64,000 nucleotides of DNA from a phage. This document shows, in pieces, positions 1 through 64,000 of this stretch; position 1 is the first letter of the stretch, and each line of letters opens with the position of its first letter. The position numbers and the translations under genes were made by a program. The notes under the pieces are model-generated. The model ran no database searches. It was not told the origin of the DNA and was given only the letters and a program-made list of their open reading frames with translations. The stretch is taken from the sequence record PZ445134.1; one strand, given 5' to 3'.

Positions 1-125
1 CCACAGAACATTCGATAATGTGCTCTTTCAAATCTTTAGAGTCGGTATATCCCATCTCAGTAATAAAGCGGCGAATTAAAGCTTTATTCTTATCATTAAC
101 AGAATTAAAATAATCTACTTTAGAA

Positions 126-407
126 TCAATTATTCTCATCATCTAATTTCCTTAATTGATATTGCAACGAGCTAATAATTTCTTCGTTCATTTTAATATA
201 CATATCACGCAAGAAAGGTTTTAACCCATCACGAATAATTGCTAATGTATCACCTTTACATAAATTAACCAAATAAGGATGATCTAAAGCATCCCAACCA
301 GGCTGATTAGCATACATACCATAGTTTTCTTCCATCATATGATTAAGACGTTTGATATCTTGGATACGTGATTCAATAGCATCTTTCTGGAGTTGTTTAA
401 TATTCAT
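126..407 (-). CDS. hypothetical protein (93 aa)
   Basis: ORF track; compact spacing with neighbours in the asiA/arn/motA.1 region by synteny; no recognisable motif. Confidence 0.45.
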   Translation of the reverse strand: MNIKQLQKDAIESRIQDIKRLNHMMEENYGMYANQPGWDALDHPYLVNLCKGDTLAIIRDGLKPFLRDMYIKMNEEIISSLQYQLRKLDDENN

Positions 408-868
408 TAATAAAGGTCCTCTGAATAAAGTTCTTTCTCACTTCCGCCACGTTCAATACGCACCTGTCCAGCATACGTTGCAATAATCATTGCTTCTTCA
501 CGAGTCCAGTAATTAGAGTATTGGTCGATAAAGCCTTGGTCGTCACCACAAACTTGTTGCGAGACTAATTGAGGACCAACTATATCAAGTACTTCAGCCA
601 TATCTTTAGAGTAATGACGAACTCCAGGAATAACCAGAGTTCCACCACTCTTCAATTTAAACCTATTAGCTGCACATACTATAACACGTTGAACTTTTTG
701 GTCATTATTCCAATAGCACGTTTGCCAACAGATTTCAGGAACTTCATTCATTATATCATCAGCAGAATAATTATAACCGTAGGACTGGAATTTTTCTGCT
801 AGACTTTCAGGAGTCTCACGAGACAAGGCCAAATCTAATAGCTCTAAACGTTCTTTAAATGATTTCAT
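407..868 (-). CDS. hypothetical protein (153 aa)
   Basis: ORF track; 1-nt start/stop overlap with downstream gene suggests translational coupling. Confidence 0.5.
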
Positions 869-1209
869 TTAAACCATTCCTTAATACGTTGCCAAATAGA
901 TTTTTGTGCTTGTTTATTTACACCAATCGAACGAATAACAGGTTGTGACTGCTGATATTCTTTATAATCTTCTTTATAGATTTCGTAAGCTGCATCAACA
1001 AATGAACTGATCGCTGCCATAAAGTTTTTACGTATACCGCCAGGAGCTACTCCATTAGGGAATTCAGAATTTTCGCGAATAATTAAATATAACCCAGCTT
1101 TAACTTTAACTATAGTTCCAAGATAAGCCCCGTGGTACCAAATATCCCATCCTTCCTGAGTAGGTTCTGCACATTTACGAAGTTCGTTAATAATATTCAG
1201 CTTATTCAT
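865..1209 (-). CDS. hypothetical protein (114 aa), motA.1 position
   Basis: ORF track; immediately downstream of motA on minus strand. Confidence 0.5.
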
Positions 1210-1219
1210 TATGTATTCC

Positions 1220-1852
1220 TCACAGTACGTTAGTTACAAGGGTAATGATTTCTTTGGACACATTAGGGAAGTCAATGTAAGTATATTTACCACCGATCTT
1301 AATCTTAACATCATTTTCAAGAGAAGTAAACAGCTTTGATTCAGTTTCTGACATGTTGTATGCAAAGATTCTAAGAGAACCATTTCGACGAATTTCGATC
1401 TGACGAATACCTAGAACTCGTTTTGCAAATCGAACTTCCAAGTTACTACGGTTTTCACCAATTTCTTTAACTTCAACTTTATCTTTAATATTTTCAAAAA
1501 CAAAGTTTGCTAGTTCATGCATTTCAGGAGTAACTCCACGTGCTTTTCTGGTGTTACGTTTCTGAAGAAGTTCTGGAGCATTTTCTTGGGCAAAGAGGTC
1601 TGCAGCTTTTTGGATAATATCCATTGCTTCGCCTGTTGCTATAAGTCCATCACCAGATTTTTCGACTAAACCTTTCTTAATCAATACACCAATGTTAGAG
1701 TTAACAACTGATGCATTGTATTCCGCTTCCAGAGCTTCACGGACATTGGCAGCAGTGGTGAAGTTGTTCTTAATGATATAAACCATTATTGCAGCAGTTT
1801 TTTCATTCAGAGCGTTTTCAGAAGCTTTGATGATGTAAGTAACTTTAGACAT
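1220..1852 (-). CDS. motA: MotA, middle-promoter transcription activator
   Basis: 210 aa; N-terminus MSKVTYIIKAS... and overall length match T4 MotA as recalled; RBS GGAGAAAT upstream. Confidence 0.85.
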   Translation of the reverse strand: MSKVTYIIKASENALNEKTAAIMVYIIKNNFTTAANVREALEAEYNASVVNSNIGVLIKKGLVEKSGDGLIATGEAMDIIQKAADLFAQENAPELLQKRNTRKARGVTPEMHELANFVFENIKDKVEVKEIGENRSNLEVRFAKRVLGIRQIEIRRNGSLRIFAYNMSETESKLFTSLENDVKIKIGGKYTYIDFPNVSKEIITLVTNVL

Positions 1853-1889
1853 TTTATTTCTCCAAATTAGTATTTGTTTTGATAGGTCT

Positions 1890-1918
1890 ATAATATCATG
1901 TTTGAAGCAAAAGTAAAC
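1890..1918 (-). promoter_or_regulatory. early/middle-type promoter upstream of motA (GTTTAC, 17 nt, TATTAT; MotA-box-like TTTGCTTCA in spacer)
   Basis: minus strand reads GTTTACTTTTGCTTCAAACATGATATTAT; sigma70-like spacing. Confidence 0.55.
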
Positions 1919-1955
1919 TTTATTTTGGGCTCTTTTTCAAAAGCCCTGGTAAAAT

Positions 1956-2171
1956 TTACAAACTCATTTCTTTAATAAGGCTAATAAGTTTTGCCTTTTT
2001 AGAACGAAGCTTTTCTAAATGATGTCCATTTGAACCACGAACCACTAAAGAATTGATTTCAACTTCTAAGAAATTTAATTCTTCAACAAGTGCTTTACGT
2101 GGAGCATTCATACCAGGTTTAACTTTACCAAAACGAGTAGTTGTGTTTTGGGTTAATTTCATTTTAGACAT
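1956..2171 (-). CDS. hypothetical basic protein (71 aa)
   Basis: ORF track; own promoter cassette upstream; start region nearly identical to motA start region. Confidence 0.5.
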   Translation of the reverse strand: MSKMKLTQNTTTRFGKVKPGMNAPRKALVEELNFLEVEINSLVVRGSNGHHLEKLRSKKAKLISLIKEMSL

Positions 2172-2210
2172 TTTATTTCTCCAATTTGGTTGTTTTGTTT
2201 TGATAGGTCT

Positions 2211-2239
2211 ATAATATCATGTTTGAAGCACATGTAAAC
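2211..2239 (-). promoter_or_regulatory. early/middle-type promoter, near-identical copy of the motA promoter cassette
   Basis: minus strand GTTTACATGTGCTTCAAACATGATATTAT. Confidence 0.55.
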
Positions 2240-2261
2240 TGTTTTGTGAGAAAAAATGCAC

Positions 2262-2283
2262 AAAAAGGAACCCGAAGGTTCCT
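2262..2283 (-). terminator. intrinsic terminator (UUCG tetraloop hairpin + U-run) downstream of gene 52
   Basis: minus strand AGGAACC-UUCG-GGUUCCU followed by UUUUUG. Confidence 0.55.
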
Positions 2284-2383
2284 TACTTTTTAAAGTGAGC
2301 TGCTATTAAACCTATAGCTAAGCCCGTTGCCAGGCCTAGGATAACAGCAAAGATACAGAGTAACAAGAACTCGACTCCAAGGC

Positions 2384-3709
2384 TCATAGAGCCTCCAAGT
2401 CTTTAGTGTACTCTGTCACAACATCAGTAGACTTCCAATACTCATTTTCTTCTTTCTTAGCTTTAGCTTCTTCTGCCAGTTTACGCGCTTCGTCGGAAGT
2501 GATATGGAAGATGTTAAGGCCTACCAGTTTATCGACATGTTCTTTATACATTTCGATTTGTGCTAGCTCTTCAGTCAAAGCTTTACGAGTCTTGCCCTGA
2601 ATCACAATTTCACCGTTGATAACTTTTTTGATGAAGTGTGCCTTAGCAAAAGCAAGTTTAAATGCTTTTTCGGATTCAAGGATTTTGTTGTCAATACGTT
2701 TCTGAACGTAAGTCTTACGGACTTCAACAAAATCTTTGATTAAGTCCACTACGTTATCGTAGACAGCTAATTTACCCTTTTCATTAATCACTGTGATATT
2801 TTGTGAACGACGTTCGATGAGACTAAAATCTTTCATGATTTTTTCATGACGTAGCTCTTCATCATCAGGAAGCGAGTACTCTTTACGGAACTTCACTTTA
2901 AACCCAAAGCCGTGTTCACCACAATCATCTTCCCATGAGATTAGACCTTTGTCTTCCAATGGGTCAAGAACCTTACTCACATATGTTTCACGGTCGAATT
3001 TATATGGGATTTCAGTTATCTGCATTTGAGTGCGAGATGTGAACTTATATGTTCCGTGAATCTCATAACGTCCATCAACTTCATGTACTTCACCACGGAA
3101 TTCCGGGAATTCAACTTTTGGCTTAGTGACATTTTTACCTTGAAGAGCTTGTAATACAGCCTTTTTGACTGATTTAAAACTATGAGGCAGAATATTTGTT
3201 GCGTAACCGGTTGCAATACCAGAGACACCATTCAAAAGAACTGTTGGAATAATAGGAAGATAGAATTTTGGTGGAATGTGTTCTTTATCTTCATGAGCTG
3301 GAGCATATTCAGTATCTTTATATACGTTATAGAAATTTTTACTTACACGAGCAAAAATATAACGAGATGCTGCAGCTTTTTGGACTGTTCTAGAACCAAA
3401 GTTGCCTTGGCCATCTAACAGTGGATAGTTGTTGTTCCATGTGTTAGCCATCAATGCACCTGCATCTTGTGCAGAAGATTCACCATGGTGATAACCTAAA
3501 TCTGCAACACCGCCTGCAATTGACGCAAGTTTATGAAATTTTTCTTTATTACCACGAGCCAAATCTAACGCACGATGAACCACAAAACGTTGAACCGGCT
3601 TAAATCCATCAATCATGTTTGGGATTGCACGGTTTTCAACGGTGTACATCGCATATGCTAAGGCTTCGTTATCAATAATACTTTTTAGATTACGAGAATT
3701 CAATTCCAT
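2384..3709 (-). CDS. 52: DNA topoisomerase II medium subunit (GyrA-like)
   Basis: 441 aa, same length as T4 gp52; position between motA and ndd. Confidence 0.85.
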   Translation of the reverse strand: MELNSRNLKSIIDNEALAYAMYTVENRAIPNMIDGFKPVQRFVVHRALDLARGNKEKFHKLASIAGGVADLGYHHGESSAQDAGALMANTWNNNYPLLDGQGNFGSRTVQKAAASRYIFARVSKNFYNVYKDTEYAPAHEDKEHIPPKFYLPIIPTVLLNGVSGIATGYATNILPHSFKSVKKAVLQALQGKNVTKPKVEFPEFRGEVHEVDGRYEIHGTYKFTSRTQMQITEIPYKFDRETYVSKVLDPLEDKGLISWEDDCGEHGFGFKVKFRKEYSLPDDEELRHEKIMKDFSLIERRSQNITVINEKGKLAVYDNVVDLIKDFVEVRKTYVQKRIDNKILESEKAFKLAFAKAHFIKKVINGEIVIQGKTRKALTEELAQIEMYKEHVDKLVGLNIFHITSDEARKLAEEAKAKKEENEYWKSTDVVTEYTKDLEAL

Positions 3710-3713
3710 AATT

Positions 3714-3854
3714 TTACCATACTAGTGAATGAATAGCCATAATAACATCGGAAATAAAAAGCACAACTTGAATTATCCCGAACATTACTCCATAATACAG
3801 CGCTACCAATAAAGCAGCAAGGGCTAACGAGTAGCCCAAGATTTTATTAATCAT
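3714..3854 (-). CDS. small hydrophobic membrane protein (46 aa from internal ATG)
   Basis: ORF track 62 aa from TTG; internal ATG overlaps the stop of the upstream small ORF (AATGATTAA); single TM-like segment; ac-region by synteny. Confidence 0.35.
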   Translation of the reverse strand: MINKILGYSLALAALLVALYYGVMFGIIQVVLFISDVIMAIHSLVW

Positions 3855-4008
3855 TTTTAATCGTCTTAAGTAAACCGACAAAAGTAGAAAGAACCCAACC
3901 AATAAGCAGAAAACTTAAGAATATCGGACCAGGGGCCCACACACCTAAAAAGAAGCAAACCGAACAGACTATAGCCGTAATAAGTTCAATAAAAACTACG
4001 ATAATCAT
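3847..4008 (-). CDS. small hydrophobic membrane protein (53 aa)
   Basis: hand-translated MIIVVFIELITAIVCSVCFFLGVWAPGPIFLSFLLIGWVLSTFVGLLKTIKND; RBS GAGGA upstream; below ORF-track length cutoff. Confidence 0.35.
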   Translation of the reverse strand: MIIVVFIELITAIVCSVCFFLGVWAPGPIFLSFLLIGWVLSTFVGLLKTIKND

Positions 4009-4094
4009 ATTTTCCTCATTAGCGTCCGAAGACGCCTTTAGTTTTAAGATTGTTACGATAGAACTGCATCACATGTTCGTTATGGAAATACTCA

Positions 4095-4541
4095 TTAGTA
4101 AGCCTGCAGGATGAATTTAAAGTTATCAGCCAACATACGGTTCATTTCAGTGAGTGTTTGATATTCTGATGTATGATTGCGAGTGAATGCCAGAGCCAAT
4201 TGACCTTTACCATAACCAGTGGTCAGCGGTTTCATGTTCTTAGCTGCAACAAAGATTACATCGTATTCAATATTGTTAGTGCCCATAGTACGGGCTAGTT
4301 GCGAACGACCTTGACGAATGTGAGAAAGAATTGCATCCAACCCTTGTTTAGAACGTTGACGTCCTACAAAGAATCGTGCTGCTACTTGTCGCCAATCAGA
4401 TGAACCTTTAACAAAGAAGTAAAAACCTTCACGAGAACGAAACTCTTTAGAAACTTCAGAACCGTATTCGCCATTACGAACTACTGCAACAACTTCACCA
4501 CCAACTGCCAGAAGGTCTTTACGAGTTAAATATTTAGACAT
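4095..4541 (-). CDS. ndd: Ndd nucleoid disruption protein
   Basis: 148 aa; C-terminal half ...[34 protein letters not shown] matches T4 Ndd as recalled. Confidence 0.75.
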
Positions 4542-4617
4542 GCTAATTTCCTCAATTGATTAATGTTTTTGTAATCCATGAGAGCATTATACTCTGCTCT
4601 CAAGAGTTTGTACAATT

Positions 4618-4818
4618 TTATTCGGTTATATCAGAACGTTCAAAAAGCTCTTCAACAGTTAAACATTCGGTGTCATCCTCAATAAAGAATCGGGTCCAAC
4701 ACGTTGGGGCGATGCAGTTATGAGTTTGGCCAGCTATAGAAGCTACACGAATAAGCTGCTGGCCATTATTCAGGACAAATTTTTCACCAATTTCAACATC
4801 TTTAAAAAGCTTAGCCAT
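4618..4818 (-). CDS. hypothetical protein (66 aa)
   Basis: ORF track; promoter cassette upstream. Confidence 0.4.
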   Translation of the reverse strand: MAKLFKDVEIGEKFVLNNGQQLIRVASIAGQTHNCIAPTCWTRFFIEDDTECLTVEELFERSDITE

Positions 4819-4846
4819 TTTGTATTCCTCATGTTTTGATAGGACT

Positions 4847-4876
4847 ACTATACCATAATCCTACCTTGATGTAAAC
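4847..4876 (-). promoter_or_regulatory. early-type promoter (GTTTAC ... TATAGT)
   Basis: minus strand GTTTACATCAAGGTAGGATTATGGTATAGT. Confidence 0.4.
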
Positions 4877-5068
4877 AATTAAATTACATTAAAATATGTT
4901 AAAGCCAACCATGTTCCAGTGAACGAACATGCGATGTAAAAACCCGTATCGCAAATTGTTCTTAGTACAATAAGAAGTGCATTTTTCATAAGTACCTCAA
5001 TACAATTGAAAATATTATACAAATCATAGGGATACTAAGCAACCATATTCCGATCCACATTTTAGAAC

Positions 5069-5332
5069 TCATATCTCAACTTCCGCGAGTTCCATATATC
5101 CTTTGTTGATAACCTCTTTAAGGTCTTTAGAAAGAATAACATTAAAATGGTCGTTCATATGTCCATTAACTAAACGAGTTATTTCGGCTTCAGATGACAT
5201 ATAAGGCACGTCTGAGTCCCAATGAGATAGACCCAAATGGGTATAAATCATCCCTTCGTCATCTGCAGTGTTGTACATTGAAACAAATTCGCCTGTTACT
5301 TTATGTTTTGCGTAGAAAAATTTAAATTTCAT
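5069..5332 (-). CDS. hypothetical protein (87 aa)
   Basis: ORF track; promoter cassette upstream at ~5350-5390. Confidence 0.45.
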   Translation of the reverse strand: MKFKFFYAKHKVTGEFVSMYNTADDEGMIYTHLGLSHWDSDVPYMSSEAEITRLVNGHMNDHFNVILSKDLKEVINKGYMELAEVEI

Positions 5333-5400
5333 GATGTTATCCTCTTTTAGATAGGACTACTATATCATAGTCCTACTTAGTTGTAAACACTTTTATGAAA

Positions 5401-5958
5401 TTAAAGATGAAGATACCAGCCGTTGTAGTTGCTCTTGCGGACGATTTTCTTTAGGTCTTCATGGTCTCCCACGAACTTTATAGAATAAGAGAAGACGTCA
5501 GGTGAGGTTTCTTTGACATTCAATATAATAATACAGTCTGCAACTCGATGATTCAGGAATGGCCCTATGTTGATTCCGTTGCCACCCGGATAATCACCAC
5601 TGTATCCTGTGGTAACAGAAATCCATTTAGAATCCATCTGATGTGTCTTGACTTCTACACGAATTCCACAATATTTGGGATGGGCTAACACGTCCCATGC
5701 ATACGTGTACGGGTCTTCTACGTCTTCAATACCTTTATTAACATATCCGTCTAGCCAATTTGCTACTACATACTCTGCAAAGACCGCAACCTTACAACGT
5801 CGAACTACATCTTCTTTGTTTTGGTCAGGATTTTGGCTCAGGGAATACCGAGCAGTGTCAGCAATCTTCACCTTCATTTCACTAGTCAAAAACTCATTCG
5901 ACAGGATAAATGTCGGAAGATTCTTCAGTCTCAACAGTCCCAAGTTCGTCTTTACCAT
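5401..5958 (-). CDS. denB: probable endonuclease IV DenB (185 aa from internal ATG)
   Basis: position between ndd and rIIB; refined start at ATG with RBS AGAGGT gives 185 aa, the T4 DenB length; ORF track start at 6021 is probably a non-ATG extension. Confidence 0.45.
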   Translation of the reverse strand: MVKTNLGLLRLKNLPTFILSNEFLTSEMKVKIADTARYSLSQNPDQNKEDVVRRCKVAVFAEYVVANWLDGYVNKGIEDVEDPYTYAWDVLAHPKYCGIRVEVKTHQMDSKWISVTTGYSGDYPGGNGINIGPFLNHRVADCIIILNVKETSPDVFSYSIKFVGDHEDLKKIVRKSNYNGWYLHL

Positions 5959-6181
5959 AGATACCTCTGATGTGTAGTTCGCCAAAATAAATGCGGTCTC
6001 CTTCTTCAAGATAGTTAGCATCTACCGGTGGGATTTCAATAACAACTTCGTCGCATTCTAACCAGCCGTAGTGTGCATCACCAGGATGTTTTACCAATTT
6101 AGCGCAATAAACTGATTTACACTTATGATGACCACGAAGATTAGCAATTTTGGATTCTGATACGTCAAATGGATGAATCAT
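5894..6181 (-). CDS. hypothetical protein (95 aa)
   Basis: ORF track; overlaps refined denB start by ~65 nt. Confidence 0.4.
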   Translation of the reverse strand: MIHPFDVSESKIANLRGHHKCKSVYCAKLVKHPGDAHYGWLECDEVVIEIPPVDANYLEEGDRIYFGELHIRGIYGKDELGTVETEESSDIYPVE

Positions 6182-6222
6182 AATTACCCCTAAAGAAAAA
6201 AAGGGACCGAAGTCCCCAATTA

Positions 6223-7158
6223 TTATTCTGCAAATAATTCAGTAACGTCTGAAATTACTTCATAACGACAAGTACGCATCTTAGCATCACCATAGTCAAC
6301 CGGGATGGATACAACATCACGTGGATGAACTTTAACCTTAACAACTTTATCTGAGCTTGAACCAAAGTGGCGAATATAAGATTTAGCACAAACGTGGAGA
6401 CCGCGAGAACAGGTTTGAGTATCATCGTCGTTAACTCGAGTACGAGGCATTGAAACAACTTTACCTGGGGAGTTATCAAATGTGCCGCTATAGCAATCTA
6501 AATAGTCTTTACGAACTACTTTCCACGCATAGAAATGCCCATCTTCAGTGATTTCAATATCGTTTGCAACCAAGAAGTCGAATAAACGTTGTACAGCTTT
6601 TTCACTTGGGTTTTCTAACAGGTTTTCAAGGAACGGCAGATAGAATTTAAAGTCTTCGCCTTTTTCCATGGAATCAATAATACGATTAACCAGTCCTGAA
6701 CGAATTTCTATACCTTGATAAAATAAACTACCACCTTCAATAGTAACATTACCATCAACAAACTTACTAATAGCTTTCTTGATGTTAATAAGTTCGACAG
6801 CTTTACTAAGGTTTCCTGCGACCAGATTAGCTTTAATTTCTTCAAAATTTGCATGACTTGATGGGGTCGCATTGTATGCTACGCGTCCTTCAATAATTGA
6901 AATAAATTTAGATGACGCGTTCCATACGATTTCTGGACGATGTCCGCCGATAATAGGTTCATCATTTTCTGGAACCTGTTCTTCGTCTTCAAATTCAGCG
7001 GCTTTCTCTTCAGCTTTAAAATTCTTAACAATCTTACGAAGAGTGTCAGTGGAAATATTGAAGTAATCAGCAATTTCCTGACGAGTCCATTGGCCTGATT
7101 TAACCAGATCGTAAGCTTCTAACTGTTCTTCTTGAGACAAGCATTTAATATTGTACAT
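6223..7158 (-). CDS. rIIB: rIIB rapid-lysis/exclusion protein
   Basis: 311 aa (T4 rIIB 312); directly downstream of rIIA. Confidence 0.85.
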   Translation of the reverse strand: MYNIKCLSQEEQLEAYDLVKSGQWTRQEIADYFNISTDTLRKIVKNFKAEEKAAEFEDEEQVPENDEPIIGGHRPEIVWNASSKFISIIEGRVAYNATPSSHANFEEIKANLVAGNLSKAVELINIKKAISKFVDGNVTIEGGSLFYQGIEIRSGLVNRIIDSMEKGEDFKFYLPFLENLLENPSEKAVQRLFDFLVANDIEITEDGHFYAWKVVRKDYLDCYSGTFDNSPGKVVSMPRTRVNDDDTQTCSRGLHVCAKSYIRHFGSSSDKVVKVKVHPRDVVSIPVDYGDAKMRTCRYEVISDVTELFAE

Positions 7159-7167
7159 AATGTTTCC

Positions 7168-9381
7168 TTATTTGGCTGCTTCCACAGCCTTCATGAATTT
7201 AACGATTTGAGCGACTTGTTCTTTAGAAAGAGTACCACGTCGTCCCATGTATTCTGACACAATATGATAATTGGTTTCGAATTCAATAACCATTTTATCA
7301 TCATTATCGTAAGCATTATCTTTAAGCTTATCGAAAATTTTAGCACACAATTCTAACTTCCTGTTCAGGTCTCTGTTAGTAGCACCTGAGAATCGATTCC
7401 ATCCCCAACGATTATTTACTGATGAGAGTTTTGCAAAATCTTTACTGATTTCTTTGTTCTTAGAGCTAAAATACTTACTAAGGAAGTTAAGCTCTTCATT
7501 ACGAGTAATATGATTCAAATAAGGCTGTGCTCTACGACTTGGTGATACATACTCATCATAATCCACTTTATCAATTAGCGTAATATAGTCATTAATTGAT
7601 TTTTCGAACAAGCATTCTACTTCACCAAGTTTACGAACTTTCTTAGCGATCTGTGGACGGACTACAGTGAACTCTTTAATACCTGACAAATCAGCAATAC
7701 GGGTCAAGAAATTAGAGTCATAGTTCAACCAACCTTTATCTGCGTCAAGACATTCGGCATTAGAACGATTACGAACTATAGCATAACCTTGGATTTCATC
7801 AGCTTCACTCGCTGGAATAAAGAGATCTTCTGATACCCAAACATCGTTTTCATTCTTAAAGAACCGATGAGCACTCGGGGATTTAGGACGAGGCCCATTA
7901 GAACGAGTCTTGACTTCAATCCATGGCTTAACGATTTGTAAAAGCTCTGAAGTCTTGTACATGTTAATGGTGTCGCCATCAAAGATAACTTTAAGGCGTT
8001 CCAGAAGTTTCATTGCATCTTCGTCTGTAGGGTCAACGAATAGTACGCTTTTACCAAAACCGCGTGGAACTTTACCGGTTAATTTAACCTCGTCTTTAGA
8101 CATTTCAATTGAATTAAGAGCTCGCATTAATGGAACACGTCCCTTAACGTCGTCAATAACAATTTCAACGTTTTTAATGTTAATGCCAATCAGACTGTTA
8201 ATTGAAATAGTTGCAGATGAGCTACCACTTTCACGAATACGACGAAGACGAGGGTCTTCAATGATATCGTATACGACGCCGAGATTACACCATTCAGGTC
8301 CCATTTTAAAACGTTTGTACAACTCAGAATAAGTTAGTTGTTCTTTAGAGTATTTCAGTGATTCAATATTAGACCCGGCCTTTTCCATGTATTTACGAGC
8401 TGTATAGCCAAGAGAATCAATTTCACGGAACACATGACGCGGGTATTTACAATCAATCCATTTCTTAGAATCTTCAGCGAACAATTTAGCATCGATTTCT
8501 GCAACGCGTTTATGGATATTTGCTACTGTACGTTTATCAAATGACAATGCTTCACGAGACGGGGCTACATCTAGTTCACCCATAGGGAATTTAATATAAG
8601 CTGTAGTGCATCGCGTCATCATCCATGTTTGTTCTTTAATAACACTTCCAATTGGATATACAATACCACCATAAACAGCCATGATATTACCACGTTCACC
8701 CCATGGAGCTTCCTTGGCTAAATAAACATCATCGAATTCCGGGAAGTATTTAATATCTTTAACACCACGAACTTCTGCAATATCACCTAGAGGACGCATA
8801 ACATATGCAATTTCAGATGCGAACTTTTCAAAATCTTCTGGGTTAACAGGCACAACTACTTCAACGCCGGTCCGGTCATCAGGACCCATCTTATCTACAA
8901 AGGTTGGCTTAATCTGTGGACCTGTGTCATCTTGATAAATTACATAACCACGAACTTCACCGTTGTGATAAGACGTAAGGTTAAACGTATCGGTATATGC
9001 TAGTGGAGCTTTAGAACCGAGACCGAATCCACCAATGAAATCGTTACTCGATGTTTTAGTTGAAGCAAAATATGAGTTATAGATTCCTGGCTCTTCGTCA
9101 TTACCTCGAATGGTGAAATCACTCATACCAGGACCAAAGTCTCGAACTACAAAACGTGGATCTAAACGACCTGGCGCCTGAACAATAAACTTATCAGTGC
9201 AACCATTAAGAATTTGTCCATCGATACAGTTTGTGATTAATTCACGTACACAAGCCAATTCTTTGTTTGTATAAAGGTCGTTAGACAAAATCTTATAAAC
9301 TTTGCTATTGCCTTGAATAGTAAATGCTGTGCTCTTACCGCCTGAACCAATAATCGTTTCTTTAGCCGTTTCAATAATCAT
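7168..9381 (-). CDS. rIIA: rIIA protein (GHKL-like ATPase N-terminus)
   Basis: 737 aa; synteny with rIIB; N-terminal ATPase-like region. Confidence 0.85.
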   Translation of the reverse strand: MIIETAKETIIGSGGKSTAFTIQGNSKVYKILSNDLYTNKELACVRELITNCIDGQILNGCTDKFIVQAPGRLDPRFVVRDFGPGMSDFTIRGNDEEPGIYNSYFASTKTSSNDFIGGFGLGSKAPLAYTDTFNLTSYHNGEVRGYVIYQDDTGPQIKPTFVDKMGPDDRTGVEVVVPVNPEDFEKFASEIAYVMRPLGDIAEVRGVKDIKYFPEFDDVYLAKEAPWGERGNIMAVYGGIVYPIGSVIKEQTWMMTRCTTAYIKFPMGELDVAPSREALSFDKRTVANIHKRVAEIDAKLFAEDSKKWIDCKYPRHVFREIDSLGYTARKYMEKAGSNIESLKYSKEQLTYSELYKRFKMGPEWCNLGVVYDIIEDPRLRRIRESGSSSATISINSLIGINIKNVEIVIDDVKGRVPLMRALNSIEMSKDEVKLTGKVPRGFGKSVLFVDPTDEDAMKLLERLKVIFDGDTINMYKTSELLQIVKPWIEVKTRSNGPRPKSPSAHRFFKNENDVWVSEDLFIPASEADEIQGYAIVRNRSNAECLDADKGWLNYDSNFLTRIADLSGIKEFTVVRPQIAKKVRKLGEVECLFEKSINDYITLIDKVDYDEYVSPSRRAQPYLNHITRNEELNFLSKYFSSKNKEISKDFAKLSSVNNRWGWNRFSGATNRDLNRKLELCAKIFDKLKDNAYDNDDKMVIEFETNYHIVSEYMGRRGTLSKEQVAQIVKFMKAVEAAK

Positions 9382-9393
9382 ATTTTTCTCTCA

Positions 9394-9594
9394 TCACAAG
9401 TTACGTTTAAAAATTTCTGCTACTTCAAGAAGTTCTTCTTTAGTAGCTGTATCGGTTTGTATTTTATATCGAATTTCTTTAAAGCGTTCTTTAAAAGACT
9501 CTGCCGACTCGATATCAAAAAATCGTTGGATAAGCCGGAATTCCCGGAGCACCGCTTTATCAAAAAGGTCCAAGTCCACGTTATATGTTCTCAT
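9394..9594 (-). CDS. hypothetical protein (66 aa), rIIA.1 position
   Basis: ORF track; synteny. Confidence 0.5.
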   Translation of the reverse strand: MRTYNVDLDLFDKAVLREFRLIQRFFDIESAESFKERFKEIRYKIQTDTATKEELLEVAEIFKRNL

Positions 9595-9686
9595 AATATT
9601 CTCTTCAGTAGATTCCTAGGGCACTATTACTAAAGACCATATAATCTATCATCTTATGTGTAATAGCGCCTCAGGCTATTCAGGAT

Positions 9687-10787
9687 TTACGCTGTGAAGA
9701 TTTTATCCCACATCGCAACAACTGCATCTCGGTTATACTTCTTCCATACTGCTTCAGCACGTTTAACTCGAGCTTCGTATGTGTCAGTGAATTCTAATAC
9801 AGCTTTTGTGTAAAGCGCAACTACTTCTTTCTTAGGAGTAGAGGAATCAATTTCTACACGCACAGTATCTGGGTCGTATTCGAATGTCGCATGAGGATAA
9901 TCCTTAAAAACTAACTGGATTACAGGGACACCTTTAGAAATGGCTTCAATAGAACTATTCTCTACTGTACCTGTGTCAGGACACGTATTAATAAGTGCTT
10001 TAGCTGTTTTAAGACGTTCCATGATTTCACTGTGTGGAGCATCAATAATAACAGGATATTTAGCTGGTGGTGCCCATTTACTAGGACAGTATCCTGCACC
10101 GTTTTCGCCTAGTGCTTTAATCGCTTCAAGAGCAACATCGGCGCGACGCATTTTAGTGTCATAACGTTGTGCACTAATAATCAGATCAGTCGCCGGAAGA
10201 ACTTCAGGTTTCTCATTCAAACAAATAACCGGATAATCTTCGGCTTCAAACAACGGATTTGCTCGCCAATAATCATAATCAATTTTGTCAGTCAGAGCTG
10301 AAGTCATATGGCAATATTTACGTTCAAATTCACGGAAGGCTTTAGTAGGAGCATAACTCTTACCACCATTCTTATGAATTTGAATAGTCTGGTCCCAAAT
10401 TTGAACAATGCCACGAGATACCGGTTCAAATGGTGTTGCCATAAAATTCTTATGAACTTTAGAGAGACCTGCGTCTTTAATTGCCTGAACGGTTAGTTTA
10501 GTCGGTTCCATAGTAACAACAAAATCGTATTCATGGATGCCGGCTAGTTCAACAATCTTACGAGCCATAGTATAACTCATACCTAGACTGAATTTAGTCA
10601 GATGACCAACAGGATGGTGTGTAACTTTCCAGTCACCAAACGTGTCATTATCAAAGCCGATATAATCAATATCAGCACCAATAGAAACTAAATATTTCAA
10701 CACATTTAAATGTACTGCTTCAAGGCCACCTTGTACACGGTCAGGATTAAATGGGACTGCACGAGATGGGATAAACATAACTTTCAT
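9687..10787 (-). CDS. GT-B fold glycosyltransferase (candidate DNA hmC glycosyltransferase)
   Basis: 366 aa; C-terminal ...TVENSSIEAISKGVPVI... resembles the E-x7-E / LEAMA-G-PVV region of GT4-type GT-B enzymes; no counterpart at this locus in T4. Confidence 0.6.
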   Translation of the reverse strand: MKVMFIPSRAVPFNPDRVQGGLEAVHLNVLKYLVSIGADIDYIGFDNDTFGDWKVTHHPVGHLTKFSLGMSYTMARKIVELAGIHEYDFVVTMEPTKLTVQAIKDAGLSKVHKNFMATPFEPVSRGIVQIWDQTIQIHKNGGKSYAPTKAFREFERKYCHMTSALTDKIDYDYWRANPLFEAEDYPVICLNEKPEVLPATDLIISAQRYDTKMRRADVALEAIKALGENGAGYCPSKWAPPAKYPVIIDAPHSEIMERLKTAKALINTCPDTGTVENSSIEAISKGVPVIQLVFKDYPHATFEYDPDTVRVEIDSSTPKKEVVALYTKAVLEFTDTYEARVKRAEAVWKKYNRDAVVAMWDKIFTA

Positions 10788-10805
10788 AATTAAGCCTTAT
10801 TAAAA

Positions 10806-10832
10806 TTAAAATGAAGCTCCCGAAGGAGCTTA
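10806..10832 (-). terminator. hairpin (UUCG tetraloop) overlapping gene 39 stop, followed by U-rich tract
   Basis: minus strand AAGCUCC-UUCG-GGAGCUU then CAUUUUAAUUUU. Confidence 0.45.
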
Positions 10833-12647
10833 GGACATCCATTCTTTACGAAGTTCTGAATCGTCACCCAACAACATTTCAAAGAGTTCTTTCCAATTTT
10901 CAGGAAGTTTAACTACGTCGTACACAGGGTTCTGAATCATTTCACGATATTCTGACTTTTCAAGGGAGCCTAATCCCTTGATGTATCGAATACTATGCTT
11001 AGGAAGTGTATCTTTAGCTTCTTCATACTCAGCTACAGTATAAAACCATTTTTGAGTTTTGCCAATTTGTGCAATAATTACAGGCGTTTTAACAAAGCGA
11101 ATACGTCCTTGTTCAAACAATTCGGGCCAATTACTAAAGAAAGCAAGCAAAGCTGGATAAATACTTCCAAGACCGTCATGATCGGCATCGGTCATAATTG
11201 CAATATTACGATAGTTTGTATTCTCTGCCTTTTCACCAAGAATAAGACCTGTGATAGCACAGATATCAAAGAGCTCTTTATTCTTCATCATATCAGCATA
11301 TGACATACCCCAGCTATTCATCACCTTACCACGTAATGGGAATCCGCCGTGTAGTTCACGGTCACGAACATCAATGAGATAACCAATTGCAGAATCACCT
11401 TCTGTTAAGAACAATGTCGTATCTGCATCTTTACCACATTGGTTAGCTTTAATATGTTTATGAACCTTAGCTTTAGTTGCCTTTTTAGCTGCTTTAGTTT
11501 CTGCAGCCTTTTCTGCTGCCAATTTACGAGCTAATGCTGCTTCAACAATAGGCATAATCAAGGCTTCGTTTTTAAGAAGCGCCTGAGCAATTTTCTTAGC
11601 ATCTAATTGGATATGATTACGAATATCACCATACGTTGACGTTAAACGTTCTTTAGTCTGAGAATCAAAACGCATGTTGCTCATGTCTCTAATAAACATC
11701 AACATTGTGAGACATTCTTTAACACGAGCTTTAGTGACTTCAATACCCTTATATTTCTTTTTAATACCCGGCAAAAGATGTTCGCAGATATCATCCATTA
11801 CACATTCAACATGATGACCACCATTTTTAGTATGGATGTTATTCACATAAGTTAAATGACGAAAGCCATCTGGTGATGTTGTGAATGCTATAGAGACTTT
11901 ATCATTTTCTTGAATGATGTTATCTTCGCCAAATTGTTTAGCAAATCGTTTAAAATTACCATCAACCTTTTTACCATTAAATGTGAACTTGATATCAGGA
12001 TAAACGACTGCCAATGTTTGAAGTCGGTCTAAAGTAATATCTAAATAAATTTGAGATAAATTATGTTCTTCAAATGAAGAGAAATCAGGAGTGAAGATTA
12101 CTTTAGTGCCTTTACCTTTAGATTTCTTAGATGACCATGATTTGTTTTCCATTCCGTTTGAACAGTTAACAGTGATTTCATTTTCGCCATCTGACGTGAT
12201 GCCTGTAAACAACGTAGAGAAGATATTAGTTAAACTACTCCCGACGCCGTTCATACCACCGGTTTTACGTTCAGAGTCATCACCAAAGTTACCACCGGCC
12301 TTTGGAATAGTCCAGGCTGCTACAGGCCCAGGAATTTGTTCACCATTTTGGTCGGTGACCATTGCTTGAGGAATACCACGTCCGTTATCTTCAACAGAAA
12401 CTTGATTATTTTTAATTTGCACATCAATTTTATTTGCAAACTTAAATGATGTACGAATAGCTTCATCAACCGAGTTGTCAATAATCTCATCGATTAATTT
12501 AACCAGACCAGGAACATATTCAACTTGTTGATATTTACCAAACAAAAAACGCTCGTGGGCTTCTTTGGCCGAAGAACCAATATACATGCCACTTCGTTTC
12601 TTAATATGTTCTACATCTGACAATACCTTAATTTCATTTTTAATCAT
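10830..12647 (-). CDS. 39: DNA topoisomerase II large subunit (GyrB-like ATPase; unsplit 39+60)
   Basis: 605 aa; GHKL ATPase motifs (DNGRGIP); length equals T4 gp39+gp60 fused. Confidence 0.9.
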   Translation of the reverse strand: MIKNEIKVLSDVEHIKKRSGMYIGSSAKEAHERFLFGKYQQVEYVPGLVKLIDEIIDNSVDEAIRTSFKFANKIDVQIKNNQVSVEDNGRGIPQAMVTDQNGEQIPGPVAAWTIPKAGGNFGDDSERKTGGMNGVGSSLTNIFSTLFTGITSDGENEITVNCSNGMENKSWSSKKSKGKGTKVIFTPDFSSFEEHNLSQIYLDITLDRLQTLAVVYPDIKFTFNGKKVDGNFKRFAKQFGEDNIIQENDKVSIAFTTSPDGFRHLTYVNNIHTKNGGHHVECVMDDICEHLLPGIKKKYKGIEVTKARVKECLTMLMFIRDMSNMRFDSQTKERLTSTYGDIRNHIQLDAKKIAQALLKNEALIMPIVEAALARKLAAEKAAETKAAKKATKAKVHKHIKANQCGKDADTTLFLTEGDSAIGYLIDVRDRELHGGFPLRGKVMNSWGMSYADMMKNKELFDICAITGLILGEKAENTNYRNIAIMTDADHDGLGSIYPALLAFFSNWPELFEQGRIRFVKTPVIIAQIGKTQKWFYTVAEYEEAKDTLPKHSIRYIKGLGSLEKSEYREMIQNPVYDVVKLPENWKELFEMLLGDDSELRKEWMS

Positions 12648-12690
12648 GTTGTCTCCTCGTTATGAAGGTATTCTATCATCCGAAATCTAA

Positions 12691-12713
12691 AGCAAAAAGG
12701 GCCGAAGCCCTTA
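12691..12713 (-). terminator. intrinsic terminator (GGGC-UUCG-GCCC + U5)
   Basis: minus strand AAGGGC-UUCG-GCCCUUUUUGCUUU. Confidence 0.55.
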
Positions 12714-13157
12714 TTTAAATTTAATTTTCTGAAGTGCATCAATTGCAGCCAAACGCCCTTGTTCACTTTTAACTGTAATGACCACATCACCTGATACGAT
12801 CACCGAACCATCAACAAATTCTACAGAGCCTTTTTTGAAATCGACAGATGTATCTGGTTCCGGAACTTCTTCAAAGAATTTAAATTCTGCACCATAAATC
12901 AGAATATCACCTTGCATACTATGAATAGTTCGGCCATAATCGCCTACGGCTTCTACAGCAATCACTGAAACACCATGACCAATCATCTCTTCCACAATAA
13001 AATCTTTGGACAATAAAGTAGTATGCAGATTAGTATTAAGACGTTTACCAGTCGTATTAAGAATTCTCAAGAAATTATCTTCCTGTCCTTTGATAATACG
13101 ATATTTCTTACCAACTTCAAAACCTTTAAAATCTTTAAAAGCCGTATTAAAAGCCAT
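12711..13157 (-). CDS. hypothetical protein (148 aa)
   Basis: ORF track; terminator immediately downstream. Confidence 0.5.
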   Translation of the reverse strand: MAFNTAFKDFKGFEVGKKYRIIKGQEDNFLRILNTTGKRLNTNLHTTLLSKDFIVEEMIGHGVSVIAVEAVGDYGRTIHSMQGDILIYGAEFKFFEEVPEPDTSVDFKKGSVEFVDGSVIVSGDVVITVKSEQGRLAAIDALQKIKFK

Positions 13158-13341
13158 AATTAACCCTTCTTAAGTAAGTCGTAAAAACCACCATTCACAT
13201 GTTTAGGAGCAGAAACCCGACGAGTAGACAGACGATGACATTCAGGGCAAACATCGTTTTCTCGTTCAGAAATCCTTTTAATTTTTTCATATTCATGACC
13301 ACAATCTTCAGATTGGCATTTATAGTCGTATAACGGCATTA

Positions 13342-13752
13342 TTATTCCTTAAAGTGAGCTTTCAACATTTGATACAAAGACCATGCCTGGTCGTTATTTT
13401 TGATAGTAATCGTCATCGCAGGAAATTCAGACAATTCGTCAAGTTCATCAGAATCTTGCTCTTCAGACGCTTGATATGGATTTTCAACTTCGTCAAAGAA
13501 CTCTGCTTCATTCGTGGAGAGCCAGATAAAGTTTTCATCAAGGATATCACCGCCTGTCGCGTATCCAACCGTGCCAGTAGATGTCACAATTTTAGTAGGA
13601 CGGCCAAGATGGTCAACATCTAATACTTTAAATGGTTCCATGCCAAGACGTCGTGCATAAATCCCATTATCAGTGTGGTCTTTAATAAACTCTTCTCGGG
13701 CACGTTTATCTATAAATTGGTACCATGAGTTAACGCGGAATTTATTAGCCAT
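13342..13752 (-). CDS. hypothetical acidic protein (~136 aa)
   Basis: ORF track 13342..13770; likely starts at second Met (MANKFRV...). Confidence 0.45.
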
Positions 13753-13979
13753 TAGTAAGTTTCCTTCCAATAAGTTGTACCGTTTTCAGTGATTTCACGG
13801 AAGATACCATAGATAGGCATTTCATCACCGAGTTTTTCGTAAACGTAAACCACTTCGGTGTAGCATAAAAATTCGGTCCAGTTTTTCTGTACAACAACTA
13901 AATCAGGATTAAACAGAACATCTTCAAACTCATCGATGTTTGAATCGGTAGTTACGTTTTTAATGATTTGACGTTTCAT
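13752..13979 (-). CDS. hypothetical protein (~75 aa)
   Basis: ORF track 13752..14024; likely starts at internal Met after RBS AGAGGAG within the promoter/leader cassette. Confidence 0.4.
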
Positions 13980-14036
13980 AATATTCTCCTCTTGTTTTGA
14001 TAGGTCTATAGTATCATAGACCATAGTTGTTGTACA

Positions 14037-14561
14037 TCATTTTAGCAAAATAAAATCAACTTGTTCTGCCAATGAACGTCTAAACATTAATTGACAACTT
14101 CCGAGGATGAAATCAGGTGCTTCATAGACCGCGATGTAGTATCCTTTAGCTTTCAAGAGTTCAACATCCACCTGGTCATCAAACCATGCATAAACCGCAT
14201 CAACACTTTCAAATCCAAAATAGAACCCTTTAGCCCAATCTTCACTCAATTCAAATGTGTGCTCAATTCTATAGTATCTTAAGATATTTTGTTCAAGGAG
14301 TTTGTCTTCGTTTACTGTAGGACGATTAGGGACATTATAGTTGTCGCCGTGATGGTAGAAGTTACCTGAGAGTATTCCATGCTTATCAAGGAACTCCCAT
14401 GTTTCTTCAGAGTTGTCGGTGCCCGACCAACCGTATGGCGAGCGAGGTTCTTTATTCCAAGAGGTTTCCCAAATTCTGACGGCTTTACCGTCTTCGATAG
14501 CAATTCCTGGCAATGATTCACATTGAGTACAAAAACTACGTTCTACGCGGTAAACTAACAT
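14037..14561 (-). CDS. hypothetical protein (174 aa)
   Basis: ORF track; promoter cassette upstream (~14575-14615). Confidence 0.5.
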   Translation of the reverse strand: MLVYRVERSFCTQCESLPGIAIEDGKAVRIWETSWNKEPRSPYGWSGTDNSEETWEFLDKHGILSGNFYHHGDNYNVPNRPTVNEDKLLEQNILRYYRIEHTFELSEDWAKGFYFGFESVDAVYAWFDDQVDVELLKAKGYYIAVYEAPDFILGSCQLMFRRSLAEQVDFILLK

Positions 14562-14620
14562 ATTATTCTCCTCTGGTTGATGTGGTTATAATATCAAAAC
14601 CAGAGGAGAAGTAAACAACT

Positions 14621-15040
14621 TTATGCAAAAGACGCTGGACAATATTTTTTGATTTGGAACTCAGGAACTACCATGAACTGACCAGCGAAAACGATGTTAT
14701 AAAGCTTAACACCATCTTCTACCCAACGGTCGCTAATAAATCCGGCGATTTGCTTAGTTTTCCATGGAGACCCATCAGTTGCAGCAGCAATAGTAAATTC
14801 ATGGTCTTTTACAACTAAAACTGATCTGCATAGTCCCCATTTGAACGCTTTTTCTTCTGGTTCAATGAATTGGCTTTTAACATAACCAATATTACCATCG
14901 GCGTCACGAACTTTAACTTCGTTACGTCCAAAAACCGGATCACTCACAGAAAGAACTTCAACCAACTTCCCGGCAACTTTAGAGCGAGAAGCAACAGATA
15001 CATATACGTAATCACCTGTAGAGAGATTTACAATATTCAT
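14621..15040 (-). CDS. hypothetical protein, tandem paralog A (139 aa)
   Basis: shares SRSK(A/V)AG(R/K)LVEV and GFISD(Q/R)WVEDG.KLYNIVF.G.F.VV blocks with the adjacent gene. Confidence 0.55.
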   Translation of the reverse strand: MNIVNLSTGDYVYVSVASRSKVAGKLVEVLSVSDPVFGRNEVKVRDADGNIGYVKSQFIEPEEKAFKWGLCRSVLVVKDHEFTIAAATDGSPWKTKQIAGFISDRWVEDGVKLYNIVFAGQFMVVPEFQIKKYCPASFA

Positions 15041-15049
15041 AATAATTCC

Positions 15050-15505
15050 TTAAGCTTTACGAGGAGACACATAGCGAGTGATTTCAGATTCTTTAACAAC
15101 TCGGAAGTCACCTAAGAATACGATATTGTATAACTTTTCACCATCTTCAACCCATTGGTCACTAATGAAGCCACACATAGTATCAGTTTTGCTTGGATAA
15201 CCATATTCGTCGATGAAGTCAAATTCTTTATCAGTCTGGAATTCAACACCTTTACACAAGGCCCATTTGAACTGTACATTAGGCTCATTGGAAGCAGAAT
15301 GAGCGCTCACAGGATTTTCCAAGAATTTAGGACTTACATAAGCGAACTGAACATCTTTTTGCCCAAAGTTATAAATGATTCGAACTTTAACTTCTTTAAT
15401 GCGTCCCATGCCATTTGTGCGAAGTCCCACCACTTCAACCAATCGTCCTGCAGCTTTAGAACGAGATACAGGCGATACATACTTAATTTCACCAATAGTA
15501 ATCAT
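15050..15505 (-). CDS. hypothetical protein, tandem paralog B (151 aa)
   Basis: see paralog A; RBS AGAGAGAGA; promoter cassette upstream. Confidence 0.55.
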   Translation of the reverse strand: MITIGEIKYVSPVSRSKAAGRLVEVVGLRTNGMGRIKEVKVRIIYNFGQKDVQFAYVSPKFLENPVSAHSASNEPNVQFKWALCKGVEFQTDKEFDFIDEYGYPSKTDTMCGFISDQWVEDGEKLYNIVFLGDFRVVKESEITRYVSPRKA

Positions 15506-15534
15506 AATTTCTCTCTCTTTGTTAAATTGAATTT

Positions 15535-15564
15535 ATTATACTCCAACCATCCTTGGTTGTAAAC
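15535..15564 (-). promoter_or_regulatory. early-type promoter cassette (GTTTAC ... CCAAGGATGGTTGG ... TATAAT)
   Basis: minus strand GTTTACAACCAAGGATGGTTGGAGTATAAT; same cassette recurs at 57599 and 58592. Confidence 0.5.
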
Positions 15565-15569
15565 TGATT

Positions 15570-16247
15570 TTATCGCTGTTTTACACTTAACGGGTCAGGA
15601 TTCTCAGGGACATCTTCAAGGCCAAGCGCATAACGCTGAGCATATTTTAACATCAAAATATCTTTAGCACAATCATGAATACTATCATGGGCAATGAATC
15701 CTTTTAACGTACCTATCGGTAATGGACACATACTTAATCCTCGTGTCAACGAGTAAGCTTCGATTGCCGTACGAATATCGCGTTGAGCCCAGAATTTAAC
15801 CGGTTCTAATTTATCAGTATCAATCTCTGGTTCAGGAACACCTTCATCACGATAGAGATCACGAATCAAATCGACCAAGATCGGGAAGTCAAAGCTCATA
15901 CCACGACACCACATCTGTGATTTCCATTGGTCAACTTTATTAGCTCGGCAATAATCTAAAAAGATTTTAATGCCTTCAAGCGTAGTGACATCGTCTTCAG
16001 ACGGAGCCAAGTTTTTACGTGCTTCAGCCGATTGTTCTTTCCACCATTTCATAGTGGATTTAGCGAAAACTCGCTTCCCTTTCTGAGAAGCTAAATTAAA
16101 TTTAATTCGCTTACCTCGTTGAACAAGTTCTTCAAATGATTCAACAACTTCAGGGTCGGAATTATATGCAATAACCGCAAGGTCAATAACAGCCGCTTTT
16201 GATGTATTGCCGAATGTTTCAAAATCTATAATAACATCAGTGCTCAT
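15570..16247 (-). CDS. dexA: exonuclease A (DnaQ-like 3'-5' exonuclease)
   Basis: 225 aa; N-terminal IIDFETFG exonuclease motif; synteny with dda. Confidence 0.8.
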   Translation of the reverse strand: MSTDVIIDFETFGNTSKAAVIDLAVIAYNSDPEVVESFEELVQRGKRIKFNLASQKGKRVFAKSTMKWWKEQSAEARKNLAPSEDDVTTLEGIKIFLDYCRANKVDQWKSQMWCRGMSFDFPILVDLIRDLYRDEGVPEPEIDTDKLEPVKFWAQRDIRTAIEAYSLTRGLSMCPLPIGTLKGFIAHDSIHDCAKDILMLKYAQRYALGLEDVPENPDPLSVKQR

Positions 16248-16256
16248 AATTTTCTC

Positions 16257-17570
16257 TCAAATAAAATGGACGTCAAACCGACCACGAGTTGTGCCAACAT
16301 ACAATAACTGTTTAGCTAATTCTGAATCGGCATAATGGATACACGGTGTATAAACAAAGGCCGTGTCAACAGACATACCCTGGGCCTTATGGAAGGTTGA
16401 TACTGGTAGTGCCTTCACCTTAGTGAACATACGTTTAGCATCCCAGAATTCGTTCCATGGAGCTTTACCACCTTTATTCCAAAATTTGTATGTTTCTGCG
16501 GTTTTAGCCAAAAACAAATTGAATTTATAAAGCTCTTCTTCAGAAGAAATAACCTTTATATCTTCGCGGATGTATTCTTCATCATCCCCATATGTTTCTA
16601 CTGTAAGATTCCAGTATCGTATCATATATTCACCTGAAACACCACGTGCTTTAACGAATGTAGACGTTTCTACAGCATCTCGAATACGAACGAATTGGCC
16701 GTTATTGAAAAGCATTTCGGTCATATTTTTACCATCTAGCTTATATGTCTTAGTAAATGGTTCTTGTAGAACAATGACTTCGTCTTTAACAAATGGTTTT
16801 TCTGTTTCAAGAAGTTTTCGGCGAATAATTGAATTTAACTTGTCCACCGACTTATTTGTGAATGCCATCATTCGATTTTCGAAAAGGTCTTCAGGAGTTT
16901 TAACGACGTTAAAATAGTTCATCATATACGATTTAAGGTCTGTATATCCATGAACACCGTGCCCATCAACTACTTTATCGTAAATCCATTTGCCGTTACG
17001 AATATCAGTCGCAACATCAATAATTGGTGCATTGCTACGTTTAACTTCTGTAAGGTTGCATTGCACGAAGTCTTTGTGTGTGAAGAAAGGACTTAGATAC
17101 GCAGTTGATTCGCCTGGGTCTACCGGACGAATCTGGCATCGGTCGCCGATTCCAATTACTGTACACCATTTAGGGATACTAGCTAACATTATTTTAAACA
17201 GAGAACGGTCGCACATTGATGCTTCATCAAATAACAGTACACGACACAAGGCTAAGTCGGGAACCTTTTTCTGTTCAAACAATACGTTTTCTTCGTATGT
17301 AGTCGGGTTGATTTTAAGAATGCTATGAATAGTCGATGCTTCTTGACCTGCGAGTTTGCTTAGAACCTTTTTAGCAGCATGTGTAGGGGCTGCTAAAATA
17401 ATACCTGATTCTCCAGAAGAAATAAGGGCTTCAACGATGAATCTAGTAAGGGTTGTTTTACCTGTACCAGCAGGCCCGTTAATAGTTACGTGATGTTTCT
17501 TTTCTTTAATAGCTTTCATAACAACGTTGAAGGCGTTTTTCTGGCCTTCGGTCAAATCATCAAATGTCAT
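16257..17570 (-). CDS. dda: Dda DNA helicase (SF1)
   Basis: 437 aa; Walker A GPAGTGKTT; T4 Dda length 439. Confidence 0.9.
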   Translation of the reverse strand: MTFDDLTEGQKNAFNVVMKAIKEKKHHVTINGPAGTGKTTLTRFIVEALISSGESGIILAAPTHAAKKVLSKLAGQEASTIHSILKINPTTYEENVLFEQKKVPDLALCRVLLFDEASMCDRSLFKIMLASIPKWCTVIGIGDRCQIRPVDPGESTAYLSPFFTHKDFVQCNLTEVKRSNAPIIDVATDIRNGKWIYDKVVDGHGVHGYTDLKSYMMNYFNVVKTPEDLFENRMMAFTNKSVDKLNSIIRRKLLETEKPFVKDEVIVLQEPFTKTYKLDGKNMTEMLFNNGQFVRIRDAVETSTFVKARGVSGEYMIRYWNLTVETYGDDEEYIREDIKVISSEEELYKFNLFLAKTAETYKFWNKGGKAPWNEFWDAKRMFTKVKALPVSTFHKAQGMSVDTAFVYTPCIHYADSELAKQLLYVGTTRGRFDVHFI

Positions 17571-17878
17571 CGTAAAGTCCCTGCAATTGGAATACTAACA
17601 ATACGGCCTGTGTCCAGGATTCGTTGATACAATTTTTGCGTCTCCGCATCTAGTTTAATGCGTTTCATTTCAAGCTTATTAAACCAGAACTTACGCGGAG
17701 TTTCGACCATTCTTAGAACTCCCATTTTTAAATCTGTTTTATACTGTGTTTTCAAAGTATCAAAAACTTTATCTGCAATATCCTTTCTAAAAAATACTGC
17801 AGGACGATGCTCATCAAGTGGAACCGGGACAGTAAATCCTTCCATATCTCGATAAACTATTGCATATACATAAACCAT
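17567..17878 (-). CDS. hypothetical protein (103 aa), dda.1 position
   Basis: ORF track; 4-nt overlap with dda start. Confidence 0.5.
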   Translation of the reverse strand: MVYVYAIVYRDMEGFTVPVPLDEHRPAVFFRKDIADKVFDTLKTQYKTDLKMGVLRMVETPRKFWFNKLEMKRIKLDAETQKLYQRILDTGRIVSIPIAGTLR

Positions 17879-17880
17879 AA

Positions 17881-18627
17881 TTAACCTTTAATCAGTTGGA
17901 ATAATGATGCGCTAAGTGGTAGGCCACGTTTCAATTTTAATTTACCAATGAAACCAATCTTTTCAAAACGTTGCAGACCTTGGATAACTTTATCATATGT
18001 ATCGAAAAGCGATTCAGCGTCAGTTAATTTAGTTTTAGTTTTCCAGTCAGAGCCTTTAAGAAGAACGTTGAGTTTAGTAAGTTCATGTCCTTCCGCTTGA
18101 TGTGAGCCGTTAATGCGTGCTTTCAAAGCAACAATTCTAAGTTTAGATTCGTTAGATAAAGGTTGATTTTTCATCATGTTCGCCATATGCTTAACACGAT
18201 TTTCACGTTTTGCTCGGATTTTTAAAATAGTACCATAAACCTTTTTAATTTGGGCCCATTTCTTCTCGTCGAGATTAAGTTTCTCTACTTTACGGGCAGA
18301 AGGATTAGCGATACGCCTTGCAATGGCATCACGTTTCTCAATAAGTTCTTCTAATGTTAAATCAGAACGAGCCGTGTTATATTTTTTCTTAACTGGGATA
18401 ACATTACCTTTAATGTAGCCGATATCGTTATTAAAACGTTCTAAGGATAATTTCTCACCTTCAACAGAGTTATTGAAAGATTCACCTGAGTAAGCGCAGA
18501 CCTTTTGATCAAGAATGTTTTTAAGGTAATTAAAGTCTAAGTTAAAATCCTTAGAGCGTCTCTTCGCAGAAGCTCTAGTGTGGTCAAGACGACGATTGAT
18601 TTTGTTAATTTTATTATTTGATAACAT
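17881..18627 (-). CDS. srd: Srd-like protein (sigma-related)
   Basis: 248 aa; N-terminus MLSNNKINKINRRLDHTRAS... resembles T4 Srd as recalled; synteny dda-srd-modA. Confidence 0.65.
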   Translation of the reverse strand: MLSNNKINKINRRLDHTRASAKRRSKDFNLDFNYLKNILDQKVCAYSGESFNNSVEGEKLSLERFNNDIGYIKGNVIPVKKKYNTARSDLTLEELIEKRDAIARRIANPSARKVEKLNLDEKKWAQIKKVYGTILKIRAKRENRVKHMANMMKNQPLSNESKLRIVALKARINGSHQAEGHELTKLNVLLKGSDWKTKTKLTDAESLFDTYDKVIQGLQRFEKIGFIGKLKLKRGLPLSASLFQLIKG

Positions 18628-18780
18628 AATATTTTCCTCTGTCTTACGGACGTTAAGGTCATTTAGCTGATAAGCTTATAATATCATGCCCTCAGGTAGT
18701 GTACACTCTTTTTTCGTAAAATGCTTTAATTTTTTATGTGTTATAATGGTTCTGAGTTCCATCCGGTTATTCCAATCCGG

Positions 18781-19389
18781 TCAGTAACCGACAATAGACA
18801 GATTCCAGATTGTATAACGCCCATCTTGAATAATAGAATCTACACGCAGTGTAGTCCCTATAGGGAGCATAAATTCACATTCGTCAGATATAAGTCTAGC
18901 ATTAGACCGTCTTGTCGCTTCAGGGAAAGCTCCATTGAACTCACAAGATGGTGCAGCCAGAATCATATTAAGCATATGTTCACGGAAGTTGAAAGCAAAT
19001 GGTGCATCTTTGATGCAGAACATATTAAATGTTCCATAAAAATTATATGAAGCGAAGTTACGTGCTACACCAAACACCGGACTAAAGCTCATTACTCTGT
19101 CAAATTTAATAATACTACCAATGCCTTTATCATCGAGTGTGGCCATAGTTTTCTTAGAGATTCCACGATACATTGTCTCAGGAACAGAAGACGTCCAATT
19201 TCTACGAACAATTGCACTTAAATCTTGTTGGATGCTGTCTGGCTTGTTTTCCATACATTGCCATAGTACACTTTGTTCAATGTCGCTGAATTGCTCATCG
19301 ATTTTGTACTGAAGCATATCTTGATAATCCGGGCATTGAGCACGTCGAACCATTTCTTCAATTTCACACTCGTTATACGGCATAAACAT
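18781..19389 (-). CDS. modA: ADP-ribosyltransferase (Mod family)
   Basis: 202 aa; R (YRG), S-x-S (MSFS) and E-x-E (ECEF) ART motif order; paralogous to adjacent gene; A/B assignment by position only. Confidence 0.6.
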   Translation of the reverse strand: MFMPYNECEIEEMVRRAQCPDYQDMLQYKIDEQFSDIEQSVLWQCMENKPDSIQQDLSAIVRRNWTSSVPETMYRGISKKTMATLDDKGIGSIIKFDRVMSFSPVFGVARNFASYNFYGTFNMFCIKDAPFAFNFREHMLNMILAAPSCEFNGAFPEATRRSNARLISDECEFMLPIGTTLRVDSIIQDGRYTIWNLSIVGY

Positions 19390-19446
19390 TTAGATTTCTC
19401 CTGTGGTTGATAAAGGTATAGTATCATCATCGGAAGAGTTTGTACA

Positions 19447-20028
19447 CTAAAAATTCAACATTTTCAAATGAATGATTTTGTATAATCGAGATAAAGGGTC
19501 ATATTCTAAGTCTTCAATTTTCACAATCTCAAATCTAGAGATACCTGAGGCCATGTACTCTTGTTCAGATTCAATCATATCTAGGACATCGATACGAGTT
19601 TCTTCCATAACATGCTTAGGGTTCTTTCCGGCAAGTACAATGTTAACCATGTTTTGGTAGTAATCAAAAATGAATGGAGCATTCCTGAGACTAAGAATAG
19701 TGTACGTCTGATATTCCCAGCTCCCGGAGAATTGACGAGCTGTACTGAAATCAGTTGTGAACGATGTTACTCGTCCAGGAGACCAATGACATCCAACAGA
19801 AAGAAGGGAAAGACGTTCTACTTCTTCTGGAGTTACACCGCGGTAGAGTTCTACTGGTACTGTAGAAGTCATATGCTTACGAACAAGATGGTCTAATTCA
19901 TAGTGGAAATCCGGGTCTTCCTTAGAATCAGTGCAAGCCCAGAGAATGTTTTGTTCTTGGCGGGTGAATTTGCTATCAATCAGATTTGTTAGGTATTCAC
20001 GTTCTTGAAGTTCAGATTGACATGTCAT
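19447..20028 (-). CDS. modB: ADP-ribosyltransferase (Mod family)
   Basis: 193 aa; YRG ... TSFT ... EQEY motif order; paralog of upstream gene. Confidence 0.6.
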   Translation of the reverse strand: MTCQSELQEREYLTNLIDSKFTRQEQNILWACTDSKEDPDFHYELDHLVRKHMTSTVPVELYRGVTPEEVERLSLLSVGCHWSPGRVTSFTTDFSTARQFSGSWEYQTYTILSLRNAPFIFDYYQNMVNIVLAGKNPKHVMEETRIDVLDMIESEQEYMASGISRFEIVKIEDLEYDPLSRLYKIIHLKMLNF

Positions 20029-20244
20029 GATAGACCTCCATTTAAAGATAAGCCTATCATAACACGAGAGGAGGGAATGTAAACTACTTTTTAAGCTTTC
20101 CTACTAAAGGTCCATCAGGGCCGGGTTGTTCTAACATGAATAAGGATGCTTTAAAAAGCAATGTCAGCCCTTTCACCATTCGATACCATGTCTCAAAGTC
20201 TTTTTCCTTGATTTCTAGTAAGAATTTCTCTTTAAATTTCTCTT

Positions 20245-20433
20245 TCATTTCCAAGGACTCCATGGTGGAGGGTCGTCATAATAAGAGGCAAGGTCTTTCA
20301 GGGCTTCAACAGGTAAACTAAAGCCGTGACGTTGTATAATACTATCTAGTTCATCAACAAGTTCACTACGATGCACTTTAGGAGCCTCAACTTCGGGCTC
20401 ATCAAACATACTCATCAAGTCCATATTATTCAC
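20245..20433 (-). CDS. hypothetical acidic protein (62 aa)
   Basis: ORF track. Confidence 0.4.
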   Translation of the reverse strand: MNNMDLMSMFDEPEVEAPKVHRSELVDELDSIIQRHGFSLPVEALKDLASYYDDPPPWSPWK

Positions 20434-20890
20434 CGAGATAAAAACTAGCAGGTTCAGAGAATGTTTCTAGTGCTACGCCTTTTGTCTTAAAAAATTTCCA
20501 AATAGCTCGTTGCAAATGGATTAAATCTGCTAATGATGTAATAAAGTATTTTTTAGCAAAATACTTATGGTCTCGTTTTTCAAACAAATCTAAACGCTTT
20601 TCTGGATTCACATAAACGGCATTTTCCGTAGATTCATAACCTAAGTCCTTTATGCCTTCTTCAAGACTAAATGGAGAATTTTTAGAATGAGTAATAGCTC
20701 CAACTCGCTCTACACGAATTTTGTAACCTTTAGGAATCTGCAATTTGCAGAATTCTTCTACGATATATTGCGGATTATTTAGACTTTTGTTAATGAGAAT
20801 AGCTATTTCTAGTGGAGTCTTATCTTCTACTGGTATATGTTTAAACGACTTGGCTTCAAGCAAATACATTTTAAATAACATAGCATCCAT
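20426..20890 (-). CDS. hypothetical protein (154 aa)
   Basis: ORF track. Confidence 0.5.
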   Translation of the reverse strand: MDAMLFKMYLLEAKSFKHIPVEDKTPLEIAILINKSLNNPQYIVEEFCKLQIPKGYKIRVERVGAITHSKNSPFSLEEGIKDLGYESTENAVYVNPEKRLDLFEKRDHKYFAKKYFITSLADLIHLQRAIWKFFKTKGVALETFSEPASFYLGE

Positions 20891-21096
20891 TATAATTTCC
20901 TCGATGGTTCACCCATATAAAGTTTTACAATACGTTCGCCTTCATCTTCGATGAGCTTCTCTTCGTGTTTCTGGAATTCTTTAGCCATATTCTCTTCAAG
21001 AACATCCAGCCAATCTTCCGGACCGACACCATCGTCCCAGCTTTTAAACCATCTTACCACTCTGTTCATTCGCAGCTCCCTGAGCTTGAACCACAA
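20890..21096 (-). CDS. hypothetical protein (68 aa)
   Basis: ORF track; 1-nt overlap with downstream gene. Confidence 0.4.
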   Translation of the reverse strand: MWFKLRELRMNRVVRWFKSWDDGVGPEDWLDVLEENMAKEFQKHEEKLIEDEGERIVKLYMGEPSRKL

Positions 21097-21305
21097 TCAG
21101 AATAACTTGTCCCAGAATCACCAGGCCAAGACGATACGTATGAATGATTATAATCGGAAGAGCTTGAAGCATTAACCTGTTTTGTTTTTGGACGAACAAC
21201 TTCTTCCATCATTCCGTCGCCGATATATTCCCAACTTTTTTCGTGTGTATCAGGAATAGGCATCATACCTTCGCCTGGTTTAACAGCAAACAACTTCTTC
21301 AGCAT
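21066..21305 (-). CDS. hypothetical protein with Ser-rich C-terminus (~79 aa)
   Basis: ORF track 21066..21389; probable internal start overlapping upstream stop. Confidence 0.35.
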   Translation of the reverse strand: MLKKLFAVKPGEGMMPIPDTHEKSWEYIGDGMMEEVVRPKTKQVNASSSSDYNHSYVSSWPGDSGTSYSDCGSSSGSCE

Positions 21306-21507
21306 CGTAAGCATTAATTGTTCCTCGAACAAAACGAACACCACCATCGTCCCAACGGATTTCGGCGTTAAATTTGACGTCTTCACCATCCATCATGAAT
21401 GAGTGTACGACTACATCATCGTAATATCCAAGACCGTATTTCAACGAAACTTCTTGAGCAATCAAAGCACCTAATGTGTTATTAGGTTTAATCCAACGAT
21501 TTAACAT
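21280..21507 (-). CDS. hypothetical protein (~75 aa)
   Basis: ORF track 21280..21576; internal Met preceded by RBS GAGGAG. Confidence 0.4.
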   Translation of the reverse strand: MLNRWIKPNNTLGALIAQEVSLKYGLGYYDDVVVHSFMMDGEDVKFNAEIRWDDGGVRFVRGTINAYDAEEVVCC

Positions 21508-21573
21508 ATTGTTCTCCTCTTGAGTAAGTAAGAATATCTTAACACAGTTTTTAGTGTTTGTAAACTGTAGAAA

Positions 21574-21600
21574 CAAAAAAAGGAATCCCGAAGGATTCCT
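21574..21600 (-). terminator. intrinsic terminator downstream of soc
   Basis: minus strand AGGAAUCC-UUCG-GGAUUCCU then UUUUUUUG. Confidence 0.55.
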
Positions 21601-21608
21601 TAAATTAT

Positions 21609-21845
21609 TTAACCACTTACTGGTGTAGGGGTAAACATTGCAGCATTCTTAGTTTTCCAATCAGCTGCATCAGAAACTACAGTAGAATATGCTGCCTTTT
21701 CTGATGGAAAGATTTGGTAATGAGAATCTGCAATCCGATGTTCGTTTGAATAAATCTCAAACGGCACAGAAACTTCCATACCTTTAACTTCTTTGCCTTC
21801 ACCAGCAGGATGCGTAAAGGTTTTGATGTTTACATAACCACCCAT
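21609..21845 (-). CDS. soc: small outer capsid protein Soc
   Basis: 78 aa; GYVNIKTF ... HYQ.FPSEKAAYSTV matches T4 Soc as recalled; late promoter upstream. Confidence 0.8.
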   Translation of the reverse strand: MGGYVNIKTFTHPAGEGKEVKGMEVSVPFEIYSNEHRIADSHYQIFPSEKAAYSTVVSDAADWKTKNAAMFTPTPVSG

Positions 21846-21876
21846 AATTAACTCCTTTGTTGTTTAATTACAGGTG

Positions 21877-21884
21877 TATTTATA
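21877..21884 (-). promoter_or_regulatory. late promoter TATAAATA upstream of soc
   Basis: minus strand TATAAATA ~30 nt upstream of soc ATG, followed by RBS AAGGAG. Confidence 0.5.
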
Positions 21885-21890
21885 ACTTAA

Positions 21891-22412
21891 TCAGTAACCA
21901 TTATCCTGGCGTTCAAAGTTGTGTTGGTTTTTCAAGTAGTAAAGTTTAAAGATTTCTTCAGCGGAAAGACCCAGACCTTGGAACATGTTCAGGACAAAGT
22001 GGAGGATATCAATCATCTCGAATTTAATTTCAAGCTGGTCTTCAGGAGACAGTTCATCGATACGACGATTTCGATATTCAGCGTGTTGCGCCTTCCACGG
22101 TTTCCATACAGAGCTAGCGGCTTTTTCACCATTGCTCATACCACCAAGTGAAGTCAGCAGTTCACGGAATTCATCATCAATATAATCTTTCTGATTACGC
22201 AGCCAATCAACAACATCGCCAGCAGTGGCTAATTCATCAGGATGTTTGTTATGTTCAGGCTTGTCATTTGCCAGACGAACCTGTAAAGATTTCTGCATAT
22301 CAAGCATTACCTGCAGAGGGTCTTTATCTTCGTGAATCAGAGCATTAAAATAAGCTTCTTCTGCTTTATCAACACCAGAAATAAGTTGTGAACATTCGTT
22401 AAAGTGTGCCAT
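21891..22412 (-). CDS. 56: dCTPase/dUTPase (MazG-like)
   Basis: ORF track 21891..22427; likely start at MAHFNEC...; length ~173 aa as T4 gp56; synteny soc-56-61. Confidence 0.75.
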   Translation of the reverse strand: MAHFNECSQLISGVDKAEEAYFNALIHEDKDPLQVMLDMQKSLQVRLANDKPEHNKHPDELATAGDVVDWLRNQKDYIDDEFRELLTSLGGMSNGEKAASSVWKPWKAQHAEYRNRRIDELSPEDQLEIKFEMIDILHFVLNMFQGLGLSAEEIFKLYYLKNQHNFERQDNGY

Positions 22413-22502
22413 TATTTTTCCTTTCAATTTAGTATAAGAGAAGTTAATTCTAACATTAATTTTATAAAGCGTAATAAATAATAAGGTAACTAAGGAGATA
22501 TT

Positions 22503-22700
22503 ATGTTTAAACTTCCATCGTTAATCAACGCTATTAAAGGCAATAAAAAGAAAACTGCTATCGCTGCAATAGTTGTAGGTGGCATTATTTCATGGAACTT
22601 CGGGATTGCGCCATTGTTAGTTGCCCATGGTGTTATGGTTCCTTCTGTTCCATTGGATACTGTAGTTGATTTGGCCTTTGCTATTATAGGGCTTGTTTAA
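22503..22700 (+). CDS. small hydrophobic membrane protein (65 aa), plus strand
   Basis: strong RBS AAGGAG 6 nt before ATG; hydrophobic sequence; only plus-strand ORF in an intergenic gap. Confidence 0.35.
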   Translation: MFKLPSLINAIKGNKKKTAIAAIVVGGIISWNFGIAPLLVAHGVMVPSVPLDTVVDLAFAIIGLV

Positions 22701-23719
22701 ATCTTAGAATAATGAGATAATCTCATTTTAGCATGCAACCCACTTGAAATATTCTGTTTCATATATTCTAAAATTTCTTGTGGTGTTGCATTTTCTTTCA
22801 TTACCATATCATTCACATCCTTTGATCTCCACGGAGCTCGGTCCCAGAACATGACACGTTCGCCTGCATCAACTAATCGCTTCATGCGAGCTATAGTATC
22901 CGGATGCCTAGGTTCATTATCCATCACCCATACCCGACGTTCTTTAAATGGTACCACATCTAAATCTATTGAGCCGCCTGTAATAGCGATTGCATTGGGT
23001 ATGAATAAACTATCAATAGGGCCTTCCATTACCCAGACGTCTCCTTCCTTAACACGTTCAACACCATAAATTTTTGTTGCAGACTCAAACGCTTTAATAG
23101 TGATATATTTCTGAGGAGCATCTTTACGAAGTGCACGTCCTTGGAATGACTCAGCCTTCCCATCTTTATTAAAAATAGGAATCACTAAACGTGGTTCGGG
23201 AATCTCTTTCTTATACGTACCAGGTTGAATCTTGTTGACCAATTTAGGCCATTCTAATGTGAACCATAATCTGTTCCATGATTCTTTAGGAATGCATCGA
23301 GACTTAACATATTTCACAATAGGATGCTCTTCAGGCAGCTTGTCCAGACGAGAACAAGACGGCAAAGAATTTATAGTCTTTTTCTCTGGCTCTGGCTTAG
23401 CTTCAGGAACCTTTTCAATCTTTGGTTCCATTCTAGCTTTTTCTTTACGAACTTCCATTAGATATTCGCGATAAAGCTCTTCATCATACTCTTTTAAGTA
23501 TCCGGAAATTGTATTGTGGTATTGACAATTATAGCAATGTACATTACCAGGAGTACCGCCATAATACCATCCGCGAGCTTTCATTGCATCTGTCTGGGAA
23601 TCGCCACAAACTGGACATCGAAATGTTAATTTAAATGTGCTTGAATTATTGATTTGTCTAAAACGAGGTAGGTGAGAAAACGCACGATAAGCAAATTCAT
23701 TATCTATCCATTCAGCCAT
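22697..23719 (-). CDS. 61: DNA primase
   Basis: 340 aa; N-terminal zinc ribbon CPVCGDS...HCYNC; T4 gp61 342 aa. Confidence 0.9.
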   Translation of the reverse strand: MAEWIDNEFAYRAFSHLPRFRQINNSSTFKLTFRCPVCGDSQTDAMKARGWYYGGTPGNVHCYNCQYHNTISGYLKEYDEELYREYLMEVRKEKARMEPKIEKVPEAKPEPEKKTINSLPSCSRLDKLPEEHPIVKYVKSRCIPKESWNRLWFTLEWPKLVNKIQPGTYKKEIPEPRLVIPIFNKDGKAESFQGRALRKDAPQKYITIKAFESATKIYGVERVKEGDVWVMEGPIDSLFIPNAIAITGGSIDLDVVPFKERRVWVMDNEPRHPDTIARMKRLVDAGERVMFWDRAPWRSKDVNDMVMKENATPQEILEYMKQNISSGLHAKMRLSHYSKI

Positions 23720-23758
23720 AGTATTCTCCAGAGGCCTTAAATTAATAAGGCCATCATA

Positions 23759-24253
23759 TCACAACTTATTAATATTTACTTTAATTCGCTTTCTTTTCTT
23801 GGAAGGAATTTGTTCTGGACCTTTATTTACGACTGCACCTGTAGTTGTTCCTGATGCAATAGCTTGAGGACTACCGCCTGAATCACCAGCAACCATATCC
23901 TCAAATAAAGGGAGTTCTTTAAATATTTCTTTCTGTTGTTCTTCCGTAATGTTATAGCGTGAAGCTACAGCACTCCAGGCAGACATCATTGAGGCCATTC
24001 CATTAAGACCTGGAACAGTGCTCATCATTCGCTTCATTGAACGAACTGAAGCATGAAAAGGTGTATAAGCCGCTTTCTCTTCGGGAGTAGAAGGACGTTT
24101 AAGAACACTTCCACGTTCATCGATGATTTTGGCTTCGTATGCTTTCCATTCGGTAAAAGGTTTTTGCATTAGTCGAATAAACTTATATGCATAAACAGAA
24201 TCTATTGCAGTGTTAATAATACCCATAGGTACCTCCTGAGTATATTTAATCAA
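23759..24253 (-). CDS. hypothetical protein (164 aa), 61.1 position
   Basis: ORF track; basic C-terminus. Confidence 0.5.
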   Translation of the reverse strand: MIKYTQEVPMGIINTAIDSVYAYKFIRLMQKPFTEWKAYEAKIIDERGSVLKRPSTPEEKAAYTPFHASVRSMKRMMSTVPGLNGMASMMSAWSAVASRYNITEEQQKEIFKELPLFEDMVAGDSGGSPQAIASGTTTGAVVNKGPEQIPSKKRKRIKVNINKL

Positions 24254-24443
24254 TTACACAGATTGCTTTGTCACCATTTATATCTGTGACTTCATATGTA
24301 GTGCCTTCATACTGCGGAATATTCCAAATTACACCATCATTAGCTTTTACGCTAATATGGTATTGGTGTTTTGAAACAACTTCATAATCTTCAAAACTTG
24401 TAAAAACACTAATTTTAGAACCAGTGCAAATTGCAGTAGTCAT
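24246..24443 (-). CDS. hypothetical protein (65 aa)
   Basis: ORF track. Confidence 0.4.
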   Translation of the reverse strand: MTTAICTGSKISVFTSFEDYEVVSKHQYHISVKANDGVIWNIPQYEGTTYEVTDINGDKAICVID

Positions 24444-24444
24444 T

Positions 24445-25104
24445 TTAACCTCGATTCATAAATGCGTTAAATATTTGGTCATCAACAGAAATTTCTAATT
24501 CGACTTCAATTGTTTCAGCCTTTTCTTCAGGTGGTAATTCGTATCCACACACTACAATTTTTTCATCGATATCAAAATATACAGAAGCAATACGATTAAT
24601 GTTACTTTCAGTTAAGTCTAAATCAACATCAACATCTTTTTGACCTACACTTAAAGGATAACTAATACGGGTTATTTTATTATCTTTAACAAAGAGTCCA
24701 CCGACATACTCTGTACTATGTTTGAAGCTTACACGTTTCCGAAATGAAAGATATGATGCATCTTTACCGTGAGCTCGGCTCATAGGACATAATGAATAGC
24801 TAGAATAAGAGATGTCAAATCCTACACCTTCAATATGAGCCAACGCGTCATGATTAAACCAATTATAATCATATGCCAAATCCATTATATTGTAATATGT
24901 GAAAGGCACTGGATTAACATCATACGTTGTACCTTTAAAATCTGCCCAGGCAACGATTTCGTTATCTTTAACAATTACAAAAATTACACCAATATGGTAT
25001 CCGTTATTATTTTCATTCGGCGTTATATTATAACATTGTGCATTAGGAAATTTACCATATTTAAATGGTGCGTTTTTGTGCATGTAATAAATCATATTAT
25101 TCAC
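24445..25104 (-). CDS. hypothetical protein (219 aa)
   Basis: ORF track. Confidence 0.5.
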   Translation of the reverse strand: MNNMIYYMHKNAPFKYGKFPNAQCYNITPNENNNGYHIGVIFVIVKDNEIVAWADFKGTTYDVNPVPFTYYNIMDLAYDYNWFNHDALAHIEGVGFDISYSSYSLCPMSRAHGKDASYLSFRKRVSFKHSTEYVGGLFVKDNKITRISYPLSVGQKDVDVDLDLTESNINRIASVYFDIDEKIVVCGYELPPEEKAETIEVELEISVDDQIFNAFMNRG

Positions 25105-25390
25105 CTGTGATTTCGGTTACGATATCTTTGTTATCGAAATTAGGGTCACAATACAAAACATAGTTGTACTGCATGATACCGCCAGACTTAAGTTGTCCAA
25201 CAACTTTATTAACCATATTAGGACGGTCTCGTTTAGTGATGTTCATGATATCAGAGAAGATTTGTTGTTCAACATCTTCTTGATTTGCAGTCATTGACCA
25301 CTCACAGAGGTCTTTATCATAACCTGCTGTAACTGGAGCTGGTGCACATGATACTGCAAGTAAGATTGCTGCCAATGATAACTTTTTCAT
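25097..25390 (-). CDS. sp: Spackle-like periplasmic protein (signal peptide)
   Basis: 97 aa; N-terminal signal peptide MKKLSLAAILLAVSC...; ...GYDKDLCEWSM...SGG.MQYNYVLYCD resembles T4 Sp as recalled. Confidence 0.5.
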   Translation of the reverse strand: MKKLSLAAILLAVSCAPAPVTAGYDKDLCEWSMTANQEDVEQQIFSDIMNITKRDRPNMVNKVVGQLKSGGIMQYNYVLYCDPNFDNKDIVTEITGE

Positions 25391-25453
25391 TTTAACTCCT
25401 TAGTTGATTTGATAGGACTACTATACCATAGTCCATCTATAATGTAAACAACT

Positions 25454-25702
25454 TTATTCTTTTTCGCGAATAATAATTACTTGTTGAGGCTGCTGGGCAG
25501 ATTTCTTTTCGGCAACGATAGACCAAATTAAAGTTCCAATCCAACCAATCATCGTCCAGTTAAAGAGTAAAGATATAAAGAAGATTGCTGTTGTGCTTTT
25601 TGTGCCACGAATAAGTGCGATTACCCAAGGCAACATGTAAATGATGATTGAACCAATACCTGCGATTAAAACTGCTACTGAACTAGCTACGAATAATTCC
25701 AT
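25454..25702 (-). CDS. membrane protein (82 aa, two TM-like segments)
   Basis: ORF track; hydrophobic. Confidence 0.5.
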   Translation of the reverse strand: MELFVASSVAVLIAGIGSIIIYMLPWVIALIRGTKSTTAIFFISLLFNWTMIGWIGTLIWSIVAEKKSAQQPQQVIIIREKE

Positions 25703-25763
25703 GTTAATTTCCTCTTGATTTGTTATGTTTATAATATCTTGTTTTAACTTTGGTGTAAACCAA

Positions 25764-26132
25764 TTAATTAAATTTGTTTAAACGTTCAATACACTGGACG
25801 TAGTTATTTGCGATTTGTTTCTGGGTGGGCTCTTTACCAGTTGTTTCAACATAGCGAATGAATGCGATTTCAGTAGCCTGTAGACAATGTTCTTTAACGC
25901 GTTGTTCTTTTGACAATGCTACAGTATCAGAGTCACGATAACGTTGAGCATGGGCATCAGCTTGAATCATTCGATTACCTACAGTAACCGGGTCTTCCAC
26001 TTCAACTTTAGGTTGGTCATACTGTTTAACATTCGGATTGTAAATCAGTTGGCCAACGTTATTAGGGATAAAGCCATGGGCACCACATCCGGTTAATCCA
26101 AATACCATTGCTAAAGCGATTAATTTTTTCAT
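25764..26132 (-). CDS. predicted lipoprotein (122 aa)
   Basis: signal peptide with lipobox LTGC. Confidence 0.55.
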   Translation of the reverse strand: MKKLIALAMVFGLTGCGAHGFIPNNVGQLIYNPNVKQYDQPKVEVEDPVTVGNRMIQADAHAQRYRDSDTVALSKEQRVKEHCLQATEIAFIRYVETTGKEPTQKQIANNYVQCIERLNKFN

Positions 26133-26192
26133 TTCAATTTCCTCTGTAGTTGATAGAAAGATAGTAACACAGTATGTGGTGCTTGTAAACAG

Positions 26193-26405
26193 TTATTTTA
26201 AACTTTTGCGAAATTTGCGTTTTTCTTGACGAATCTGTCGTTTAGTCGGACGTACAGCAAATTTAACGAAGTCCACTTTGCCGTGTGGAAACTTTTCAGA
26301 TGCTTCACAGTCCATCATTAGTTCCCATCCTTCCAGAATAAGAGCTTTCCATTGTGTAGTTGATGCAAATTCGTATGTTGATGGTTTAAACACAGTTGAA
26401 TACAT
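26193..26405 (-). CDS. hypothetical basic protein (~70 aa)
   Basis: ORF track 26193..26450; probable internal start. Confidence 0.4.
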   Translation of the reverse strand: MYSTVFKPSTYEFASTTQWKALILEGWELMMDCEASEKFPHGKVDFVKFAVRPTKRQIRQEKRKFRKSLK

Positions 26406-26406
26406 A

Positions 26407-26598
26407 TTATCCTCTGAAATCAGCTTCAAAAACTTTCTCGTCATTAACAAATGCTTTAACTAATGCGTTGTTCACTTCAGCAAGTTGTACCGTAACCCAC
26501 TCGATTTCTTCGCGATCACCTGATAACATAATATCTTTAGTGAACATCTCGCCGCTTTTAAACCAACCTATAAAAGTAACTTTAGTTAATTTGCTCAT
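26407..26598 (-). CDS. dmd: possible Dmd (discriminator of mRNA degradation)
   Basis: ORF track 26407..26619; internal Met gives ~63 aa; ...F.GWFK....FTK.I........W.T.Q.AEVN.ALVKAF..D.KV.E.D.RG resembles T4 Dmd as recalled; position between 61 and 41. Confidence 0.4.
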   Translation of the reverse strand: MSKLTKVTFIGWFKSGEMFTKDIMLSGDREEIEWVTVQLAEVNNALVKAFVNDEKVFEADFRG

Positions 26599-26912
26599 AT
26601 TTCCTCGCAAAATGCCCATTCAGCGTGATAAACTGTAGCACCTTTAGTATCATTCATTTGAACTACGTCTACCGGAGAAATTACTCGATAGAGACGTGGT
26701 TCACCTCCGTAAGAGCGTGCTGCTCGTCCTGCATAAATCTTTGCTAAACCGATATCTTCAGTAAAGAATACCCGATCCAAGTTTTTCTTACGTCCAGTTT
26801 CAGACAGAACTCCTGTTTCTTCAGGAGGACAAAGCATGTTTTCGATGTTAGCTGAACTACTTGAACCGTGATAAAAAATCTTAAATTCTGCTTTACAATC
26901 AATGGTTTTCAT
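26595..26912 (-). CDS. hypothetical protein (105 aa)
   Basis: ORF track. Confidence 0.45.
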   Translation of the reverse strand: MKTIDCKAEFKIFYHGSSSSANIENMLCPPEETGVLSETGRKKNLDRVFFTEDIGLAKIYAGRAARSYGGEPRLYRVISPVDVVQMNDTKGATVYHAEWAFCEEI

Positions 26913-26967
26913 TTTGTTCTCCAGTAGTTGATAGGTCTATAATAACACAACTACTGGAGAAGTAAAC

Positions 26968-27342
26968 TTAAAAACGTAATTTAGATACATCTACGTTGAT
27001 TTCGCTTTGGTTTGCGTCGTATGCAATTAAACGAACAGCTTTAGATGGGTCATTCAATGCATAGAAATGATGGAACATTGCTCGAACGATATCACCATTT
27101 ACGAGTTCTACCTGGATAGGAGAACCTTTTTCGAGTTGGAAATGTTCATAAGCTTTGATGGTTCGCAGATAATCAAGTTTTTGATTTCCGGCTCCAACAA
27201 TTTGTACGATACGTTTGCCCATGTTTTCCATACGAGATACAATAGTTTTAGGAGCAAGAATAACGTAGGTTGCCAGCGGAGAAACTACTTCAACAGTTGT
27301 GTTTTCGGTGATTGCAGTAAAAATTGCTTGAGACATATTCAT
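26968..27342 (-). CDS. hypothetical protein (124 aa)
   Basis: ORF track. Confidence 0.5.
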   Translation of the reverse strand: MNMSQAIFTAITENTTVEVVSPLATYVILAPKTIVSRMENMGKRIVQIVGAGNQKLDYLRTIKAYEHFQLEKGSPIQVELVNGDIVRAMFHHFYALNDPSKAVRLIAYDANQSEINVDVSKLRF

Positions 27343-27430
27343 AGTGTTTTCCTCTTGGTTTGTGTAAGTACATCATATCATGCCTAGAGGAAGATGTAAA
27401 CCCCGAAAGGAGACCGAAGTCTCCTTTTTA

Positions 27431-28873
27431 TTAAAATTTTAACTCATTGGCTAAGCTATCTAGGTCAGCACGTGTTGTTTTGGCTTTACCTACGCGTTCC
27501 GTACGATTCACCTCTGCCTGACGCATCTGGGCACCTGCGTTTTCATTTACTGTGTTAGGTGTGTTCATGCCTTCTTGCTCAATCTCAACCCATTTCTGGT
27601 TGCCTTTACGTACACCCATCAGGAATTTATTCCACTTATTCTTATCACCATACCGTGATTTGATTTGTTTGATAAGTTGTTGTTCAGCTTGTGCAAGTTC
27701 TTCGGTTTCAATTACGGCCAACATGAAATCTGCCGTTGCTGGTAAACCTGCTGATTCTGCAATATCGCTCATGTTCATATCCGAAGCATCCCATGCTGCA
27801 CGTCCTACTTGAGCTGCAGTCCATAGAACTGTTTCAGATTCTACTGCTAATGCACGAAGTTCTTCTGCGATAGCTTTAACTAATGTGTAGCTATTTTCAG
27901 TGTAAACTCTGATACGACAAGACCCACAAATACCTAAGTAATCAACCATGATTACAGATGGCACAAAGTTCTTCTTGAGTTTCAATTCATTAAGCAATGC
28001 ACGGAATGTATTAGCATTAGCTCCGCCAGTAGGATACTGTTTAACTACTAAACGTCCTAATGTTGTTTTTGAACGCCATTTTTCCATCTTGGCTTTATAT
28101 TCAGCATAAGATACGTTACCATCATCGATATCATCGAGCGATACGTCAAGCATGTTTGCATCTATACGCTTAGCACAAACTTCTTCAGCCATTTCCATAG
28201 AAATATAAAGAACGTTATGACCTGTTTGAAGATAATCTGCAGCAAGTGAACAAAGGCCTAAAGATTTACCGACGTTAACACCGGCCATTAAAACATTCAG
28301 TGTACCAGTTTCAGCACCACCTTTAGTGATTTTATTCAGAATGTTTAATTTGAACGGGACCTTACGTGCTTTGTTCAGATAAGAAAGCCAGCGTGCTTCA
28401 TAGTCTTCCATCCAGTCATGTCCAACATAACTATCAAACGAAATTGAAAGTGCTTGACGCATAATATCAGGAATAGCTCCTACGTCAGGCATTTTCTTGT
28501 TACGTTGTTCTGGAGGTAGTTCAGCATTAGACTGAATCTCAATGATTTTAGACGTAGCATTATACATCGCTTTTTGCTGGACATATTTCTCAGTTTCTTT
28601 AACCAACCATTCATGGTCTTCAGGAGTATCAGCCAATTTTTCAATTAGGTCTGAAGTTCCTTTATATTCTGCTTCAGTTAAAGAACTGTTATCTAAAGCC
28701 ACCTTTAATGCATTGATAGACGGCATTGCATTATATTCGTTAACGTGGCTCTTTATAATTTTAAAGACATTTTTTGCCGGTCCACGCTCAAAATACTCAG
28801 AATCCATATAAGGCCAGACCTTAGAAAAATAAGCCTGGTCATATACTAGATGAGACAAAATAATTTCTACCAC
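27431..28873 (-). CDS. 41: replicative DNA helicase (DnaB-like)
   Basis: 480 aa; Walker A AGVNVGKS; T4 gp41 475 aa. Confidence 0.9.
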   Translation of the reverse strand: MVEIILSHLVYDQAYFSKVWPYMDSEYFERGPAKNVFKIIKSHVNEYNAMPSINALKVALDNSSLTEAEYKGTSDLIEKLADTPEDHEWLVKETEKYVQQKAMYNATSKIIEIQSNAELPPEQRNKKMPDVGAIPDIMRQALSISFDSYVGHDWMEDYEARWLSYLNKARKVPFKLNILNKITKGGAETGTLNVLMAGVNVGKSLGLCSLAADYLQTGHNVLYISMEMAEEVCAKRIDANMLDVSLDDIDDGNVSYAEYKAKMEKWRSKTTLGRLVVKQYPTGGANANTFRALLNELKLKKNFVPSVIMVDYLGICGSCRIRVYTENSYTLVKAIAEELRALAVESETVLWTAAQVGRAAWDASDMNMSDIAESAGLPATADFMLAVIETEELAQAEQQLIKQIKSRYGDKNKWNKFLMGVRKGNQKWVEIEQEGMNTPNTVNENAGAQMRQAEVNRTERVGKAKTTRADLDSLANELKF

Positions 28874-28882
28874 GATAACTCC

Positions 28883-29245
28883 TTAAAAGAATTTAAATTT
28901 TTTCTTGGTCCGTTCATTAAAAGCTTGTTGTACTTGCATTGTAACACATTTTTCAACATGTGGTGCAAGTTCTGCTTTTCTGTCCTGGTCAAGAACTGCA
29001 AAGTCCATTACGATTTTACCATCAACCCAGTCTAGTTTTGTAATATAGACTATATGATGAGAACCATCTTCAAGTGTAATCAGAATCTCTTGAATGACAT
29101 TTTCCATTGCTGAACGGATAATTTTAAGAGATTCATTAAACACTCGTTCTTTGCGAATGTCTTCCCCTTCCGAAGAAGGGGATTCATCAACGATTTCTAG
29201 ATTTAAATCATCGAGATTATTCATCGAAATCTTCCATTTCATCAA
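28883..29245 (-). CDS. hypothetical protein (120 aa), gene 40 position
   Basis: located between 41 and uvsX as T4 gene 40; not verified by sequence. Confidence 0.4.
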   Translation of the reverse strand: MMKWKISMNNLDDLNLEIVDESPSSEGEDIRKERVFNESLKIIRSAMENVIQEILITLEDGSHHIVYITKLDWVDGKIVMDFAVLDQDRKAELAPHVEKCVTMQVQQAFNERTKKKFKFF

Positions 29246-30389
29246 GGTCGTTTTCTATATCTGCTGCAGACGGAGCATCAGAAGTTTTAACCGGAACTTT
29301 AGTTGTTGCTTTGCAATTAATAAGGTCATTAACAGCATCATCAACTTCTTTAATAGAAGAGATAGCACCTAGTTTATATTTAGTTTCAATTGCATCTCGG
29401 AAAGGTTTGTGTTTAAACAACGGCCCCCAGAATTCTACACAATCAGTAGCTTTAGCACGCCATGATTTTTCTTCACGAATCATTTCGCCTGTTTCTTCGT
29501 CAAGGAATTCACGAGCATACCAACCAGCTTTAGGCTTAACTACAAAACCAATTTCAGTTGCCATTTCTAACAAGCCACTGAATGGGTCGATACCACCATC
29601 AAAATTAACAGTGATCGGGAAAGTAGATTTTTCTTTAACGGTGCGAGATTTTTCTGCTTTCAACGTGAAGTCATAACCGGTCAATTCTGTACCTTCTTTA
29701 ACCTGACGTTTAGAGATAAAAAATACCGTGTTGGCAGAATAAAGAATACCTGTACCACCACCCATAATCTCTTTAGGATACAATCCGCCAATTTCCATTG
29801 CTGTATGGTTAATTGCAACACATGGAATATCTTTAATAGTCAGATAAGGAGTCACAATGCGGAACAGAGATTTAAGTGCCTTAGCACGAGACATATCACC
29901 TACGACTTTCTCGTTCAATGCATCTTCAGTTTCTTTCTTAGATGCAGTATTACCGATTGAATCGATAAAGATAATAACTTTATCACCGCGTTCAATCGCG
30001 TCAAGCTGATTAGTCATATCAACTTTAAGTTGTTCGACAGATTGAATCGGAGTATGAACTACACGGTCTAAATCAACACCCATTGAACGAAAATAAGATT
30101 CTGAAGCACCAAATTCTGAATCATAGAACAAACAAATTGCATCTTTATATTTCTTCATATATGCTGCAACCATGGTCAGCCCAAACAACGTTTTAAAGTG
30201 TTTAGAAGGAGCAGCAAAAATAGTTAAGCCTGATTGCAACCCGGCATTCAGTGCACCACCTAATGCAATATTCAACATCGGAATACGAGTAGGGACTTCA
30301 TCACGATTATTAAACAGCTTAGACTTAGTCAAGTCTGCAGTCATTTTAGAAGTAGAAGCTTTAATCAGACGAGATTTTAAATCAGACAT
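29217..30389 (-). CDS. uvsX: UvsX recombinase (RecA-like)
   Basis: 390 aa (T4 391); synteny. Confidence 0.9.
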   Translation of the reverse strand: MSDLKSRLIKASTSKMTADLTKSKLFNNRDEVPTRIPMLNIALGGALNAGLQSGLTIFAAPSKHFKTLFGLTMVAAYMKKYKDAICLFYDSEFGASESYFRSMGVDLDRVVHTPIQSVEQLKVDMTNQLDAIERGDKVIIFIDSIGNTASKKETEDALNEKVVGDMSRAKALKSLFRIVTPYLTIKDIPCVAINHTAMEIGGLYPKEIMGGGTGILYSANTVFFISKRQVKEGTELTGYDFTLKAEKSRTVKEKSTFPITVNFDGGIDPFSGLLEMATEIGFVVKPKAGWYAREFLDEETGEMIREEKSWRAKATDCVEFWGPLFKHKPFRDAIETKYKLGAISSIKEVDDAVNDLINCKATTKVPVKTSDAPSAADIENDLDEMEDFDE

Positions 30390-30488
30390 TGTATTTTTCC
30401 ATAGGCATCATTATATTTTACTCATGTTTAAAAGATAAGACGATTATATACTAAGGGCTATACAGCATTTAAAACTTTAAACAGGCTC

Positions 30489-31037
30489 TTAACGAGCCCA
30501 TTTGATAATTTCTGTAATCAAATTATTACGTTCGCTTGCATTAAATCCTATAACTTTGTTAGCACCATCATGATTAAGTAATTGATACGTTTGGATTTTG
30601 TTATGAATTGCAAACTCTTCAAAATATGAAATGACTGTATTAAAACCGAATGAAGACAAAGTAATAAGGTCGTCTTCAAAACTTTCAGTCATTTCGTTAC
30701 GTGTTAAAATAATTGTGAACACATCATGGTTTTGGCAAAGACGAACATAATCCTGTTCATAAACGTCAAGAACCGAGTCCACATCTTGTCGAATACGTCC
30801 ATAAACCCAGTTACTAATATATCCACGGTCTAACAGATAAATCTTAGTAGGGTCTAAATAATTCAACATCGTTTCGAAACAGCCAACTTCATTTCGAGAT
30901 TTAACATCGAAACGTCCATCAACTGTTCGTTTAGGGAAATCAATCTTTACATATCTTTCACTAATTTCCATTATGTCATTAATGAAAGTTGTTTTACCAG
31001 CATTATCCGGGCCATCTACTAAAATAATTTTAGCCAT
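30489..31037 (-). CDS. P-loop nucleotide kinase-like protein (TMPK/dNK-like)
   Basis: 182 aa; Walker A GPDNAGKTT; LLDRGY resembles the DR(Y/H) motif of thymidylate/deoxynucleoside kinases. Confidence 0.55.
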   Translation of the reverse strand: MAKIILVDGPDNAGKTTFINDIMEISERYVKIDFPKRTVDGRFDVKSRNEVGCFETMLNYLDPTKIYLLDRGYISNWVYGRIRQDVDSVLDVYEQDYVRLCQNHDVFTIILTRNEMTESFEDDLITLSSFGFNTVISYFEEFAIHNKIQTYQLLNHDGANKVIGFNASERNNLITEIIKWAR

Positions 31038-31038
31038 T

Positions 31039-31938
31039 TTATTCCTCGATTACGACATCTTCATATTTAGGTATATTATACGGTGAAGAAATTAAAGCAT
31101 TAAAGTAGATGAACTCACCAAGACCTGGATGGAATACTTCTTCAGGATTTTCGAAATATTGAATCTTCGGTCTTCCTTTAAGAATTTGATAGTACTCAGT
31201 TTTAGTTGGTTTAAAAATTCGAATCAGCGCTTCTTCAGGATACTTATTTCTGTCGAAGCTATTATTTGGATCGGTTATATAAAGCGGTTGACCTAATTGA
31301 ATTGCACATTCAACCACTTGTTCAAAACGATAACACGGGTCACTAATTCGAAATGGATGAAAAATACCATCTAGATGAATAGGAGCCAAATCACCTACAA
31401 GACGCTGCATGATGGAAGGACGTATAACTTTCTGGGTTACGATAATCTTATTACCATCTGCACCAGCGTTAACCAGCACTTCTTTTTGACGTTCATTCAA
31501 CACAGTAGTTTGAAGTGAACGATTAACCGACAACATGTCGGTTTTTAAGAATTCGTCAATGTAAAAACGTGGTTTATTAGGGTCTGCAGTGATATTGAAA
31601 TTGAATTCTACATCAAAAGCGCCGTCATATCCAGTGATATCTGTGATTAGAAAATCACAATCATAATAAGAAATTAATGAATCAACCACAAATTCATTTT
31701 CAGACCAGAAATATTTACGAGTGTTATACGCGTTATCTTTATACCATAATGGAACAAACTTAAATTCTGGGAAAAGACGTTCGCATTCTTTAATATCAGA
31801 TGCATTACGTGGATATGTAATCACATCACCCGGATTAGCACGGTGCAAATGAAGTTGGAAGTTGCCATCCTTAAGGATAGCATACTGTCCAGTTTCATAA
31901 GACCGCATACTCAAGATAGGTACGCGGAAAATAGCCAT
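31039..31938 (-). CDS. hypothetical protein (299 aa) at the locus where T4 has beta-glucosyltransferase
   Basis: ORF track; tight spacing with flanking kinase and gene 42; no recognisable motif. Confidence 0.5.
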   Translation of the reverse strand: MAIFRVPILSMRSYETGQYAILKDGNFQLHLHRANPGDVITYPRNASDIKECERLFPEFKFVPLWYKDNAYNTRKYFWSENEFVVDSLISYYDCDFLITDITGYDGAFDVEFNFNITADPNKPRFYIDEFLKTDMLSVNRSLQTTVLNERQKEVLVNAGADGNKIIVTQKVIRPSIMQRLVGDLAPIHLDGIFHPFRISDPCYRFEQVVECAIQLGQPLYITDPNNSFDRNKYPEEALIRIFKPTKTEYYQILKGRPKIQYFENPEEVFHPGLGEFIYFNALISSPYNIPKYEDVVIEE

Positions 31939-32654
31939 TAGTCAAGGAATCCTTTAACATAATCAAAATCACGTTCAAACACATGGGCACTTACCATGGT
32001 ATGAGTATAATCACCAACTTCTACACCACATTCGTTAGCTATATAATGAAGTAATTTTCCTTGGAGATAAAAATCCAACTGCATAACAACAGCACAGTTC
32101 TGAGAACGCATATGACAGTGGGTATAAAGCTTACCATCACGAATATAATAAGTCACTGAGTCAGTACATGGATATTCAAGTGTTTCGTCTGAATCAAGCA
32201 AAGCCTGATCAGAACTTTCTAGAATTTGGAACACAACTCTTCGAGAGTTAGGTTTTTCTTTAAGTTCTTTTAGAAGAGTTGGTAACTGGGCCGCAATTCG
32301 TGGACCGTAGAAAGTGTTGAAGTTTGCAGGCAAAGCATCTGATTTAGGTTTAGAAATAAATTTAGCGACGTTAGGATATGCCTTAAATGCTTCTTCTGCA
32401 TCAGTACCACCAGAAATCATAAATTTCCAGAAATCTTCAGCATATTCATAAGAGATGCGATTAATACGTGGGTCGGTCATTTTGAATGATGAAGGGGTAT
32501 CAACAACTACTGTCATAGACCCAATTTCATTACAACGTCCAATACGAGAATCAGTAACGAATTCCGGGTTTTCTAAAATTTCACGATTGACAGCTTTAAA
32601 TGCGGATTGAAAATCTGCGGCTTTAATATATTTCATTGTGTTATGTTTTCCCAT
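31938..32654 (-). CDS. 42: dCMP hydroxymethylase-like (thymidylate synthase fold)
   Basis: 238 aa; YPCTDSV...HCHMRSQN resembles the T4 gp42 catalytic Cys region (FMCTNTV...MRSND); synteny. Confidence 0.7.
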   Translation of the reverse strand: MGKHNTMKYIKAADFQSAFKAVNREILENPEFVTDSRIGRCNEIGSMTVVVDTPSSFKMTDPRINRISYEYAEDFWKFMISGGTDAEEAFKAYPNVAKFISKPKSDALPANFNTFYGPRIAAQLPTLLKELKEKPNSRRVVFQILESSDQALLDSDETLEYPCTDSVTYYIRDGKLYTHCHMRSQNCAVVMQLDFYLQGKLLHYIANECGVEVGDYTHTMVSAHVFERDFDYVKGFLD

Positions 32655-32787
32655 GTTTACCTCAATACAGTTATTATATACTCAATTCATAAAGCTTATT
32701 TGAATTTCTTAGCGATGTTGATATAACGTAGAGCTTCGGCATCGATACTTCCAAGGACGCTATGAAGGAACGCGTCGACATAGTATT

Positions 32788-32937
32788 CTAGTTGAACAGG
32801 TTCTCTTTAATCACTTTAGCCGCTTTAGTTTCAAACAGGCCCATAAGGGCCTTTTTAAGAATTTGTTCGTTGTTGTTAATTTTAATAGTCAAAATCTCTT
32901 CGTTAAGTTGGTGGTTAAAAGTTTTTCTAGAAATCAT
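32788..32937 (-). CDS. small ORF (~49 aa) translationally coupled to the upstream Cys-rich protein
   Basis: ATG overlaps upstream stop (GAATGATT); below ORF-track cutoff. Confidence 0.3.
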   Translation of the reverse strand: MISRKTFNHQLNEEILTIKINNNEQILKKALMGLFETKAAKVIKENLFN

Positions 32938-34094
32938 TCTGGGTACCTCAAAGCGTCATCAGAGTTAGTTATATCAATAATAGATATAGAGTTTTCCGAT
33001 AACCCATTTTTAGATAACTGACGTTTATAATATCTTTCACAATATGTACACGTCGTCCCACAGATTTCATTAGCACAATCGAAATCTGGATGTTTGAACC
33101 ACCTTTTTTCTAAAAAGCCATCTAACAAAGAGGTTTCAATATTTACCGTATGTGAAAACTCAGTCTCATTTTCAAGAGTGAAAATGGTCTCTAAAGGCTT
33201 CCACAATTCCAACAAATTACCTTCAAATTTTTCAGAAGCATAAGCTTCAAGAACTTTCAAAATGTAGTCTGTGCTACCTGTACGTCCTGAAACTTTGAAT
33301 TGAGTGATACCAATATCATTATAAAGTTTCAAATCTTGAGGACGAACAAAACGAGTTCTCAACCAGTTAAATGGATCTGTATCACGAGCTTTAATACAGT
33401 GCTGCATTGGATATCCATTTAAGGATTTGGCATCATCTACTGTAACATCAGTGCTATGGAAAATATAGCAAGAGTCACGATAACTACAATGTGTTGTATA
33501 CCCTTTACCAGCATTAGAACAGAACTCATTTACAAGAACTTCAAATATTATATTGTTCTTATTACAAAACTCTGCTGCACGCTTCAGGAAAGAAACTGAA
33601 CGGTTCTTATGAATTCCACAGCAGACCTTTTTGATATTATATTGGTCATGCAAGTATTTGATTTGAGTTACAGCATCGACATGTAGAATTGTTGAAACTT
33701 CAATCTCAATGTCTTTATTGACTTCACGAACAATTTCCATAACAACAGGGTTAGCGATAGTAATACGCCAAACGCCTATTGACCAAAGATACTGAACATA
33801 ATCCTGAATAGCTTTCTTCTTCCACTCAACTAGTTCTCTTTTTGAACCAGGATTTATCGTGTTGAGTGTACAGTTAAAGCAAATACCTAATTCGTTACAA
33901 CGTTTAACGTAATCTTCTAACATCTTTTTGTCAACGTCAGGAAGCCTAAAATCAGGTCTGGCTGCTACAAAAGCCATTTCTCTTGTAGAGCCGTATACTT
34001 CGTTTATCAAGCTATTAGGATAAGTTTTATTGAGCTCTACGATTTTATCAAGAAGAGCTAAATCAAAATTCGTTCCGATTTTAAAGGTATTCAT
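32934..34094 (-). CDS. Cys-rich protein of unknown function (386 aa)
   Basis: multiple Cys clusters including C-terminal C-x4-C-x3-C-x2-C (DCANEICGTTCTYC); first gene of the block inserted between 42 and 43. Confidence 0.5.
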   Translation of the reverse strand: MNTFKIGTNFDLALLDKIVELNKTYPNSLINEVYGSTREMAFVAARPDFRLPDVDKKMLEDYVKRCNELGICFNCTLNTINPGSKRELVEWKKKAIQDYVQYLWSIGVWRITIANPVVMEIVREVNKDIEIEVSTILHVDAVTQIKYLHDQYNIKKVCCGIHKNRSVSFLKRAAEFCNKNNIIFEVLVNEFCSNAGKGYTTHCSYRDSCYIFHSTDVTVDDAKSLNGYPMQHCIKARDTDPFNWLRTRFVRPQDLKLYNDIGITQFKVSGRTGSTDYILKVLEAYASEKFEGNLLELWKPLETIFTLENETEFSHTVNIETSLLDGFLEKRWFKHPDFDCANEICGTTCTYCERYYKRQLSKNGLSENSISIIDITNSDDALRYPE

Positions 34095-34148
34095 TTTTGC
34101 ATCTCGCGTTAATTGTTGCGATGGTTTTTGCAGGTCTTACTTAAATTA

Positions 34149-34550
34149 TTATAGATTCGGTTTATATGATTTAAATGTTTCGAATTCGCCTTTATTCATA
34201 AGAGCTTTGAATTCGTCAGGACGCATAGCTTTGTCGTCGATAATCCAATCATATACTGGTTTATGTGTTAGCAAATTATGGTACTTCAATCCAATGTTTG
34301 CCAAGTTCTGAATCAGACTTGGGAGAATGTCAATTGCTATACGACCAGGACCGACTGACTTCATACCACGAGCAGTGTAAAGCGTTATGGTATGCCCTGC
34401 ATCATACAGGGCATTAATGGCAGACACCATTTCGACGTCTGGTTTGAAGTTCACGTAATCACGATTGTTATTCCACTCTGTTATACAATCATCGACATCA
34501 AAACAAAGATTAAGCATGTTTTCTACACGGTGCATTAGATTCGTTCCCAT
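34149..34550 (-). CDS. HAD-superfamily phosphatase (sugar-phosphate phosphatase-like)
   Basis: 133 aa; motif I FDVDDCIT, motif II TLYTARG, motif IV YDWIIDDK. Confidence 0.6.
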   Translation of the reverse strand: MGTNLMHRVENMLNLCFDVDDCITEWNNNRDYVNFKPDVEMVSAINALYDAGHTITLYTARGMKSVGPGRIAIDILPSLIQNLANIGLKYHNLLTHKPVYDWIIDDKAMRPDEFKALMNKGEFETFKSYKPNL

Positions 34551-36220
34551 TGATGAGTGATATCGCCACCGATTGGACGATAGGAAACACCAGTTTCTTT
34601 ATCAGTTAGTACCCATTTACCAGGATTTTTTGTAATCAGAGTAGCCGTTACAGGTTCTGCTACGTCATAACTAATAGAGCCGTCCTGAAGTACACGGCCC
34701 ATGTTACGTAATTGCTTAGTCAGAAGTTCCATACCTTTATAATATGCGGCTACCGCTTTAAGTGGATTATTCTTGAAATAACCACCTAATGCAATCCAGA
34801 TAATTGCCACTGCCAAATGATGATACTCGTTAAACGAACTCATCTTTCCATATTTGTAAACTAATGGATTGATGTTAATAGTCACATTACAAGTTGTTTC
34901 ATCAATAGTAAACTGTCCCCAGGTCGGATTAGCGTTGAATTCATCATACCCTGAAACAGCATAAAGCACTTTAGCTTCGTCATACAATTTTGGTCCGTAA
35001 ATCTTGGTTTCGCCAAAATATCCACGAGGGTCGATAAACTTGACTTCGCCGTTATCAGTAATCATAGTATTACTGAAGTTCGGGTCACCATGAATAACAG
35101 AGTACTGTCCCTGAGAACGGTTATGATAACGAATAAGGTGTTCTAAAGCTTGTTTCAACATTGGCTTCAGACGTCCGATCTTAGTGTAGTTCACATGTGT
35201 GATTTTACCAAATGAATCAATCAATGGTTGAATACTTTCACAACGATCAATAACTTTCGTATAGAATTCTTTAGTGAAATCACGACGAACAGTTTCAGGA
35301 CTTACAAAATAAGTGTCTGTGCTGAATTTCAGTGCGTCTAAAATTGCATCAACAATTTGTGGACGAGCAAGACTCGATTTGGATTTAATATATTCAAATG
35401 CCGGCTTACCTTTAATGCGTTCCATTTCAAAGTTATTTTCATTAACAGAAACTAACTGAGGAACTGAATCTGATTTCACTTTAAGATACCATGAAATCTC
35501 ATCTTTCTGAAGAGCTCGGCCCTGTTCGGTTAATGCGAATTTAGTTACAGTTTCTTCACCAATTTCAACGGCATTAAAACTACGATTAAGTTCACGAACT
35601 TCATGAGCTTTTTCAAGTTTAGGCATATCACCTAAATCAATTAGATTCATAAGCTCTGATTTATTGAATGCGCTGCCGTAAAGGAATTCTACGAAATCAC
35701 GTCCTTTGCAGTATTCATGAATTTCCTCATCAGTAGAACCCATATAGAATTCCCAGTCTTTGAACTGATAAATTCCTACAACATTACCACCTGTTGAACC
35801 TACGTTAGTGATATTTTCACCGTCGAAATTATATCGACATTCGTCGCCCTTAACATAGATTGCGTTAACATTCCAAGACCACGAACCAAAATCAGGAATA
35901 ATATCGCACCAGTTAACAATTACATTATGGCCGTCTAAATCTTTGTGTAATTTAGCAAGAGCATAAGCAGAACCGTACGCTTCATCAACTGTACGAATAG
36001 TCACATTGAACCCTTCTTGCTCACAATAAGCTCGAACAGTTTCAGCAAATTTTGAATGAACTACTACAATAATTTCATCTGCGCCAAGGTCAGAATAAAT
36101 TGTATACAAATTGCTCAGAATAGTGTCTTGTTTATAGTTAACAAGCACCTTAGGAATATGATGCGTTATTGGATACAAACGAGTTGCCAGTCCAGCACCA
36201 AGAATAACAGCTTTTTTCAT
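34535..36220 (-). CDS. bifunctional sugar-1-phosphate nucleotidyltransferase (RmlA-like) / sugar kinase (APH-like)
   Basis: 561 aa; N-terminus KKAVILGAGLATRLYPIT (G-x-G-x-R-L); C-terminal HGDPNFSNTMI ... FIDPRG kinase catalytic/DxG-like motifs. Confidence 0.7.
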   Translation of the reverse strand: MKKAVILGAGLATRLYPITHHIPKVLVNYKQDTILSNLYTIYSDLGADEIIVVVHSKFAETVRAYCEQEGFNVTIRTVDEAYGSAYALAKLHKDLDGHNVIVNWCDIIPDFGSWSWNVNAIYVKGDECRYNFDGENITNVGSTGGNVVGIYQFKDWEFYMGSTDEEIHEYCKGRDFVEFLYGSAFNKSELMNLIDLGDMPKLEKAHEVRELNRSFNAVEIGEETVTKFALTEQGRALQKDEISWYLKVKSDSVPQLVSVNENNFEMERIKGKPAFEYIKSKSSLARPQIVDAILDALKFSTDTYFVSPETVRRDFTKEFYTKVIDRCESIQPLIDSFGKITHVNYTKIGRLKPMLKQALEHLIRYHNRSQGQYSVIHGDPNFSNTMITDNGEVKFIDPRGYFGETKIYGPKLYDEAKVLYAVSGYDEFNANPTWGQFTIDETTCNVTININPLVYKYGKMSSFNEYHHLAVAIIWIALGGYFKNNPLKAVAAYYKGMELLTKQLRNMGRVLQDGSISYDVAEPVTATLITKNPGKWVLTDKETGVSYRPIGGDITHQWERI

Positions 36221-36401
36221 GTTGTGGTCCTCATTGGTAAGTAGGAGTATTGTACACTATTCTAGTTAAAGCATTCATACTTTGCTTGTAGTCCAATCAT
36301 AATCCATCCGATTATAAGAGTCGGAATCATTACTGGAGCCGTTAAGCTCCAGTAGATAGTCATGACAAGCATCAATAGTAAAAGTCCTATTGTTATTGCT
36401 T

Positions 36402-37037
36402 TCATTGTTCGCCTCGTAACATGGCACCTAGTGCACCGCCAGGGTGGAACTTAAGGAAGTCATTAGAGGTAAATCCACGTTCAGACGAAAGGTTGATAGC
36501 AAACGTATCGATAAGCGCTAACAACAATGTAGTGGACATAGTCGGAGCTAGAGAATTCTCATCAACCTCTACTGCGATGCCTGTACAGAACGTATAATCA
36601 AAAAGAGCTTCGTATTCTTGTGGAATGTCTGGGTTACAATGCAACAGAATCTGTTTGACGTTCGGACGAATCATTTTAAGATGCTTAGCCACGCCTATCA
36701 TTTCTTCAGTTTTACCGGAACGACTAATATGAATCAACACATCATTAGGCGCAATGAATCCTGCATCACCGTGAGAATAATGCCCAGTGTTCAAGTACAT
36801 ACTCGGGATACCGAGTGAAGCAAATGTCTCAGAAGCTTTAGTTGCAATATTAGCATTCTTACCAACACCTGTAATAATTACTCTGCTTTCATAATTACTA
36901 AGTCCCGGGCGTCGAAGAGTTTCTAGAATAGCATTATAACGAGCAGGGTTTTGACTAATTACTTTGGCCATAGCGGCCAAAGAAGAAGCTTGTTTTATGA
37001 TTGCGTCAATAGCGATAGTAATAGGAGTAGTTTTCAT
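36402..37037 (-). CDS. SIS-domain sugar-phosphate isomerase (KpsF/GutQ-like arabinose-5-phosphate isomerase type)
   Basis: 211 aa; GVGKNANIA and SRSGKTEE SIS motifs; C-terminal HPGGALG as in KdsD/GutQ. Confidence 0.7.
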   Translation of the reverse strand: MKTTPITIAIDAIIKQASSLAAMAKVISQNPARYNAILETLRRPGLSNYESRVIITGVGKNANIATKASETFASLGIPSMYLNTGHYSHGDAGFIAPNDVLIHISRSGKTEEMIGVAKHLKMIRPNVKQILLHCNPDIPQEYEALFDYTFCTGIAVEVDENSLAPTMSTTLLLALIDTFAINLSSERGFTSNDFLKFHPGGALGAMLRGEQ

Positions 37038-37077
37038 ATTTCTCTCATTTAATTAGTTTGCCGTCCATGACATTATA

Positions 37078-39789
37078 TCAAAAATCGAACATATCGAAAA
37101 GAGATGCTTTCTTCTCGTAATCGAGTTTCGCTGCTGATGTGAATCCTTCAAGTGGTTTAATAAATGTCTTCTCAAGGAGAACAGTGTAGTCCATCCAATG
37201 AAGTACGTCGTCTTTAATTAAATCTGTGATTTCAGTACCGGAAGGCCATGCGATACATTTATCACCGAATGGGTTTCCTTCACGTAAAGGCAGAACATAT
37301 ACTTTTTCACCTTCTACAACTTGCGGTGCATCGATATTACCTTTGATAGCACGGTTATACGTCAGAATTCCACGAATATGGAATGGGCATTTGGGACCAG
37401 GGAATCCACCTACATCATATTTAGCAATGTTATTCGCAGAAGATACTGACGCGATGCTAATATAATTCAATTGACGGAATTCTTTTTCAAACTCTTTAAA
37501 ATATTCTTGTAATGATTCTTCACCTTCTTGAAGCATACGACGAATACATTCTTTAAGAGCTTTCTGTACTGCTTTAGGAGTCGAAGATTTCTGAGTCTCT
37601 AGACCCATGATTTTGAGTTTAGGCTCAGCGTAACGAGTACCTTCCATATCCCACACGTTTAATGCATAACGTTTCTTACCAGTCCAGAATCCACCAATAC
37701 CTTTAGAACCGAGTGGAGGCCCAGCGATAGCTTCTCGGTCCATGAACATTAAGTGTTGTTTATTGTTCATGTATTCACACATTTCACGGAAACCTCTATC
37801 AATAGCTGGTTCCATACGTTCACGTGCAAACTTATCTAAGAAGTCTACCCAATGGTTGGTATCACGGAATTTAGATTCACCAACCTTATCGATAATTTTA
37901 TCAGCAGATACGTAAATAGAGTCTGTATCACCATAAAGAACGAAAGCTTCACCTTCTGTGCCACAAACTTCATTCAGATATTCATTAACTTTACGTTCAA
38001 TCCACTGTAAAGCCATTTGCCCGAATGTTGTGATTGCAGTAGCATTACGCAAATCGTAATAACGGAACCAAACGTTGCCAAGTGCACCATAAAGTGAGTT
38101 GATAAGCAATTTACGGTTAATTTGGGCAGTCATACCTGCAACTTCAGTACGTTGAGCTCTAAACAACATTTCATTAAGAGATTTAGCAGACAACTTTTTA
38201 ATCTTTTCTTTAATCTCATCGCTGAAGTCGAAACGATAATCAACATCTAATGGTCCGTCAACAGAAAGATTAGGATTATGCAATGCCTCTTTAATTATTT
38301 CACCATTACGTTGAGCCGCAAGCATGTAACCTTTATGTTCTTTACGTTGATTAAAGACTTTAGTGATTTCAGTTGGAACAACACCGTCACGGTCTTTATA
38401 ATACATCATGCCGTTAGGAGAACAACTGTACACATCTGAAGGACGTTCAGCAACAGCGTTAATATAATCATGCAATGGAGCTACTTTAAACGTTCCTGCT
38501 ATTGTTTCTGGGCTAATATTCACTTGGCGAATAATACTTGGATACAGAGATGTAAGGTCGAAACTCATTACGTATTTGTATCGATTTGGAATAGGTTCCT
38601 TAACAAAAGCGCCGGGATAAGGTTGAACCGGGTGAGAACGACCTTGTGGAATCACCTTGTTCTGCTCTTTAAGGCTATTAAAAATAATAGCATCCCATGT
38701 TTTAATTGGGCTAAACACAGATTGAATCTGTATCTTAGCATAATAACCCATGTCCAAGCTCAAGTTAATGAACTGACGTTTAGCATCAATTTGCAATACA
38801 CGATACACGTCGATAATGTTATAAGAAATATATCGTTGGTGATTGCTTTCACGAAGCTTAGAAATAGGGCCGTCATATTTCAGTTTACCAACGTTCAATT
38901 CAAATTCTGAAATGTAATCCAGAGAATATGACGGTTGATTGGTAAAAGAGAATTTTTTGTAAAGGTCAATGTAATCAAGAACAGAGATACCGAACAATGT
39001 AATGATTTCACGAGAACCATACATGTTTTCGATAACTTTAACACGAGTTTTACGATGTGGTGATAAACGTTTCGCAGTAGATTCGCCAAAAATATTCTTG
39101 ATTCGGTTATACACATATGGAATATCAAATGACTCAACGTTCCATCCAGTCAAAATGACAGGAGTTTTCTGTTGCCAGAAGTTGAGATATTCCATCAACA
39201 ATTCTTTTTCGTTATCGAACGGCATATAAATGATTTTATCGATAATTTCGGATGGGACTTCATCACCGCCTTGTTCTTGAAGCTTAGCCGCAATTTCGAT
39301 AGACCATTCTTCCACATTCCCGTATGGAGAATTCAAAAGGTCAAATACGTAGAACCTGTCGTCAATTGAGTCATAATGAGTGATAGCATCAATCGGATGT
39401 TTTGCTTGTGACGGCTCAGGGAACCCGTCTGGAGATGTTACTTCGATGTCGAAGTTAGCCACACGAATTTTTGTATGGTCGTATTTGATTTCATAGTTAT
39501 AAGTGTCAGACAAATACGCCAATTTGAAATCGTCCATGCCAAGTGCTTCAAGTCCGATATCTTCCATGCGTTTAATCCATTGGGAGGCATCACGCATATT
39601 GGCGAACAACTTACGAGTACACGGCTTACCGTAGATATCGAAATATTTCGTAGCCTGACTTTCCGGACAATGAGCAAACAGTGATGGTTTATATTCTACT
39701 TCACGAGTACGTTCACGGCCGTTAGAATCGATGTAACGTTCAAAAATTGAATCACCAATCTGTTCAACCGTTAAGTAAAATTCTTTCAT
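37078..39789 (-). CDS. 43: DNA polymerase (family B)
   Basis: 903 aa; exo motif FDIEV, pol motifs KLLINSLYG and YGDTDS; N-terminus MKEFYLTVEQIGDSIFERYIDSNGRER reads like RB69-type gp43 as recalled. Confidence 0.95.
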   Translation of the reverse strand: MKEFYLTVEQIGDSIFERYIDSNGRERTREVEYKPSLFAHCPESQATKYFDIYGKPCTRKLFANMRDASQWIKRMEDIGLEALGMDDFKLAYLSDTYNYEIKYDHTKIRVANFDIEVTSPDGFPEPSQAKHPIDAITHYDSIDDRFYVFDLLNSPYGNVEEWSIEIAAKLQEQGGDEVPSEIIDKIIYMPFDNEKELLMEYLNFWQQKTPVILTGWNVESFDIPYVYNRIKNIFGESTAKRLSPHRKTRVKVIENMYGSREIITLFGISVLDYIDLYKKFSFTNQPSYSLDYISEFELNVGKLKYDGPISKLRESNHQRYISYNIIDVYRVLQIDAKRQFINLSLDMGYYAKIQIQSVFSPIKTWDAIIFNSLKEQNKVIPQGRSHPVQPYPGAFVKEPIPNRYKYVMSFDLTSLYPSIIRQVNISPETIAGTFKVAPLHDYINAVAERPSDVYSCSPNGMMYYKDRDGVVPTEITKVFNQRKEHKGYMLAAQRNGEIIKEALHNPNLSVDGPLDVDYRFDFSDEIKEKIKKLSAKSLNEMLFRAQRTEVAGMTAQINRKLLINSLYGALGNVWFRYYDLRNATAITTFGQMALQWIERKVNEYLNEVCGTEGEAFVLYGDTDSIYVSADKIIDKVGESKFRDTNHWVDFLDKFARERMEPAIDRGFREMCEYMNNKQHLMFMDREAIAGPPLGSKGIGGFWTGKKRYALNVWDMEGTRYAEPKLKIMGLETQKSSTPKAVQKALKECIRRMLQEGEESLQEYFKEFEKEFRQLNYISIASVSSANNIAKYDVGGFPGPKCPFHIRGILTYNRAIKGNIDAPQVVEGEKVYVLPLREGNPFGDKCIAWPSGTEITDLIKDDVLHWMDYTVLLEKTFIKPLEGFTSAAKLDYEKKASLFDMFDF

Positions 39790-39870
39790 TTAATTTCCTT
39801 TAGACGAGTTATTGTCTTTTGTTTGTTGATGAACTTATTATACTCCAAATGGGACCGAAGTCCCATTGCT

Positions 39871-40248
39871 TTAATTACCAATTGTATATTTTGCTTTCAA
39901 AGTCCAGTCATCTTTCTGTTTAAAAGAGATAACACGGAAGTTATTAGTCAGGCCAAACAGATCTTCACGAGCAGAGTCTTCAATAACAATCAATCCCCAG
40001 TCTTCAAGCAACTGAGCAATCGAATCACGTCGTTGATAGTCTTCACCATCAATATCAACCTGACGTCCGTCCATACGCAGCATTTCTTTAAAGTGGACGA
40101 TGTAATATTTACCTTGCTTTTGGAGGATATGACAAGACTGGTAAAGGACTTTATCCTTGTTATTAGCGATGCCCATACGGGTCAAAGTCTCTTTGACTTT
40201 CAGAAAATCTTCAGGGTTCTTCAATTTAATTTCAATCATTTTTACCAT
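39871..40248 (-). CDS. regA: RegA translational repressor
   Basis: 125 aa; ...[47 protein letters not shown]... matches T4 RegA as recalled. Confidence 0.85.
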
Positions 40249-40805
40249 TCCAATGCTAATTTTTTAAATTGTTTTTGTTCTTTCACATTTTTTGTAACTT
40301 CTTTGAGAAACTCATCAGTGACCATGGCCTTCAGTTCTTTAAGGACTATTGGCAACTTGTTATTTTTTTCAAGGAGCCGCTTATACTCAGTAGCATCATT
40401 CATGTTGATTGTGTAATGTTTCATCAACAGTTTGATAACTAGTAACTCTGAAGTGTCTTCGACTAGTTTAGCCCATTTAGAGAATCGACGACCACGTGGA
40501 ATTGCCGCCATCATATAGTTGAAGTGCGCTTCATCACTTAATTCAGAACCGACTAAGTTCATCATGTAAACAGCTGGCATACATTCTGGGAACTGGGATA
40601 ATGAGTTCTCAACCATAAATTTTGAATAGTCGACCTGAGCAATTGACATAGATTTCTTTTCATTAATAGCATTAATGATTTTAAAGAATTCATTCTCAGG
40701 TTTTTCTTTAAACATATCAGCACATTTTTGAATCGCATCAGCGTCATTAGACTTCCATGCAATTTGGTGCTCGTTAAGCTGGACGTCATCATCGAATAAG
40801 TTCAT
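40242..40805 (-). CDS. 62: clamp loader small subunit
   Basis: 187 aa (T4 gp62 187); synteny 44-62-regA. Confidence 0.75.
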
Positions 40806-40806
40806 A

Positions 40807-41769
40807 TTATTTCCAAGTCAGTTCGCAGGTCAGTTGAAGAAGCATATACATAACATGTAATTCAATATTACTTGCTAATCCATGAAACTTATTGTTTTCG
40901 CCTGCAATTTCATAAAGCGAAATAATACTTTTACCAGGTGCAACTTGGTCATAACATTCTGAAACTAATTTATCGATGAACCATGAATAATCTGCGGCAT
41001 ATTTTGGAGCTAATGCACGAAGCTGTTTGATATCTTTGTTCTTCATTGCTTCGATAACATCAGAGACTGTGCCACGGTCATTAGTTACGATAGACAAAAT
41101 ACCAGCATCAAGAACACCTTTAGACGAGTACTGGTCTAATTGGCCAATTGTGCGACGAAAGTCCGGGAAGTTCTTTTTAACCAGAGCTGCAACAACTTTC
41201 ATATCAGCGATTTCGATATTTTCGTTCTTACAAATTTCAACCATACGATGAATCATTTTCTTCATCATCGATATTTTATCTTCTTCGGTTGGACGTCCGA
41301 ATTCGATAACTCGACAACGACTACGTAATGGTTCAATAATTCCATCGATGTTGTTAGCAGTAATAATAATAGAGCAGTTACTAGAGAATTCTTCCATAAA
41401 CGTACGAAGGTGACGTTGTGATTCGGCGAGGCCACTACGGTCAAATTCATCAATAACAATAACTTTCGGCTTGCCTTCCATTGAGACTGAACGAGCGAAT
41501 GCGGTTAACGGTCCCCGTACAAAATCAATCTTACAATCAGAACCGTTGACGAACATCATTTCGGCATTGATATCATTACATAATGCTTTTGCTACGGTTG
41601 TTTTACCTGTACCAGGAGAAGGAGAGTGCAAAATAATATGAGGAAGTTTTCCTTTAGATACTAAAGACTTGAATGTTTCATGGTCATACGCAGGCAGAAT
41701 ACATTCGTCAATGGAAGAAGGACGATATTTCTGTTCTAGAATGTGTTCTTTGGAATTGATAGTAATCAT
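40807..41769 (-). CDS. 44: clamp loader AAA+ ATPase subunit
   Basis: 320 aa; Walker [10 protein letters not shown]; synteny. Confidence 0.9.
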
Positions 41770-41844
41770 GTAATTTTCCTCATTAACATTAAACTGGAGG
41801 ATTTCTCCTCCATAATCATATCACAATAAACGTAAAGCTTTGAC

Positions 41845-42531
41845 TTAGAAGTCGTGAGTAGAATCGGCTTCCATTGCAATAACATAACTTACTTGAGAGC
41901 TTTCAAACTTGGCTGCAACTTTATCACCAGCTCCCCACAACATTACTTTATAGTTACCCGGCTGAATTTTCATATTAGCCATATTGATTACGAAGTTAAA
42001 GTTATTAGAACCATCATAATCGGTAAGAGTCAAAGAATACTTAGGACGAGTTAGTCCGGAATCTTCAACTTTATTATAGCCATTGATAACAATTTTACCA
42101 TCTTTATTTGTAATAGCAATTGTATCAATCTGAAGACCACGTGAAACTCGAAGCAATTGTTGAAGGTCTTCAGCTTTAATTTCAGTAATCACAGAAGCCA
42201 CTGGGAATTGAATTGGCTTATTAGGAAAAACAATGGTGCTCTTGTCAGCGGCAGGCCAATAAACCGTGGAACGTGTATCTGCAATTTTAATATTGCCATC
42301 GGTGTGCATTGAAATTTCAGCATCATCAGACACTAGACTCAAAATGCTTAAGAAGCTATTCAAATCATAAAGTGCTACGTCAAAATCAATTTCATCAGAG
42401 ATATTTGCTTCCGCATAAGTGGTGCCATTAACTGCACGAGTCATAATAAATTTACCTTGACTCAGCAGAATGCCGGAGTTAATAGAGGCAAAGTTTTTCA
42501 GAATAGCGATAGTATCTTTAGTCAGTTTCAT
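41845..42531 (-). CDS. 45: sliding clamp
   Basis: ORF track 41845..42546; start at MKLTKDT gives 228 aa as T4 gp45; sequence matches T4 gp45 as recalled. Confidence 0.85.
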   Translation of the reverse strand: MKLTKDTIAILKNFASINSGILLSQGKFIMTRAVNGTTYAEANISDEIDFDVALYDLNSFLSILSLVSDDAEISMHTDGNIKIADTRSTVYWPAADKSTIVFPNKPIQFPVASVITEIKAEDLQQLLRVSRGLQIDTIAITNKDGKIVINGYNKVEDSGLTRPKYSLTLTDYDGSNNFNFVINMANMKIQPGNYKVMLWGAGDKVAAKFESSQVSYVIAMEADSTHDF

Positions 42532-42573
42532 TTTATTTCCTTTCAAGACAATTCAAAGTTTATAACAAATTTA

Positions 42574-42990
42574 TTATGCAGCAACCATTTGCTTTTTAAT
42601 AGCTTCAGGCAGTGATTCAATATATTCTGGAATTTTAGAAGCAACAATTTCGCCAGCTGCAATTAGTTGTTCGTCGGCATCAACACAGTAGAAATCTTCC
42701 AGACGCTCAGAACCATCTTTATCAAGAACGATTTTTCCGCCGGCTTCAATAGAATCTTTATAGTGCTTACGCATCAGATGAATCCACATATCAGATACAT
42801 CGTTATCAATAAAACCATAAATCATAAAACGAGTTTCTTGTGGCAAAGATTGGAGTTTTTTAGCACTTGCGTCATCACAATGCAGGACCCATGCTTTACG
42901 AACACGATTATGGTTATGTGGGTTAGCGTCAGTACGGATAGAAGTAACTTTCAGATCAGCAGCAGTGAAACCTTTAGCAGTAGTAAACAT
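42574..42990 (-). CDS. rpbA: hypothetical protein (138 aa), rpbA position
   Basis: located between 45 and 46 as T4 rpbA; symbol by position only. Confidence 0.45.
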   Translation of the reverse strand: MFTTAKGFTAADLKVTSIRTDANPHNHNRVRKAWVLHCDDASAKKLQSLPQETRFMIYGFIDNDVSDMWIHLMRKHYKDSIEAGGKIVLDKDGSERLEDFYCVDADEQLIAAGEIVASKIPEYIESLPEAIKKQMVAA

Positions 42991-43002
42991 ATTATTTCTC
43001 TC

Positions 43003-43203
43003 TTATTCGTAGAAGTCGGTAACTGTCCATGCGGAATTGCGATTAGACATTATTTTATTATACTCATCTTTAAAAGCAGATTTGAGCATTTGTTCAGTAA
43101 CAATATGTTCTTCACCTGAAAACGTATTGGTCAAAACATATTTTTTAATTTCAGGGACAACGAGAAGATGTTGGCCAGTTGAATACTCCATGTTGTTCTC
43201 CAT
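43003..43203 (-). CDS. hypothetical protein (66 aa)
   Basis: ORF track. Confidence 0.4.
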   Translation of the reverse strand: MENNMEYSTGQHLLVVPEIKKYVLTNTFSGEEHIVTEQMLKSAFKDEYNKIMSNRNSAWTVTDFYE

Positions 43204-43245
43204 TTAATTTGATGTGGTCATTATAACCACATCGTGTTAAAGCAT

Positions 43246-44934
43246 TTATGAAACAGTCATTACCGTAAATCGTCCAACTTTGCTCATTTGAAGATGTTGT
43301 CCATACCGTTGAGGGTCATGGTCTCGATGAGAGATAATGAACACATTAGTATTTTGTAAACTTCCGAGAATGGTATCTATAGCCTTAACAGCCTCAGAAT
43401 CGACAGCACCATCAAAAACCTCATCAAGAATCAGAGTGTTGATTTTAACACCGGAGACCTTTTCAGCAATATCTCGCCATGTAAACAACAATGCGATATC
43501 GATACGTGCCTTTTCACCTTGACTAAATGAAGCATAACTAAAATCTTCACGACCACGTGATTTTATAGATTCATTGAATTCTTCGTCAATAGAAAACACG
43601 TAATCAGCTTCCATGATTTTAAGATAATGGTTAATCTGCTTATTGAACAGAGGCACATATTTTTTAATGATAGCACCTTTAATACCAGAATCTTTTAACA
43701 TATCTGTGATAATACCACGATGGTATTTTTCAAGAACGATATCTGATTTTGTTTTAACGATTTTATCAAGTTCTTTTTGAAGCAAAGCTATCTCATCGGC
43801 ATGGTCGATAAATTCTGCCGAGGCTTGTTCTATTGCAGCTTTAACTTTCTTAGCTTTATCAATAGTGGCAATCATTGCTTGTTTCTTGGTACGAATATCA
43901 GATGCAAGGTCCTGTTTAGTCTTAACATTAGCTCTATATTCGTCCACTAGGACACTCAGATTATCTCTGTGACATGTAAGTTGCTCGAATGAGTTATTAC
44001 ATTCGTGAAGCTTATCGGTAATCTTAGAGACAATAGGATCACCCTGGTGCAACTGTGATGCACAAGTAGGACACGTACCACCATCATGATACATCTTAAT
44101 AACTTTGTTATACGAGTCAATTTTAGATTTAATCAAGAATGCTTCTTGTCCTATCTTGTTAAATGCCTCAGTAGGGTCTTCATCAAGAACGATATTAAGT
44201 AGTCGCTCATTAGCTTCTTCGATTTCTGCTTTTAATGAACGAGCTTCTTTGGCTAGGTCGTCATACATATTCTGTAGACGCGCTACATTATCACCAGATA
44301 ATTTCTTTTGACGTTCGATATTCTCGTTATAAATCTTAATTTGTTGGATAACACCATCTTTCTTGGCATCGAGAACTTGTCCCTGGGAATTAAGTTCTCG
44401 AACTTGAGACTTATTGATTTTATCCATTTCAGCGAGTGTGCCGACTTCTAAAAGGTCTTCGACAAGTTTTCTGCGAGCAGGGGTGCTAAGAGCCATGAAA
44501 GGGGTATACCCTGCCGTCCCAAGCACAACGATTTGTTTAAAAGACGCGTATGACATTCCGATGCTACGTTCAAATTCTTCTTGGAAGTCACGACTGCTGG
44601 CAGATTCATCAAGACGAACACCGTCAACGGAGATTTCGAAAATATTGGGCTTTTGGCCACGTTTAATGAAGTATTTTTTATCATCGAATTCCATCCAAAG
44701 CTCAACTAAGAGCCCTTTCTTGTTCGTGCTATTAATGATTTGCCCTTTCTTAACGTCACGAAATGGTTTACCGAAAAGTCCGAAAGTAACGGCTTCTAAC
44801 ATCGTAGATTTACCACCACCATTTTTACCAGTGATTAATGTCTTTTGGACTTTATCTAATTGGATATCAATAGGATTCCCGCCTACCGACATGATGTTTT
44901 GATAACGAACACGATTTAATTTAAATGATTTCAT
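43246..44934 (-). CDS. 46: recombination endonuclease subunit (Rad50/SbcC-like)
   Basis: 562 aa; Walker A GKNGGGKST; central coiled-coil with CxxC hook (CPTC); synteny. Confidence 0.9.
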   Translation of the reverse strand: MKSFKLNRVRYQNIMSVGGNPIDIQLDKVQKTLITGKNGGGKSTMLEAVTFGLFGKPFRDVKKGQIINSTNKKGLLVELWMEFDDKKYFIKRGQKPNIFEISVDGVRLDESASSRDFQEEFERSIGMSYASFKQIVVLGTAGYTPFMALSTPARRKLVEDLLEVGTLAEMDKINKSQVRELNSQGQVLDAKKDGVIQQIKIYNENIERQKKLSGDNVARLQNMYDDLAKEARSLKAEIEEANERLLNIVLDEDPTEAFNKIGQEAFLIKSKIDSYNKVIKMYHDGGTCPTCASQLHQGDPIVSKITDKLHECNNSFEQLTCHRDNLSVLVDEYRANVKTKQDLASDIRTKKQAMIATIDKAKKVKAAIEQASAEFIDHADEIALLQKELDKIVKTKSDIVLEKYHRGIITDMLKDSGIKGAIIKKYVPLFNKQINHYLKIMEADYVFSIDEEFNESIKSRGREDFSYASFSQGEKARIDIALLFTWRDIAEKVSGVKINTLILDEVFDGAVDSEAVKAIDTILGSLQNTNVFIISHRDHDPQRYGQHLQMSKVGRFTVMTVS

Positions 44935-45185
44935 ATGTATTCTCTTCGAATGAAGTCCTCTACATATTTTAACATGTCATCTCTATCAGCAAAATATTCA
45001 TCTAGTTCTGCATACATAACAACACCTGGCGCGTACTCACAGGTAACATACATTGTTCCAAAGAAACGAGGAGTTGATTCCTCGTAATTCTCAGTCCATT
45101 CAACGACGCCAATATAACCGTCACCAATACTAAATTCATGACGATGGATTTCATAATCAGTCTTCGTCATTATACGCGTCCTCAA
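44931..45185 (-). CDS. hypothetical protein (84 aa)
   Basis: ORF track; 4-nt overlap with gene 46 start. Confidence 0.45.
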   Translation of the reverse strand: MRTRIMTKTDYEIHRHEFSIGDGYIGVVEWTENYEESTPRFFGTMYVTCEYAPGVVMYAELDEYFADRDDMLKYVEDFIRREYI

Positions 45186-45414
45186 TACACGCTTCAGCCA
45201 TTTTAAGAATAGAGCCAGGAGTATCGTTGTCCATTATATTAAAGCTAAATTCAACAGCCCAGTCGGTGCAGACATGAACTGCTTTAACTTCATTACCTTC
45301 AACGCGTAATGGCTCAATCCAATACTTGATAGTGTTCTCGAATCCATCATCATCTTTAACGTCCATTTCAACTTCAAGCCTGAGTCCAGCATTGTTAAAT
45401 TCATCTAAAGTCAT
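45157..45414 (-). CDS. hypothetical acidic protein (85 aa)
   Basis: ORF track. Confidence 0.45.
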   Translation of the reverse strand: MTLDEFNNAGLRLEVEMDVKDDDGFENTIKYWIEPLRVEGNEVKAVHVCTDWAVEFSFNIMDNDTPGSILKMAEACIEDAYNDED

Positions 45415-46430
45415 TGTGTTGCCTCAATATAAAGTTCGTTGGAATATTTGACCAGCGCTTCTCTGTCTTCGTCTGAGATATCTGGAATCGCGTCAATATA
45501 TTCTTTAATGATATCTTGAAGAGATTTAATCTCGATTTCCTGGTCGTCATCAGATTCAACACTGTTATCAACTTTAGAAACCATACGAAGAGAGTGAACT
45601 ACTTTTTCAAGTTCAGATTCAAACTTAGTCAACTCTGAATCAATTTCTGATACTATAACACGTACGGCTAGATTAGTATAATCAGAATAATTGATTTTGC
45701 CTTTAAACGGATAAGTGATTCGTCGATGCCATGTTGTTTCGTTAGGAATAAATTCCATACGTTCAACATCAGTGTCAAATACCCAAAATCCGCGCGGGTC
45801 GTTCTCATCACCTGCAGTAAGGGTCCATGGTGTCCCAATATATTTGACGTTAGCAGCTTCAGAGATTGTGTGGAAGTGGCCGGACCAGACTTGTTTATAG
45901 GTCTTTAAGAAATCAGGTTCAAGCCCATGAGACTTCATTCCTTTATAGAAATAAAAACCATTCAGTTCCCAGTGCCCAACACAATACGCTGCGGAAGAAG
46001 TCTTGATGTGCTCTAAGATTTCACCTGTATTTTCTTCGCACATCCATGGAACGATATCAATCAGACATCCGTCAAAATCTACAGTAGTTGGATGCTCGTA
46101 AATAGTAAAGTTTTCAAATTGAGTTAACAATTCAGAAACAGTGTTAGGTGTTATTGTATTCTTAAACGCCATGTCATGGTTTCCTATCGTGACATGAACG
46201 TGAATGCCTGCTTTAGAAATCATATCAACGATTTCACGATTGAATTCCATTGTACGATGTGTTATTGCTTTACGGACGTCAAACCAATCACCGTACTGAA
46301 TCCAAGTTTTAATCCCATGTTTCTTAGAGTATTCAATTGCTTGACGAATACCATCACGTTGAATATCTTGAACCCATGGGTCGTCTTGTTTGACTCCGAT
46401 ATGGAAGTCGCCTAAGTGCAAAATTTTCAT
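45411..46430 (-). CDS. 47: recombination endonuclease subunit (Mre11/SbcD-like phosphoesterase)
   Basis: 339 aa (T4 gp47 339); N-terminal MKILHLGDFH phosphoesterase motif. Confidence 0.9.
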   Translation of the reverse strand: MKILHLGDFHIGVKQDDPWVQDIQRDGIRQAIEYSKKHGIKTWIQYGDWFDVRKAITHRTMEFNREIVDMISKAGIHVHVTIGNHDMAFKNTITPNTVSELLTQFENFTIYEHPTTVDFDGCLIDIVPWMCEENTGEILEHIKTSSAAYCVGHWELNGFYFYKGMKSHGLEPDFLKTYKQVWSGHFHTISEAANVKYIGTPWTLTAGDENDPRGFWVFDTDVERMEFIPNETTWHRRITYPFKGKINYSDYTNLAVRVIVSEIDSELTKFESELEKVVHSLRMVSKVDNSVESDDDQEIEIKSLQDIIKEYIDAIPDISDEDREALVKYSNELYIEATQ

Positions 46431-46476
46431 ATTATTTCCTCATTAGTTAATTCATTCTATCATCCGCTTATAAAGC

Positions 46477-46502
46477 AAAAAAAAGGAACTCCGAAGAGTT
46501 CC
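46477..46502 (-). terminator. intrinsic terminator (GGAACUC-UUCG-GAGUUCC + U8)
   Basis: hairpin with UUCG loop followed by UUUUUUUUGC on minus strand. Confidence 0.55.
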
Positions 46503-46675
46503 TATCCACATAGTACACCATACAGAGGCTCATTTGAACTTTTAAATCGAATGGGCTTGTATGTAATAGTTCCTTCGGCTTTAGCTTTATCATAAGACTC
46601 TTTAAAACGCCTCATTCTTTCTGCTTTGCCTTTACGGATTTTATCGAAATTTTCAGAGGTCAGGTCGTTCGTCAT
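46502..46675 (-). CDS. small basic ORF (~57 aa)
   Basis: hand-translated MTNDLTSENFDKIRKGKAERMRRFKESYDKAKAEG...; ends at the terminator; below ORF-track cutoff. Confidence 0.3.
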   Translation of the reverse strand: MTNDLTSENFDKIRKGKAERMRRFKESYDKAKAEGTITYKPIRFKSSNEPLYGVLCG

Positions 46676-46895
46676 GCATAATCACCTCTCAGAAAATACC
46701 TAAATCGATTTCTCTCATCGTTTCCACCATTTCTTAACTTGAAATGAGTCAACCCACACGAGTTGTTTTGGGTCGGCCCTTATAACAGGTGGACAAATTT
46801 CTGTAATAGAACTGTCGTGATATTCCTTTTCAGAGATTTTAACACAAAGAGGACCTCCCAATTTAAGGGTGAACCCTGCGTTCAGCTTAAGACGT

Positions 46896-47219
46896 TTAAA
46901 CTTTGTTTGAACTAGCGCCATTAATGATGTCCTCAATAGCCTGACGAGTAGTAACCCACTGGATTTTAATTAACTTGTCATTATATGGTTGTCGTAGAAT
47001 ATCCCGAGATTTCTTAATAGCATATTCGTAAGCTTCGAAGTTGTTTTGAATTGCTGCTTCTTGAGCATGAGCATAAAGACGGTTTAGTTCAAAACGATTC
47101 TTTTTAAGAATCTTTTCGGATTTTTTACGTGCTTCAGCTTCATTTTTCTTTTGGATTTCTTGTAGCATTTTAGCTACTGCATCTTCTGCTTCTTTATTTT
47201 CAATAATCTCGGTAGTCAT
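46896..47219 (-). CDS. hypothetical protein (107 aa)
   Basis: ORF track. Confidence 0.45.
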   Translation of the reverse strand: MTTEIIENKEAEDAVAKMLQEIQKKNEAEARKKSEKILKKNRFELNRLYAHAQEAAIQNNFEAYEYAIKKSRDILRQPYNDKLIKIQWVTTRQAIEDIINGASSNKV

Positions 47220-47220
47220 A

Positions 47221-47430
47221 TTATCTCATTAAATTAAAATAAAAACGTCCATCCTCTTCAATACAGAACTCATACTCAACCGGAGTCCCATTTATCGAAA
47301 ATGACACGTCATGTGGGTTCAAAGGGTCGATGTCAAAATTAATTTTAAATTCACGACCCAACAGTTTTACCAAATAAGGGATTGCTTCGTCAAAAGGTTC
47401 TTCTAAGTAGTTAGAGATGTCAATTGTCAT
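47221..47430 (-). CDS. hypothetical protein (~69 aa)
   Basis: ORF track 47221..47514; probable internal start overlapping gene 55 stop. Confidence 0.4.
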
Positions 47431-47977
47431 CCTCATATAAAAAATCCAAACTAGGCGAATCGCTAACAACTTCCTTCTTTTCAGCCCCAGGAGCTTTATA
47501 AGCGGATTCTTCATAATGCGTCATTTTATCGTAGATGTCTTGAATAAACGTTTCATCTACCAACGCTACCATATCATCGTCATGACTGTCGTAGACGTTA
47601 TGAACGAAGTAACTATATTTCTTTGCAACTTCCTTACGTTCTTTTTTGATACGTTGGACAAAAGCATTAAAACAAGCTCGAGTTATGTATGCATGTGGGT
47701 TATTGTACTTAGTTTCGTCGAAATTATGAAGACCCTTAATAGAGGCTTCAATCCCATCTGCAATCATCTCCTGCTTCCAAGACTGGGTATATCCTGAAAA
47801 GTTGAAACGTTTGGACAGGCCTTCGGCGATAAGCATAATTGCTAAACCGATGGTATCATTCTGACGAATAATTTTGTTTGGGTCTTTATTATTTAAGAGC
47901 TCCTTTTTCCACTCGATTATAGCGGCGAGAAGCTCTTTATTATTCACATAGTTATTTTTAGGTTTTTGTTCAGTCAT
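47420..47977 (-). CDS. 55: late transcription sigma factor gp55
   Basis: 185 aa as T4 gp55; synteny 47...55...nrd. Confidence 0.8.
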
Positions 47978-48132
47978 AAGTACCTCTTAGCTCAATTCAT
48001 AGGTCTATTATATCATAATATTTAGAGACCTATCTTAAAGCACGAGATACTATCAAAGATACATAACTTTCATAAAGTTGTCGACTTAAAATTCACCAAA
48101 CTTTTATTCGGTTATAGTAATTCGAGATAGTT

Positions 48133-48360
48133 TCATTCTATTTCCTTTGCTGCAAATAAGGCAGCATCCAACGAATCAAATTGGTCAACGAAATCAATAT
48201 TCAATGCATCGTCATCCGTAGCATATAACCACCATTGTTTGAATTCGTATTCTAGAATAAATCCAGGACCTTCAATCTGAGGAAGACCTAGACTATTTGT
48301 ACTAACTTCATAACCAGCTAGACGCAGGTCATTAATCAAAGTTTCTGTTAATACGTTCAT
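48133..48360 (-). CDS. hypothetical acidic protein (75 aa)
   Basis: ORF track. Confidence 0.4.
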   Translation of the reverse strand: MNVLTETLINDLRLAGYEVSTNSLGLPQIEGPGFILEYEFKQWWLYATDDDALNIDFVDQFDSLDAALFAAKEIE

Positions 48361-48728
48361 TTTACCGCCTTAACAATTTTCAGGTCAACGAATTTTTTCT
48401 TACGTTGATTTTTCATACGACGGATAGTCTTTTCAGAGATTTCATGTTTCTGATAAGCTTTAGATTCAACACCAAATGCAGCAACGTCAAATTCAGAAAG
48501 AATATATTGTACTAGAATTTCACGAATAGAATTACGTCCAATTTTCTGGTCGTGTTTTTGCATGATTTCATAAAGACGGAATTCCCACGCGTCAAGAACT
48601 TGAGGAGTAACAATATTGCCGGATTCAAGAAGAGCAACAACTTTATCGAAAGCGAAAGAATTAACTACGTTTTTGATTTTAGTAGACATATTATTTTCCT
48701 CGGTTATTTTATTATCCAATGAGAGCAT
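48357..48728 (-). CDS. hypothetical protein (123 aa)
   Basis: ORF track. Confidence 0.45.
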   Translation of the reverse strand: MLSLDNKITEENNMSTKIKNVVNSFAFDKVVALLESGNIVTPQVLDAWEFRLYEIMQKHDQKIGRNSIREILVQYILSEFDVAAFGVESKAYQKHEISEKTIRRMKNQRKKKFVDLKIVKAVK

Positions 48729-48758
48729 TATACTCTGCTCTCAAGAGTTTGTAAATCG

Positions 48759-48971
48759 TTATCCGAACTTTTTAGCGCCTTTCCAGCCTTCGTACATAAC
48801 TGCACAAGTCAGTAATACAGCGTGCTGGCATTCTTTGTATTTGTAAATCCAGAACCAGCGTAAAAAGTCTTCATCCTCAACACCGTTGAGTTTCATGTTG
48901 GCAAAGAATTCGGCACGTTCTTCACGAAGTTGCCATGACACAATATTTTCAGGATTCATTTTGTGTTCCAC
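48759..48971 (-). CDS. hypothetical protein (70 aa)
   Basis: ORF track. Confidence 0.4.
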   Translation of the reverse strand: MEHKMNPENIVSWQLREERAEFFANMKLNGVEDEDFLRWFWIYKYKECQHAVLLTCAVMYEGWKGAKKFG

Positions 48972-49090
48972 GCCCCGTTTTCGTCGATGAACTTAATCCA
49001 GTCATTTACAGACCATTTAGTTGTGTCACCCTTTGGATTAACATTTAAAGTATATAATCCCTGCTTAAAAAGCATTCGTTTGATATTCAT
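48956..49090 (-). CDS. small ORF (~44 aa)
   Basis: ORF track 48956..49183; internal Met preceded by RBS GAGGAA. Confidence 0.3.
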   Translation of the reverse strand: MNIKRMLFKQGLYTLNVNPKGDTTKWSVNDWIKFIDENGAWNTK

Positions 49091-49097
49091 AATTTCC

Positions 49098-49391
49098 TCA
49101 ACTGTAACGATAACATTCGTTAGCTTTACGTTTGGCTTCAGTATGAGAAGTATTATAATCATAATCTTCTTTACTGTAAACATCTTTTTTCAACTTACGA
49201 ACTTCTTTGCGGAGTTGTCGATTCATTTCGTTCTTGACTTCAGAATCAACGCCTTTCATACGTTTCCATTTATCCGAGCGGAAAATGTTTTCAACCATGT
49301 CTTTGTGGCTAACACCGTCAGGAGCTTTACGTTTACCAAAATAGTCGTAATCACGAACTTTCAAATCTTTACGACGATACGTTTTACCCAT
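49098..49391 (-). CDS. hypothetical basic protein (~97 aa)
   Basis: ORF track 49098..49418; probable internal start. Confidence 0.4.
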   Translation of the reverse strand: MGKTYRRKDLKVRDYDYFGKRKAPDGVSHKDMVENIFRSDKWKRMKGVDSEVKNEMNRQLRKEVRKLKKDVYSKEDYDYNTSHTEAKRKANECYRYS

Positions 49392-49398
49392 AAGTACC

Positions 49399-49809
49399 TC
49401 AGAGGTTGATTGATACAATGCGTTTGATAAAATTCACTTCACTTACTGAAAGGTCTTTAAGACCGATTGATTCTAAACGCTGAGTAAGCGTCAACATCGG
49501 GATATAGTCCCAATGTGTTTTAGACGTTTGATAAGTACGGACGCCATTAGCAATTTCAACGTTCAAATCAGAAATGGTAATGAATACCAGACGTTCGTTG
49601 TTTACATTAAGAGTTAGAACAACTTTCTTCGAATTCAGACTAATCATTTTGTTTTCCTCTATAGTAGATGGTTTAATCTTAACACATCTATTGAGGATGT
49701 AAACTGTTTTATGAAAATATTTTCGATTTGAGAGGGGCACAAGGAGATAGTGAAGTGAAGATTCCAATTGGATTATATTAGAAATGAGATAAAGAAGACC
49801 AGGCGGCAC
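49399..49809 (-). CDS. hypothetical protein (136 aa)
   Basis: ORF track. Confidence 0.45.
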   Translation of the reverse strand: MPPGLLYLISNIIQLESSLHYLLVPLSNRKYFHKTVYILNRCVKIKPSTIEENKMISLNSKKVVLTLNVNNERLVFITISDLNVEIANGVRTYQTSKTHWDYIPMLTLTQRLESIGLKDLSVSEVNFIKRIVSINL

Positions 49810-49813
49810 CTGG

Positions 49814-50137
49814 TCAATCTTCTATGATATCAGAGTCATATCCTAATGAAATCAAGGACTTTTTAAACTCTGCAATATTCTTTTGTTTCTTATCATTTAA
49901 AAATATGACAGGATAACGAATATTAAGTGAAGTGAATCCTGCACGTTTAGCAAGAGATACGATTAAAGGACGGTCATATTCAATCTTACCATTATTAGTG
50001 AGGACTTTATAAAATGTATAAGGAGCATTGAGCTCCTTTAAAAGTTTTGTAACAGTATAACATCCTGGACAACGTCCTACTTCTTCAGGGATGCCATAGA
50101 TTTCAATCTTGTTCTTTAAGTTCGAGTTTTGTTCCAC
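49814..50137 (-). CDS. nrdH: glutaredoxin-like protein NrdH
   Basis: CPGCY redox motif; probable GTG start with RBS AAGGA; ORF-track N-terminal extension rejected. Confidence 0.55.
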   Translation of the reverse strand: MEQNSNLKNKIEIYGIPEEVGRCPGCYTVTKLLKELNAPYTFYKVLTNNGKIEYDRPLIVSLAKRAGFTSLNIRYPVIFLNDKKQKNIAEFKKSLISLGYDSDIIED

Positions 50138-50420
50138 GAGAAATAATTCCTTGGTAAGCCCAATAAGGAGGATTAACAGAATCCTCGCCAGAGTTTTCTT
50201 CAGGAAAATAAACCTGGATAACAAATCCAGATTCATCAAAGGTAAAATAAACTGTAGGTAATTCACCTAACAATTCAGCACGATTATTAATTTCTTCGAG
50301 TTCTCGTTCACATCCAGCCCAAAAACTAGGATTTAAACTACATTCGTAAAAATAATAGTCATTACCGAACATATCAAAACCATTCCAACTCTCAACCACA
50401 TACCGCTCAAAACTAATCAT
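50103..50420 (-). CDS. hypothetical acidic protein (105 aa)
   Basis: ORF track; overlaps nrdH start by ~35 nt. Confidence 0.45.
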   Translation of the reverse strand: MISFERYVVESWNGFDMFGNDYYFYECSLNPSFWAGCERELEEINNRAELLGELPTVYFTFDESGFVIQVYFPEENSGEDSVNPPYWAYQGIISRGTKLELKEQD

Positions 50421-50422
50421 AA

Positions 50423-50662
50423 TTAAGCCTTTTTATCAAGAACAGAATTCAGTTTATTAGTAATTTTGTCCAAACGTTCATTGAATTCGCTGGAGGATAA
50501 ACCCTTTTCAGGAGAAATTAAACTAATCACGAAAAATACAACAGTAAAAGGAATAAGAAAAATAGCTCCAACTGCCATAAACAAAAAGAACGTTACAGTT
50601 GTAAGAAAATCAGCTAAACCTTTACGAAATTTATACATATTTACCCTTAATTGATTAACCAA
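50423..50662 (-). CDS. membrane protein (79 aa)
   Basis: ORF track; one long hydrophobic segment. Confidence 0.45.
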   Translation of the reverse strand: MVNQLRVNMYKFRKGLADFLTTVTFFLFMAVGAIFLIPFTVVFFVISLISPEKGLSSSEFNERLDKITNKLNSVLDKKA

Positions 50663-50752
50663 ACATTGATAAACACTAAACTATATTGCGAATAAAATTC
50701 TGGACCAAAACGAAAAATCATATCATTTATAGTATCCATAGTGTAATTCAAT

Positions 50753-51223
50753 TTAATCATGTTTCCACACCCCGTCGGTATTTGTCCAAAGTCGCTGATT
50801 ATCTGATCCTCGCCACAGTTTTTTGGTCGGAAGATTTTTCTCATACTTCCCATCAATAATAACATCAACATATTTAAGCATTTCTAGTTGTTTAATATCT
50901 TCAAACTTATATCCTGTCCACAACCAAATGCTTTTATTGGGATAAAGTTTTTTTACTGTTTGAACAATGCAATGAACAACATCTTGGTTATCAGGATAGA
51001 GAGGGTCTCCTCCAGTTATAGTTAATCCTTCTATATAATCGTTATTCAAACATTCAATTAATTGTTCCAGCGTTTCACCGGTGAATGGGATACCATTTCT
51101 AGCGTTCCATGTTGATTTATTATAACACCCCTCGCATTTATGCAAACAACCTGTAACGAAAAGAACGACCCTGCAACCGGGGCCATTCACAAAATCGCAA
51201 GGATAAAATCTATCATAATTCAT
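50753..51223 (-). CDS. nrdG: anaerobic ribonucleotide reductase activating protein (radical SAM)
   Basis: 156 aa; C-x3-C-x2-C (CLHKCEGC); 4-nt overlap with nrdD stop. Confidence 0.85.
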   Translation of the reverse strand: MNYDRFYPCDFVNGPGCRVVLFVTGCLHKCEGCYNKSTWNARNGIPFTGETLEQLIECLNNDYIEGLTITGGDPLYPDNQDVVHCIVQTVKKLYPNKSIWLWTGYKFEDIKQLEMLKYVDVIIDGKYEKNLPTKKLWRGSDNQRLWTNTDGVWKHD

Positions 51224-52518
51224 TGGTGTTTAACCCTATGCATGATTTCTTTATTTTTGCCGAGATTAAATCCGCGTTCGTTCGGATTTCCAAGATAACC
51301 GCATGTTCTTCTTATTGTGTTCATCTTTTTAGGATCAGTTTCTCCGCAAACTGAACAAACAAATCCGTTTTCAGTAGGAGTCATTTCATGAGTACTTCCA
51401 CATGTAAAACATTTATCTACTGGCATATTAACACCAAAATAATCTAAATGTTGTGCAGCATAATCCCATACAGCCTCAAGACCTTTTAGGTTATTTTTCA
51501 TATCAGGAAGTTCAACATAAGAAATGTGACCACCAGTCGCAATGAAATGATATGGCGCTTCACGAGAAATCTTTTCAAACGGAGTAATATTTTCTTCTAC
51601 TGAAACGTGGAAACTATTAGTGTACCAGCCTTTATCAGTAACATCTTTTACACTTCCATATTTTTCGGTATCAAGTTTACAGAAGCGATAGCACAGGTTT
51701 TCAGCAGGAGTAGAATACAAGCTAAAAGCAAAACCGGTTCTTTCAGTCCACTGCTTAAGACGAGCATTCATTTTAGTCAAAATTTCCTGTCCAATATCAC
51801 GTCCGACAAGAATATTCAATTCGTGAATACCAATGTATCCTAAAGACACTGAACTTCTGCCGTTTTTAAATAACTCAATTATATCATCATCAGGTTTAAG
51901 ACGAACCCCAAATGCACCTTCTTGGTAAAGAATAGGAGCAACAGTAGCTTTAACTCCTTTTAAGGAACTAATTCTACACATCAAAGCTTCAAAACACAGA
52001 TCCATTCGTTCATTAAATAGCTCAACAAATTTCTGTTCATTGAATTGTGTTCCAATATAAGAATCTAACGCAATACGAGGAAGATTCAGTGTTACAACAC
52101 CAAGATTATTACGCCCATCAAGAATTTCATTACCAGTCGAATCTTTCCATACGCTCAAAAAACTACGGCAACCCATTGGAGAAACAGGAACAGATGAACC
52201 GGTGATAGCTTTATTATTCTTAACTGAAATAATATCAGGATACATTCTTTTGCTTGCACATTCTAACGCAAGCTGCTTAATATCATAGTTCGGGTCGTCT
52301 TTATAAAGATTAACACCCTCTTCAACGAACATAACAAGTTTAGGGAAAATAGGAGTTATCCCATCGCGACCAAGACCTTTAATACGATTTTTCAGAATTG
52401 CTTTCTGAATCATTCGTTCAGTCCAGTCAGTTCCCGTGCCAAATGTAATGGTTACAAAAGGCGTTTGTCCGTTTGAACTGAAAAGTGTATTTACTTCATC
52501 ATTATATTCAGCATGAGT
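51220..52518 (-). CDS. nrdD: anaerobic ribonucleotide reductase NrdD, exon 2
   Basis: glycyl radical motif RRTCGYLG and C-terminal Zn ribbon CFTCGS...CSVCG; 5' boundary inferred from frame plus terminal intron G. Confidence 0.75.
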   Translation of the reverse strand, partial: THAEYNDEVNTLFSSNGQTPFVTITFGTGTDWTERMIQKAILKNRIKGLGRDGITPIFPKLVMFVEEGVNLYKDDPNYDIKQLALECASKRMYPDIISVKNNKAITGSSVPVSPMGCRSFLSVWKDSTGNEILDGRNNLGVVTLNLPRIALDSYIGTQFNEQKFVELFNERMDLCFEALMCRISSLKGVKATVAPILYQEGAFGVRLKPDDDIIELFKNGRSSVSLGYIGIHELNILVGRDIGQEILTKMNARLKQWTERTGFAFSLYSTPAENLCYRFCKLDTEKYGSVKDVTDKGWYTNSFHVSVEENITPFEKISREAPYHFIATGGHISYVELPDMKNNLKGLEAVWDYAAQHLDYFGVNMPVDKCFTCGSTHEMTPTENGFVCSVCGETDPKKMNTIRRTCGYLGNPNERGFNLGKNKEIMHRVKHQ

Positions 52519-52525
52519 CGCAAAT

Positions 52526-53296
52526 TCATGCCCGTTTATATGAAACAACAAAATTTGGATAGTCCATAGATATGCAACGTTCTTTTATAGTGCTAGGATG
52601 AAAATTTAGCGCTTTAGCTGCTTCTATATAAGACGTATACTTAATACCGTCAACAACCACATATTCAGGAACTTTATGAATAGTAGTCTTAATACTCAAA
52701 ACAAGAGGATGAGTTTCGACTTCACTTTCAGTGCAATTTAAATATTCCGCTGCTTTTTTAAAACTTCTAAAAGTTTTATTTTTAAGCTTTATCGATACTT
52801 GTTTTTTACTTTTTCGACTATTGATATTATTTTGCACATGTTCCTTAGATCTTCTGTTTTTAGCATAATATTCAGCCACAGAAGATTTTATATTGTTTTT
52901 ATGAGATTCGGATAACACTTTACCCTTATGAGCATCTCTTAATTTTTGAATATGTTCTTCAGTATCCGGATGCTTATAAAACTTTTTACCGCCTATGGAT
53001 TTATTTAAACATTTTTTGCTATAAAAATATTTACGTATGACCTCTTCTTCATGTTTTAATGCATCTTTATAACTATCAAATGTTTTTAAAATTATCCATT
53101 TAGTAGGTGTATCAGTTTTTAAGCGTTCATTTATATACTTAGATGACGTTGTGTAAGTTTTCCAGTTTGTGGGCTTGTTTTTAATTGTTCTAAATTTTTT
53201 ATAACCGATATAAATGTCGCCATTAGAAAACTTAACTAAGTATGTAAATGCGTCTTTATCTTTTATTTTAGTACAACGTCTTTTTATCCATTTCAT
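52526..53296 (-). CDS. GIY-YIG homing endonuclease (I-TevII-like)
   Basis: 256 aa; N-terminal YLVKFSNGDIYIGY GIY-YIG-type motif; Lys-rich C-terminal DNA-binding region; inside nrdD intron. Confidence 0.7.
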   Translation of the reverse strand: MKWIKRRCTKIKDKDAFTYLVKFSNGDIYIGYKKFRTIKNKPTNWKTYTTSSKYINERLKTDTPTKWIILKTFDSYKDALKHEEEVIRKYFYSKKCLNKSIGGKKFYKHPDTEEHIQKLRDAHKGKVLSESHKNNIKSSVAEYYAKNRRSKEHVQNNINSRKSKKQVSIKLKNKTFRSFKKAAEYLNCTESEVETHPLVLSIKTTIHKVPEYVVVDGIKYTSYIEAAKALNFHPSTIKERCISMDYPNFVVSYKRA

Positions 53297-53325
53297 TGTT
53301 TCACCTCGTATTCATAAGATAATCT

Positions 53326-53333
53326 TATTTATA
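53326..53333 (-). promoter_or_regulatory. late promoter TATAAATA upstream of intron endonuclease ORF
   Basis: minus strand TGTATAAATAAGATTATCTTATGAATACGAGGTGAAACAATG. Confidence 0.45.
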
Positions 53334-53539
53334 CAAGATGACTGCTGCATGTCGCCATGCAGATTAGACTATATCTTCATCTTTCGATGCCGGCCGTTTC
53401 GAATAGCATTAGCTTCTATTCTACACCGCTACATTCATCACGGTTAGTCGTTAGGCATTTAGTTCAAAAGAACATTTAGCACGGGATTGTCTACTAGAGA
53501 GGTTCCCCGTTTAGACCGGTTTTACATGAGCCTGAATTA

Positions 53540-54082
53540 AATTAACTCATACGCCTGGAATGCATCATATACGTCTTTTTCTGTTTTAGATTGGGCATAA
53601 TTCAACGCATCAGCGATTTGCCATTTTTCTGCATCCTCAATATGTTTTGCATAGGTGCGTTTAACATAAGGAGAAAGTACTTTGTCTACATTAGCAAAAG
53701 TCGTTCCGCCGTATTGATGGGAAGCAACCTGTGCGGTAATTTGTGCCATAATTGCAGTAGCAACACCAATCGATTTAGGCGTTTCAATTTGAGCATTGCC
53801 TAATTTAAATCCATTCTCAAGCATCCCCTTTAAATCGACTAAACAGCAATTAGTAAACGGAAGAGCAGGAGAATAATCAATATCATGCATGTGAATGATT
53901 CCGCTTTCATGCGCATGCATAATAAAAGACGGGACCATATTTTTGGCAATGTGCTTAGACACAATACCAGCCATAAGGTCCCGTTGAGTTGGAAAAACAC
54001 GAGAATCTTTATTAGCATTCTCGTTCAAAAGATCTTTATTAGTTTTATGAATTAATCCTTCAATTTCTTTTTCAATTTTCAT
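53540..54082 (-). CDS. nrdD: anaerobic ribonucleotide reductase NrdD, exon 1
   Basis: 181 aa N-terminal part; ORF terminates at a stop that is the first codon of the intron. Confidence 0.75.
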
Positions 54083-54552
54083 TTTAAACTCTTTCTAAGC
54101 TGCTTTTTGAATGAAGCTATTAATTGTGTTTTGGTATCAGATTCATTATATTCAAATCCTCTTTGAAGCATCTCGGCCATCATTTCCTCTTTACCTAGTC
54201 TTGAGAACTCTTTAGTTTTGTCTGGAACAAAATTAGGATGGATATTATTATCAGAATAATCTTGTTTCAAATAAGCGAGAAGAGCTTCAAGCCATTCGAG
54301 GTAGTCGACATCACGTCCTTTAAGACCGGAACGGTTGAACTTATGCTTCATTTGACCTTCTGCTGCGTTGCACAGATTACAGAGTAATCCACGAACTCTA
54401 CCGGCTTTTGGCCCGTTTAATTCATGGTCGTGGTCAAGATGGTTACCTTGAACATCAGGGTCTAATTCACGGTGGCAAATAGGACACTTACCGTTCTGTG
54501 CATCATAAAATTTTTGTTTTTCTTCTTTATATTTTGCGCCTGATAATAACAT
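54079..54552 (-). CDS. 49: endonuclease VII (Holliday junction resolvase)
   Basis: 157 aa as T4 endo VII; CPIC ... HLDHDH ... CNLCN zinc/H-N-H-like motifs. Confidence 0.85.
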   Translation of the reverse strand: MLLSGAKYKEEKQKFYDAQNGKCPICHRELDPDVQGNHLDHDHELNGPKAGRVRGLLCNLCNAAEGQMKHKFNRSGLKGRDVDYLEWLEALLAYLKQDYSDNNIHPNFVPDKTKEFSRLGKEEMMAEMLQRGFEYNESDTKTQLIASFKKQLRKSLK

Positions 54553-54561
54553 GATAAACCC

Positions 54562-54586
54562 TTACCTTAAATAGATAAGGGTATTT
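54562..54586 (-). terminator. possible hairpin terminator (ACCCUUA ... UAAGGGU)
   Basis: 7-bp stem with 11-nt loop, weak U-tract; between upstream ORF and gene 49. Confidence 0.3.
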
Positions 54587-54587
54587 A

Positions 54588-55013
54588 TTAACTTAAACGT
54601 CTTTCTAAATATTCAATGTATTCTGCGGCTGCTTGCATCAGGTTACCTTCATAGCCGTCGTTATTTTCTTGTCCAGCTAATTTAGCTAATGCATAAGAAA
54701 TTCGTTCACCTTCGAATTCACCAAGTTTACTACCTAGCACATCCGCAATATCAGCCGAATCAATTTCTTCGAGTTCATCTATTGAATGGGATTCCCAGAA
54801 GCACCAAAGAGAAGTATCACGGTCATAGATGCAAAGTTTCTCACCTGTGTTCAACATCACTTCGATAATGCCATGGCCGCCATAACCATCTTCGGTAGTA
54901 GTACCAATTACCTTGATGATTGTTCCTTTCTTTAATTCAGGAAACTTGTCTTGTAGTTCTTCATCTTCTTTAACAATCTTGAACCATTTACCGCGAGTTT
55001 CAGAAATATTCAT
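54588..55013 (-). CDS. hypothetical acidic protein (141 aa)
   Basis: ORF track. Confidence 0.45.
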   Translation of the reverse strand: MNISETRGKWFKIVKEDEELQDKFPELKKGTIIKVIGTTTEDGYGGHGIIEVMLNTGEKLCIYDRDTSLWCFWESHSIDELEEIDSADIADVLGSKLGEFEGERISYALAKLAGQENNDGYEGNLMQAAAEYIEYLERRLS

Positions 55014-55014
55014 A

Positions 55015-55212
55015 TCAATATCCTCTATAAAAGTTGCGATGCGTGCGTTTCGCTTTGCGAAGCTGACGTTTAGTTGGTCGAACCGTAAATGGTCGTCCGG
55101 AGAAAAAATTTGGTTCGGTTTTAATCAACACATACCAATCGTGTTCGCCACTTTTTAATAAACGGTACAATAATTTAACTTGCATAATAATCTCTTCCCA
55201 TTTCCAAATCAA
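55015..55212 (-). CDS. hypothetical basic protein (65 aa)
   Basis: ORF track. Confidence 0.35.
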   Translation of the reverse strand: MIWKWEEIIMQVKLLYRLLKSGEHDWYVLIKTEPNFFSGRPFTVRPTKRQLRKAKRTHRNFYRGY

Positions 55213-55313
55213 TCATATCGTTTACTGTAGGTTCATCATAACACGTTTCTTCGTCGTTGTAAACTGTTTCGACGTCTGGCTCGACAGTTTCCCATCGAGC
55301 CGAATACCATGGT

Positions 55314-55649
55314 TTAACCCCGGAGTTTATTGAGCTCTTCATAATCAATCCAGGATTCTAGCCCTGACGGCAGGTCACATTCAATGTTCCACAGAAGCTC
55401 TTCGATGGCTTGTAGGCGATTATATTCTTCAACAGTAATAGTAACCATTGTTTCAGGCTTTTTAACCATCATGTCATTCATCAGAATGTACAGGTCTTCA
55501 CAAACAGCCGGGTCGTCCCATGTCCATATTTCAGCATCTCGAACCAATGAAGTCGGAATCGAATTTAAAACTTCAAGCTTAGTAGGAGCGTCAGGGCCGA
55601 GAAGAGTTGCTACAAATTTATACGCTCTGGCGAAATCAATATCATTCAT
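55314..55649 (-). CDS. hypothetical protein (111 aa)
   Basis: ORF track. Confidence 0.45.
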   Translation of the reverse strand: MNDIDFARAYKFVATLLGPDAPTKLEVLNSIPTSLVRDAEIWTWDDPAVCEDLYILMNDMMVKKPETMVTITVEEYNRLQAIEELLWNIECDLPSGLESWIDYEELNKLRG

Positions 55650-55909
55650 TTAAAATATTCTCGCAGTTGGTCGAATCCACCAATGTGACTTCCGTCAGGA
55701 GCAAACACTTGAGGCATAGTCAATCCGACTTGTGATTCACGTCCAAGCTTAACCAGAAGCTCAGCAATTTTCTCATCATCAAAAACACCTTTTTCTGGCA
55801 TAACATTAATGAATTCAAATGGCTGTTTCTTAACAGTCAGCAATCGTTTCGCATTATCGCAATAAATGCATTTATGAATAGTAGAGTCATACCCGTACAC
55901 TTTAAACAT
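55646..55909 (-). CDS. nrdC: glutaredoxin/thioredoxin NrdC
   Basis: ORF track 55646..55927; start at MFKVYGYDS gives 87 aa; CIYC active site; matches T4 NrdC as recalled. Confidence 0.8.
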   Translation of the reverse strand: MFKVYGYDSTIHKCIYCDNAKRLLTVKKQPFEFINVMPEKGVFDDEKIAELLVKLGRESQVGLTMPQVFAPDGSHIGGFDQLREYFK

Positions 55910-56315
55910 TATTTTTCCTTTCATCAATTAAATATGCAATGCCAAATACAATACATGTAATAAAACCTGTGATACAGATAGAAACCAACAACACTGTACC
56001 AAAGAACCAAATCAAGTTATCTTTAGTAGTTTGTTTGATATCCATCTCACGAATTTCTATAGCTATCGTATCACCTTTATTAAGAAGCGTATAAAACGAT
56101 GGTGATACATGCCTGTCAAAAACTCGACCTTGTTCATCTTTATAAACTGCAATAAATTCCAGTTTAGAATATTTTCCTGTAGATTGACCTGAAATTAATT
56201 CCACTACCTCCACAGGAATTACTTTAGTTTCCATGTAAGTATTCTGGCTGTTCCAAATGAATGGAATGATGGCAAAAACTAAAGCTGTAATAAAACAACG
56301 AAGGCTATATCTCAT
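55902..56315 (-). CDS. membrane protein (137 aa)
   Basis: ORF track; N- and C-terminal hydrophobic segments. Confidence 0.45.
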   Translation of the reverse strand: MRYSLRCFITALVFAIIPFIWNSQNTYMETKVIPVEVVELISGQSTGKYSKLEFIAVYKDEQGRVFDRHVSPSFYTLLNKGDTIAIEIREMDIKQTTKDNLIWFFGTVLLVSICITGFITCIVFGIAYLIDERKNNV

Positions 56316-56620
56316 TATAATGTTCTCTCAAATTTGTGGAAGCATTTACGGCATTTCAATTTCAAGTTATCAGTGGTCCAGTTAACCAGTTGGACTTGGA
56401 TAGTTCCACATTCCGGACATGGATGTTTTGCTGCCGATTTGGCAGCATTTTCACGTCGTTCAACCATTTTCATTATTTCGTTCCATGCCGGAGGAACGAA
56501 CTCTTCTTCACCGTGGATTTTATCTCGCTGAACAAATTCAATCTTTGAACTATCGTCGATAAACTTAACCAAGCTGTGATTAGTGCTCATGTCAATATCC
56601 TCTAAAAGACGTAGTTTCAT
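56315..56620 (-). CDS. zinc-ribbon protein (101 aa)
   Basis: CPECG ... CRKC four-Cys arrangement. Confidence 0.45.
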   Translation of the reverse strand: MKLRLLEDIDMSTNHSLVKFIDDSSKIEFVQRDKIHGEEEFVPPAWNEIMKMVERRENAAKSAAKHPCPECGTIQVQLVNWTTDNLKLKCRKCFHKFERTL

Positions 56621-57570
56621 TATAAAACCTCAATGGCATTTCGTAAACCATCCGCTTTCGCATTCAGAGCTTTTAACGATTTAGTTTTTTCTGCAATCTG
56701 GGCTTCGACTTCTTTCAGTCGAGATTTGAGATATTCGCGTTCTTCTCTTAAATTATCAACTTTTTCTACTTTAGGTTCTTTAATAGGCTTAGGTTTATAC
56801 GTATTAGGGTTCTTCAGTTTAATTAGAATGTGTGAACTGTACAGCATTGAACCATTATCTTCGGTTTCGTCATACATTTCCACTACGTCCATCATCTCCA
56901 CCATCGTGCAGAGTTTATAAGACAACGAACGAATAGTTTTGTTGTGCTTATTAATTTCTTTAGAGTTCATGGTGCCTAGATTACGCGAGTAGTAATAAGG
57001 AACCTGGATATCAATTGTCAATGATGCGTTACCATTACCAGTTGGTTTGAATACTGCAGTAACCCAATCTTTAACATGAACTTTATTTGTACGACCATCG
57101 CCACCTGTGAATAATTTACGAGAATGTTTAAAAAGCATATTCACTTGGTTATTGAATTCACAAGCAAATTTATCAGCAAATTTAGTTTCAGGAATGGTAG
57201 ATAACCAATCAGCCAAGTAGGTCTTTTTAACATCGTTAACAATAGTAAATTCAACCAAATCGGTTATAGATGTCGCAGTTTTAATGAAGCTCGGCTTCAT
57301 AAAGTTTTTAATGTTATCGCGAGCTATAGTAGAAGATAATAAACGAGAACGTTTGAACCATTGAAGCAGTGTCCCTAATGAATGAGAATACGCATTCTGA
57401 GTATCTTTACAGATATGATTTTCTTGGCCTGTGTATGTACCAAAATCGCGAAGAATACCGCTTACTACAACTCGGTGTGGAACATCAAATCCTAATGAAC
57501 CAGAAGCACGTTGGGCATGAACGTTAGCGATAAGACCTGCAAAATAATCAACGTAATGTGAACGTGTCAT
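56620..57570 (-). CDS. hypothetical protein with C-terminal coiled coil (316 aa)
   Basis: ORF track; heptad-like C-terminus; promoter cassette upstream. Confidence 0.5.
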   Translation of the reverse strand: MTRSHYVDYFAGLIANVHAQRASGSLGFDVPHRVVVSGILRDFGTYTGQENHICKDTQNAYSHSLGTLLQWFKRSRLLSSTIARDNIKNFMKPSFIKTATSITDLVEFTIVNDVKKTYLADWLSTIPETKFADKFACEFNNQVNMLFKHSRKLFTGGDGRTNKVHVKDWVTAVFKPTGNGNASLTIDIQVPYYYSRNLGTMNSKEINKHNKTIRSLSYKLCTMVEMMDVVEMYDETEDNGSMLYSSHILIKLKNPNTYKPKPIKEPKVEKVDNLREEREYLKSRLKEVEAQIAEKTKSLKALNAKADGLRNAIEVL

Positions 57571-57598
57571 AATATTTTCCTCTCGTTAAGATAGATTC

Positions 57599-57628
57599 AT
57601 TATACTCCAACCGTCCTTGGTTGTAAAC
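57599..57628 (-). promoter_or_regulatory. early-type promoter cassette (GTTTAC...CCAAGGACGGTTGG...TATAAT)
   Basis: near-identical to cassette at 15535 and 58592. Confidence 0.5.
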
Positions 57629-57632
57629 TGAT

Positions 57633-58565
57633 TTATGATTTTAATGCATTCATTGCGTTAAAAAGTTTAGAGTACTGCAACTGGAGCTTGGTAACTACTT
57701 GTTGAGCATCACGAAGCTTAGCTTGTGCTTTGTCAAGTTCAACAGACAGTTGGTCCACAGTGGCTTTGATTTGATTATAATAGTAATCTTCGGCAGGAAG
57801 AAGACCGTTAGAGATTTCCAGTTTAGTCGACGGTGTGCCGTTAAACATAACAGGTTGTGCTGAAGCTGCATTAATCTTACCGATAGTCGGGGCGACAATA
57901 ATTGACGCTTCGAACGTTGCATTTTCCTTTTTAAGATTTTTATAATATTCAGAGTCTTTGTGCCACCATGGCGCAGGAACCTTTTTACCAATAGATACAC
58001 GAGCCTGGATAGCGATATGGCCCTTATTCTTGATAACGTCGATAATATTAAGCTCACGAGAATAAATTGCTTTAATCTGGTGAATATTATCACCTAACAC
58101 TTCCAACGCTTGGTGGAATACACGAGCAACGTTATCATTCTTAGGTTTATACGTAAGAGTGAACTCATTCTCACTGATAACCATGATTTCTAACTTATCG
58201 TAAGTATATTTCAAATGTTTCATGTTAATTGCTTGAGGACGAATACGAGAAGCAATGGCCATCAAATTGTTAAGGTTATTCCGGAACTGCTTAGCGAAAT
58301 ATTGTCCTTCACCGCCAATACAAAAATTACGAAGTTTCTGTTTGGCTAATAAACGGCTGAACTCACCATTTTTAATGAACTCTTTAACAGGTGTGTTAGT
58401 AACGCATTCAAATTGAGTAAACTTACGAGAAGTAATCCCATAATATGAACAGATTTCCTCAATCTCTTCAGGGGTCTTTACAGGCATACGGATAGGATTA
58501 GGTCCTGGAGTATATGCGTTCGAGGTAAATTCTTTGATAAGTTCTCTACGTGTAATAAAAGCCAT
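57633..58565 (-). CDS. hypothetical protein with C-terminal coiled coil (310 aa)
   Basis: ORF track; promoter cassette upstream. Confidence 0.5.
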   Translation of the reverse strand: MAFITRRELIKEFTSNAYTPGPNPIRMPVKTPEEIEEICSYYGITSRKFTQFECVTNTPVKEFIKNGEFSRLLAKQKLRNFCIGGEGQYFAKQFRNNLNNLMAIASRIRPQAINMKHLKYTYDKLEIMVISENEFTLTYKPKNDNVARVFHQALEVLGDNIHQIKAIYSRELNIIDVIKNKGHIAIQARVSIGKKVPAPWWHKDSEYYKNLKKENATFEASIIVAPTIGKINAASAQPVMFNGTPSTKLEISNGLLPAEDYYYNQIKATVDQLSVELDKAQAKLRDAQQVVTKLQLQYSKLFNAMNALKS

Positions 58566-58591
58566 TTTATATTCCTCGTGTTGAAAAATTT

Positions 58592-58621
58592 ATTATACTC
58601 CAACCATCCTTGGTTGTACAT
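58592..58621 (-). promoter_or_regulatory. early-type promoter cassette (variant -35 TGTACA)
   Basis: minus strand GTACAACCAAGGATGGTTGGAGTATAAT. Confidence 0.45.
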
Positions 58622-59616
58622 CATTCCTTAAGAAGTTTTACTACTTGAATAAGATTAGCTCGTTCTGTTTTATTTTTACCATTTAAGCCTGCTAATCGTG
58701 AGATTTCATCGTCAGTCTGTTGAATAGTTACATTAAGTTCGTTAATCAAAGCTTCAAAGTATTTGATTTGCTCAGCATGTTTTGATTCAAATTTCTGAAC
58801 CGGAATAACGTCTTGGTTCAGTTCATCAATAAGGACTTTAAGAGCATCTTCTTGGTTGATATCGTATTCAATTTCTTTTATTTCTTCAACGAGCTCGTCT
58901 TTATATCTAACGTCTTTTAGTCCTGGTGCTGGTCCTGAAATCTCTTCTTTAAGAGTGCAAACATATCCAATACGGTATCCAATGCCGTCTCGCTTGATAT
59001 CAACTTCGTCAATAAATCCACAATGTTTAAGACCAGAGCCGATTATGTCAAAATATCCTTGACGTCGTCCTTCAAACGTTACACGAACTACTAAGACAGT
59101 TTTACCACCGACCTTTTGAAGCTCACATTTATAAAAGTTTGTTGAACCTGAATAACGTGGATGAGTTTTAAAGTTCATCTGACGATCTAGGCCCATTTGT
59201 AAGCGTGCTGATACGGCCATAAAACGTGTTTGGTTCTCGTTAAGATGAGCAACAATCCATTTCAAAGGCATTTTACACTGTTCACGACCGAACAAATCAG
59301 TACGTCCTAGATTACGCAGGATGTTGTTAGAGTTAATCATCGACAGAACGTTAAGTTTATTCAGCGCGCTGAAGATTCCATCGGCCATTGATTTTCCGTA
59401 ACCTTTACACGCTTTAATAAGCGCTCGCGGTAGATTAGTATAGATTTCAGACGGCATATGAAAATCAAATTTACTAGTCAGTAATTGATGAACTTGGATA
59501 GCAATTTGCTCATAATTAAGTGCTCTGCGATCATTATGATCTTTAAACCACACTTTAATCTGTGAAGCACATAAACCGTTAATTTCATGTTTTACCGCAT
59601 CAGATGTAATGCTCAT
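58621..59616 (-). CDS. hypothetical protein with C-terminal coiled coil (331 aa)
   Basis: ORF track; promoter cassette upstream. Confidence 0.5.
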   Translation of the reverse strand: MSITSDAVKHEINGLCASQIKVWFKDHNDRRALNYEQIAIQVHQLLTSKFDFHMPSEIYTNLPRALIKACKGYGKSMADGIFSALNKLNVLSMINSNNILRNLGRTDLFGREQCKMPLKWIVAHLNENQTRFMAVSARLQMGLDRQMNFKTHPRYSGSTNFYKCELQKVGGKTVLVVRVTFEGRRQGYFDIIGSGLKHCGFIDEVDIKRDGIGYRIGYVCTLKEEISGPAPGLKDVRYKDELVEEIKEIEYDINQEDALKVLIDELNQDVIPVQKFESKHAEQIKYFEALINELNVTIQQTDDEISRLAGLNGKNKTERANLIQVVKLLKE

Positions 59617-59651
59617 ATCTATTTCCTCAGATTGAATTGGAACTCAAAACC

Positions 59652-59675
59652 ATTATAACCCGTCCTTGGGTAAAG
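59652..59675 (-). promoter_or_regulatory. early-type promoter cassette variant (CTTTAC...CCCAAGGACGGGT...TATAAT)
   Basis: same architecture as 57599 with substitutions on both arms of the spacer palindrome. Confidence 0.45.
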
Positions 59676-59678
59676 CGT

Positions 59679-60206
59679 TTATGCGTGAACCGTCTTTAAA
59701 CGTTCTTCAAATTTCCGAAGAGTACTAATACGTTCTGCTTTCTGTTTTGTATAGTTTGCAATACGTTCTGAAGTGAGAGCGTATCGTTCATTTACTGTTT
59801 CTTTCATGAAGTCAGGGATTTCACGAGAAGCTTTAATTTCATCAAACTTATCGAGTACTGCCTGGTCTTCAGCGATTAAATTTTCGTACATCTCGATATC
59901 TTTCTTGATAAACTCGATATCTTCCTGGGTTACTTTGGATAAACGAGATGCTTTATCCTTTTTGTACTGCTCGTTAGTTTCACGAGACCAGAATAATGTA
60001 CGTTTTTTGTTAGTGTTTTTGTAGACTTCCACAATTCCAACTGAATCGATGATAGCAATCCAATTCCAGCGAGATTTGAAAATCTGACCTCCATCCACGG
60101 TAATCTCGTTACCATAAGCAACGTCATTAAAGAACTTGCTTTGTGCTTCAGATTTAAATTTACCGTCGTTATAATTTACCAGGTTGAAAATATCTTTAGC
60201 GTTCAT
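59679..60206 (-). CDS. hypothetical protein (175 aa)
   Basis: ORF track; promoter cassette at ~60215-60260. Confidence 0.5.
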   Translation of the reverse strand: MNAKDIFNLVNYNDGKFKSEAQSKFFNDVAYGNEITVDGGQIFKSRWNWIAIIDSVGIVEVYKNTNKKRTLFWSRETNEQYKKDKASRLSKVTQEDIEFIKKDIEMYENLIAEDQAVLDKFDEIKASREIPDFMKETVNERYALTSERIANYTKQKAERISTLRKFEERLKTVHA

Positions 60207-60264
60207 GTTTTACCTCCAGTAGTTGATAGGTCTATAATAACATAACCATAGACCTTGTAAACAA

Positions 60265-60552
60265 CTAAAAGAAACTTTTTTCGGTATTTTTTCCACTGAA
60301 CCAAACCGATTTCGGAATTTTCTGTAATTTTTCAGATTTAAGTTTCTCTTCCTGTTCTTTCTTATATGCATCCTTGTCGTACTGGAACAACTCTAAGGCA
60401 TTCTTTTGTAGACGGTCTAAGGTAATTAAGGCTTTAGTTTTTCCTTTCAAGGAAGAGTCCTGGCGAACCTCCTCGCTATATTGCATCGTAGAACTAACCA
60501 TACGATGAGCATACAGTTCGACTGCGGCTTTAATTTTTTGCATAAAATCCAT
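60265..60552 (-). CDS. hypothetical basic protein (95 aa)
   Basis: ORF track; overlapping alternative ORF 60447..60653 not resolved. Confidence 0.35.
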   Translation of the reverse strand: MDFMQKIKAAVELYAHRMVSSTMQYSEEVRQDSSLKGKTKALITLDRLQKNALELFQYDKDAYKKEQEEKLKSEKLQKIPKSVWFSGKNTEKSFF

Positions 60553-60690
60553 AACATAGCCTCTTTGATTTGTACAACATTATTTTTAAATATTTCTATG
60601 CCCTCAGTAGGTTCCTGGTGTCCTTCTTTGAGGTAAGCCATATGATTATTCATCTTTATGGCTTTTGTTACCTCAGAACTTCCTATAAGC

Positions 60691-61692
60691 TTATTTCAGT
60701 AAAGTAACTTCCGAGATTTCCTCCCAACCATCTTTATCAGTTGAAATAAAATCTGCTACGTAAAGAGCCGTACGTAATGATACATTGCGAAGACGAGATA
60801 CGTTAGCCTTCATCCAGGACAATGCTTTATACGTTTCTGCATCTGTCAGACCACGTTTCTGCATCATGTCAGTAGATAATATTACATCTTCAACTCGAAC
60901 CATAATCTCTTCATTAGAGTGTACTCCAAGGTCGAGATACACTGAACGAGATACTAAAGCTTGAAGGTGCGGGGCAAGCTTCGAACCGCGTTCTAACTCT
61001 TTATCGATATCAACGTTTGTAATGAAAACGATAGTACCTTCAAACTCAAATTCTTTATCAATACCCTTATCATCGAGATAAGATGACGCAGTGCTCCAGC
61101 AAACTTTGCGTTTATCTCCGGTATCTAATGCTGCTTTAAGAAGGTTCAAGATGTCCATATCTGAGAATACGTCAACGTCGTCGATTAAGAGAACGCTGTC
61201 TGCATCACGGTTGAGCCAAAGTTGTTCGTAAAGGCCAATACCGGAGATTTTACCATTAATGCTTTTGTATTTGATGAAACCATTATCATTAGCATTATTA
61301 AGTGCTTTATCCAGAGAATACGTCTTACCAATACCAGCTGCACCTGAAATAATGAGTGAACGAATTTTGCCATCGATAATGCCATTCGTCATCATGTTCA
61401 TTACTTTAAAGCGTTTGTTGATACGAGTTTTCATATCTTCAGTGCTTTCAACAACTGAAACTGGTGACGTCTCAGCTCCTTCCATTACGATGTCTGATTT
61501 GAAGACCCATACTCCACGTTCAGAACCATCAATCATAACGAAAATTTTACCATCACCTAAGTGGGAACATTCAGGATTAAGCTTTGCCGGAAACCATGTC
61601 TTTGTGGCAACATAAGAACCAGAGATTTCGTTATTACGATAGATACCTTTTTTGATTTGAACGTTGAACATTTTATTCTCCAATTTACTCAT
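60691..61692 (-). CDS. P-loop NTPase (Walker A/B) of unknown function
   Basis: 333 aa; Walker A GAAGIGKT, Walker B-like VLLIDDVD. Confidence 0.55.
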   Translation of the reverse strand: MSKLENKMFNVQIKKGIYRNNEISGSYVATKTWFPAKLNPECSHLGDGKIFVMIDGSERGVWVFKSDIVMEGAETSPVSVVESTEDMKTRINKRFKVMNMMTNGIIDGKIRSLIISGAAGIGKTYSLDKALNNANDNGFIKYKSINGKISGIGLYEQLWLNRDADSVLLIDDVDVFSDMDILNLLKAALDTGDKRKVCWSTASSYLDDKGIDKEFEFEGTIVFITNVDIDKELERGSKLAPHLQALVSRSVYLDLGVHSNEEIMVRVEDVILSTDMMQKRGLTDAETYKALSWMKANVSRLRNVSLRTALYVADFISTDKDGWEEISEVTLLK

Positions 61693-61709
61693 TTCGTTTC
61701 GATAGGTTT

Positions 61710-61738
61710 ATAATAACATGTTTAAAGCAAAAGTAAAC
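61710..61738 (-). promoter_or_regulatory. early/middle promoter with exact MotA-box TTTGCTTTA
   Basis: minus strand GTTTACTTTTGCTTTAAACATGTTATTAT; ATG of downstream gene only ~12 nt after predicted start site. Confidence 0.5.
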
Positions 61739-61740
61739 AA

Positions 61741-61959
61741 TTATTTGCGACGAGATTTTTTGGTAAGAGGTTGAAAGAACACTGCTTTACCTGCAGGAGT
61801 CAAAGTAACTCGTAATGCATTACCGATTCCCAAGGATGCTTTAACAAGACCTTTAGATTTCAGTTCACCGAATGCTTGACGTTGGTCTGCATCACGAGTG
61901 TTAACCATAAGACCTTTATCACCAGCTTCACGAATCATTTCTAACATTTTGGTTTTCAT
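61741..61959 (-). CDS. hypothetical basic protein (~72 aa)
   Basis: ORF track 61741..62016; internal Met after RBS AGAGGAA. Confidence 0.4.
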   Translation of the reverse strand: MKTKMLEMIREAGDKGLMVNTRDADQRQAFGELKSKGLVKASLGIGNALRVTLTPAGKAVFFQPLTKKSRRK

Positions 61960-62063
61960 TTTGTTCTCCTCTTGTTTTGATAGGTCTATAATAACATATC
62001 CTAAAAGTATGTACACTACTTTTTAAAAATATTTTGACCCCCTAAAGGGCCCTAAGGCCCTTA

Positions 62064-63053
62064 TCATTTATAGTATGAATTGTGGTTTTCTAAGTAGACT
62101 TGCTCAAGGAAGTCATCCCAGAAACTCATATCTACTTTTTGCTGCATACCATTCTTGGAAGCTTGTTCTGACGCATGTTCAACTTGGTCAACGATATCTT
62201 CTAGGAATTCTTGTACAGTTTTAAACGTATGTTTACCAAGCTTAACATCGAGAATAAATGGAGCATCCTGAAGTGGGTAAACCAGGTCGCCGGTTTTGTA
62301 AATTTCCAATAGTTGAAGTCCACCGCGACATGCATGACTCAGTGCTTTCCAGTCAATACCTTCGTTAGCTTCTGCCTTACGAGCACGTTCACCATAGTTC
62401 TCTTCCAGTTTAACCAGGATGGCATTGAACTCTTTATTGGTTAATGTGTCTTGGAATTTACGGTCCAACAGATTATAGAATGTTTGCTTACCTGTTTTCT
62501 CGTTTTCGGTTTCAACCCATGAAGCAAATTCACCTACAGGCAGAACATTCTTCATATGTGATAAACGAATTACTGCACCATTATCAAAGTATTGTCCCCA
62601 TTCATTAGAACGTTTAAGGGCTTGTCGAAGAACAGCCAGTCGAGAACCCTTGACACCATATTTAGAAGCTTGCTTACGGACATACCCTAAATAAGATTTC
62701 ATGTTAGTAGTATAGAAACGAGACCTGTTATCTTGAATATACTTCCACACGTCAGGCAAATCAGATTTAACTACTAAACTTGGTGGAGTGTGAAGCATAT
62801 CTAATGCGACAGTTTCACCATCCGCAGCTAGTTTAAAGAAATATTTGAGACTATACAACTCATGGTCCACGTCGTCTTTTGTGTTCTTAGAAGATGTGTT
62901 ATTCGTGTTCTTGCTCATATGTTCTTTAACGTTACCGGTCAAGATGTCACGAGCATGAGGGACATAAATTTCTTTAAAATCGACGTCAGATTCAGGAGTA
63001 GACGTTCCATAAAGGTGGCTACCAAAGTAGCCTTTCATAATTGTTTTCATCAT
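62064..63053 (-). CDS. predicted nucleotidyltransferase-fold protein (pol-beta superfamily-like)
   Basis: 329 aa; N-terminal GS-x9-DVDF (YFGSHLYGTSTPESDVDF) fits the minimal NTase motif hG[GS]...[DE]h[DE]h. Confidence 0.5.
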   Translation of the reverse strand: MMKTIMKGYFGSHLYGTSTPESDVDFKEIYVPHARDILTGNVKEHMSKNTNNTSSKNTKDDVDHELYSLKYFFKLAADGETVALDMLHTPPSLVVKSDLPDVWKYIQDNRSRFYTTNMKSYLGYVRKQASKYGVKGSRLAVLRQALKRSNEWGQYFDNGAVIRLSHMKNVLPVGEFASWVETENEKTGKQTFYNLLDRKFQDTLTNKEFNAILVKLEENYGERARKAEANEGIDWKALSHACRGGLQLLEIYKTGDLVYPLQDAPFILDVKLGKHTFKTVQEFLEDIVDQVEHASEQASKNGMQQKVDMSFWDDFLEQVYLENHNSYYK

Positions 63054-63523
63054 TTAGCCTTATATTCAAGAGTAGGACAGACTTTTTCTTTACGAGCTTT
63101 AAGGTATTCACCTATTAATGATTTCTTACGTTCAATAGGTTCAAGTCCATTTTTAATTCGTTCTTGGTTTTGTGCAATGAACTCAATTTCTTTATAATAT
63201 TTTCTGTCGTTATATTTGTCTAACAACCAAGACGGACCAATTACCAACACGGTAGCAATAAAAGCCATGACTGCTACAATTAAAATGCCTACACCAATTG
63301 AGGCTGGAACTAATGTCCATAGACTGCTAAAAACAAAGAATTTAGTTAAAATTTCCTGGCCAATGATTGTTACTGCTGCTAAAATCGCAAATCCAATAAT
63401 TGAAACAGCCAATACTGGGATTAACGTTTTCCAAAAATAAGCACACAACGTTTTCGGGCGATTCCATGTACTATTGAACGCGGCATAAATTTTAAAGTGC
63501 CAAGAGTTTTCATTGATAATCAT
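63050..63523 (-). CDS. membrane protein (157 aa, 2-3 TM segments)
   Basis: ORF track; hydrophobic core. Confidence 0.45.
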   Translation of the reverse strand: MIINENSWHFKIYAAFNSTWNRPKTLCAYFWKTLIPVLAVSIIGFAILAAVTIIGQEILTKFFVFSSLWTLVPASIGVGILIVAVMAFIATVLVIGPSWLLDKYNDRKYYKEIEFIAQNQERIKNGLEPIERKKSLIGEYLKARKEKVCPTLEYKAK

Positions 63524-63532
63524 AATAATTCC

Positions 63533-64000
63533 TTATTTCAAAGTCGGGATAATAGAATCAAGATAAGCTTTAAGAGCAACTGCTTCATCTTTGTCTAATG
63601 TAACGATATGTTGACGAAGGTCATCAATTTGACGAATAACTACGACATCACCATCTTCATAAGAAGGATTAACGCCTAAGACCGTTGTAGAGTCAGGGTT
63701 GGCTGGATTTGTAATAAAAGCATTACGGCATTTAGCCCATTGAAGTTTGGCCTTTTTGGCTGTTTCAGATTCCACGAATTCTTTCACCTTAGTGACGAAT
63801 GTTTTCCAATTATTAATAGAAAAACATTCGTCTTCAGTTTCGATATTAACACCACTATAAAGTCCATGATAAAAACGAACTTGAAGGTCTTCGTCAATGT
63901 TAATTACAGATGCATGGCCTGGTGGATTGAGTTTCAAAATCTTGTCAAGTTCCATAGGAAGAATAGTAGCAGCATCATCTTCTTGTGTCAGAACATACAC
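63533..64000 (-). CDS. hypothetical protein, 5'-truncated at window edge
   Basis: ORF runs to the window end; true start lies outside. Confidence 0.45.
   Translation of the reverse strand: MYVLTQEDDAATILPMELDKILKLNPPGHASVINIDEDLQVRFYHGLYSGVNIETEDECFSINNWKTFVTKVKEFVESETAKKAKLQWAKCRNAFITNPANPDSTTVLGVNPSYEDGDVVVIRQIDDLRQHIVTLDKDEAVALKAYLDSIIPTLK

Follow-up and report, generated by a model that had tools for sequence, protein, structure and literature searches.

A predicted second group I intron allele, with an I-TevII-like endonuclease gene, at the T4 nrdD insertion site of a T4-like phage

The 64,000-nt stretch of phage DNA analysed here (PZ445134.1, hereafter the window, in whose positions all coordinates are given) carries nrdD on the minus strand, like every gene in that part of the window, with gene 49 (endonuclease VII) upstream and nrdG downstream in the same order as in T4. 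The NrdD reading frame is split in the ORF list into a 181-aa ORF (54082..53537) and a 443-aa ORF (52551..51220), between which lies a further ORF of 256 aa (53296..52526), and read-through from exon 1 ends at an in-frame TAA at 53539..53537. A preliminary description of this DNA had reported the split frame, and the two NrdD-like ORFs and the stop codon bear it out. Judged by its alignments, the window is that of a T4-like phage with a backbone close to Mosigvirus, positions 30000..52400 matching AV112 and AV113, both of them Mosigvirus phages, at 99.2% identity. Phage AV112 has an intron-less nrdD and carries instead a homing endonuclease gene (273 aa) that stands free in the interval from gene 49 to nrdD. 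Relative to AV112, the nrdD of the window differs heavily over nt 1-260 and moderately to about nt 1431, after which the two are essentially identical, and this graded divergence places the intron region inside a recombination tract.

Alignment of the whole region with T4 nrdD (NC_000866) revealed exons that are 90-99% identical and an insert that is colinear, far more diverged and at the same position, with an intron length of 1045 nt here against 1033 nt in T4. In a multiple alignment, the intron-less T2 and HY01 alleles show a gap exactly at 53544..52500, which places the 5' splice site after U53545 and the 3' splice site after the terminal G52500, and shifting the boundary by one base in either direction fails to give the intron-less sequence, GA(A/G)T joined to ATGAAG. 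Alignment to intron-less alleles had been proposed in the preliminary description as the way to fix the splice sites, and it does so at positions other than those first suggested (Table 1). The insert of about 1 kb that had been placed at 52519-53539 is real, with both of its ends misplaced: the 5' boundary was 5 nt short because the in-frame TAA at 53539 had been taken as the boundary, and the 3' boundary at 52519 was 19 nt short of G52500. Removal of the intron yields a CDS of 1818 nt encoding an uninterrupted 605-aa NrdD, reading ...DAFQAYE-YEVNTLF... across the junction and colinear with the intron-less alleles of T2, HY01 and AV112; the predicted ligated junction joins ...UAUGAGU to AUGAAGU..., that is, ...GCGUAUGAGU to AUGAAGUAAAU.... 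The end of exon 1 reads UAUGAGU in both intron-bearing alleles as against UAUGAAU in intron-less alleles, where AUGAAU would leave an A.C mismatch at position -2 of P1. In the internal guide a C is the partner of this G at -2, so that the intron travels with the exon base that completes P1.

Table 1. Features of the interrupted nrdD locus (window positions)
Feature	Position	Strand	Basis or remark
nrdD exon 1, 538 nt, ends ...UAUGAGU	53545..54082	-	alignment with T4 nrdD and intron-less T2/HY01
Group I intron (predicted), 1045 nt, UAAUUUAAUU... to ...CUGAAUAUAAUG	52500..53544	-	gap in intron-less alleles; RF00028
nrdD exon 2, 1280 nt, starts AUGAAGUAAAU	51220..52499	-	alignments and spliced CDS
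P1: exon AUGAGU (53550..53545) with guide GCUCAU (53531..53526)	53526..53550	-	6/6 standard pairs in both intron types
Catalytic core: P3, P4, P5, P6, P6a, P7, P7.1, P7.2, P8, P9	53345..53519	-	Rfam alignment, pair counts
42-nt patch (J3/4, P4, P5, 5' strand of P6), TCTAAACGGGGAACCTCTCTAGTAGACAATCCCGTGCTAAAT	53474..53515	-	42/42 identical to T4 td intron
Hairpin sequestering Shine-Dalgarno GAGGUGA; 5' arm overlaps late promoter	53301..53341	-	folding
T4 late-promoter motif TATAAATA, 29 nt upstream of endonuclease ATG	53326..53333	-	homologous to T4 site; function inferred
Long-range P9.1-like helix, 5' strand, includes AUG	53284..53305	-	RNAduplex
Putative homing endonuclease gene, 256 aa, I-TevII-like GIY-YIG	52526..53296	-	Pfam, I-TevII homology, PHROG 314
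Long-range P9.1-like helix, 3' strand, in last ORF codons	52539..52562	-	RNAduplex
P9.2-like 3'-terminal hairpin, holds endonuclease stop codon	52510..52532	-	7-pair stem, -7.6 kcal/mol
3' end motif CUGAAUAUAAUG, terminal G at 52500	52500..52511	-	alignments with other phage introns

Assignment of the insert to group I was supported by an Infernal scan targeted to 52300..53800, in which the Rfam group I intron model RF00028 aligned over its full length (1-253) to 53576..53345 on the minus strand with 71.8 bits (E = 6.8e-18), about 22 bits above the gathering score of 50. Under the same Rfam gathering threshold the T4 nrdD intron scores 105.3 bits and two ORF-less copies of the window allele score 72.0 and 70.9 bits. 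Scans of the whole window with Rfam/Infernal, at the gathering threshold and also at E <= 0.01, returned zero hits. Because the 1.5-kb scan recovers the element and related loci score 71-105 bits, we do not take these blank scans as evidence of absence, and most likely the size of the search space led the filter to a false negative. The preliminary description had called the insert a group I intron and had suggested that an Infernal search finding no group I model would refute this. Applied to the whole window that test would misfire, the scans there being blank for an element that does score, and the group I assignment itself holds, with RF00028 above its gathering score in the targeted scan, a U.G pair at the 5' splice site (U53545 opposite G53531 in P1) and a terminal G.

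The predicted fold was checked by comparing the window intron with the T4 nrdD intron. All 51 scored pairs in P1 and P3-P9, including P6a, P7.1 and P7.2, are standard in both introns, with 12 pairs changed on both sides and 2 on one side, as against 32-37% paired in slid controls in which the 3' partners were moved by 1-3 columns; these counts come from two distinct sequences only, and the structure was drawn from those same two. RNAfold applied to the 345-nt BYEP01 mini-intron independently recovers P3, P4, P5, P6, P6a, P7.1, P7.2, P8 and P9. The P10 pairing is weak (4 bp, judged by eye). Within P9, the string CTGCATGGCGACATGCAG that had been quoted earlier as part of the core is present at 53362..53345 on the minus strand. 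At the 3' end, the T4 nrdD intron has a stem in the same place as the P9.2-like hairpin, with 4 of the 7 pairs changed on both sides, and the terminal motif CUGAAyAyAAUG is common to the introns of the window, of T4 td and of Vequintavirus nrdD, with the near form CUGAACACAUUG in that of T4 nrdD. A pairing of the 3' tail CUGAAU with AUUCAG of the P1 loop was considered and dropped from the model, as it is not conserved in T4. The long-range P9.1-like helix has a predicted energy of -20.5 kcal/mol (RNAduplex), with 52562..52539 among the most stable partner regions along the intron; the homologous T4 helix has -16.3 kcal/mol, and folding of the ORF-less 345-nt intron of BYEP01 also gives a P9.1-like helix. 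Adjoining this helix, the 3' end of the ORF has TTGTTTCATATAAACGGG in both intron types, within an ORF whose DNA is roughly 60-70% identical as a whole, an identity that could be explained by a dual constraint from the ORF and the long-range helix. Together, these observations support the reading of the insert as a T-even-type group I intron with P7.1/P7.2 that is predicted to splice.

The ORF within the intron matches the Pfam family SegE_GIY-YIG (PF19835) over residues 9-106 with a score of 27.5 against a cut-off of 25, NUMOD1 with 25.3 against 22.8, and PHROG 314, 'homing endonuclease', with 103 bits; the generic Pfam GIY-YIG family (PF01541) reaches 10.5 bits, below its cut-off. End-to-end alignment with T4 I-TevII gave 144 identical residues of 257 (56%, E = 2e-101), and together with the SegE_GIY-YIG match this upholds the earlier identification of a 256-aa GIY-YIG protein in the 3' part of the insert. 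I-TevII has the same residues at E83 and N98, whose spacing is that of the catalytic E75/N90 of I-TevI, the MAFFT register against I-TevI being unreliable, and a counterpart of the Arg of the GIY-YIG fold was not identifiable. No relative with a solved structure was detectable by sequence search. PMC2988022 lists I-TevII among the active GIY-YIG intron endonucleases, with nrdD as its target. The ORF in the window is intact and identical to the copies in HY03 and pSe_SNUABM_01.

Upstream of this ORF lie the late-promoter motif and, 7 nt ahead of the ATG, a Shine-Dalgarno sequence GAGGTGA (53307..53301, minus strand). Both occupy positions homologous to those in T4, in agreement with the late promoter of its own and the good RBS that had been ascribed to the endonuclease gene. 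The octamer TATAAATA is under-represented in the 64-kb window, with 2 occurrences against 7.3 expected from shuffles, and in the SA20RB record it already carries the label of a T4-type late promoter, with the ORF given as a homing endonuclease. The Shine-Dalgarno sequence forms the 3' arm of a predicted hairpin of -17.3 kcal/mol (z = -4.75, with 0 of 200 shuffles as stable; -15.3 kcal/mol for the T4 counterpart), and TATAAATA lies within its 5' half, so that late transcripts should lack the 5' arm. The promoters of T4 intron endonucleases have been mapped by primer extension, and in T4 endonuclease translation is repressed on read-through transcripts and released on late transcripts (both reviewed in PMC2988022). 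With its T4-like geometry, a late promoter and RBS-sequestration module appears to be present in the window, and its promoter is presumably used. An autorepressor operator has also been proposed for the T4 endonucleases (PMC2988022). In the window, the homing site of the intron-less allele (-14 to +10) matches intron nt 222-245 at 17 of 24 positions, with 16 of 2000 shuffles as good. The resemblance of this operator-like match to the proposed T4 operator is suggestive only.

The T4 nrdD (sunY) intron with I-TevII is the textbook system for an element of this kind, and the two share most of their layout. The insertion site is identical, with UAUGAGU before the intron and AUGAAGU after it, and the internal guide is GCUCAU in both; both are without P2 and have P7.1 and P7.2; in both, the ORF lies downstream of P9, looped out of the long helix, and is preceded by TATAAATA, a Shine-Dalgarno sequence and a covering hairpin; and both types end in a 3' hairpin followed by CUGAAyAyAUUG/AAUG. 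The endonucleases are full-length homologues of 256 aa here and 258 aa in T4. The same architecture as the T4 nrdD intron with I-TevII had been recognised in the preliminary description, and the common insertion site and the colinear alignment confirm it. The window intron differs, however, in being only 67-69% identical to its T4 counterpart in DNA and 56% in protein, in the sequences of P3, P4, P6a, P7.1, P7.2, P8 and the 3' hairpin, where the changes are compensatory, in a 9-nt insertion in the promoter/RBS hairpin, in an ORF two codons shorter, and in a P4-P6 patch that is td-like rather than sunY-like.

Two further groups of introns share parts of this element. The T4 td intron (I-TevI), of the same T-even intron subgroup and with the 3' end motif in common, is identical to the window intron at 42 of 42 positions over J3/4, P4, P5 and the 5' strand of P6 and at 35 of 40 over P7'-P9; it differs in lying in another gene, with another P1 and guide, in having P2 and in carrying its ORF in the P6 loop, and by alignment I-TevI is only 28% identical to the endonuclease of the window. 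The nrdD introns of Felixounavirus and Vequintavirus have the guide GCUCAU and the 3' end motif in common with the window intron, but they occupy another nrdD site (between SPMG and CRSF, after exon AUGGGU) and hold their endonuclease gene in the P6 loop, of HNH type according to related Felixounavirus records. The guide GCUCAU fits both AUGAGU and AUGGGU.

The distribution of the intron among phages is consistent with a mobile element. With a 400-nt joined-exon query, 618 of 697 phage records match as one contiguous piece and thus have an intron-less nrdD, so that the intron is present as sporadically as had been supposed. The window intron was found at full length in 44 public phage genomes, in all of them at least 99.2% identical (megablast, 1045-nt query) and in HY03 and pSe_SNUABM_01 100% identical. 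The T4-type nrdD intron occurs in 25 records that are at least 99.2% identical among themselves, its carriers being T4 strains together with PST, RB55, RB59, U5, G8, fPS-2, EC128 and Manna. Between these two nrdD intron alleles DNA identity is 67-69%, and megablast with the window intron finds T4 only through the 42-nt match to the td intron. Searches with the endonuclease by tblastn likewise return two clades only, the next relatives being 31-34% identical and confined to the N-terminal domain, and the phage collection has nothing intermediate between the two clades. The window intron is not the T4 intron itself but a second and distinct allele at the nrdD site of T4. The exons of HY03 are 93.7% and 92.8% identical to those of the window, although the intron is identical; an intron that has diverged far less than the gene around it is what recent horizontal spread by homing should leave behind, and we consider such spread the probable history of the window intron. 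This allele is already present in dozens of GenBank genomes, in which the ORF is labelled a homing endonuclease and the element is partly annotated. We found no description of the second allele in the open-access literature searched, and a prior description is possible.

Considered as a whole, the evidence makes it very probable that this locus holds a mobile, self-splicing group I intron with an I-TevII-like endonuclease and a late promoter/RBS module at the T4 nrdD site, an element whose structure, splice junctions, protein homology, distribution and regulatory motifs are shown in silico and for which we infer splicing, promoter use, cleavage and homing. In this model the pre-mRNA would fold into P1 and P3-P9, with the endonuclease ORF looped out of the long P9.1-like helix downstream of the core, guanosine would attack after U53545, the U of the P1 U.G pair, and the exons would be joined after the terminal G52500 to restore the 605-aa NrdD. 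By analogy with T4, the Shine-Dalgarno sequence of the endonuclease would be buried in the hairpin on early and middle read-through transcripts, whereas late transcripts from TATAAATA would start inside the hairpin, freeing the RBS so that the enzyme is made late. The I-TevII-like enzyme may then cut the intron-less nrdD of co-infecting phages, and double-strand-break repair would copy in the intron together with short flanking exon tracts, again as in T4. The T4 precedents for the late promoter, for RBS sequestration and for homing of the nrdD intron have been reviewed (PMC2988022).

The strongest alternative grants splicing and questions mobility. Under this explanation the endonuclease is inactive or its targets are exhausted, and the intron is an immobile passenger losing its ORF, late in the homing-endonuclease life cycle. 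Phages 215Ecol030PP (intron of 479 nt) and BYEP01 (345 nt) do carry derivatives of the window allele from which the ORF is deleted, both with core, promoter/RBS hairpin and 3' tail intact, and copies in F1/FN, 236Ecol005PP and FL23/FL44 seem to be frameshifted, sequencing errors being possible. Such copies make it evident that endonuclease activity is not required, and it may be in the course of decay in this lineage. In the window, however, the 256-aa ORF is intact and the same as in HY03 and pSe_SNUABM_01, the putative catalytic Glu (E83) and Asn (N98) are shared with I-TevII, the promoter, RBS and hairpin are intact, and the 618 intron-less records of 697 represent abundant targets, and we therefore regard an immobile passenger as unlikely and favour the mobile intron.

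Far less probable is an insertion that does not splice at all, leaving nrdD as a pseudogene or as a gene for two separate polypeptides. The nrdA gene of Aeromonas phage Aeh1, split by mobE, is the model for a gene expressed as two polypeptides, and most GenBank records of the window allele annotate two separate nrdD CDSs with no join; the blank whole-window Rfam scans would also fit. Against a non-splicing insertion stand the targeted Rfam score 22 bits above the threshold, the retention of every core helix through compensatory change relative to the T4 intron, and a U.G pair and terminal G exactly where excision restores the frame. Moreover, exon 2 is without an RBS or ATG of its own at the junction, where the only candidate start is a TTG inside the endonuclease ORF, and the exons are 93-95% identical to functional T4 nrdD. 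That the element is simply the T4 nrdD intron with I-TevII, in T4 or a near-identical strain, was rejected: site and order of parts agree and the lengths are similar (1045 vs 1033 nt, 256 vs 258 aa), but megablast reaches T4 through the 42-nt td match only, the intron and endonuclease are just 67-69% and 56% identical to those of T4, and the alleles form two discrete clusters, each at least 99.2% identical internally.

Returning to the mobile intron and its core, the ribozyme sequence appears to be mosaic. The preliminary description had found the core close to that of the T4 td intron, a likeness that holds to the letter for TCTAAACGGGGAACCTCTCTAGTAGACAATCCCGTGCTAAAT. This patch corresponds to intron nt 30-71, where the T4 nrdD intron matches at 31 of 42 positions. 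An incongruence test used the sites that distinguish the two nrdD alleles and at which td has the base of one or the other. All 10 such sites in nt 30-71 group td with the window allele, and from nt 84 onward 20 of 26 group it with the T4 nrdD allele (Fisher p = 3e-5). Between the 3' core of the window intron (nt 72-203) and a Vequintavirus nrdD intron identity is 82%, and nt 83-124 agree with a Felixounavirus nrdD intron at 41 of 42 positions. The combination of a td-like patch with a Felixounavirus/Vequintavirus-like 3' core points to the exchange of ribozyme segments among phage introns and to a recombinant core in the window. Bryk and Belfort reportedly observed such segment exchange between the td and sunY introns in the laboratory (Nature, 1990).

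In summary, the interrupted nrdD described here is an element of a known kind that calls for no new mechanism, and what it adds is a distinct second allele and an apparently recombinant core. Two practical warnings follow for annotation: an intron that a 0.8-kb ORF interrupts can escape an Infernal scan of a whole window, and nrdD is mis-annotated as two genes in most genome records. The value of the element is otherwise comparative, as it sets beside the sunY ribozyme and I-TevII a well-diverged natural counterpart of each, located at the same site. Comparison of the two alleles yields compensatory changes that support the scored ribozyme helices, and it offers a natural test of I-TevII specificity. 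The recombination signal between phage intron cores is clear. A tentative extension, in which we place somewhat less belief than disbelief, is that two old and discrete nrdD intron alleles compete for one site, that the window allele is a natural chimera with P4-P6 of td type and P6a-P9 related to Felixounavirus/Vequintavirus, and that its I-TevII paralogue (44% diverged) may have shifted its target preference. If this is true, ribozyme modules, besides endonuclease genes, would have been shuffled between introns and across phage genera in nature.

The nrdD intron of the window belongs to a locus whose exon sequences and neighbouring endonuclease genes differ among related phages (see table). 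I-TevII presumably cleaves about 13-15 nt into exon 2, and the synonymous sites near this expected cut (exon 2 positions 1-20) vary among alleles, reading ACTCTCTTT in intron-less alleles, ACACTTTTC in the window and ACGTTATTC in T4. Donor sequence carried along by hitch-hiking could account for these synonymous differences, as could selection against cleavage.

Coordinates of the nrdD-associated features, comparison loci and late-promoter motif
Feature	Sequence or locus	Coordinates	Remark
Exon 2 positions 1-20	window	52480..52499	
gene 49/nrdD overlap	window	54079..54082	
Free-standing homing endonuclease gene, 273 aa	L010 (AV112, OR352942)	3039..3860	between gene 49 and nrdD
nrdD stop/nrdG start	window	51220..51223	
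P4 5' strand, UCUAAACGGGG	window	53504..53510	
Repeat of UCUAAACGGGG in ORF end	window	52531..52537	
Vequintavirus nrdD intron	L009	1400..2170	second nrdD site (SPMG/CRSF)
Felixounavirus nrdD intron	L008	1920..2620	second nrdD site (SPMG/CRSF)
Second TATAAATA copy	window	21877..21884 (-)	sole copy besides the intron's in 64 kb
Rfam intron match	window	53345..53576	

The intron of the window resembles the Vequintavirus and Felixounavirus nrdD introns, which hold an endonuclease gene inside the P6 loop, in its internal guide GCUCAU, in large stretches of the core and in the 3' end motif. This suggests that a single ribozyme lineage occupies two nrdD sites at which the exon ends, AUGAGU and AUGGGU, are alike. 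Within the conserved end of the endonuclease ORF, UAUAAACGGG, the P4 5' strand recurs, a duplication also found in T4, and this repeat could in principle act as a competitor for the P4 3' strand.

Rfam detection of the intron differed with the length scanned: a scan limited to 1.5 kb scored 71.8 bits against a gathering score of 50, and Infernal/Rfam gave no match, at the gathering threshold or at E <= 0.01, when all 64 kb were scanned. Such scans could likewise overlook other structured RNAs in the window. The T4 late-promoter octamer TATAAATA is strongly under-represented across the 64 kb (2 found, 7.3 expected), a scarcity consistent with a region of early and middle genes.

The closest backbone relative, Escherichia phage AV112, is 99.2% identical over window positions 30000-52400. 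Its nrdD is intron-less and an endonuclease gene separates gene 49 from nrdD, which overlap directly in the window. Identity falls to ~67% over the first 260 nt of nrdD, a divergence that could reflect resistance to, or a co-conversion tract of, this free-standing endonuclease. Between nrdD and nrdG the window lacks both homing endonuclease genes mobC and segH, whereas T4 carries mobC at this junction. Phage HY03 carries segH there despite having an intron identical to that of the window, which argues that the intron and neighbouring free-standing endonuclease genes assort independently.

Follow-up and report, generated by a model that had tools for sequence, protein, structure and literature searches.

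The stretch of DNA analysed here (the window; 64,000 nucleotides of phage record PZ445134.1) carries, in a region rich in anti-immunity genes, three consecutive genes on PeSL cassettes (promoter-early stem-loop: a sigma-70 early promoter with a short stem-loop in its spacer), an arrangement that is real and largely known already. The window phage is a Mosigvirus, an RB69-like T-even phage, and the three proteins, called w316, w310 and w331 here, are orthologs of NrdC.3, NrdC.5 and NrdC.6, respectively, and belong to three distinct families. By analogy with published work on neighbouring and related genes, the best reading of the nrdC.3/nrdC.5/nrdC.6 region is that it holds anti-defence cassettes, a function that we propose with moderate confidence.

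The three open reading frames (Table 1) agree with annotated coding sequences in vB_EcoM-RPN187 (98.8% identical) and in RB69, where they are named nrdC.3 (316 aa), nrdC.5 (310 aa) and nrdC.6 (331 aa), confirming the gene calls of the initial annotation. In BLASTP, w316 is 57% identical to T4 NrdC.3 (E 7e-120); it also matches phrog_1435 over its full length (HMM, residues 1–316, E 8.4e-104), and PF26897 was precomputed on 33 of 33 w316 homologs. Both families are common to T4 NrdC.3 and T4 NrdC.4. Identity of w310 to T4 NrdC.5 is 24% (BLASTP, E 4e-10), and its match to DUF7235 (E 2.7e-111, residues 15–309, profile positions 1–307) reaches 372.4 bits against a gathering cutoff of 30 bits; T4 NrdC.5 (UniProt Y05A) matches the DUF7235 model too (E 5e-126), and w310 additionally matches phrog_2351 (E 1e-89). 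Finally, w331 is 29–33% identical to T4 NrdC.6 (29% in BLASTP, E 2e-18) and matches phrog_2257 over its full length (HMM, residues 1–331, E 4.2e-126), with PF26899 precomputed for its homologs. In RB69-like coliphages of the therapeutic type, the three genes are listed as 'hypothetical' and often mis-annotated as 'thioredoxin'.

Table 1. Features of the array and its surroundings (window positions)
Feature	Position	Strand	Description
w316, nrdC.3 (RB69-type allele), 316 aa	56620..57570	-	Pfam PF26897 Phage_T4_Y04OP / phrog_1435
w316 C-terminal heptad/helical segment, aa 267–316	56623..56772	-	heptad score; AlphaFold2 helix 275–315
PeSL before w316	57599..57627	-	-35 TTTACA (57627–57622), N17, -10 TATAAT (57604–57599)
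w310, nrdC.5 (RB69-type allele), 310 aa	57633..58565	-	Pfam DUF7235 (PF23882) / phrog_2351
w310 C-terminal heptad/helical segment, aa 258–310	57636..57794	-	heptad score; conserved with T4 NrdC.5
PeSL before w310	58592..58620	-	-35 TGTACA, 17-nt spacer, -10 TATAAT
w331, nrdC.6 (RB69-type allele), 331 aa	58621..59616	-	Pfam PF26899 Phage_T4_Y05B / phrog_2257
w331 C-terminal helical segment, aa 281–331	58624..58776	-	borderline heptad, broken at GLNGKN
Degenerate PeSL before w331	59652..59675	-	CTTTAC, ACCC-AAGGAC-GGGT core, TATAAT, 12 nt between hexamers
nrdC.8 ortholog, 175 aa	59679..60206	-	83% identical to T4; own early promoter 60234–60261
Fourth, perfect PeSL copy	15535..15563	-	precedes dexA.1-like gene, 42 kb from array

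Identities to T4 of 24–57% for the three proteins compare with 92% for the flanking NrdC, 83% for NrdC.8 and 77% for NrdC.10 (BLASTP), indicating that, as judged from sequence identity, the array proteins diverge fast from T4 relative to their neighbours. Alleles of the window type were found in about 130–160 genomes and those of the T4 type in about 500–590, and the allele classes mostly track phage genus, which argues against rapid within-population diversification. A 'diversifying array' specific to this window, as had been proposed, is not supported: the genes occupy the positions of their T4 orthologs nrdC.3, nrdC.5 and nrdC.6, their alleles follow genus, and one of the promoters is degenerate. 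Against its own proposal the initial annotation had set the case of three unrelated folds together with conserved, known functions in T4; half of this is found, in that all three genes are conserved in T4 and only one has a known function.

The sequence ACCAAGGAYGGTTGGAGTATAAT occurs three times in the window (0 expected) and the core CCAAGGAYGG four times (0.05 expected). Upstream of both w316 and w310 lies an early promoter of 30 nt, TTTACA-N17-TATAAT, which is nearly identical in the two and contains a hairpin within its spacer (CAACC-AAGGAC-GGTTG at 57623–57608 before w316; CAACCA-AGGA-TGGTTG at 58616–58601 before w310); the copy before w316 matches 11 of 12 consensus positions in a promoter scan. 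TTTACA-N17-TATAAT fits the published PST/T4 early promoter consensus, TTTACW-N17-TAYWAT, and by this definition the PeSLs before w316, w310 and the dexA.1-like gene qualify as promoters, whereas that before w331 does not. With the other PeSLs the w331 copy shares no more than CCAAGGACGG, the hairpin core, and TATAAT, and it was not called in the promoter scan; T4 carries the same truncated form before nrdC.7. Hence, the assertion that each gene has its own copy of one promoter cassette holds for w316 and w310, where the cassette is intact, but not for w331, where it is truncated to a 12-nt spacer. The shared regulatory module itself is real and corresponds to the published PeSL cassette of T4-type phages (Arbiol et al. 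2010, PMC2839356; Comeau et al. 2014, PMC4122927). Since a perfect fourth copy precedes the dexA.1-like gene, the cassette is not specific to the array, and a restriction to coiled-coil genes is ruled out.

The inverted repeat in the PeSL spacer comprises 5–6 bp. Among 24 promoter-context sequences, covariation between the hairpin arms was 0.377, compared with 0.146 ± 0.035 for shuffles (0 of 500 reached the observed value) and at most 0.185 for slid controls, and six stem variants share the loop AAGGAY. The folding energy of the hairpins is −6.2 to −6.9 kcal/mol, with z near 0 relative to shuffles; they have no U-tract, and no terminator-like site was detected on the minus strand within the array. 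Neither folding energy nor sequence context supports the hairpin as an intrinsic terminator, and, considering that the hairpins are weak and devoid of a U-tract, a terminator role like that published for the PeSLs of RB49 is doubtful in the window.

Comparison with related phages places the PeSLs at replacement boundaries. DNA similarity between the window and T4 ends at 59648 and restarts at 57627, and both breaks fall exactly at PeSLs, those before w331 and w316. The PeSL before w310 matches the PeSL of locus L005, from a more distant relative, over 51 nt, an isolated stretch of similarity that is confined to the PeSL. With PeSLs at its boundaries, the block of nrdC.6 and nrdC.5 behaves as a unit that can be replaced.

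All three proteins are predicted to end in a proline-free, heptad-patterned helix. Using a home-made heptad score with the 95th percentile of shuffles as threshold, values above the threshold were obtained solely at the C-termini, plus a weaker segment of w316 (residues 203–231). The score was 11.0 for w310 residues 258–310 (threshold 9.5) and a borderline 10.0 for w331 residues 281–310 (threshold 9.75). AlphaFold2 models were built from family-only alignments, that for w316 including the chimeric protein P0033 as one of its 30 rows. The w316 model shows a single C-terminal helix with pLDDT >80, and the w331 model shows broken helices of low confidence (273–293, 302–311 and 316–330, within 273–330). 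Since overall confidence is low (pLDDT 55.3 and pTM 0.42 for w316; 49.0 and 0.33 for w331), we describe the domains tentatively. The data thus support C-terminal helices with heptad character for w316, w310 and w331; of the coiled-coil ends described initially, the heptad helices stand, with w331 borderline, while an oligomeric coiled coil is only predicted. Foldseek searches of BFVD with the two low-confidence models returned significant matches to their own families alone, the weak matches being similar-sized proteins of other T4-like phages, and no match at E <= 1e-3 was found in the PDB, where faint tail-terminator-like hits are not interpretable because the model is too poor. PDB sequence searches gave no matches, and no enzymatic or DNA-binding domain was detected in the three proteins by Pfam, PHROG and PDB sequence searches.

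Whether the genes are divergent paralogs or unrelated genes under common control had been left undecided. They may, together with T4 nrdC.4, descend from a single gene by ancient tandem duplication, in which case all would share one fold: helical at the N-terminus, then a long helix, a domain of beta-hairpin, helix and beta-hairpin, a linker and, at the C-terminus, a coiled coil. To this origin we assign somewhat less than an even chance. NrdC.3 and NrdC.4 are demonstrably related through phrog_1435 and PF26897, and an NrdC.4-like protein of L005 matches w316 (E 1e-9). With coiled coils stripped, the NrdC.3/4 profile scored 30–31 against T4-type NrdC.5 (z about 6.7) and 23 against w310 (z about 3.5), where 157 unrelated ORFs gave a mean of 14.2 (sd 2.5, maximum 21.9). 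The alignments to NrdC.5 are collinear, and the family-versus-family comparison, likewise stripped, reached 35.2 against a column-shuffle maximum of 19.7. For NrdC.5 versus NrdC.6 the value is marginal (22.0; shuffle maximum 20.9). The best foreign matches of each profile are other array families, always via region ~60–150; the order of secondary-structure elements, predicted independently for w316 and w331, agrees with the profile alignment at each element, and lengths and C-terminal endings are alike. On the other hand, pairwise BLASTP among the window proteins detected no similarity, HMM scores among them lie within shuffle noise, hhalign probabilities are 14–29%, NrdC.3/4 versus NrdC.6 is not significant after coiled-coil removal (14.8; 32 of 100 shuffles scored at least as high), PHROGs and Pfam hold three separate families, and the Foldseek matches stay within each family. 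An early, non-collinear hhalign and hmmsearch match of the NrdC.3/4 N-terminus to T4 NrdC.5 residues 151–272 (35–42 bits, E 2.7e-20) was rejected as an artefact because the signal was abolished by removing P0033, a natural NrdC.5::NrdC.3 chimera in the alignment; the reciprocal search had failed as well. With the merged three-family profile, just 12 proteins at E <= 1e-3 were found among 1.84 billion cluster representatives, so that deeper alignments cannot be built. At the level of sequence profiles, a remote NrdC.3/4–NrdC.5 relationship is supported and the link to NrdC.6 only marginally. Paralogy is compatible with the anti-defence reading since it concerns origin, not function.

The suspicion that the genes serve host takeover or anti-defence has published backing on its second half for one of the three families. 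T4 nrdC.5 restores infection and plating on cells bearing Dsr1, a SIR2 NADase defence that NrdC.5 neutralises (Srikant, Guegler and Laub 2022, eLife, PMC9391042), and neighbouring proteins inhibit Septu (NrdC.1) and Druantia III (bas37_0203; both bioRxiv 10.1101/2025.11.20.689424) as well as OLD (Gp49.2; PMC13096335). By position and size (528 bp), the nrdC.8 ortholog corresponds to bas37_0203. The genes could instead be unrelated to one another and, rather than counter immunity, act early in host takeover or in phage physiology (for example host transcription, nucleotide metabolism or the membrane), sharing the standard T-even early promoter type; this we regard as unlikely. The same PeSL does precede the unrelated dexA.1-like gene, and other repeated promoter classes occur elsewhere in the window, so promoter sharing says little about function; functional data exist for one of the three families, and nucleotide-metabolism genes, nrdC and nrdD among them, surround the three. 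Yet the single tested family member targets a defence system, anti-defence activity is published for four neighbours within ~8 kb, the domain searches found nothing enzymatic or DNA-binding, and T4 nrdC.3 to nrdC.8 are non-essential in the laboratory host. The available portion of the HIDEN-SEQ report lists no conditional phenotype for NrdC.3 or NrdC.6. That the genes have no important function in this phage and persist, as selfish or near-neutral ORFan cargo, through PeSL-mediated recombination is very improbable. Their confinement to T-even phages (the same 12 proteins), natural deletion and fusion variants such as an nrdC.5::nrdC.3 fusion without nrdC.4, and the lack of nrdC.4 in the window phage would fit such cargo, but intact full-length ORFs are kept in about 650–740 sequenced genomes, within-genus conservation outside the linker is high (w310 columns are mostly invariant, n = 19 sequences), and the T4 nrdC.5 phenotype has been demonstrated.

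The region is the Mosigvirus (RB69-type) form of the T4 nrdC.3–nrdC.6 hyperplastic segment: its three early genes are non-essential, and each makes up a portable unit of expression with its PeSL, Shine-Dalgarno sequence and ORF. Under the anti-defence reading, host RNA polymerase would fire the two intact promoters immediately after infection, and nrdC.6 would probably be transcribed by read-through from the nrdC.8 promoter. The proteins might then inhibit host anti-phage systems stoichiometrically or serve as decoys for them; in the tentative layout suggested by the models, the N-terminal part is helical, the middle is alpha/beta, the linker is flexible and variable, and an oligomerising helix forms the C-terminus. 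RB69-type NrdC.5 (w310) is a probable candidate for a Dsr1-class inhibitor with a different middle domain; considering that this middle is unrelated in sequence to that of T4 NrdC.5, target or allele specificity may differ, which would make w310 a natural specificity variant, and NrdC.3 and NrdC.6 become neighbouring anti-defence candidates. More doubtful is a wider proposal, that NrdC.3/NrdC.4, NrdC.5 and NrdC.6 form one unrecognised superfamily (helical region ~60–150, alpha/beta domain, C-terminal oligomerising helix) whose slots diverged or were PeSL-swapped against different defences, Dsr1 being the first known target and the AAGGAY loop a recognition element for shuffling or RNA processing. 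If the weak cross-family signal is true, one scaffold would underlie several counter-defence specificities, which would aid host-range prediction in T-even phages. The analysis places 'hypothetical' genes of RB69-like coliphages within the published framework of PeSL cassettes and anti-defence islands.

Like published PeSLs, those of the window are intergenic and run from an upstream stop codon through a sigma-70-like promoter, with the stem-loop between -35 and -10 (its most frequent published position), to a Shine-Dalgarno sequence and start codon; they recur within hyperplastic regions, border on ORFans and fall at the breakpoints of replacements. They differ in that the stem is short (5–6 bp) and weak, without a G/C tract or U-run, and the PST/T4 paper draws stem-loops of AGNA-loop-TCNT form upstream of the promoter. 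The constant AAGGAY loop with covarying arms is a detail that we did not find in PMC2839356 or PMC4122927. The w331 PeSL resembles the 'degraded' PeSLs of Comeau 2014 (PMC4122927).

Compared with T4, w316 and w331 are members of the NrdC.3/NrdC.4 and NrdC.6 families by HMM and position, but the window phage lacks nrdC.4 and its nrdC.7 is relocated beside nrdC. As an early gene after an early promoter, w310 occupies the slot of T4 nrdC.5, between nrdC.6 and nrdC.3/4, and its product shares the N-terminal region (residues 59–145) and the C-terminal helix with T4 NrdC.5; it is 30 residues shorter, and its central ~150–250 region (~100 residues) is not alignable. A functional analogy can also be drawn with DSAD1, the SPbeta-phage inhibitor of DSR2 (PMC10973363, PMC11263360). 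DSAD1 comes from another phage group and has another target, DSR2; it is likened to NrdC.5 by function, not sequence, in that it blocks a SIR2-domain NADase defence.

The array region (56300-60300, megablast) is closest, among 636 phage records, to the Escherichia phage vB_EcoM-RPN187 (Straboviridae, Tevenvirinae, Mosigvirus), with 98.8% identity over the full query. The genes of this region are all encoded on the minus strand, and their order is identical to that of RB69, the type Mosigvirus, annotated as nrdC.10, nrdC.9, nrdC.8, nrdC.6, nrdC.5, nrdC.3, nrdC.2, nrdC.7 and nrdC. Since the gene order is the same, the array proteins w331, w310 and w316, whose sizes of 331, 310 and 316 aa were as initially described, correspond to RB69 NrdC.6, NrdC.5 and NrdC.3, respectively. 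Compared with T4, in which the order is nrdC.8,.7,.6,.5,.4,.3,.2,.1, nrdC, the window phage is devoid of nrdC.4 and nrdC.1, and an nrdC.7-like membrane protein adjoins nrdC.

Features of the array and related loci (positions in the window unless a locus is named)
Feature	Position	Strand	Remarks
w331 (RB69 nrdC.6)	58621-59616	-	matching gene order, RB69 annotation
w310 (RB69 nrdC.5)	57633-58565	-	matching gene order, RB69 annotation
w316 (RB69 nrdC.3)	56620-57570	-	matching gene order, RB69 annotation
nrdC.8 ortholog	59679-60206	-	directly upstream of array
nrdC.2 ortholog	56315-56620	-	101 aa; downstream neighbour of w316
nrdC.8 promoter	60234-60261	-	upstream of nrdC.8 ortholog
Fourth, perfect cassette copy	15535-15563	-	ahead of dexA.1-like gene
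151-aa ORF	15050-15505	-	downstream of fourth cassette copy and dexA
139-aa ORF	14621-15040	-	adjacent to 151-aa ORF
Variable segment of w310	aa ~217-252; ~57810-57917	-	alignment of w310 relatives (A2)
Variable segment of w331	aa ~225-262; ~58831-58944	-	alignment of w331 relatives (A3)
nrdC.5::nrdC.3 hybrid, nrdC.4 deleted	L132:4001-4900; L133:2362-3261		natural; contigs of two or more samples, with one contig of 167 kb

w316 falls in phrog_1435 together with T4 NrdC.3 and NrdC.4 (Pfam PF26897, Phage_T4_Y04OP), w310 in phrog_2351, equivalent to Pfam DUF7235 (372 bits), a model that T4 NrdC.5 matches too (5e-126), and w331 in phrog_2257 (PF26899, Phage_T4_Y05B). These families are restricted to T-even phages: tblastn found relatives of NrdC.3 in 654 phage records, of w310 in 166 and of w331 in 742, with identity classes that mostly track genus, and a merged profile retrieved only 12 proteins among 1.84 billion cluster representatives. 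PDB sequence searches returned no solved structure for any relative. Judged by identity to the T4 orthologs, the array is much more diverged than its surroundings, because NrdC.3, NrdC.5 and NrdC.6 reach 57, 24 and 29%, compared with 92, 83 and 77% for the flanking NrdC, NrdC.8 and NrdC.10. w310 and T4 NrdC.5 have in common an N-terminal part (w310 residues 59-145) and the C-terminal helix, while the middle (~150-250) is unalignable.

Many GenBank genomes label all seven genes of the segment 'thioredoxin', and one NrdC.6 relative is labelled 'inhibitor of host transcription'. These labels look like annotation spill-over from the name nrdC, since a Pfam domain search found no thioredoxin domain in the mislabelled genes. 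The nrdC.2 ortholog carries a zinc-ribbon-like cysteine motif pair (CPEC...CRKC); its ATG overlaps the w316 stop codon (TAATG), which suggests translational coupling of the two genes. The nrdC.8 ortholog is helical, and its residues 146-173 give a heptad signal of borderline strength.

The initial annotation placed the same promoter cassette before each array gene. The 64-kb window holds three copies of the 23-mer ACCAAGGAYGGTTGGAGTATAAT (0 in 100 shuffles) and four of a 10-mer cassette core (0.05 expected). The cassettes of w316 and w310 bear this out, with TTTACA/TGTACA-N17-TATAAT and ~30-34 nt in common, but that of w331 retains only CCAAGGACGG and TATAAT and was not called by a promoter scan of the window; with CTTTAC just 12 nt from the -10, it lacks proper promoter spacing. 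The identical truncated form lies upstream of nrdC.7 in T4. Because a sequence scan found no terminator-like site on the minus strand within the array, w331 is probably expressed by read-through from the nrdC.8 promoter.

Nor is the cassette peculiar to the array, since a perfect fourth copy precedes a dexA.1-like gene. Downstream of that copy, the 151- and 139-aa ORFs have, by eye, the motifs SRSKxAGxLVEV and ISDxWVEDGxKLYNIVF in common and so resemble true tandem paralogs. Other repeated early-promoter classes were seen at 48767 and 4626, and also at 62027, 61749, 60273, 26978, 14048, 2250 and 1929 (-); one, TTTACAAACTCTTGAGAGCAGAGTATAATGCTCTCA, is present in two copies with inverted repeats of its own, and in another the -10 is followed by TATTATAGACCTATCAA. 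Repetition of promoter cassettes is a feature of the genome at large rather than of the array.

The cassette is a promoter-early stem-loop (PeSL), a sigma-70 early promoter with a short stem-loop, CAACC-AAGGAY-GGTTG, in its spacer. The hairpin is thermodynamically weak (-6.2 to -6.9 kcal/mol, z near 0) and no U-run was found at it, which makes a terminator role doubtful. In the window and related loci the loop AAGGAY is constant while the arms occur in six variants (CAACC/GGTTG, CATCC/GGATG, ACCC/GGGT, TATACC/GGTATA, CCAC/GTGG and AGCC/GGCT). An IMG/VR scan for CCAAGGAYGG-N0-8-TATAAT, keeping sites with a -35-like motif, gave 24 distinct sequences, many of them interrelated, for which the covariation score of the unconstrained outer pairs was 0.377; shuffles gave 0.146 +/- 0.035 (0/500 reached 0.377) and slid registers at most 0.185. 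We conclude from these alignments that the inverted repeat in the promoter spacer is real, and the combination of an invariant loop and covarying arms hints that the hairpin is recognised in some way. Promoter-like sites with the same CCAAGGATGG spacer core were also present at five IMG/VR loci (L013, L035, L079, L080 and L130), where the outer arms differ yet pair (AGC/GCT, TCG/CGA, TAA/TTA, TAT/ATA); at some of these the -35 is the canonical TTGACA, and one site is on a 363-kb contig.

Of the C-terminal coiled coils proposed at the outset, the helical, heptad-patterned character was supported in all three proteins by prediction. With the threshold set at the 95th percentile for 200 shuffles, a simple home-made heptad score was positive for w316 267-316, w310 258-310 and, borderline, w331 281-310, and gave no signal in NrdC.10 (AAA protein) or NrdC.7 (membrane protein). 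AlphaFold2 modelled one helix at 275-315 of w316 (pLDDT >80) and interrupted helices across 273-330 of w331, with low confidence. That these helices form oligomeric coiled coils we only infer. Among Mosigvirus relatives, nearly all variation and every indel fall just ahead of the C-terminal helix, in w331 within the lowest-confidence stretch of its model; the variable segments of w310 and w331 may be specificity loops or disordered linkers under relaxed constraint.

NrdC.3 and NrdC.4 are paralogs. Whether the three window proteins are divergent paralogs, as had been suggested, was less clear: pairwise BLASTP gave no match (best E 0.17) and, with family HMMs, scores for the remaining window proteins did not rise above those of shuffles, so their homology is not demonstrated, but across families there is some profile support. 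A very strong, non-collinear match of the NrdC.3/4 profile to residues 151-272 of T4-type NrdC.5 was rejected as an artefact, the reciprocal search being empty and the signal vanishing without P0033. This 'NrdC.3 homolog' is a chimera, residues 1-129 being 94% identical to T4 NrdC.5 146-272 and the remainder NrdC.3. In the natural hybrid gene that encodes P0033, the crossover lies at an 8-nt microhomology, AAGTGAAT, and the upstream nrdC.5 part is a separate 115-aa ORF.

After removal of P0033, a weaker, collinear cross-family signal persisted. In the comparison by HHalign and structure proposed initially, hhalign gave E 5.8e-4 (probability 29%) for NrdC.3/4 versus NrdC.5 and E 0.002 (14%) for NrdC.3/4 versus NrdC.6, and the AlphaFold2 models of w316 and w331 were poor (pLDDT 55 and 49), their own family alone being significant in fold searches. 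With the C-terminal helices cut, against heptad-driven matches, and 100 column shuffles as the null, NrdC.3/4 versus NrdC.5 scored 35.2 (shuffle maximum 19.7), NrdC.5 versus NrdC.6 22.0 (20.9) and NrdC.3/4 versus NrdC.6 14.8 (32/100 shuffles equal or higher). The NrdC.3/4 profile scored T4-type NrdC.5 at 30-31 and w310 at 23.0, compared with a mean of 14.2 (sd 2.5, maximum 21.9) for 157 unrelated real ORFs. For the NrdC.5 and NrdC.6 profiles the best foreign matches were the other array families, in the same region (~60-150), only at or barely over the unrelated-ORF maximum. In the low-confidence models, the order of secondary structure in w316 and w331 (long helix, beta-hairpin with one more strand in w316, helix, beta-hairpin, disordered linker, C-terminal helix) agrees with the profile alignment. 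Paralogy of the array families is possible and has some support; we consider a remote NrdC.3/4-NrdC.5 relationship likely, and more tentatively entertain NrdC.6 as a further member. Separately, phrog_26858 (337 positions) weakly matches T4 NrdC.4 over near full length (E 2.4e-4) and, in three NrdC.5-type proteins, the C-terminal helix (E 8e-5 to 3e-4); this may be a family that bridges the others, or a further chimera.

The suggestion of an anti-defence function was reasonable and has literature backing for one family, since MG1655 cells with dsr1, a SIR2 NADase defence system, could again be infected when T4 nrdC.5 was expressed (PMC9391042). According to the 2025 HIDEN-SEQ preprint (bioRxiv 10.1101/2025.11.20.689424), nrdC.1 is a Septu inhibitor, bas37_0203, a 528-bp gene at the nrdC.8 position in its gene table, is a Druantia III inhibitor, and T4 nrdC.3 to nrdC.8 are classed as non-essential. 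By position and 528-bp size, the window nrdC.8 ortholog corresponds to bas37_0203. T6 Gp49.2, encoded a few genes downstream, is reported to be an OLD inhibitor (PMC13096335, 2026). Given the published results on nrdC.5, nrdC.1, bas37_0203 and Gp49.2, the array is within an anti-defence-rich island. w316, w310 and w331 would presumably be expressed early and act on host defence proteins as stoichiometric inhibitors or as decoys, with w310 the best-supported candidate as a putative Dsr1-class inhibitor; its different middle region may alter specificity.

DNA similarity between the window and T4 spans nrdC.10, nrdC.9 and nrdC.8, ends at 59648 within the PeSL before w331, is absent across w331 and w310, and restarts at the -35 of the w316 PeSL (57627). 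In comparison with a more distant locus, L005, both intact PeSLs are isolated islands of 51-67 nt with 78-79% identity. Because T4 similarity breaks at PeSLs and L005 retains them as islands, the DNA comparison supports a 'linker' role for these elements. The leads that arise are homology breakpoints falling exactly at PeSLs, the collinear profile signal across the array families, the spacer hairpin with its constant loop and covarying arms, and the nrdC.5::nrdC.3 fusion found in nature. As a whole, the initial observation was partly confirmed. The array cassette matches the published PeSLs, described as intergenic modules in hyperplastic regions of T4-type phages, where inter-PeSL recombination was proposed to shuffle the flanked ORFans (Arbiol et al. 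2010, PMC2839356); the T4/PST pair extended the concept, with the promoter consensus TTTACW-N17-TAYWAT and degraded copies in this very genome part (Comeau et al. 2014, PMC4122927). Both the PeSL as regulatory module and the genes, which are annotated in T-even phages, were known before, and the array is not a new kind of system.

Follow-up and report, generated by a model that had tools for sequence, protein, structure and literature searches.

The inverted repeats in the promoter spacers of a T4-type phage are, on balance, probably elements of a composite cassette, which would combine a promoter, a stem–loop at a gene boundary read through from upstream, and a short stretch of homology for recombination. 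The sites have the anatomy of promoters, the two arms of the repeat change in a compensatory manner, and the sites coincide with insertions and deletions of genes. As judged from sequence, the cassettes are of the promoter-early stem–loop (PeSL) kind known in T4-type phages, and they possibly form a distinct family that is defined by its loop. The DNA analyzed, referred to as the window (64,000 nt of record PZ445134.1), comes by similarity from a T4-type phage of the RB69-like kind (Mosigvirus): with a 5-kb query around the sites, Escherichia and Shigella T4-type phages matched at 96%–99% identity, and the matches to a 241-bp query included phages HX01, JS09, and NBG1, the records of NBG1 and RB69 being those of Mosigvirus. 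All genes near the sites are on the minus strand, and the motif must therefore be read as the reverse complement. The neighboring genes were named from the RB69 annotation and from searches with T4 proteins.

Promoter cassettes in the window

The 30-mer GTTTACAACCAAGGATGGTTGGAGTATAAT was found on the minus strand of the window at 15535–15564 without mismatches, at 57599–57628 with one mismatch, and at 58592–58621 with two mismatches, and no match to it was found in 100 shuffles. The first copy is located between dexA (15570–16247) and an ORF of 151 amino acids downstream (15050–15505), the second between a homolog of nrdC.5 (57633–58565) and nrdC.3 (56620–57570), and the third between nrdC.6 (58621–59616) and the nrdC.5 homolog, an accessory gene that lies between two cassettes; all of these genes are on the minus strand. 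The 151-amino-acid ORF and its neighbor at 14621–15040 (139 amino acids, minus strand) are paralogs with 44% identity.

Each of the three copies has the architecture of an early σ70-type promoter. The −35 hexamer TTTACA is located at 15558–15563 and 57622–57627 in the first two copies, while the third has a weak −35 hexamer, TGTACA, at 58615–58620; the −10 hexamer TATAAT is located at 15535–15540, 57599–57604, and 58592–58597. The match to the promoter consensus is 11 of 12 positions at 57599 (TTTACA-17-TATAAT) and 10 of 12 at 58592 (TGTACA-17-TATAAT), with the same architecture at 15535. An earlier note on this DNA had assigned the −35-like sequence GTTTAC to all three copies, which holds for 15535 and 57599, but the copy at 58592 has ATGTAC instead. 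The preceding gene ends with a stop codon 0–9 nt upstream of the −35 hexamer, and the Shine–Dalgarno sequence with the ATG follows 25–40 nt past the −10 hexamer.

The palindrome in the spacer, which the earlier note had described as CAACCA-N4-TGGTTG with one copy carrying a plus-strand G in the loop, was found as described. The inverted repeat CAACCA-AGGA-TGGTTG is perfect at 15544–15559 (loop at 15550–15553) and at 58601–58616, while the copy at 57599 closes the loop with C instead of T (plus-strand G), which leaves a hairpin with five pairs and a 6-nt loop, CAACC-AAGGAC-GGTTG (57608–57623). In these early-type copies the hairpin lies ∼15 nt past the upstream stop codon; its stretch opens on the final base of the −35 hexamer and reaches to 6 nt before the −10 hexamer. 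Hairpins with an AGGA loop and a stem of at least 4 bp occur five times in the window; four of them are the promoters considered here, all on the minus strand, and the fifth has a 4-bp stem and is on the plus strand. The RB69 orthologs of all three early copies are located inside early promoters predicted in that phage by consensus score only (Nolan 2006, PMC1524935, Additional file 3), which are Pe:8947 for 15535, Pe:51019 for 57599, and Pe:52042 for 58592. The words spacer, stem-loop, and palindrome are all absent from the main text of that study.

The fourth site, at 59652–59677 on the minus strand, is located between nrdC.8 (59679–60206, minus strand) and nrdC.6, and it reads CGCTTTA-CCCAAGGACGGGT-TATAAT, with CGCTTTA at 59671–59677 and the −10 hexamer at 59652–59657. 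The distance from TTTAC to TATAAT is 12 nt here versus 18 nt in the early copies, which indicates that this is not the same cassette. The MotA box, (a/t)(a/t)(a/t)TGCTTtA, sits 12 ± 1 bp upstream of TAtaaT (T4 transcription review), and the arrangement aaaCGCTTTA-13 bp-TATAAT agrees with this definition with one mismatch (C for T) outside the GCTT center, so the site is predicted to be a MotA-box-type (middle) promoter. Its hairpin, ACCC-AAGGAC-GGGT at 59658–59671, has the same core with changed arms: compared with the early copies, an A-T pair is replaced by C-G, and the outermost pair is lost. The earlier note had treated this site as an arm-variant copy of the cassette; the consistent change of both arms is indeed seen, but it is found in a promoter of a different class and with another geometry.

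The T4 ortholog of this site, GCTTTA-TACCAAGGATGG-TATAAT upstream of nrdC.7, matches by position the experimentally identified middle promoter PnrdC.7 (Hinton 2010, PMC2988021, Table 1); the start listed for PnrdC.7 (53,325) is 12 nt from the start predicted on the T4 record, and the assignment is therefore one of position only. Similarly to the site at 59652, the T4 promoter has a GCTTTA box 12–13 bp upstream of TATAAT and past nrdC.8, with the AGGA hairpin in between, and at both the hairpin abuts or overlaps the −10 hexamer. On the other hand, the two differ in the first base of the box (C in the window, T in T4), in the arms (ACCC/GGGT versus TATACCA/TGGTATA), and in the downstream gene (nrdC.6 versus nrdC.7), and the MotA dependence of the site at 59652 is a prediction. 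The site is absent from the RB69 promoter predictions.

Covariation of the stem in related phages

The three early copies of the window are near-identical over 26–30 nt, which indicates a common origin by descent or by conversion, and the window by itself therefore contains two independent variants of the stem. The earlier note had cautioned that four copies give weak statistical support; it is the relatives that make the covariation solid. Copies outside the window were collected from related phage contigs using a pattern free of arm and loop sequence, GTTTACA-N14-GAGTATAAT, together with a loop-anchored pattern, while the T4 sites were reached via the coding homology of nrdC.8 and not via the motif. 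The related contigs contain CATCCA-AGGA-YGGATG in JS98-type phages and CTTCCA-AGGA-TGGAGG in VR20- and SP18-type phages. T4 has three such promoters, which have the same loop and mutually unrelated arms: the one before nrdC.7 described above, GTTTACTTTG-CCACAAGGATGTGG-TATAAT before nrdC.4, and TTTAA-AGCCAAGGATGGCT-CGGAGTATAAAT before nrdC.3. The arm sets are TATACCA/TGGTATA, CCACA/TGTGG, and AGCCA/TGGCT in T4, and CAACCA/TGGTTG and ACCC/GGGT in the window. A fifth copy in RB69, CACCA-AGGA-TGGTG at ∼72.5 kb, is located inside the predicted early promoter Pe:72567. The records of Yersinia phage P8 and SP18 contained no further arm variants.

In an ungapped alignment of 18 distinct copies, taken from T4, RB69, JS98-type and SP18-type phages as well as from more distant relatives, 80.2% of the stem cells were paired, compared with 60.9 ± 2.9% when the partners were shuffled, a value reached in none of 500 shuffles. 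The covariation score was 0.50, while it was 0.14 with shuffled and 0.08–0.12 with slid partners. Four pair positions showed compensatory, two-sided changes, and no copy was unpaired at either of two internal pairs (AU8/UA6/CG3/GC1 and CG15/AU2/UA1). The loop is invariant in this set partly by construction, because the search expression required CAAGGAYG; the unbiased part of the set consists of the T4, RB69, JS98-type, and SP18-type orthologs. A control pattern, CCAAGGAYGG-N0-8-TATAAT, gave at least 121 unique matches, which among those listed were mostly due to chance: 43 of the 121 unique ones lacked any outward pair, in line with chance, and T4-type loci made up most of the excess seen at three or more pairs. 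By this comparison the palindrome is real and the pairing of its stem is probably kept by selection. The proposal of the earlier note that the pairing was not due to chance is thereby upheld on more copies, as pairing is retained in related phages through compensatory changes.

The earlier note had considered two explanations, which were an operator bound by a protein and a structure on one strand. An operator in double-stranded DNA, at which a dimeric protein of the phage or the host would regulate the promoters, is in keeping with a palindrome located inside promoters and with the conserved 8–10-bp core CAAGGAYG that is common to early and middle promoters. However, such a site is expected to keep the same half-site and a two-fold symmetry, while the arm sequences differ between sites of one genome, both in the window and in T4, the conserved center AGGA is not self-complementary, and some copies pair only through G·T, which breaks the symmetry of the duplex. 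Besides this, the position of the palindrome relative to the −35 and −10 hexamers shifts by up to 10 bp, with a distance from the hairpin to the −10 hexamer that ranges from 6 nt to overlapping, and the review of T4 transcription describes no site-specific repressor of early promoters. A duplex operator is thus very unlikely. The differing arms with retained pairing, the asymmetric center, the G·T pairs, and the shifting position favor a single-stranded structure, which was the better of the two earlier options.

Gene gain and loss at the cassettes

In the previously described PeSLs the stem–loops are most common between the −35 and −10 hexamers or overlap the −10 hexamer, and the elements repeat between ORFans and have been implicated in ORFan excision and insertion (Arbiol 2010, PMC2839356). 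They were later extended to T4/PST, and middle-promoter versions (PmSL) were also reported (Comeau 2014, PMC4122927). The same order of an upstream stop codon in AT-rich DNA, a σ70-like promoter, a stem–loop, a Shine–Dalgarno sequence, and an ATG is found in the window, where the copies are likewise placed between small accessory ORFs, at ORF indels and replacements. The cassettes thus agree with the PeSLs in the early promoter, the position of the stem–loop, the stop/SD/ATG layout, and the repetition at ORF indels, and the site at 59652 is the counterpart of the published PmSL variant. They differ in the host genomes, as PeSLs were described in RB49/phi1, PST/T4, and nt-1/KVP40, while the window is from an RB69-type phage, and in the stems, which in the published families are polyG/polyC (RB49), A3-4G3...C3T3-4 (nt-1), or AGNA...TCNT (PST), while the family in the window has a weak stem of A/T and C/G pairs around a conserved AGGA loop.

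Comparison with relatives indicates that the cassettes mark points of gene gain and loss between accessory genes, in agreement with the PeSL model. In a related contig (L052, 1353–1880) a 528-bp segment with a 164-amino-acid ORF, a homolog of motB.1, is located between two cassettes where the window has one cassette, and the alignments of the two flanks both run through the one 29-bp cassette (15535–15563). The same motB.1 indel is seen relative to a second contig (L059) and to RB69, which has motB.1 after the same cassette (8474–8934), while in the window it is missing between dexA and the 151-amino-acid ORF. Similarly, nrdC.4 is located between two cassettes in T4, while the window lacks this gene and has a single cassette between nrdC.5 and nrdC.3. 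The cassette that follows nrdC.8 is succeeded by nrdC.7 in T4 and by nrdC.6 in the window, in which nrdC.7 is found at ∼55938–56243. The footprint of these events is one copy in the window where relatives have two copies with an ORF. Tandem gene duplication was rejected as the source of the repeat, because nrdC.3, nrdC.5, nrdC.6, and nrdC.8 have no mutual similarity, so that the repeat is not a remnant of such duplication. T4 nrdC.5 counters the Dsr1 defence (PMC9391042), which means that the cassettes bracket counter-defence cargo.

The PeSL model proposes that recombination between neighboring copies gives mini-circles or deletions (Arbiol 2010, PMC2839356). The cassette is ∼30 bp long and is repeated in direct orientation, which offers homology for recombination, and such direct repeats would allow accessory ORFs to be deleted, inserted, or swapped between copies. 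If recombination were all that matters, the pairing itself could be without function: the palindrome would ride in a recombining promoter cassette and would be kept perfect by templated correction of quasi-palindromes together with gene conversion. T4 is the phage in which templated mutation of quasi-palindromes was originally described. The near-identity of the three early copies, which points to common descent or conversion, and the location of the cassettes at recombination junctions are consistent with this explanation, and so is the unremarkable energy of the hairpin (−6.2 to −7.3 kcal/mol), which has z values from −1.4 to +1.25 against shuffles in 51–101-nt contexts and is thus not significant. 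It does not explain, however, why the orthologs of T4, RB69, JS98-type, and SP18-type phages keep the pairing despite divergence of the arms at four positions of the stem, with two internal pairs never unpaired, and mutual conversion cannot account for the individual perfection of the three T4 copies, because their arms are unrelated. Moreover, stem–loops are enriched at the early promoters of this genome in general, as 8 of 19 fold with z below −1.64 (mean z −1.54, p = 0.005). We consider a functionless pairing unlikely, and return to the composite cassette.

A probable role of the hairpin in read-through RNA

In the composite cassette, an AT-rich stretch with the stop codon of the preceding gene is followed by a strong promoter for the host polymerase, with the stem–loop between its −35 and −10 hexamers, and then by the ribosome binding site and the start codon. 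The transcript of this promoter would start downstream from the stem–loop and would lack the hairpin, while transcripts coming from the co-oriented upstream gene would contain it. The earlier note had called the spacer non-transcribed, which would be correct only for transcription from its own promoter: no terminator-like site was found on the minus strand between 56500 and 60500, and as the flanking genes are co-oriented, upstream transcripts should read through. In predicted folds of 96–101-nt read-through RNA the hairpin persists and does not touch the Shine–Dalgarno sequence. We infer that the hairpin forms in RNA rather than in single-stranded DNA, and that selection maintains pairing on a single strand, most likely that of the read-through RNA. 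There it would mark the boundary between cistrons, by attenuating, processing, or 3′-stabilizing the upstream message, a consequence that is itself conjectural. As to the strand, the 18 copies have G·U cells on the sense strand, while their frequent A·C closing pair would be G·U on the other strand, and the sense and antisense folding energies of the 19 early promoters did not differ (p = 0.71). No match at the gathering threshold of Rfam was found anywhere in the window, and no transcript-end map of T4 or RB69 was found in the literature. A mini-ORF starting from the UUG after AAGGA was also considered and rejected, because its frame relative to the next ATG varies between the copies and its spacing to AAGGA is only 3 nt.

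The arrangement resembles that of the T4 genes e, soc, 49, and I-TevI, in which a hairpin buries the ribosome binding site in long transcripts while an internal promoter gives translatable RNA (PMC3014915). In both cases read-through RNA alone would contain the structure, as transcription from the proximal promoter begins within or beyond it. However, the hairpin in the window is self-contained in the spacer and clear of the Shine–Dalgarno sequence, while those of the T4 genes bury the ribosome binding site, and the internal promoters are late or middle in the T4 genes and early in the window cassettes. Another group of promoters in the window has a spacer complementary over 11–12 bp to the downstream Shine–Dalgarno region, at 26939–26966 and 14588–14615 on the minus strand (CTCCAGTAGTTG...CAACTACTGGAG), with a pairing energy of −21 kcal/mol and z values of −5.4 and −6.1; weaker examples are at 27372–27400 and 20056–20083. 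There the read-through RNA would bury the ribosome binding site and the RNA from the proximal promoter would not, which is the logic of e, soc, 49, and I-TevI at early promoters.

The papers on PeSLs call the stem–loops terminators, and terminator function was demonstrated for one G/C-rich stem of RB49 only (PMC2839356). The location of the hairpin shortly past the upstream stop codon would suit a conventional intrinsic terminator of the upstream gene. Its stem of 5–6 bp, however, has three G-C pairs and an energy of −6 to −7 kcal/mol, the sequence after it is GGAGUAUAAU, and a weak hairpin that lacks a U-tract is not a classical terminator. The scan for terminator-like sites in the 56500–60500 region of the minus strand did not detect it, and the terminator-like hairpins of this genome are of another type, with 6–9-bp stems, UUCG loops, and T-runs behind them. 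Hence, unlike in the RB49 stem, terminator activity has no support in the sequence of the window cassettes, and this explanation is highly improbable.

Ten strong C(UUCG)G tetraloop hairpins with stems of 6–9 bp were found in the window, all on the minus, early-gene strand, several of them followed by T-runs (46484–46503, 39848–39867, 29163–29182, 27406–27427, 21580–21601, 12697–12712, 10814–10831, 6202–6217, 4021–4036, and 2265–2284). Among the window hairpins whose stem has 5 bp or more, no other tetraloop comes close to UUCG in frequency, and these ten hairpins look like the real terminators of this phage. The UUCG hairpin within 39830–39867 (minus strand) follows a regA-like ORF (39871–40248) and is itself directly followed by TGGAGTATAAT, which is the GGAG-plus-TATAAT string of the cassettes, ∼40 nt upstream of gene 43 for the 903-amino-acid DNA polymerase (37078–39789).

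Other stem–loops at promoters of the window belong to further families, and the AGGA hairpin is thus one family among several. A second family, TTTACAAACTCTTGAGAGCAGAGTATAATgctctc, at 48727–48755 and 4586–4614 on the minus strand, has arms GAGAGC/GCTCTC that flank the −10 hexamer (z = −4.0 and −3.3); related contigs have GGGAGC/GCTCCC, GGGACC/GGTCC, and GAGGAC/GTCCTC at the corresponding position, which shows covariation in this stem too. In a third family, (T)AGGACTATGrTATAGTAGTCCTA, at 25420–25448, 5359–5387, and 4847–4875 on the minus strand, the hairpin encloses the −10 hexamer; the 4847 copy folds much better on the sense strand (−13.7 versus −4.8 kcal/mol) because of G·U pairs. The −10 hexamer is likewise enclosed at 60234–60261 (minus strand) by AGGTCTAT...ATAGACCT.

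The conservation of the loop raises the question of a factor that reads it, such as RegB with S1 at a processing site, or another loop-reading factor, with cleavage at the cistron boundary. Orthologous sites of four genera have in common the AGGA loop with its closing CA...YG, while the arms change. RegB cuts GG*AG/U between early genes, with the GGA unpaired, the fourth base constrained, and strong sites of the form GGAGRAYARAA (PMC3014915), and regB is encoded by RB69. Similarly to such sites, the hairpin exposes GGA in its loop, with the next base, the fourth (U), in the closing pair, and in the early copies the stem is followed by GGAGUAUAAUA, which matches GGAGRAYARAA at 9 of 11 positions in two copies and at 8 of 11 in the third; cleavage here is putative. 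On the other hand, several copies (57599, 59652, and JS98-type) have C as the fourth base, which gives GGAC, not a reported target, and the 3′ GGAG is absent from two T4 copies, PnrdC.7 and the nrdC.4 promoter. Secondary structure protects against RegB according to the review (PMC3014915), and the conservation of the loop is in part an ascertainment effect. Specific RNA recognition of this kind is therefore a doubtful explanation. We give a similarly low probability to a broader proposal, in which CA-AGGA-YG on any stem would be a loop-specific element of early and middle promoters across T-even-type genera, and a factor, which may be RegB/S1, another nuclease, or a ribosome attracted by the Shine–Dalgarno-like AAGGA, would read it in read-through RNA and so separate accessory cistrons.

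A similar core was seen in DNA that has no detectable relation to the window. Four environmental contigs (L180, ∼82–99; L221, ∼1136–1154; L241, ∼2214–2232; and L244) have consensus TTGACA/TTGACT-17/18-TATAAT promoters with the CCAAGGATGG core in the spacer, extended by other complementary arms (GC/GC, TCG/CGA, ATA/TGT); L241 is weakly similar to ligase genes of the T4 type. The shared core may reflect no more than how common spacer hairpins are in phage promoters generally, while if loop-specific reading were true, the same core in the promoters of L180, L221, and L241 would be a wider convention and not chance. A conserved promoter-like sequence, TTTACTTGTCAAGGACGTGGCGAGTATAAT, present in eleven contigs of ∼5 kb to 178 kb (L122, L126–L128, L130, and L132–L137), also contains CAAGGACG, there without complementary arms.

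The composite cassette has consequences for how T4-type genomes are read. Portable modules of a promoter and a hairpin would help to explain how host-range and counter-defence genes are swapped without disturbing the expression of their neighbors, and the cassettes would give annotators a marker for the boundaries of transcription units. With a conserved loop and a freely covarying stem in both early and middle promoters, this family offers a clean test case for the putative function of the PeSL stem–loops.

Follow-up and report, generated by a model that had tools for sequence, protein, structure and literature searches.

The repair of broken tRNA by phage T4 Pnkp and Rnl1 is the founding case of RNA repair as a viral counter-defense. 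A further group of proteins tied to such repair, the RlaP nucleotidyltransferases (NTases), was reportedly first described by Burroughs and Aravind in 2016 and is listed in Pfam as the "RNA repair pathway DNA polymerase beta family" (PF10127). [quoted passage not shown] Phage RlaPs have in turn been predicted to restore the nucleotides lost to RloC-like nucleases before ligation (Iyer et al. 2021; PMC7824862).

Two canonical bacterial members of the family, PfRlaP and PaRlaP, are characterized in a non-peer-reviewed preprint of December 2025 (Carruthers, Fatma, and Huang; PMC12776372). Their genes sit between rtcB and rtcA, and the enzymes extend RNA at its 3ʹ-OH by one or two NMPs (or dNMPs), with little NTP specificity and a preference for Mn2+; DNA and protein are not substrates. 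On a mimic of cleaved tRNA, they prefer the 3ʹ end that the anticodon break leaves on the 5ʹ half, and PfRlaP favored this break over the acceptor end when offered both. Labeling by PfRlaP extends to full-length tRNA and rRNA. The two enzymes also partly restored aminoacylation when one nucleotide was missing from the anticodon loop of a tRNA. In the crystal structure, an NTase domain is joined to a helical domain; the catalytic residues are "three strictly conserved aspartic acids." The same preprint points out that addition to a 3ʹ-OH suits a phage ligase better than RtcB. T4 NrdC.11 appears in it among the PF10127 members, described as "of unknown function" and assigned to similarity cluster 5, as opposed to cluster 1a. 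Activity has been demonstrated for the canonical type alone, which belongs to a different similarity cluster from the NrdC.11 type.

The nrdC.11 locus of an RB69-like phage

The window analyzed here is the whole of a 64,000-nucleotide stretch of phage DNA (PZ445134.1). A sequence-only reading had described one of its open reading frames (ORFs), with no strand stated, as an NTase-fold protein in the variable region after nrdC, and had held that nothing more specific could be called. That view is superseded by the identity of the gene. Across this region, the DNA is 97% identical to that of Escherichia phage RB69 and of related Mosigvirus phages; the phage is an RB69-like (Mosigvirus) T-even phage, and the ORF is the already annotated gene nrdC.11, a PF10127/RlaP member. 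Three features make up the locus.

62064–63053, minus strand: nrdC.11 coding sequence from the ORF list, ATG to stop, 329 amino acids (aa), a predicted long-form RlaP-family NTase
63050–63523, minus strand: upstream gene, 157 aa, whose RB69 counterpart, RB69p104, is annotated as "membrane protein"
62036–62062, minus strand: G+C-rich terminator-like hairpin directly 3ʹ of the nrdC.11 stop, a consensus match

The TGA stop codon of the upstream gene overlaps the ATG of nrdC.11 as ATGA, as read from the sequence, and the two genes are probably co-translated. Searches of Pfam and PADLOC with the upstream product returned zero matches in either. A promoter and terminator scan placed terminator-like sites at 62036–62062 on both strands, and phages WFL6982 and WFK have a "terminator" annotated at the same place; because the scan yielded site counts no higher than those of shuffles, the hairpin is to be read as a consensus match only.

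The RB69 counterpart is nrdC.11 (RB69p103; NP_861793.1), with the RefSeq product name "nucleotidyltransferase." It is located between nrdC.10/RB69ORF102c and the membrane-protein gene, which is followed by mobD.1. The present gene is the same as T4 and RB69 nrdC.11, with nothing material differing; its product is approximately 79% identical in aa sequence to that of the T2/T4 type, and the position between nrdC.10 and mobD.1 is shared. In RB69, the annotated neighbors are RB69ORF102c and the membrane protein ORF104c, neither of which has a T4 counterpart. Proteins at NCBI that are 99% to 100% identical are annotated as nucleotidyltransferase or DNA polymerase beta superfamily protein, with PF10127 precomputed. 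Some depositors have labeled NrdC.11 "thioredoxin"; this label is wrong and presumably inherited from the gene name nrdC.

With NrdC.11 as the query, tblastn found matches in 1,539 phage records. These come from T-even phages whose hosts are Escherichia, Klebsiella, Shigella, Aeromonas, and Acinetobacter, with more distant matches in phages of Vibrio. Placement in a variable region therefore does not hold for the gene itself, which is kept across Straboviridae; only its immediate neighbors vary between T-even lineages. A T4 deletion running from nrdC.11 to mobD.3 is tolerated in laboratory conditions, which is expected of a counter-defense gene and equally of a dispensable one.

Family membership, catalytic residues, and fold

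NrdC.11 matches PF10127 with 49.4 bits (gathering score 23, E = 6.3e-13), a match limited to residues 7 to 161 and to positions 23 to 148 of the 249 in the profile, and it matches PHROG 388, "nucleotidyltransferase," over its full length (E = 1.9e-126). The wide homolog search yielded near-identical Mosigvirus copies only, and diverse relatives were taken from a search of representative clusters. This library contains 3,219 clusters matching at E ≤ 1e-3 and 743 at E ≤ 1e-30; among the best 150 of the 3,219, nearly all proteins are approximately 300 to 350 aa long and align end to end, a few fragments excepted. Conservation was assessed in an alignment of 66 diverse relatives (35% to 53% identity), and 65 of these 66 clade members score above the PF10127 gathering threshold. 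By these profile matches, NrdC.11 is a PF10127/RlaP member of the Pol-beta NTases, with its predicted catalytic residues intact. These residues fall in the N-terminal part of the protein.

62661–63053, minus strand: N-terminal Pol-beta NTase domain and first helices (residues 1–131), the part aligned as homologous to canonical RlaP
62976–63029, minus strand: catalytic signature YFGSHLYGTSTPESDVDF (residues 9–26) with G11-S12 and D23-x-D25, assigned from invariant residues and alignment to canonical RlaP
62865–62873, minus strand: D61-V-D63, with D63 the predicted third metal-binding carboxylate, assigned from conservation, alignment to canonical RlaP, and its place on strand 62–68

The N-terminus of the 329-aa product, MMKTIMKGYFGSHLYGTSTPESDVDF, contains G11-S12 and, after a spacing of 10 residues, D23-V-D25, and the G[GS] and D-x-D signature claimed for it is confirmed in the codons: in the raw sequence, gtc at 62985–62987 is GAC (Asp23) and atc at 62979–62981 is GAT (Asp25). 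Residues G11, S12, G16, S22, D23, D25, N57, Y132, K236, R243, and G273 are invariant in the 66-sequence alignment, and D61, D63, D85, D234, W235, H240, and P260 are conserved in at least 90% of it. In the profile alignment, G11/S12, D23/D25, and D63 of NrdC.11 correspond to G37/S38, D49/D51, and D88 of canonical RlaP; D63 falls on the Asp that is invariant in the canonical "lDxNGWD" motif, and in the profile-profile comparison D85 pairs with an invariant Glu. Given PF10127, PHROG 388, and the conservation among relatives, the GS and DxD elements go far beyond a chance motif as judged by sequence comparison.

An AlphaFold2 model built from the 66-relative alignment (pLDDT 94.1, pTM 0.85) is consistent with this assignment. 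The NTase core, the absence of which from a predicted structure had been named as speaking against an NTase, is present in the model with a beta-alpha-beta-beta-beta order (strands 3–10, 24–31, 45–49, and 62–68) and runs to approximately residue 100. The GS pair lies at a helix N-terminus, D23 and D25 lie at strand 24–31, and D63 lies on strand 62–68. By alignment and model, NrdC.11 has the predicted catalytic set of the Pol-beta NTases, in which hG[GS] and DxD are joined by a third carboxylate from a later strand. Past the core, the model contains helices, a three-stranded sheet (177–201), further helices, and a long terminal helix (309–328). The sequence-only reading had predicted approximately 270 aa of helical domain after the signature; the helices are there, but the core extends well into that stretch and the sheet lies within it.

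Foldseek searches of the PDB with the model returned weak matches to Pol-beta NTases only: KNTase 1kny (E = 9e-4), 3c18, Hailong HalB, Tam41, and MNT. Fold matches were confined to Pol-beta NTases and HEPN-like helical bundles, which together make up the two-domain plan of KNTase-type enzymes. Among solved structures, none is close. Sequence searches of the PDB retrieved no relative, whether the query was NrdC.11, the profile of its clade, or that of canonical RlaP; the PDB copy used apparently does not contain the PfRlaP structure. The earlier call of a Pol-beta NTase fold stands on the invariant GS and DxD, the conservation of D63 in at least 90% of relatives, the confidently modeled core, and these fold matches.

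Several other NTase classes had been put forward for comparison. NrdC.11 does not group with the CD-NTase, cGAS, and OAS signaling NTases, which receive no support from sequence, fold, or context. The weak fold match HalB (9dbh) is a protein of 217 aa with 16% identity to NrdC.11 that makes a long oligo-dA defense signal and works with a HalA channel partner; no such partner is found near nrdC.11. The sequence-only reading had included nucleotide-signal synthesis or interference among its candidate functions. With sequence, fold, and context all silent, it is very improbable that NrdC.11 makes or mimics a nucleotide signal, whether CD-NTase/OAS-like or a HalB-like oligo-dA, against a host signaling defense.

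MntA of the MNT/HEPN type VII toxin–antitoxin systems is likewise not a match. The NCBIfam model reaches 12.9 bits against a cut-off of 60 and covers residues 9 to 26 only; this sub-threshold motif is the only NCBIfam match, and a PADLOC search with NrdC.11 matched nothing. MntA is a minimal NTase of approximately 100 to 140 aa, whereas NrdC.11 has 329 aa. Neighbors of NrdC.11 gave zero matches to HEPN, which is expected beside MntA, and instead of the HEPN Rx4-6H motif, the C-terminal order in NrdC.11 is K236...H240...R243. Modification of small molecules in the manner of aminoglycoside and lincosamide NTases (ANT(4ʹ) and LinB relatives) was also judged unlikely. More generally, NrdC.11 could nucleotidylylate a protein or small molecule (compare MntA, DrrA, GlnE, and KNTase/Lnu), for example by AMPylating and so inactivating a host defense toxin; this function is considered very unlikely. 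Finally, the comparison with tRNA nucleotidyltransferases gave no match of NrdC.11 to PF01743, the family of class II CCA-adding enzymes and poly(A) polymerases, at E ≤ 1; neighbors of some relatives do match it. Class II CCA-adding enzymes and poly(A) polymerases resemble the proposed activity in that they add nucleotides to an RNA 3ʹ-OH without a template, and they adjoin NrdC.11-type genes in some phages, but they form a separate family within the superfamily and have a different body and tail architecture.

A long form of RlaP

Canonical RlaP and NrdC.11 both consist of an N-terminal NTase and a helical C-terminal domain closing in a long helix, and both types are placed in RNA-repair operons. 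However, canonical RlaPs have approximately 255 to 275 aa as compared with approximately 320 aa in the NrdC.11 type, and they are without two extra segments of the latter, at residues ~40 to 60 and ~133 to 232, the second of which holds a small beta-sheet. The distal half of NrdC.11 contributes two further features.

62358–62657, minus strand: predicted subfamily-specific insertion (residues ~133–232), missing from canonical RlaP, with a helix at 134–155, a sheet at 177–201, and helices at 206–229
62325–62354, minus strand: conserved C-terminal motif D234-W-K236-A-x-S-H240-A-x-R243, a candidate NTP- or RNA-binding helix

Profile-profile comparison of NrdC.11 with canonical RlaP is significant for residues 3 to 131 only (probability 93%, E = 3e-7). 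Beyond this point, the residues K236-x3-H240-x2-R243...P260 are spaced like the K-x3-Y-x2-R...PP of canonical RlaP, of which the K-x3-Y-x2-R part is invariant, and are in register with it. Direct hhalign comparison of the C-terminus alone gives the predicted register at a nonsignificant E value of 0.15 to 0.25. When residues 133 to 232 are removed, the hhalign alignment extends to 151 columns and includes the K-x3-[HY]-x2-R register. The global score of the spliced alignment is 37.7, compared with 23.8 ± 4.9 in 80 controls in which the C-terminal columns were permuted, a value that no control attained, with the splice point having been chosen post hoc; the local extension by itself arises in 7 of the 80. 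Furthermore, a fold search of BFVD found short phage NTases (234 to 287 aa) that align over the whole NrdC.11 model with target-normalized TM scores of 0.55 to 0.75. These comparisons of profiles and models support, but do not prove, that the NrdC.11 type is a canonical RlaP with two insertions, at ~40 to 60 and ~133 to 232. As judged by their sequences, NrdC.11-type proteins are a distinct long subfamily of RlaP.

Among phages, canonical RlaP is found in 80 records, all of them jumbo phages and none of them T-even. The T-even phages, therefore, carry the long form alone.

Gene neighborhoods and a proposed role in RNA repair

Relatives of NrdC.11 are also encoded by cellular genomes. With each prokaryotic species represented by a single genome, a scan identified 80 loci that encode an NrdC.11-type protein (33% to 52% identity over the full length), many of which are on megabase chromosomal contigs. 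In an unbiased Pfam census of 148 flanking genes, canonical RlaP is the sole strongly recurrent neighbor; Pnkp-ligase/Hen1 and RtcA occur at lower counts, comparable to those of unrelated families such as ABC transporters. A second census, which used Pfam-verified seeds within 6 kb, found canonical RlaP in 21 of the 80 loci (directly downstream on the same strand in 19), RtcB in nine, bacterial Pnkp in eight, Hen1 in seven, Ro60 in four, and RtcA in two. Some RNA-repair neighbor is present in 33 of the 80 loci and in 22 of the 48 whose flanks both reach 3 kb or more. The other 47 have none in the DNA at hand, many of these being short contigs. The NrdC.11 clade thus has an RNA-repair neighborhood. 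The gene order is Hen1–Pnkp–long RlaP–RlaP in one locus (L054) and Ro60–RtcB–RtcA–long RlaP–RlaP–Hen1 in Nitrosospira (L028). On a 4-kb contig of a metagenome-assembled genome (L007), an NrdC.11-like gene is directly followed by a T4-type Pnkp (kinase and HAD phosphatase) and then by a T4 Rnl1-type ligase; a scan of viral contigs with this locus as the query identified only seven loci.

The adjacency of long and canonical RlaP in 19 cellular loci identifies them as paralogs with probably distinct roles. That both forms are often kept in cellular operons suggests that they are not redundant, and the function of the long form may be different.

Of the functions that the sequence-only reading had named, RNA or tRNA repair is the one favored by RlaP membership and by the neighborhoods of relatives. 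It is likely, by analogy with these relatives, that NrdC.11 is an RNA-end-directed NTase tied to RNA repair. Somewhat less securely, the balance of the comparison favors restoration by NrdC.11 of nucleotides on nuclease-trimmed tRNA before sealing by Pnkp and Rnl1. NrdC.11 would share the activity of bacterial RlaPs, act on tRNA, and cooperate with these two enzymes. The lesion would be a host or phage tRNA that has been cut and trimmed by "trimming" anticodon nucleases such as RloC. Pnkp (encoded by pseT) would first convert the 2ʹ,3ʹ-cyclic phosphate into a 3ʹ-OH and phosphorylate the 5ʹ-OH. NrdC.11 would then act on the tRNA 3ʹ-OH, using NTP to attach one or a few NMPs to the broken RNA without a template. 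Last, Rnl1 (encoded by rnlA), a 5ʹ-phosphate ligase that requires a 3ʹ-OH, would seal the break. Within NrdC.11, D23, D25, and D63 would hold two divalent metals, and the RNA is predicted to occupy the cleft that separates the NTase domain from the helical C-terminal domain with its residues K236, H240, and R243.

The same chemistry could instead be directed to the tRNA acceptor (3ʹ-CCA) end or to other RNA 3ʹ ends, with NrdC.11 repairing or tailing ends that host nucleases or toxins have trimmed, possibly alongside a CCA-adding activity. Three of nine divergent viral loci point in this direction: in two (L083 and L090), the NrdC.11-type gene overlaps a gene with a PolyA_pol head of the class II CCA-adding type, and in the third (L085), it is directly followed by an HD phosphohydrolase resembling the 3ʹ-end-healing domain of bacterial CCA enzymes. 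The labeling of full-length tRNA and rRNA by PfRlaP and its little NTP specificity would also fit (PMC12776372). Action at the acceptor end is nonetheless unlikely. The clade is most often accompanied by break-sealing systems (Pnkp/Hen1, RtcB/RtcA, and T4 Pnkp with Rnl1) and not by CCA enzymes, no CCA-type gene lies near nrdC.11 within the window, and of the two tRNA 3ʹ ends offered to PfRlaP, the one at the break was favored (PMC12776372).

The pseT and rnlA genes are not adjacent to nrdC.11 in the present phage; RB69 carries both, approximately 80 kb away. Counts of phage records per genus are almost identical for Rnl1 and NrdC.11, a match that is consistent with co-inheritance but is confounded by phylogeny. 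A stronger version, in which NrdC.11 is the missing third enzyme of T4 tRNA repair and replaces, together with Pnkp and Rnl1, the wobble nucleotide excised by RloC, can be offered only tentatively. Held with the same reserve is the part of this proposal in which long and canonical RlaP have complementary roles, for example through different ends, different nucleotides, or a heteromer.

The nrdC.11 gene, its NTase annotation, and its membership in RlaP are already public (PMC12776372 and databases), and the present analysis is therefore context more than discovery. Its modest additions are the architecture of the long subfamily, the pairing of this subfamily with canonical RlaP in cellular repair operons, and the direct NrdC.11–Pnkp–Rnl1 cluster on the metagenomic contig. 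The gene is present in approximately 1,500 sequenced phages, many of them therapeutic candidates. If NrdC.11 does restore the missing nucleotide, T-even phages would already hold an answer to the damage inflicted by RloC.

The immediate neighbourhood of nrdC.11

The phage gene nrdC.11 encodes a long-form RlaP-family nucleotidyltransferase (NTase). Upstream is an open reading frame whose stop codon shares an ATGA with the nrdC.11 start; it has no family in Pfam or PADLOC, and the RB69 annotation lists no T4 counterpart for it. On the other side, a G+C-rich hairpin (62036-62062) with a terminator-like score on both strands stands between nrdC.11 and RB69ORF102c, for which a family search gave no match. 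The second gene downstream, nrdC.10, encodes a product with the Walker-A motif GAAGIGKT and, from its sequence, may be a P-loop NTPase. Its profile matches (AAA_22, AAA_16, nSTAND3 and the HTH_37 domain) were all sub-threshold, and its sole match in PADLOC, SspF, was at chance level.

Window 63050-63523 (-), 157-aa ORF, 'membrane protein' in the RB69 annotation
Window 61741-61959 (-), RB69ORF102c, small ORF of 72 aa counted from ATG
Window 60691-61692 (-), nrdC.10, 333 aa

Three other neighbours match Pfam families that were defined recently and are functionally uncharacterised.

Window 63533-64000 (-), mobD.1, T4_y05I_N/C 'putative transcription factor'
Window 60265-60552 (-), nrdC.9, DUF7203
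Window 57633-58565 (-), nrdC.5, DUF7235

Many GenBank phage records give nrdC.11 orthologues the label 'thioredoxin' or 'glutaredoxin', apparently an error that spread from the gene name; the real thioredoxin gene, nrdC, is located about 6 kb from nrdC.11.

Probable or possible viral relatives of NrdC.11

The nearest 'cellular' relatives of NrdC.11 (49-52% identity) are encoded on two contigs, L003 and L004.

L003:4141-5334, NrdC.11 relative, Bacilli MAG
L004:7779-8702, NrdC.11 relative, Flagellimonas

The genes flanking these relatives encode a TET-associated glycosyltransferase and a C5 DNA methylase. Such genes are typical of modified-DNA phages, and the contigs probably derive from a phage or prophage, not from chromosomal repair loci. 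In a BFVD fold search, the baculovirus HE65/ORF132 proteins showed weak structural similarity to the NrdC.11 model across the full length (E = 2e-3 to 0.1; ranks 37-39 and 50), which hints that HE65 contains an RlaP-like NTase module.

Long and short RlaP forms

Among phages, T-even members carry only the long form of RlaP, and jumbo phages carry the short form. At 19 cellular loci (the two below and 17 others), in RNA-repair operons of bacteria, the gene for a long NrdC.11-type RlaP lies directly beside one for a canonical short RlaP on the same strand, and the two frequently overlap.

L028:1558-9161, same strand, long and canonical RlaP pair
L054:2088-7802, same strand, long and canonical RlaP pair

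The adjacent retention of two paralogous NTases suggests that long and canonical RlaP have separate roles or form a heteromer.
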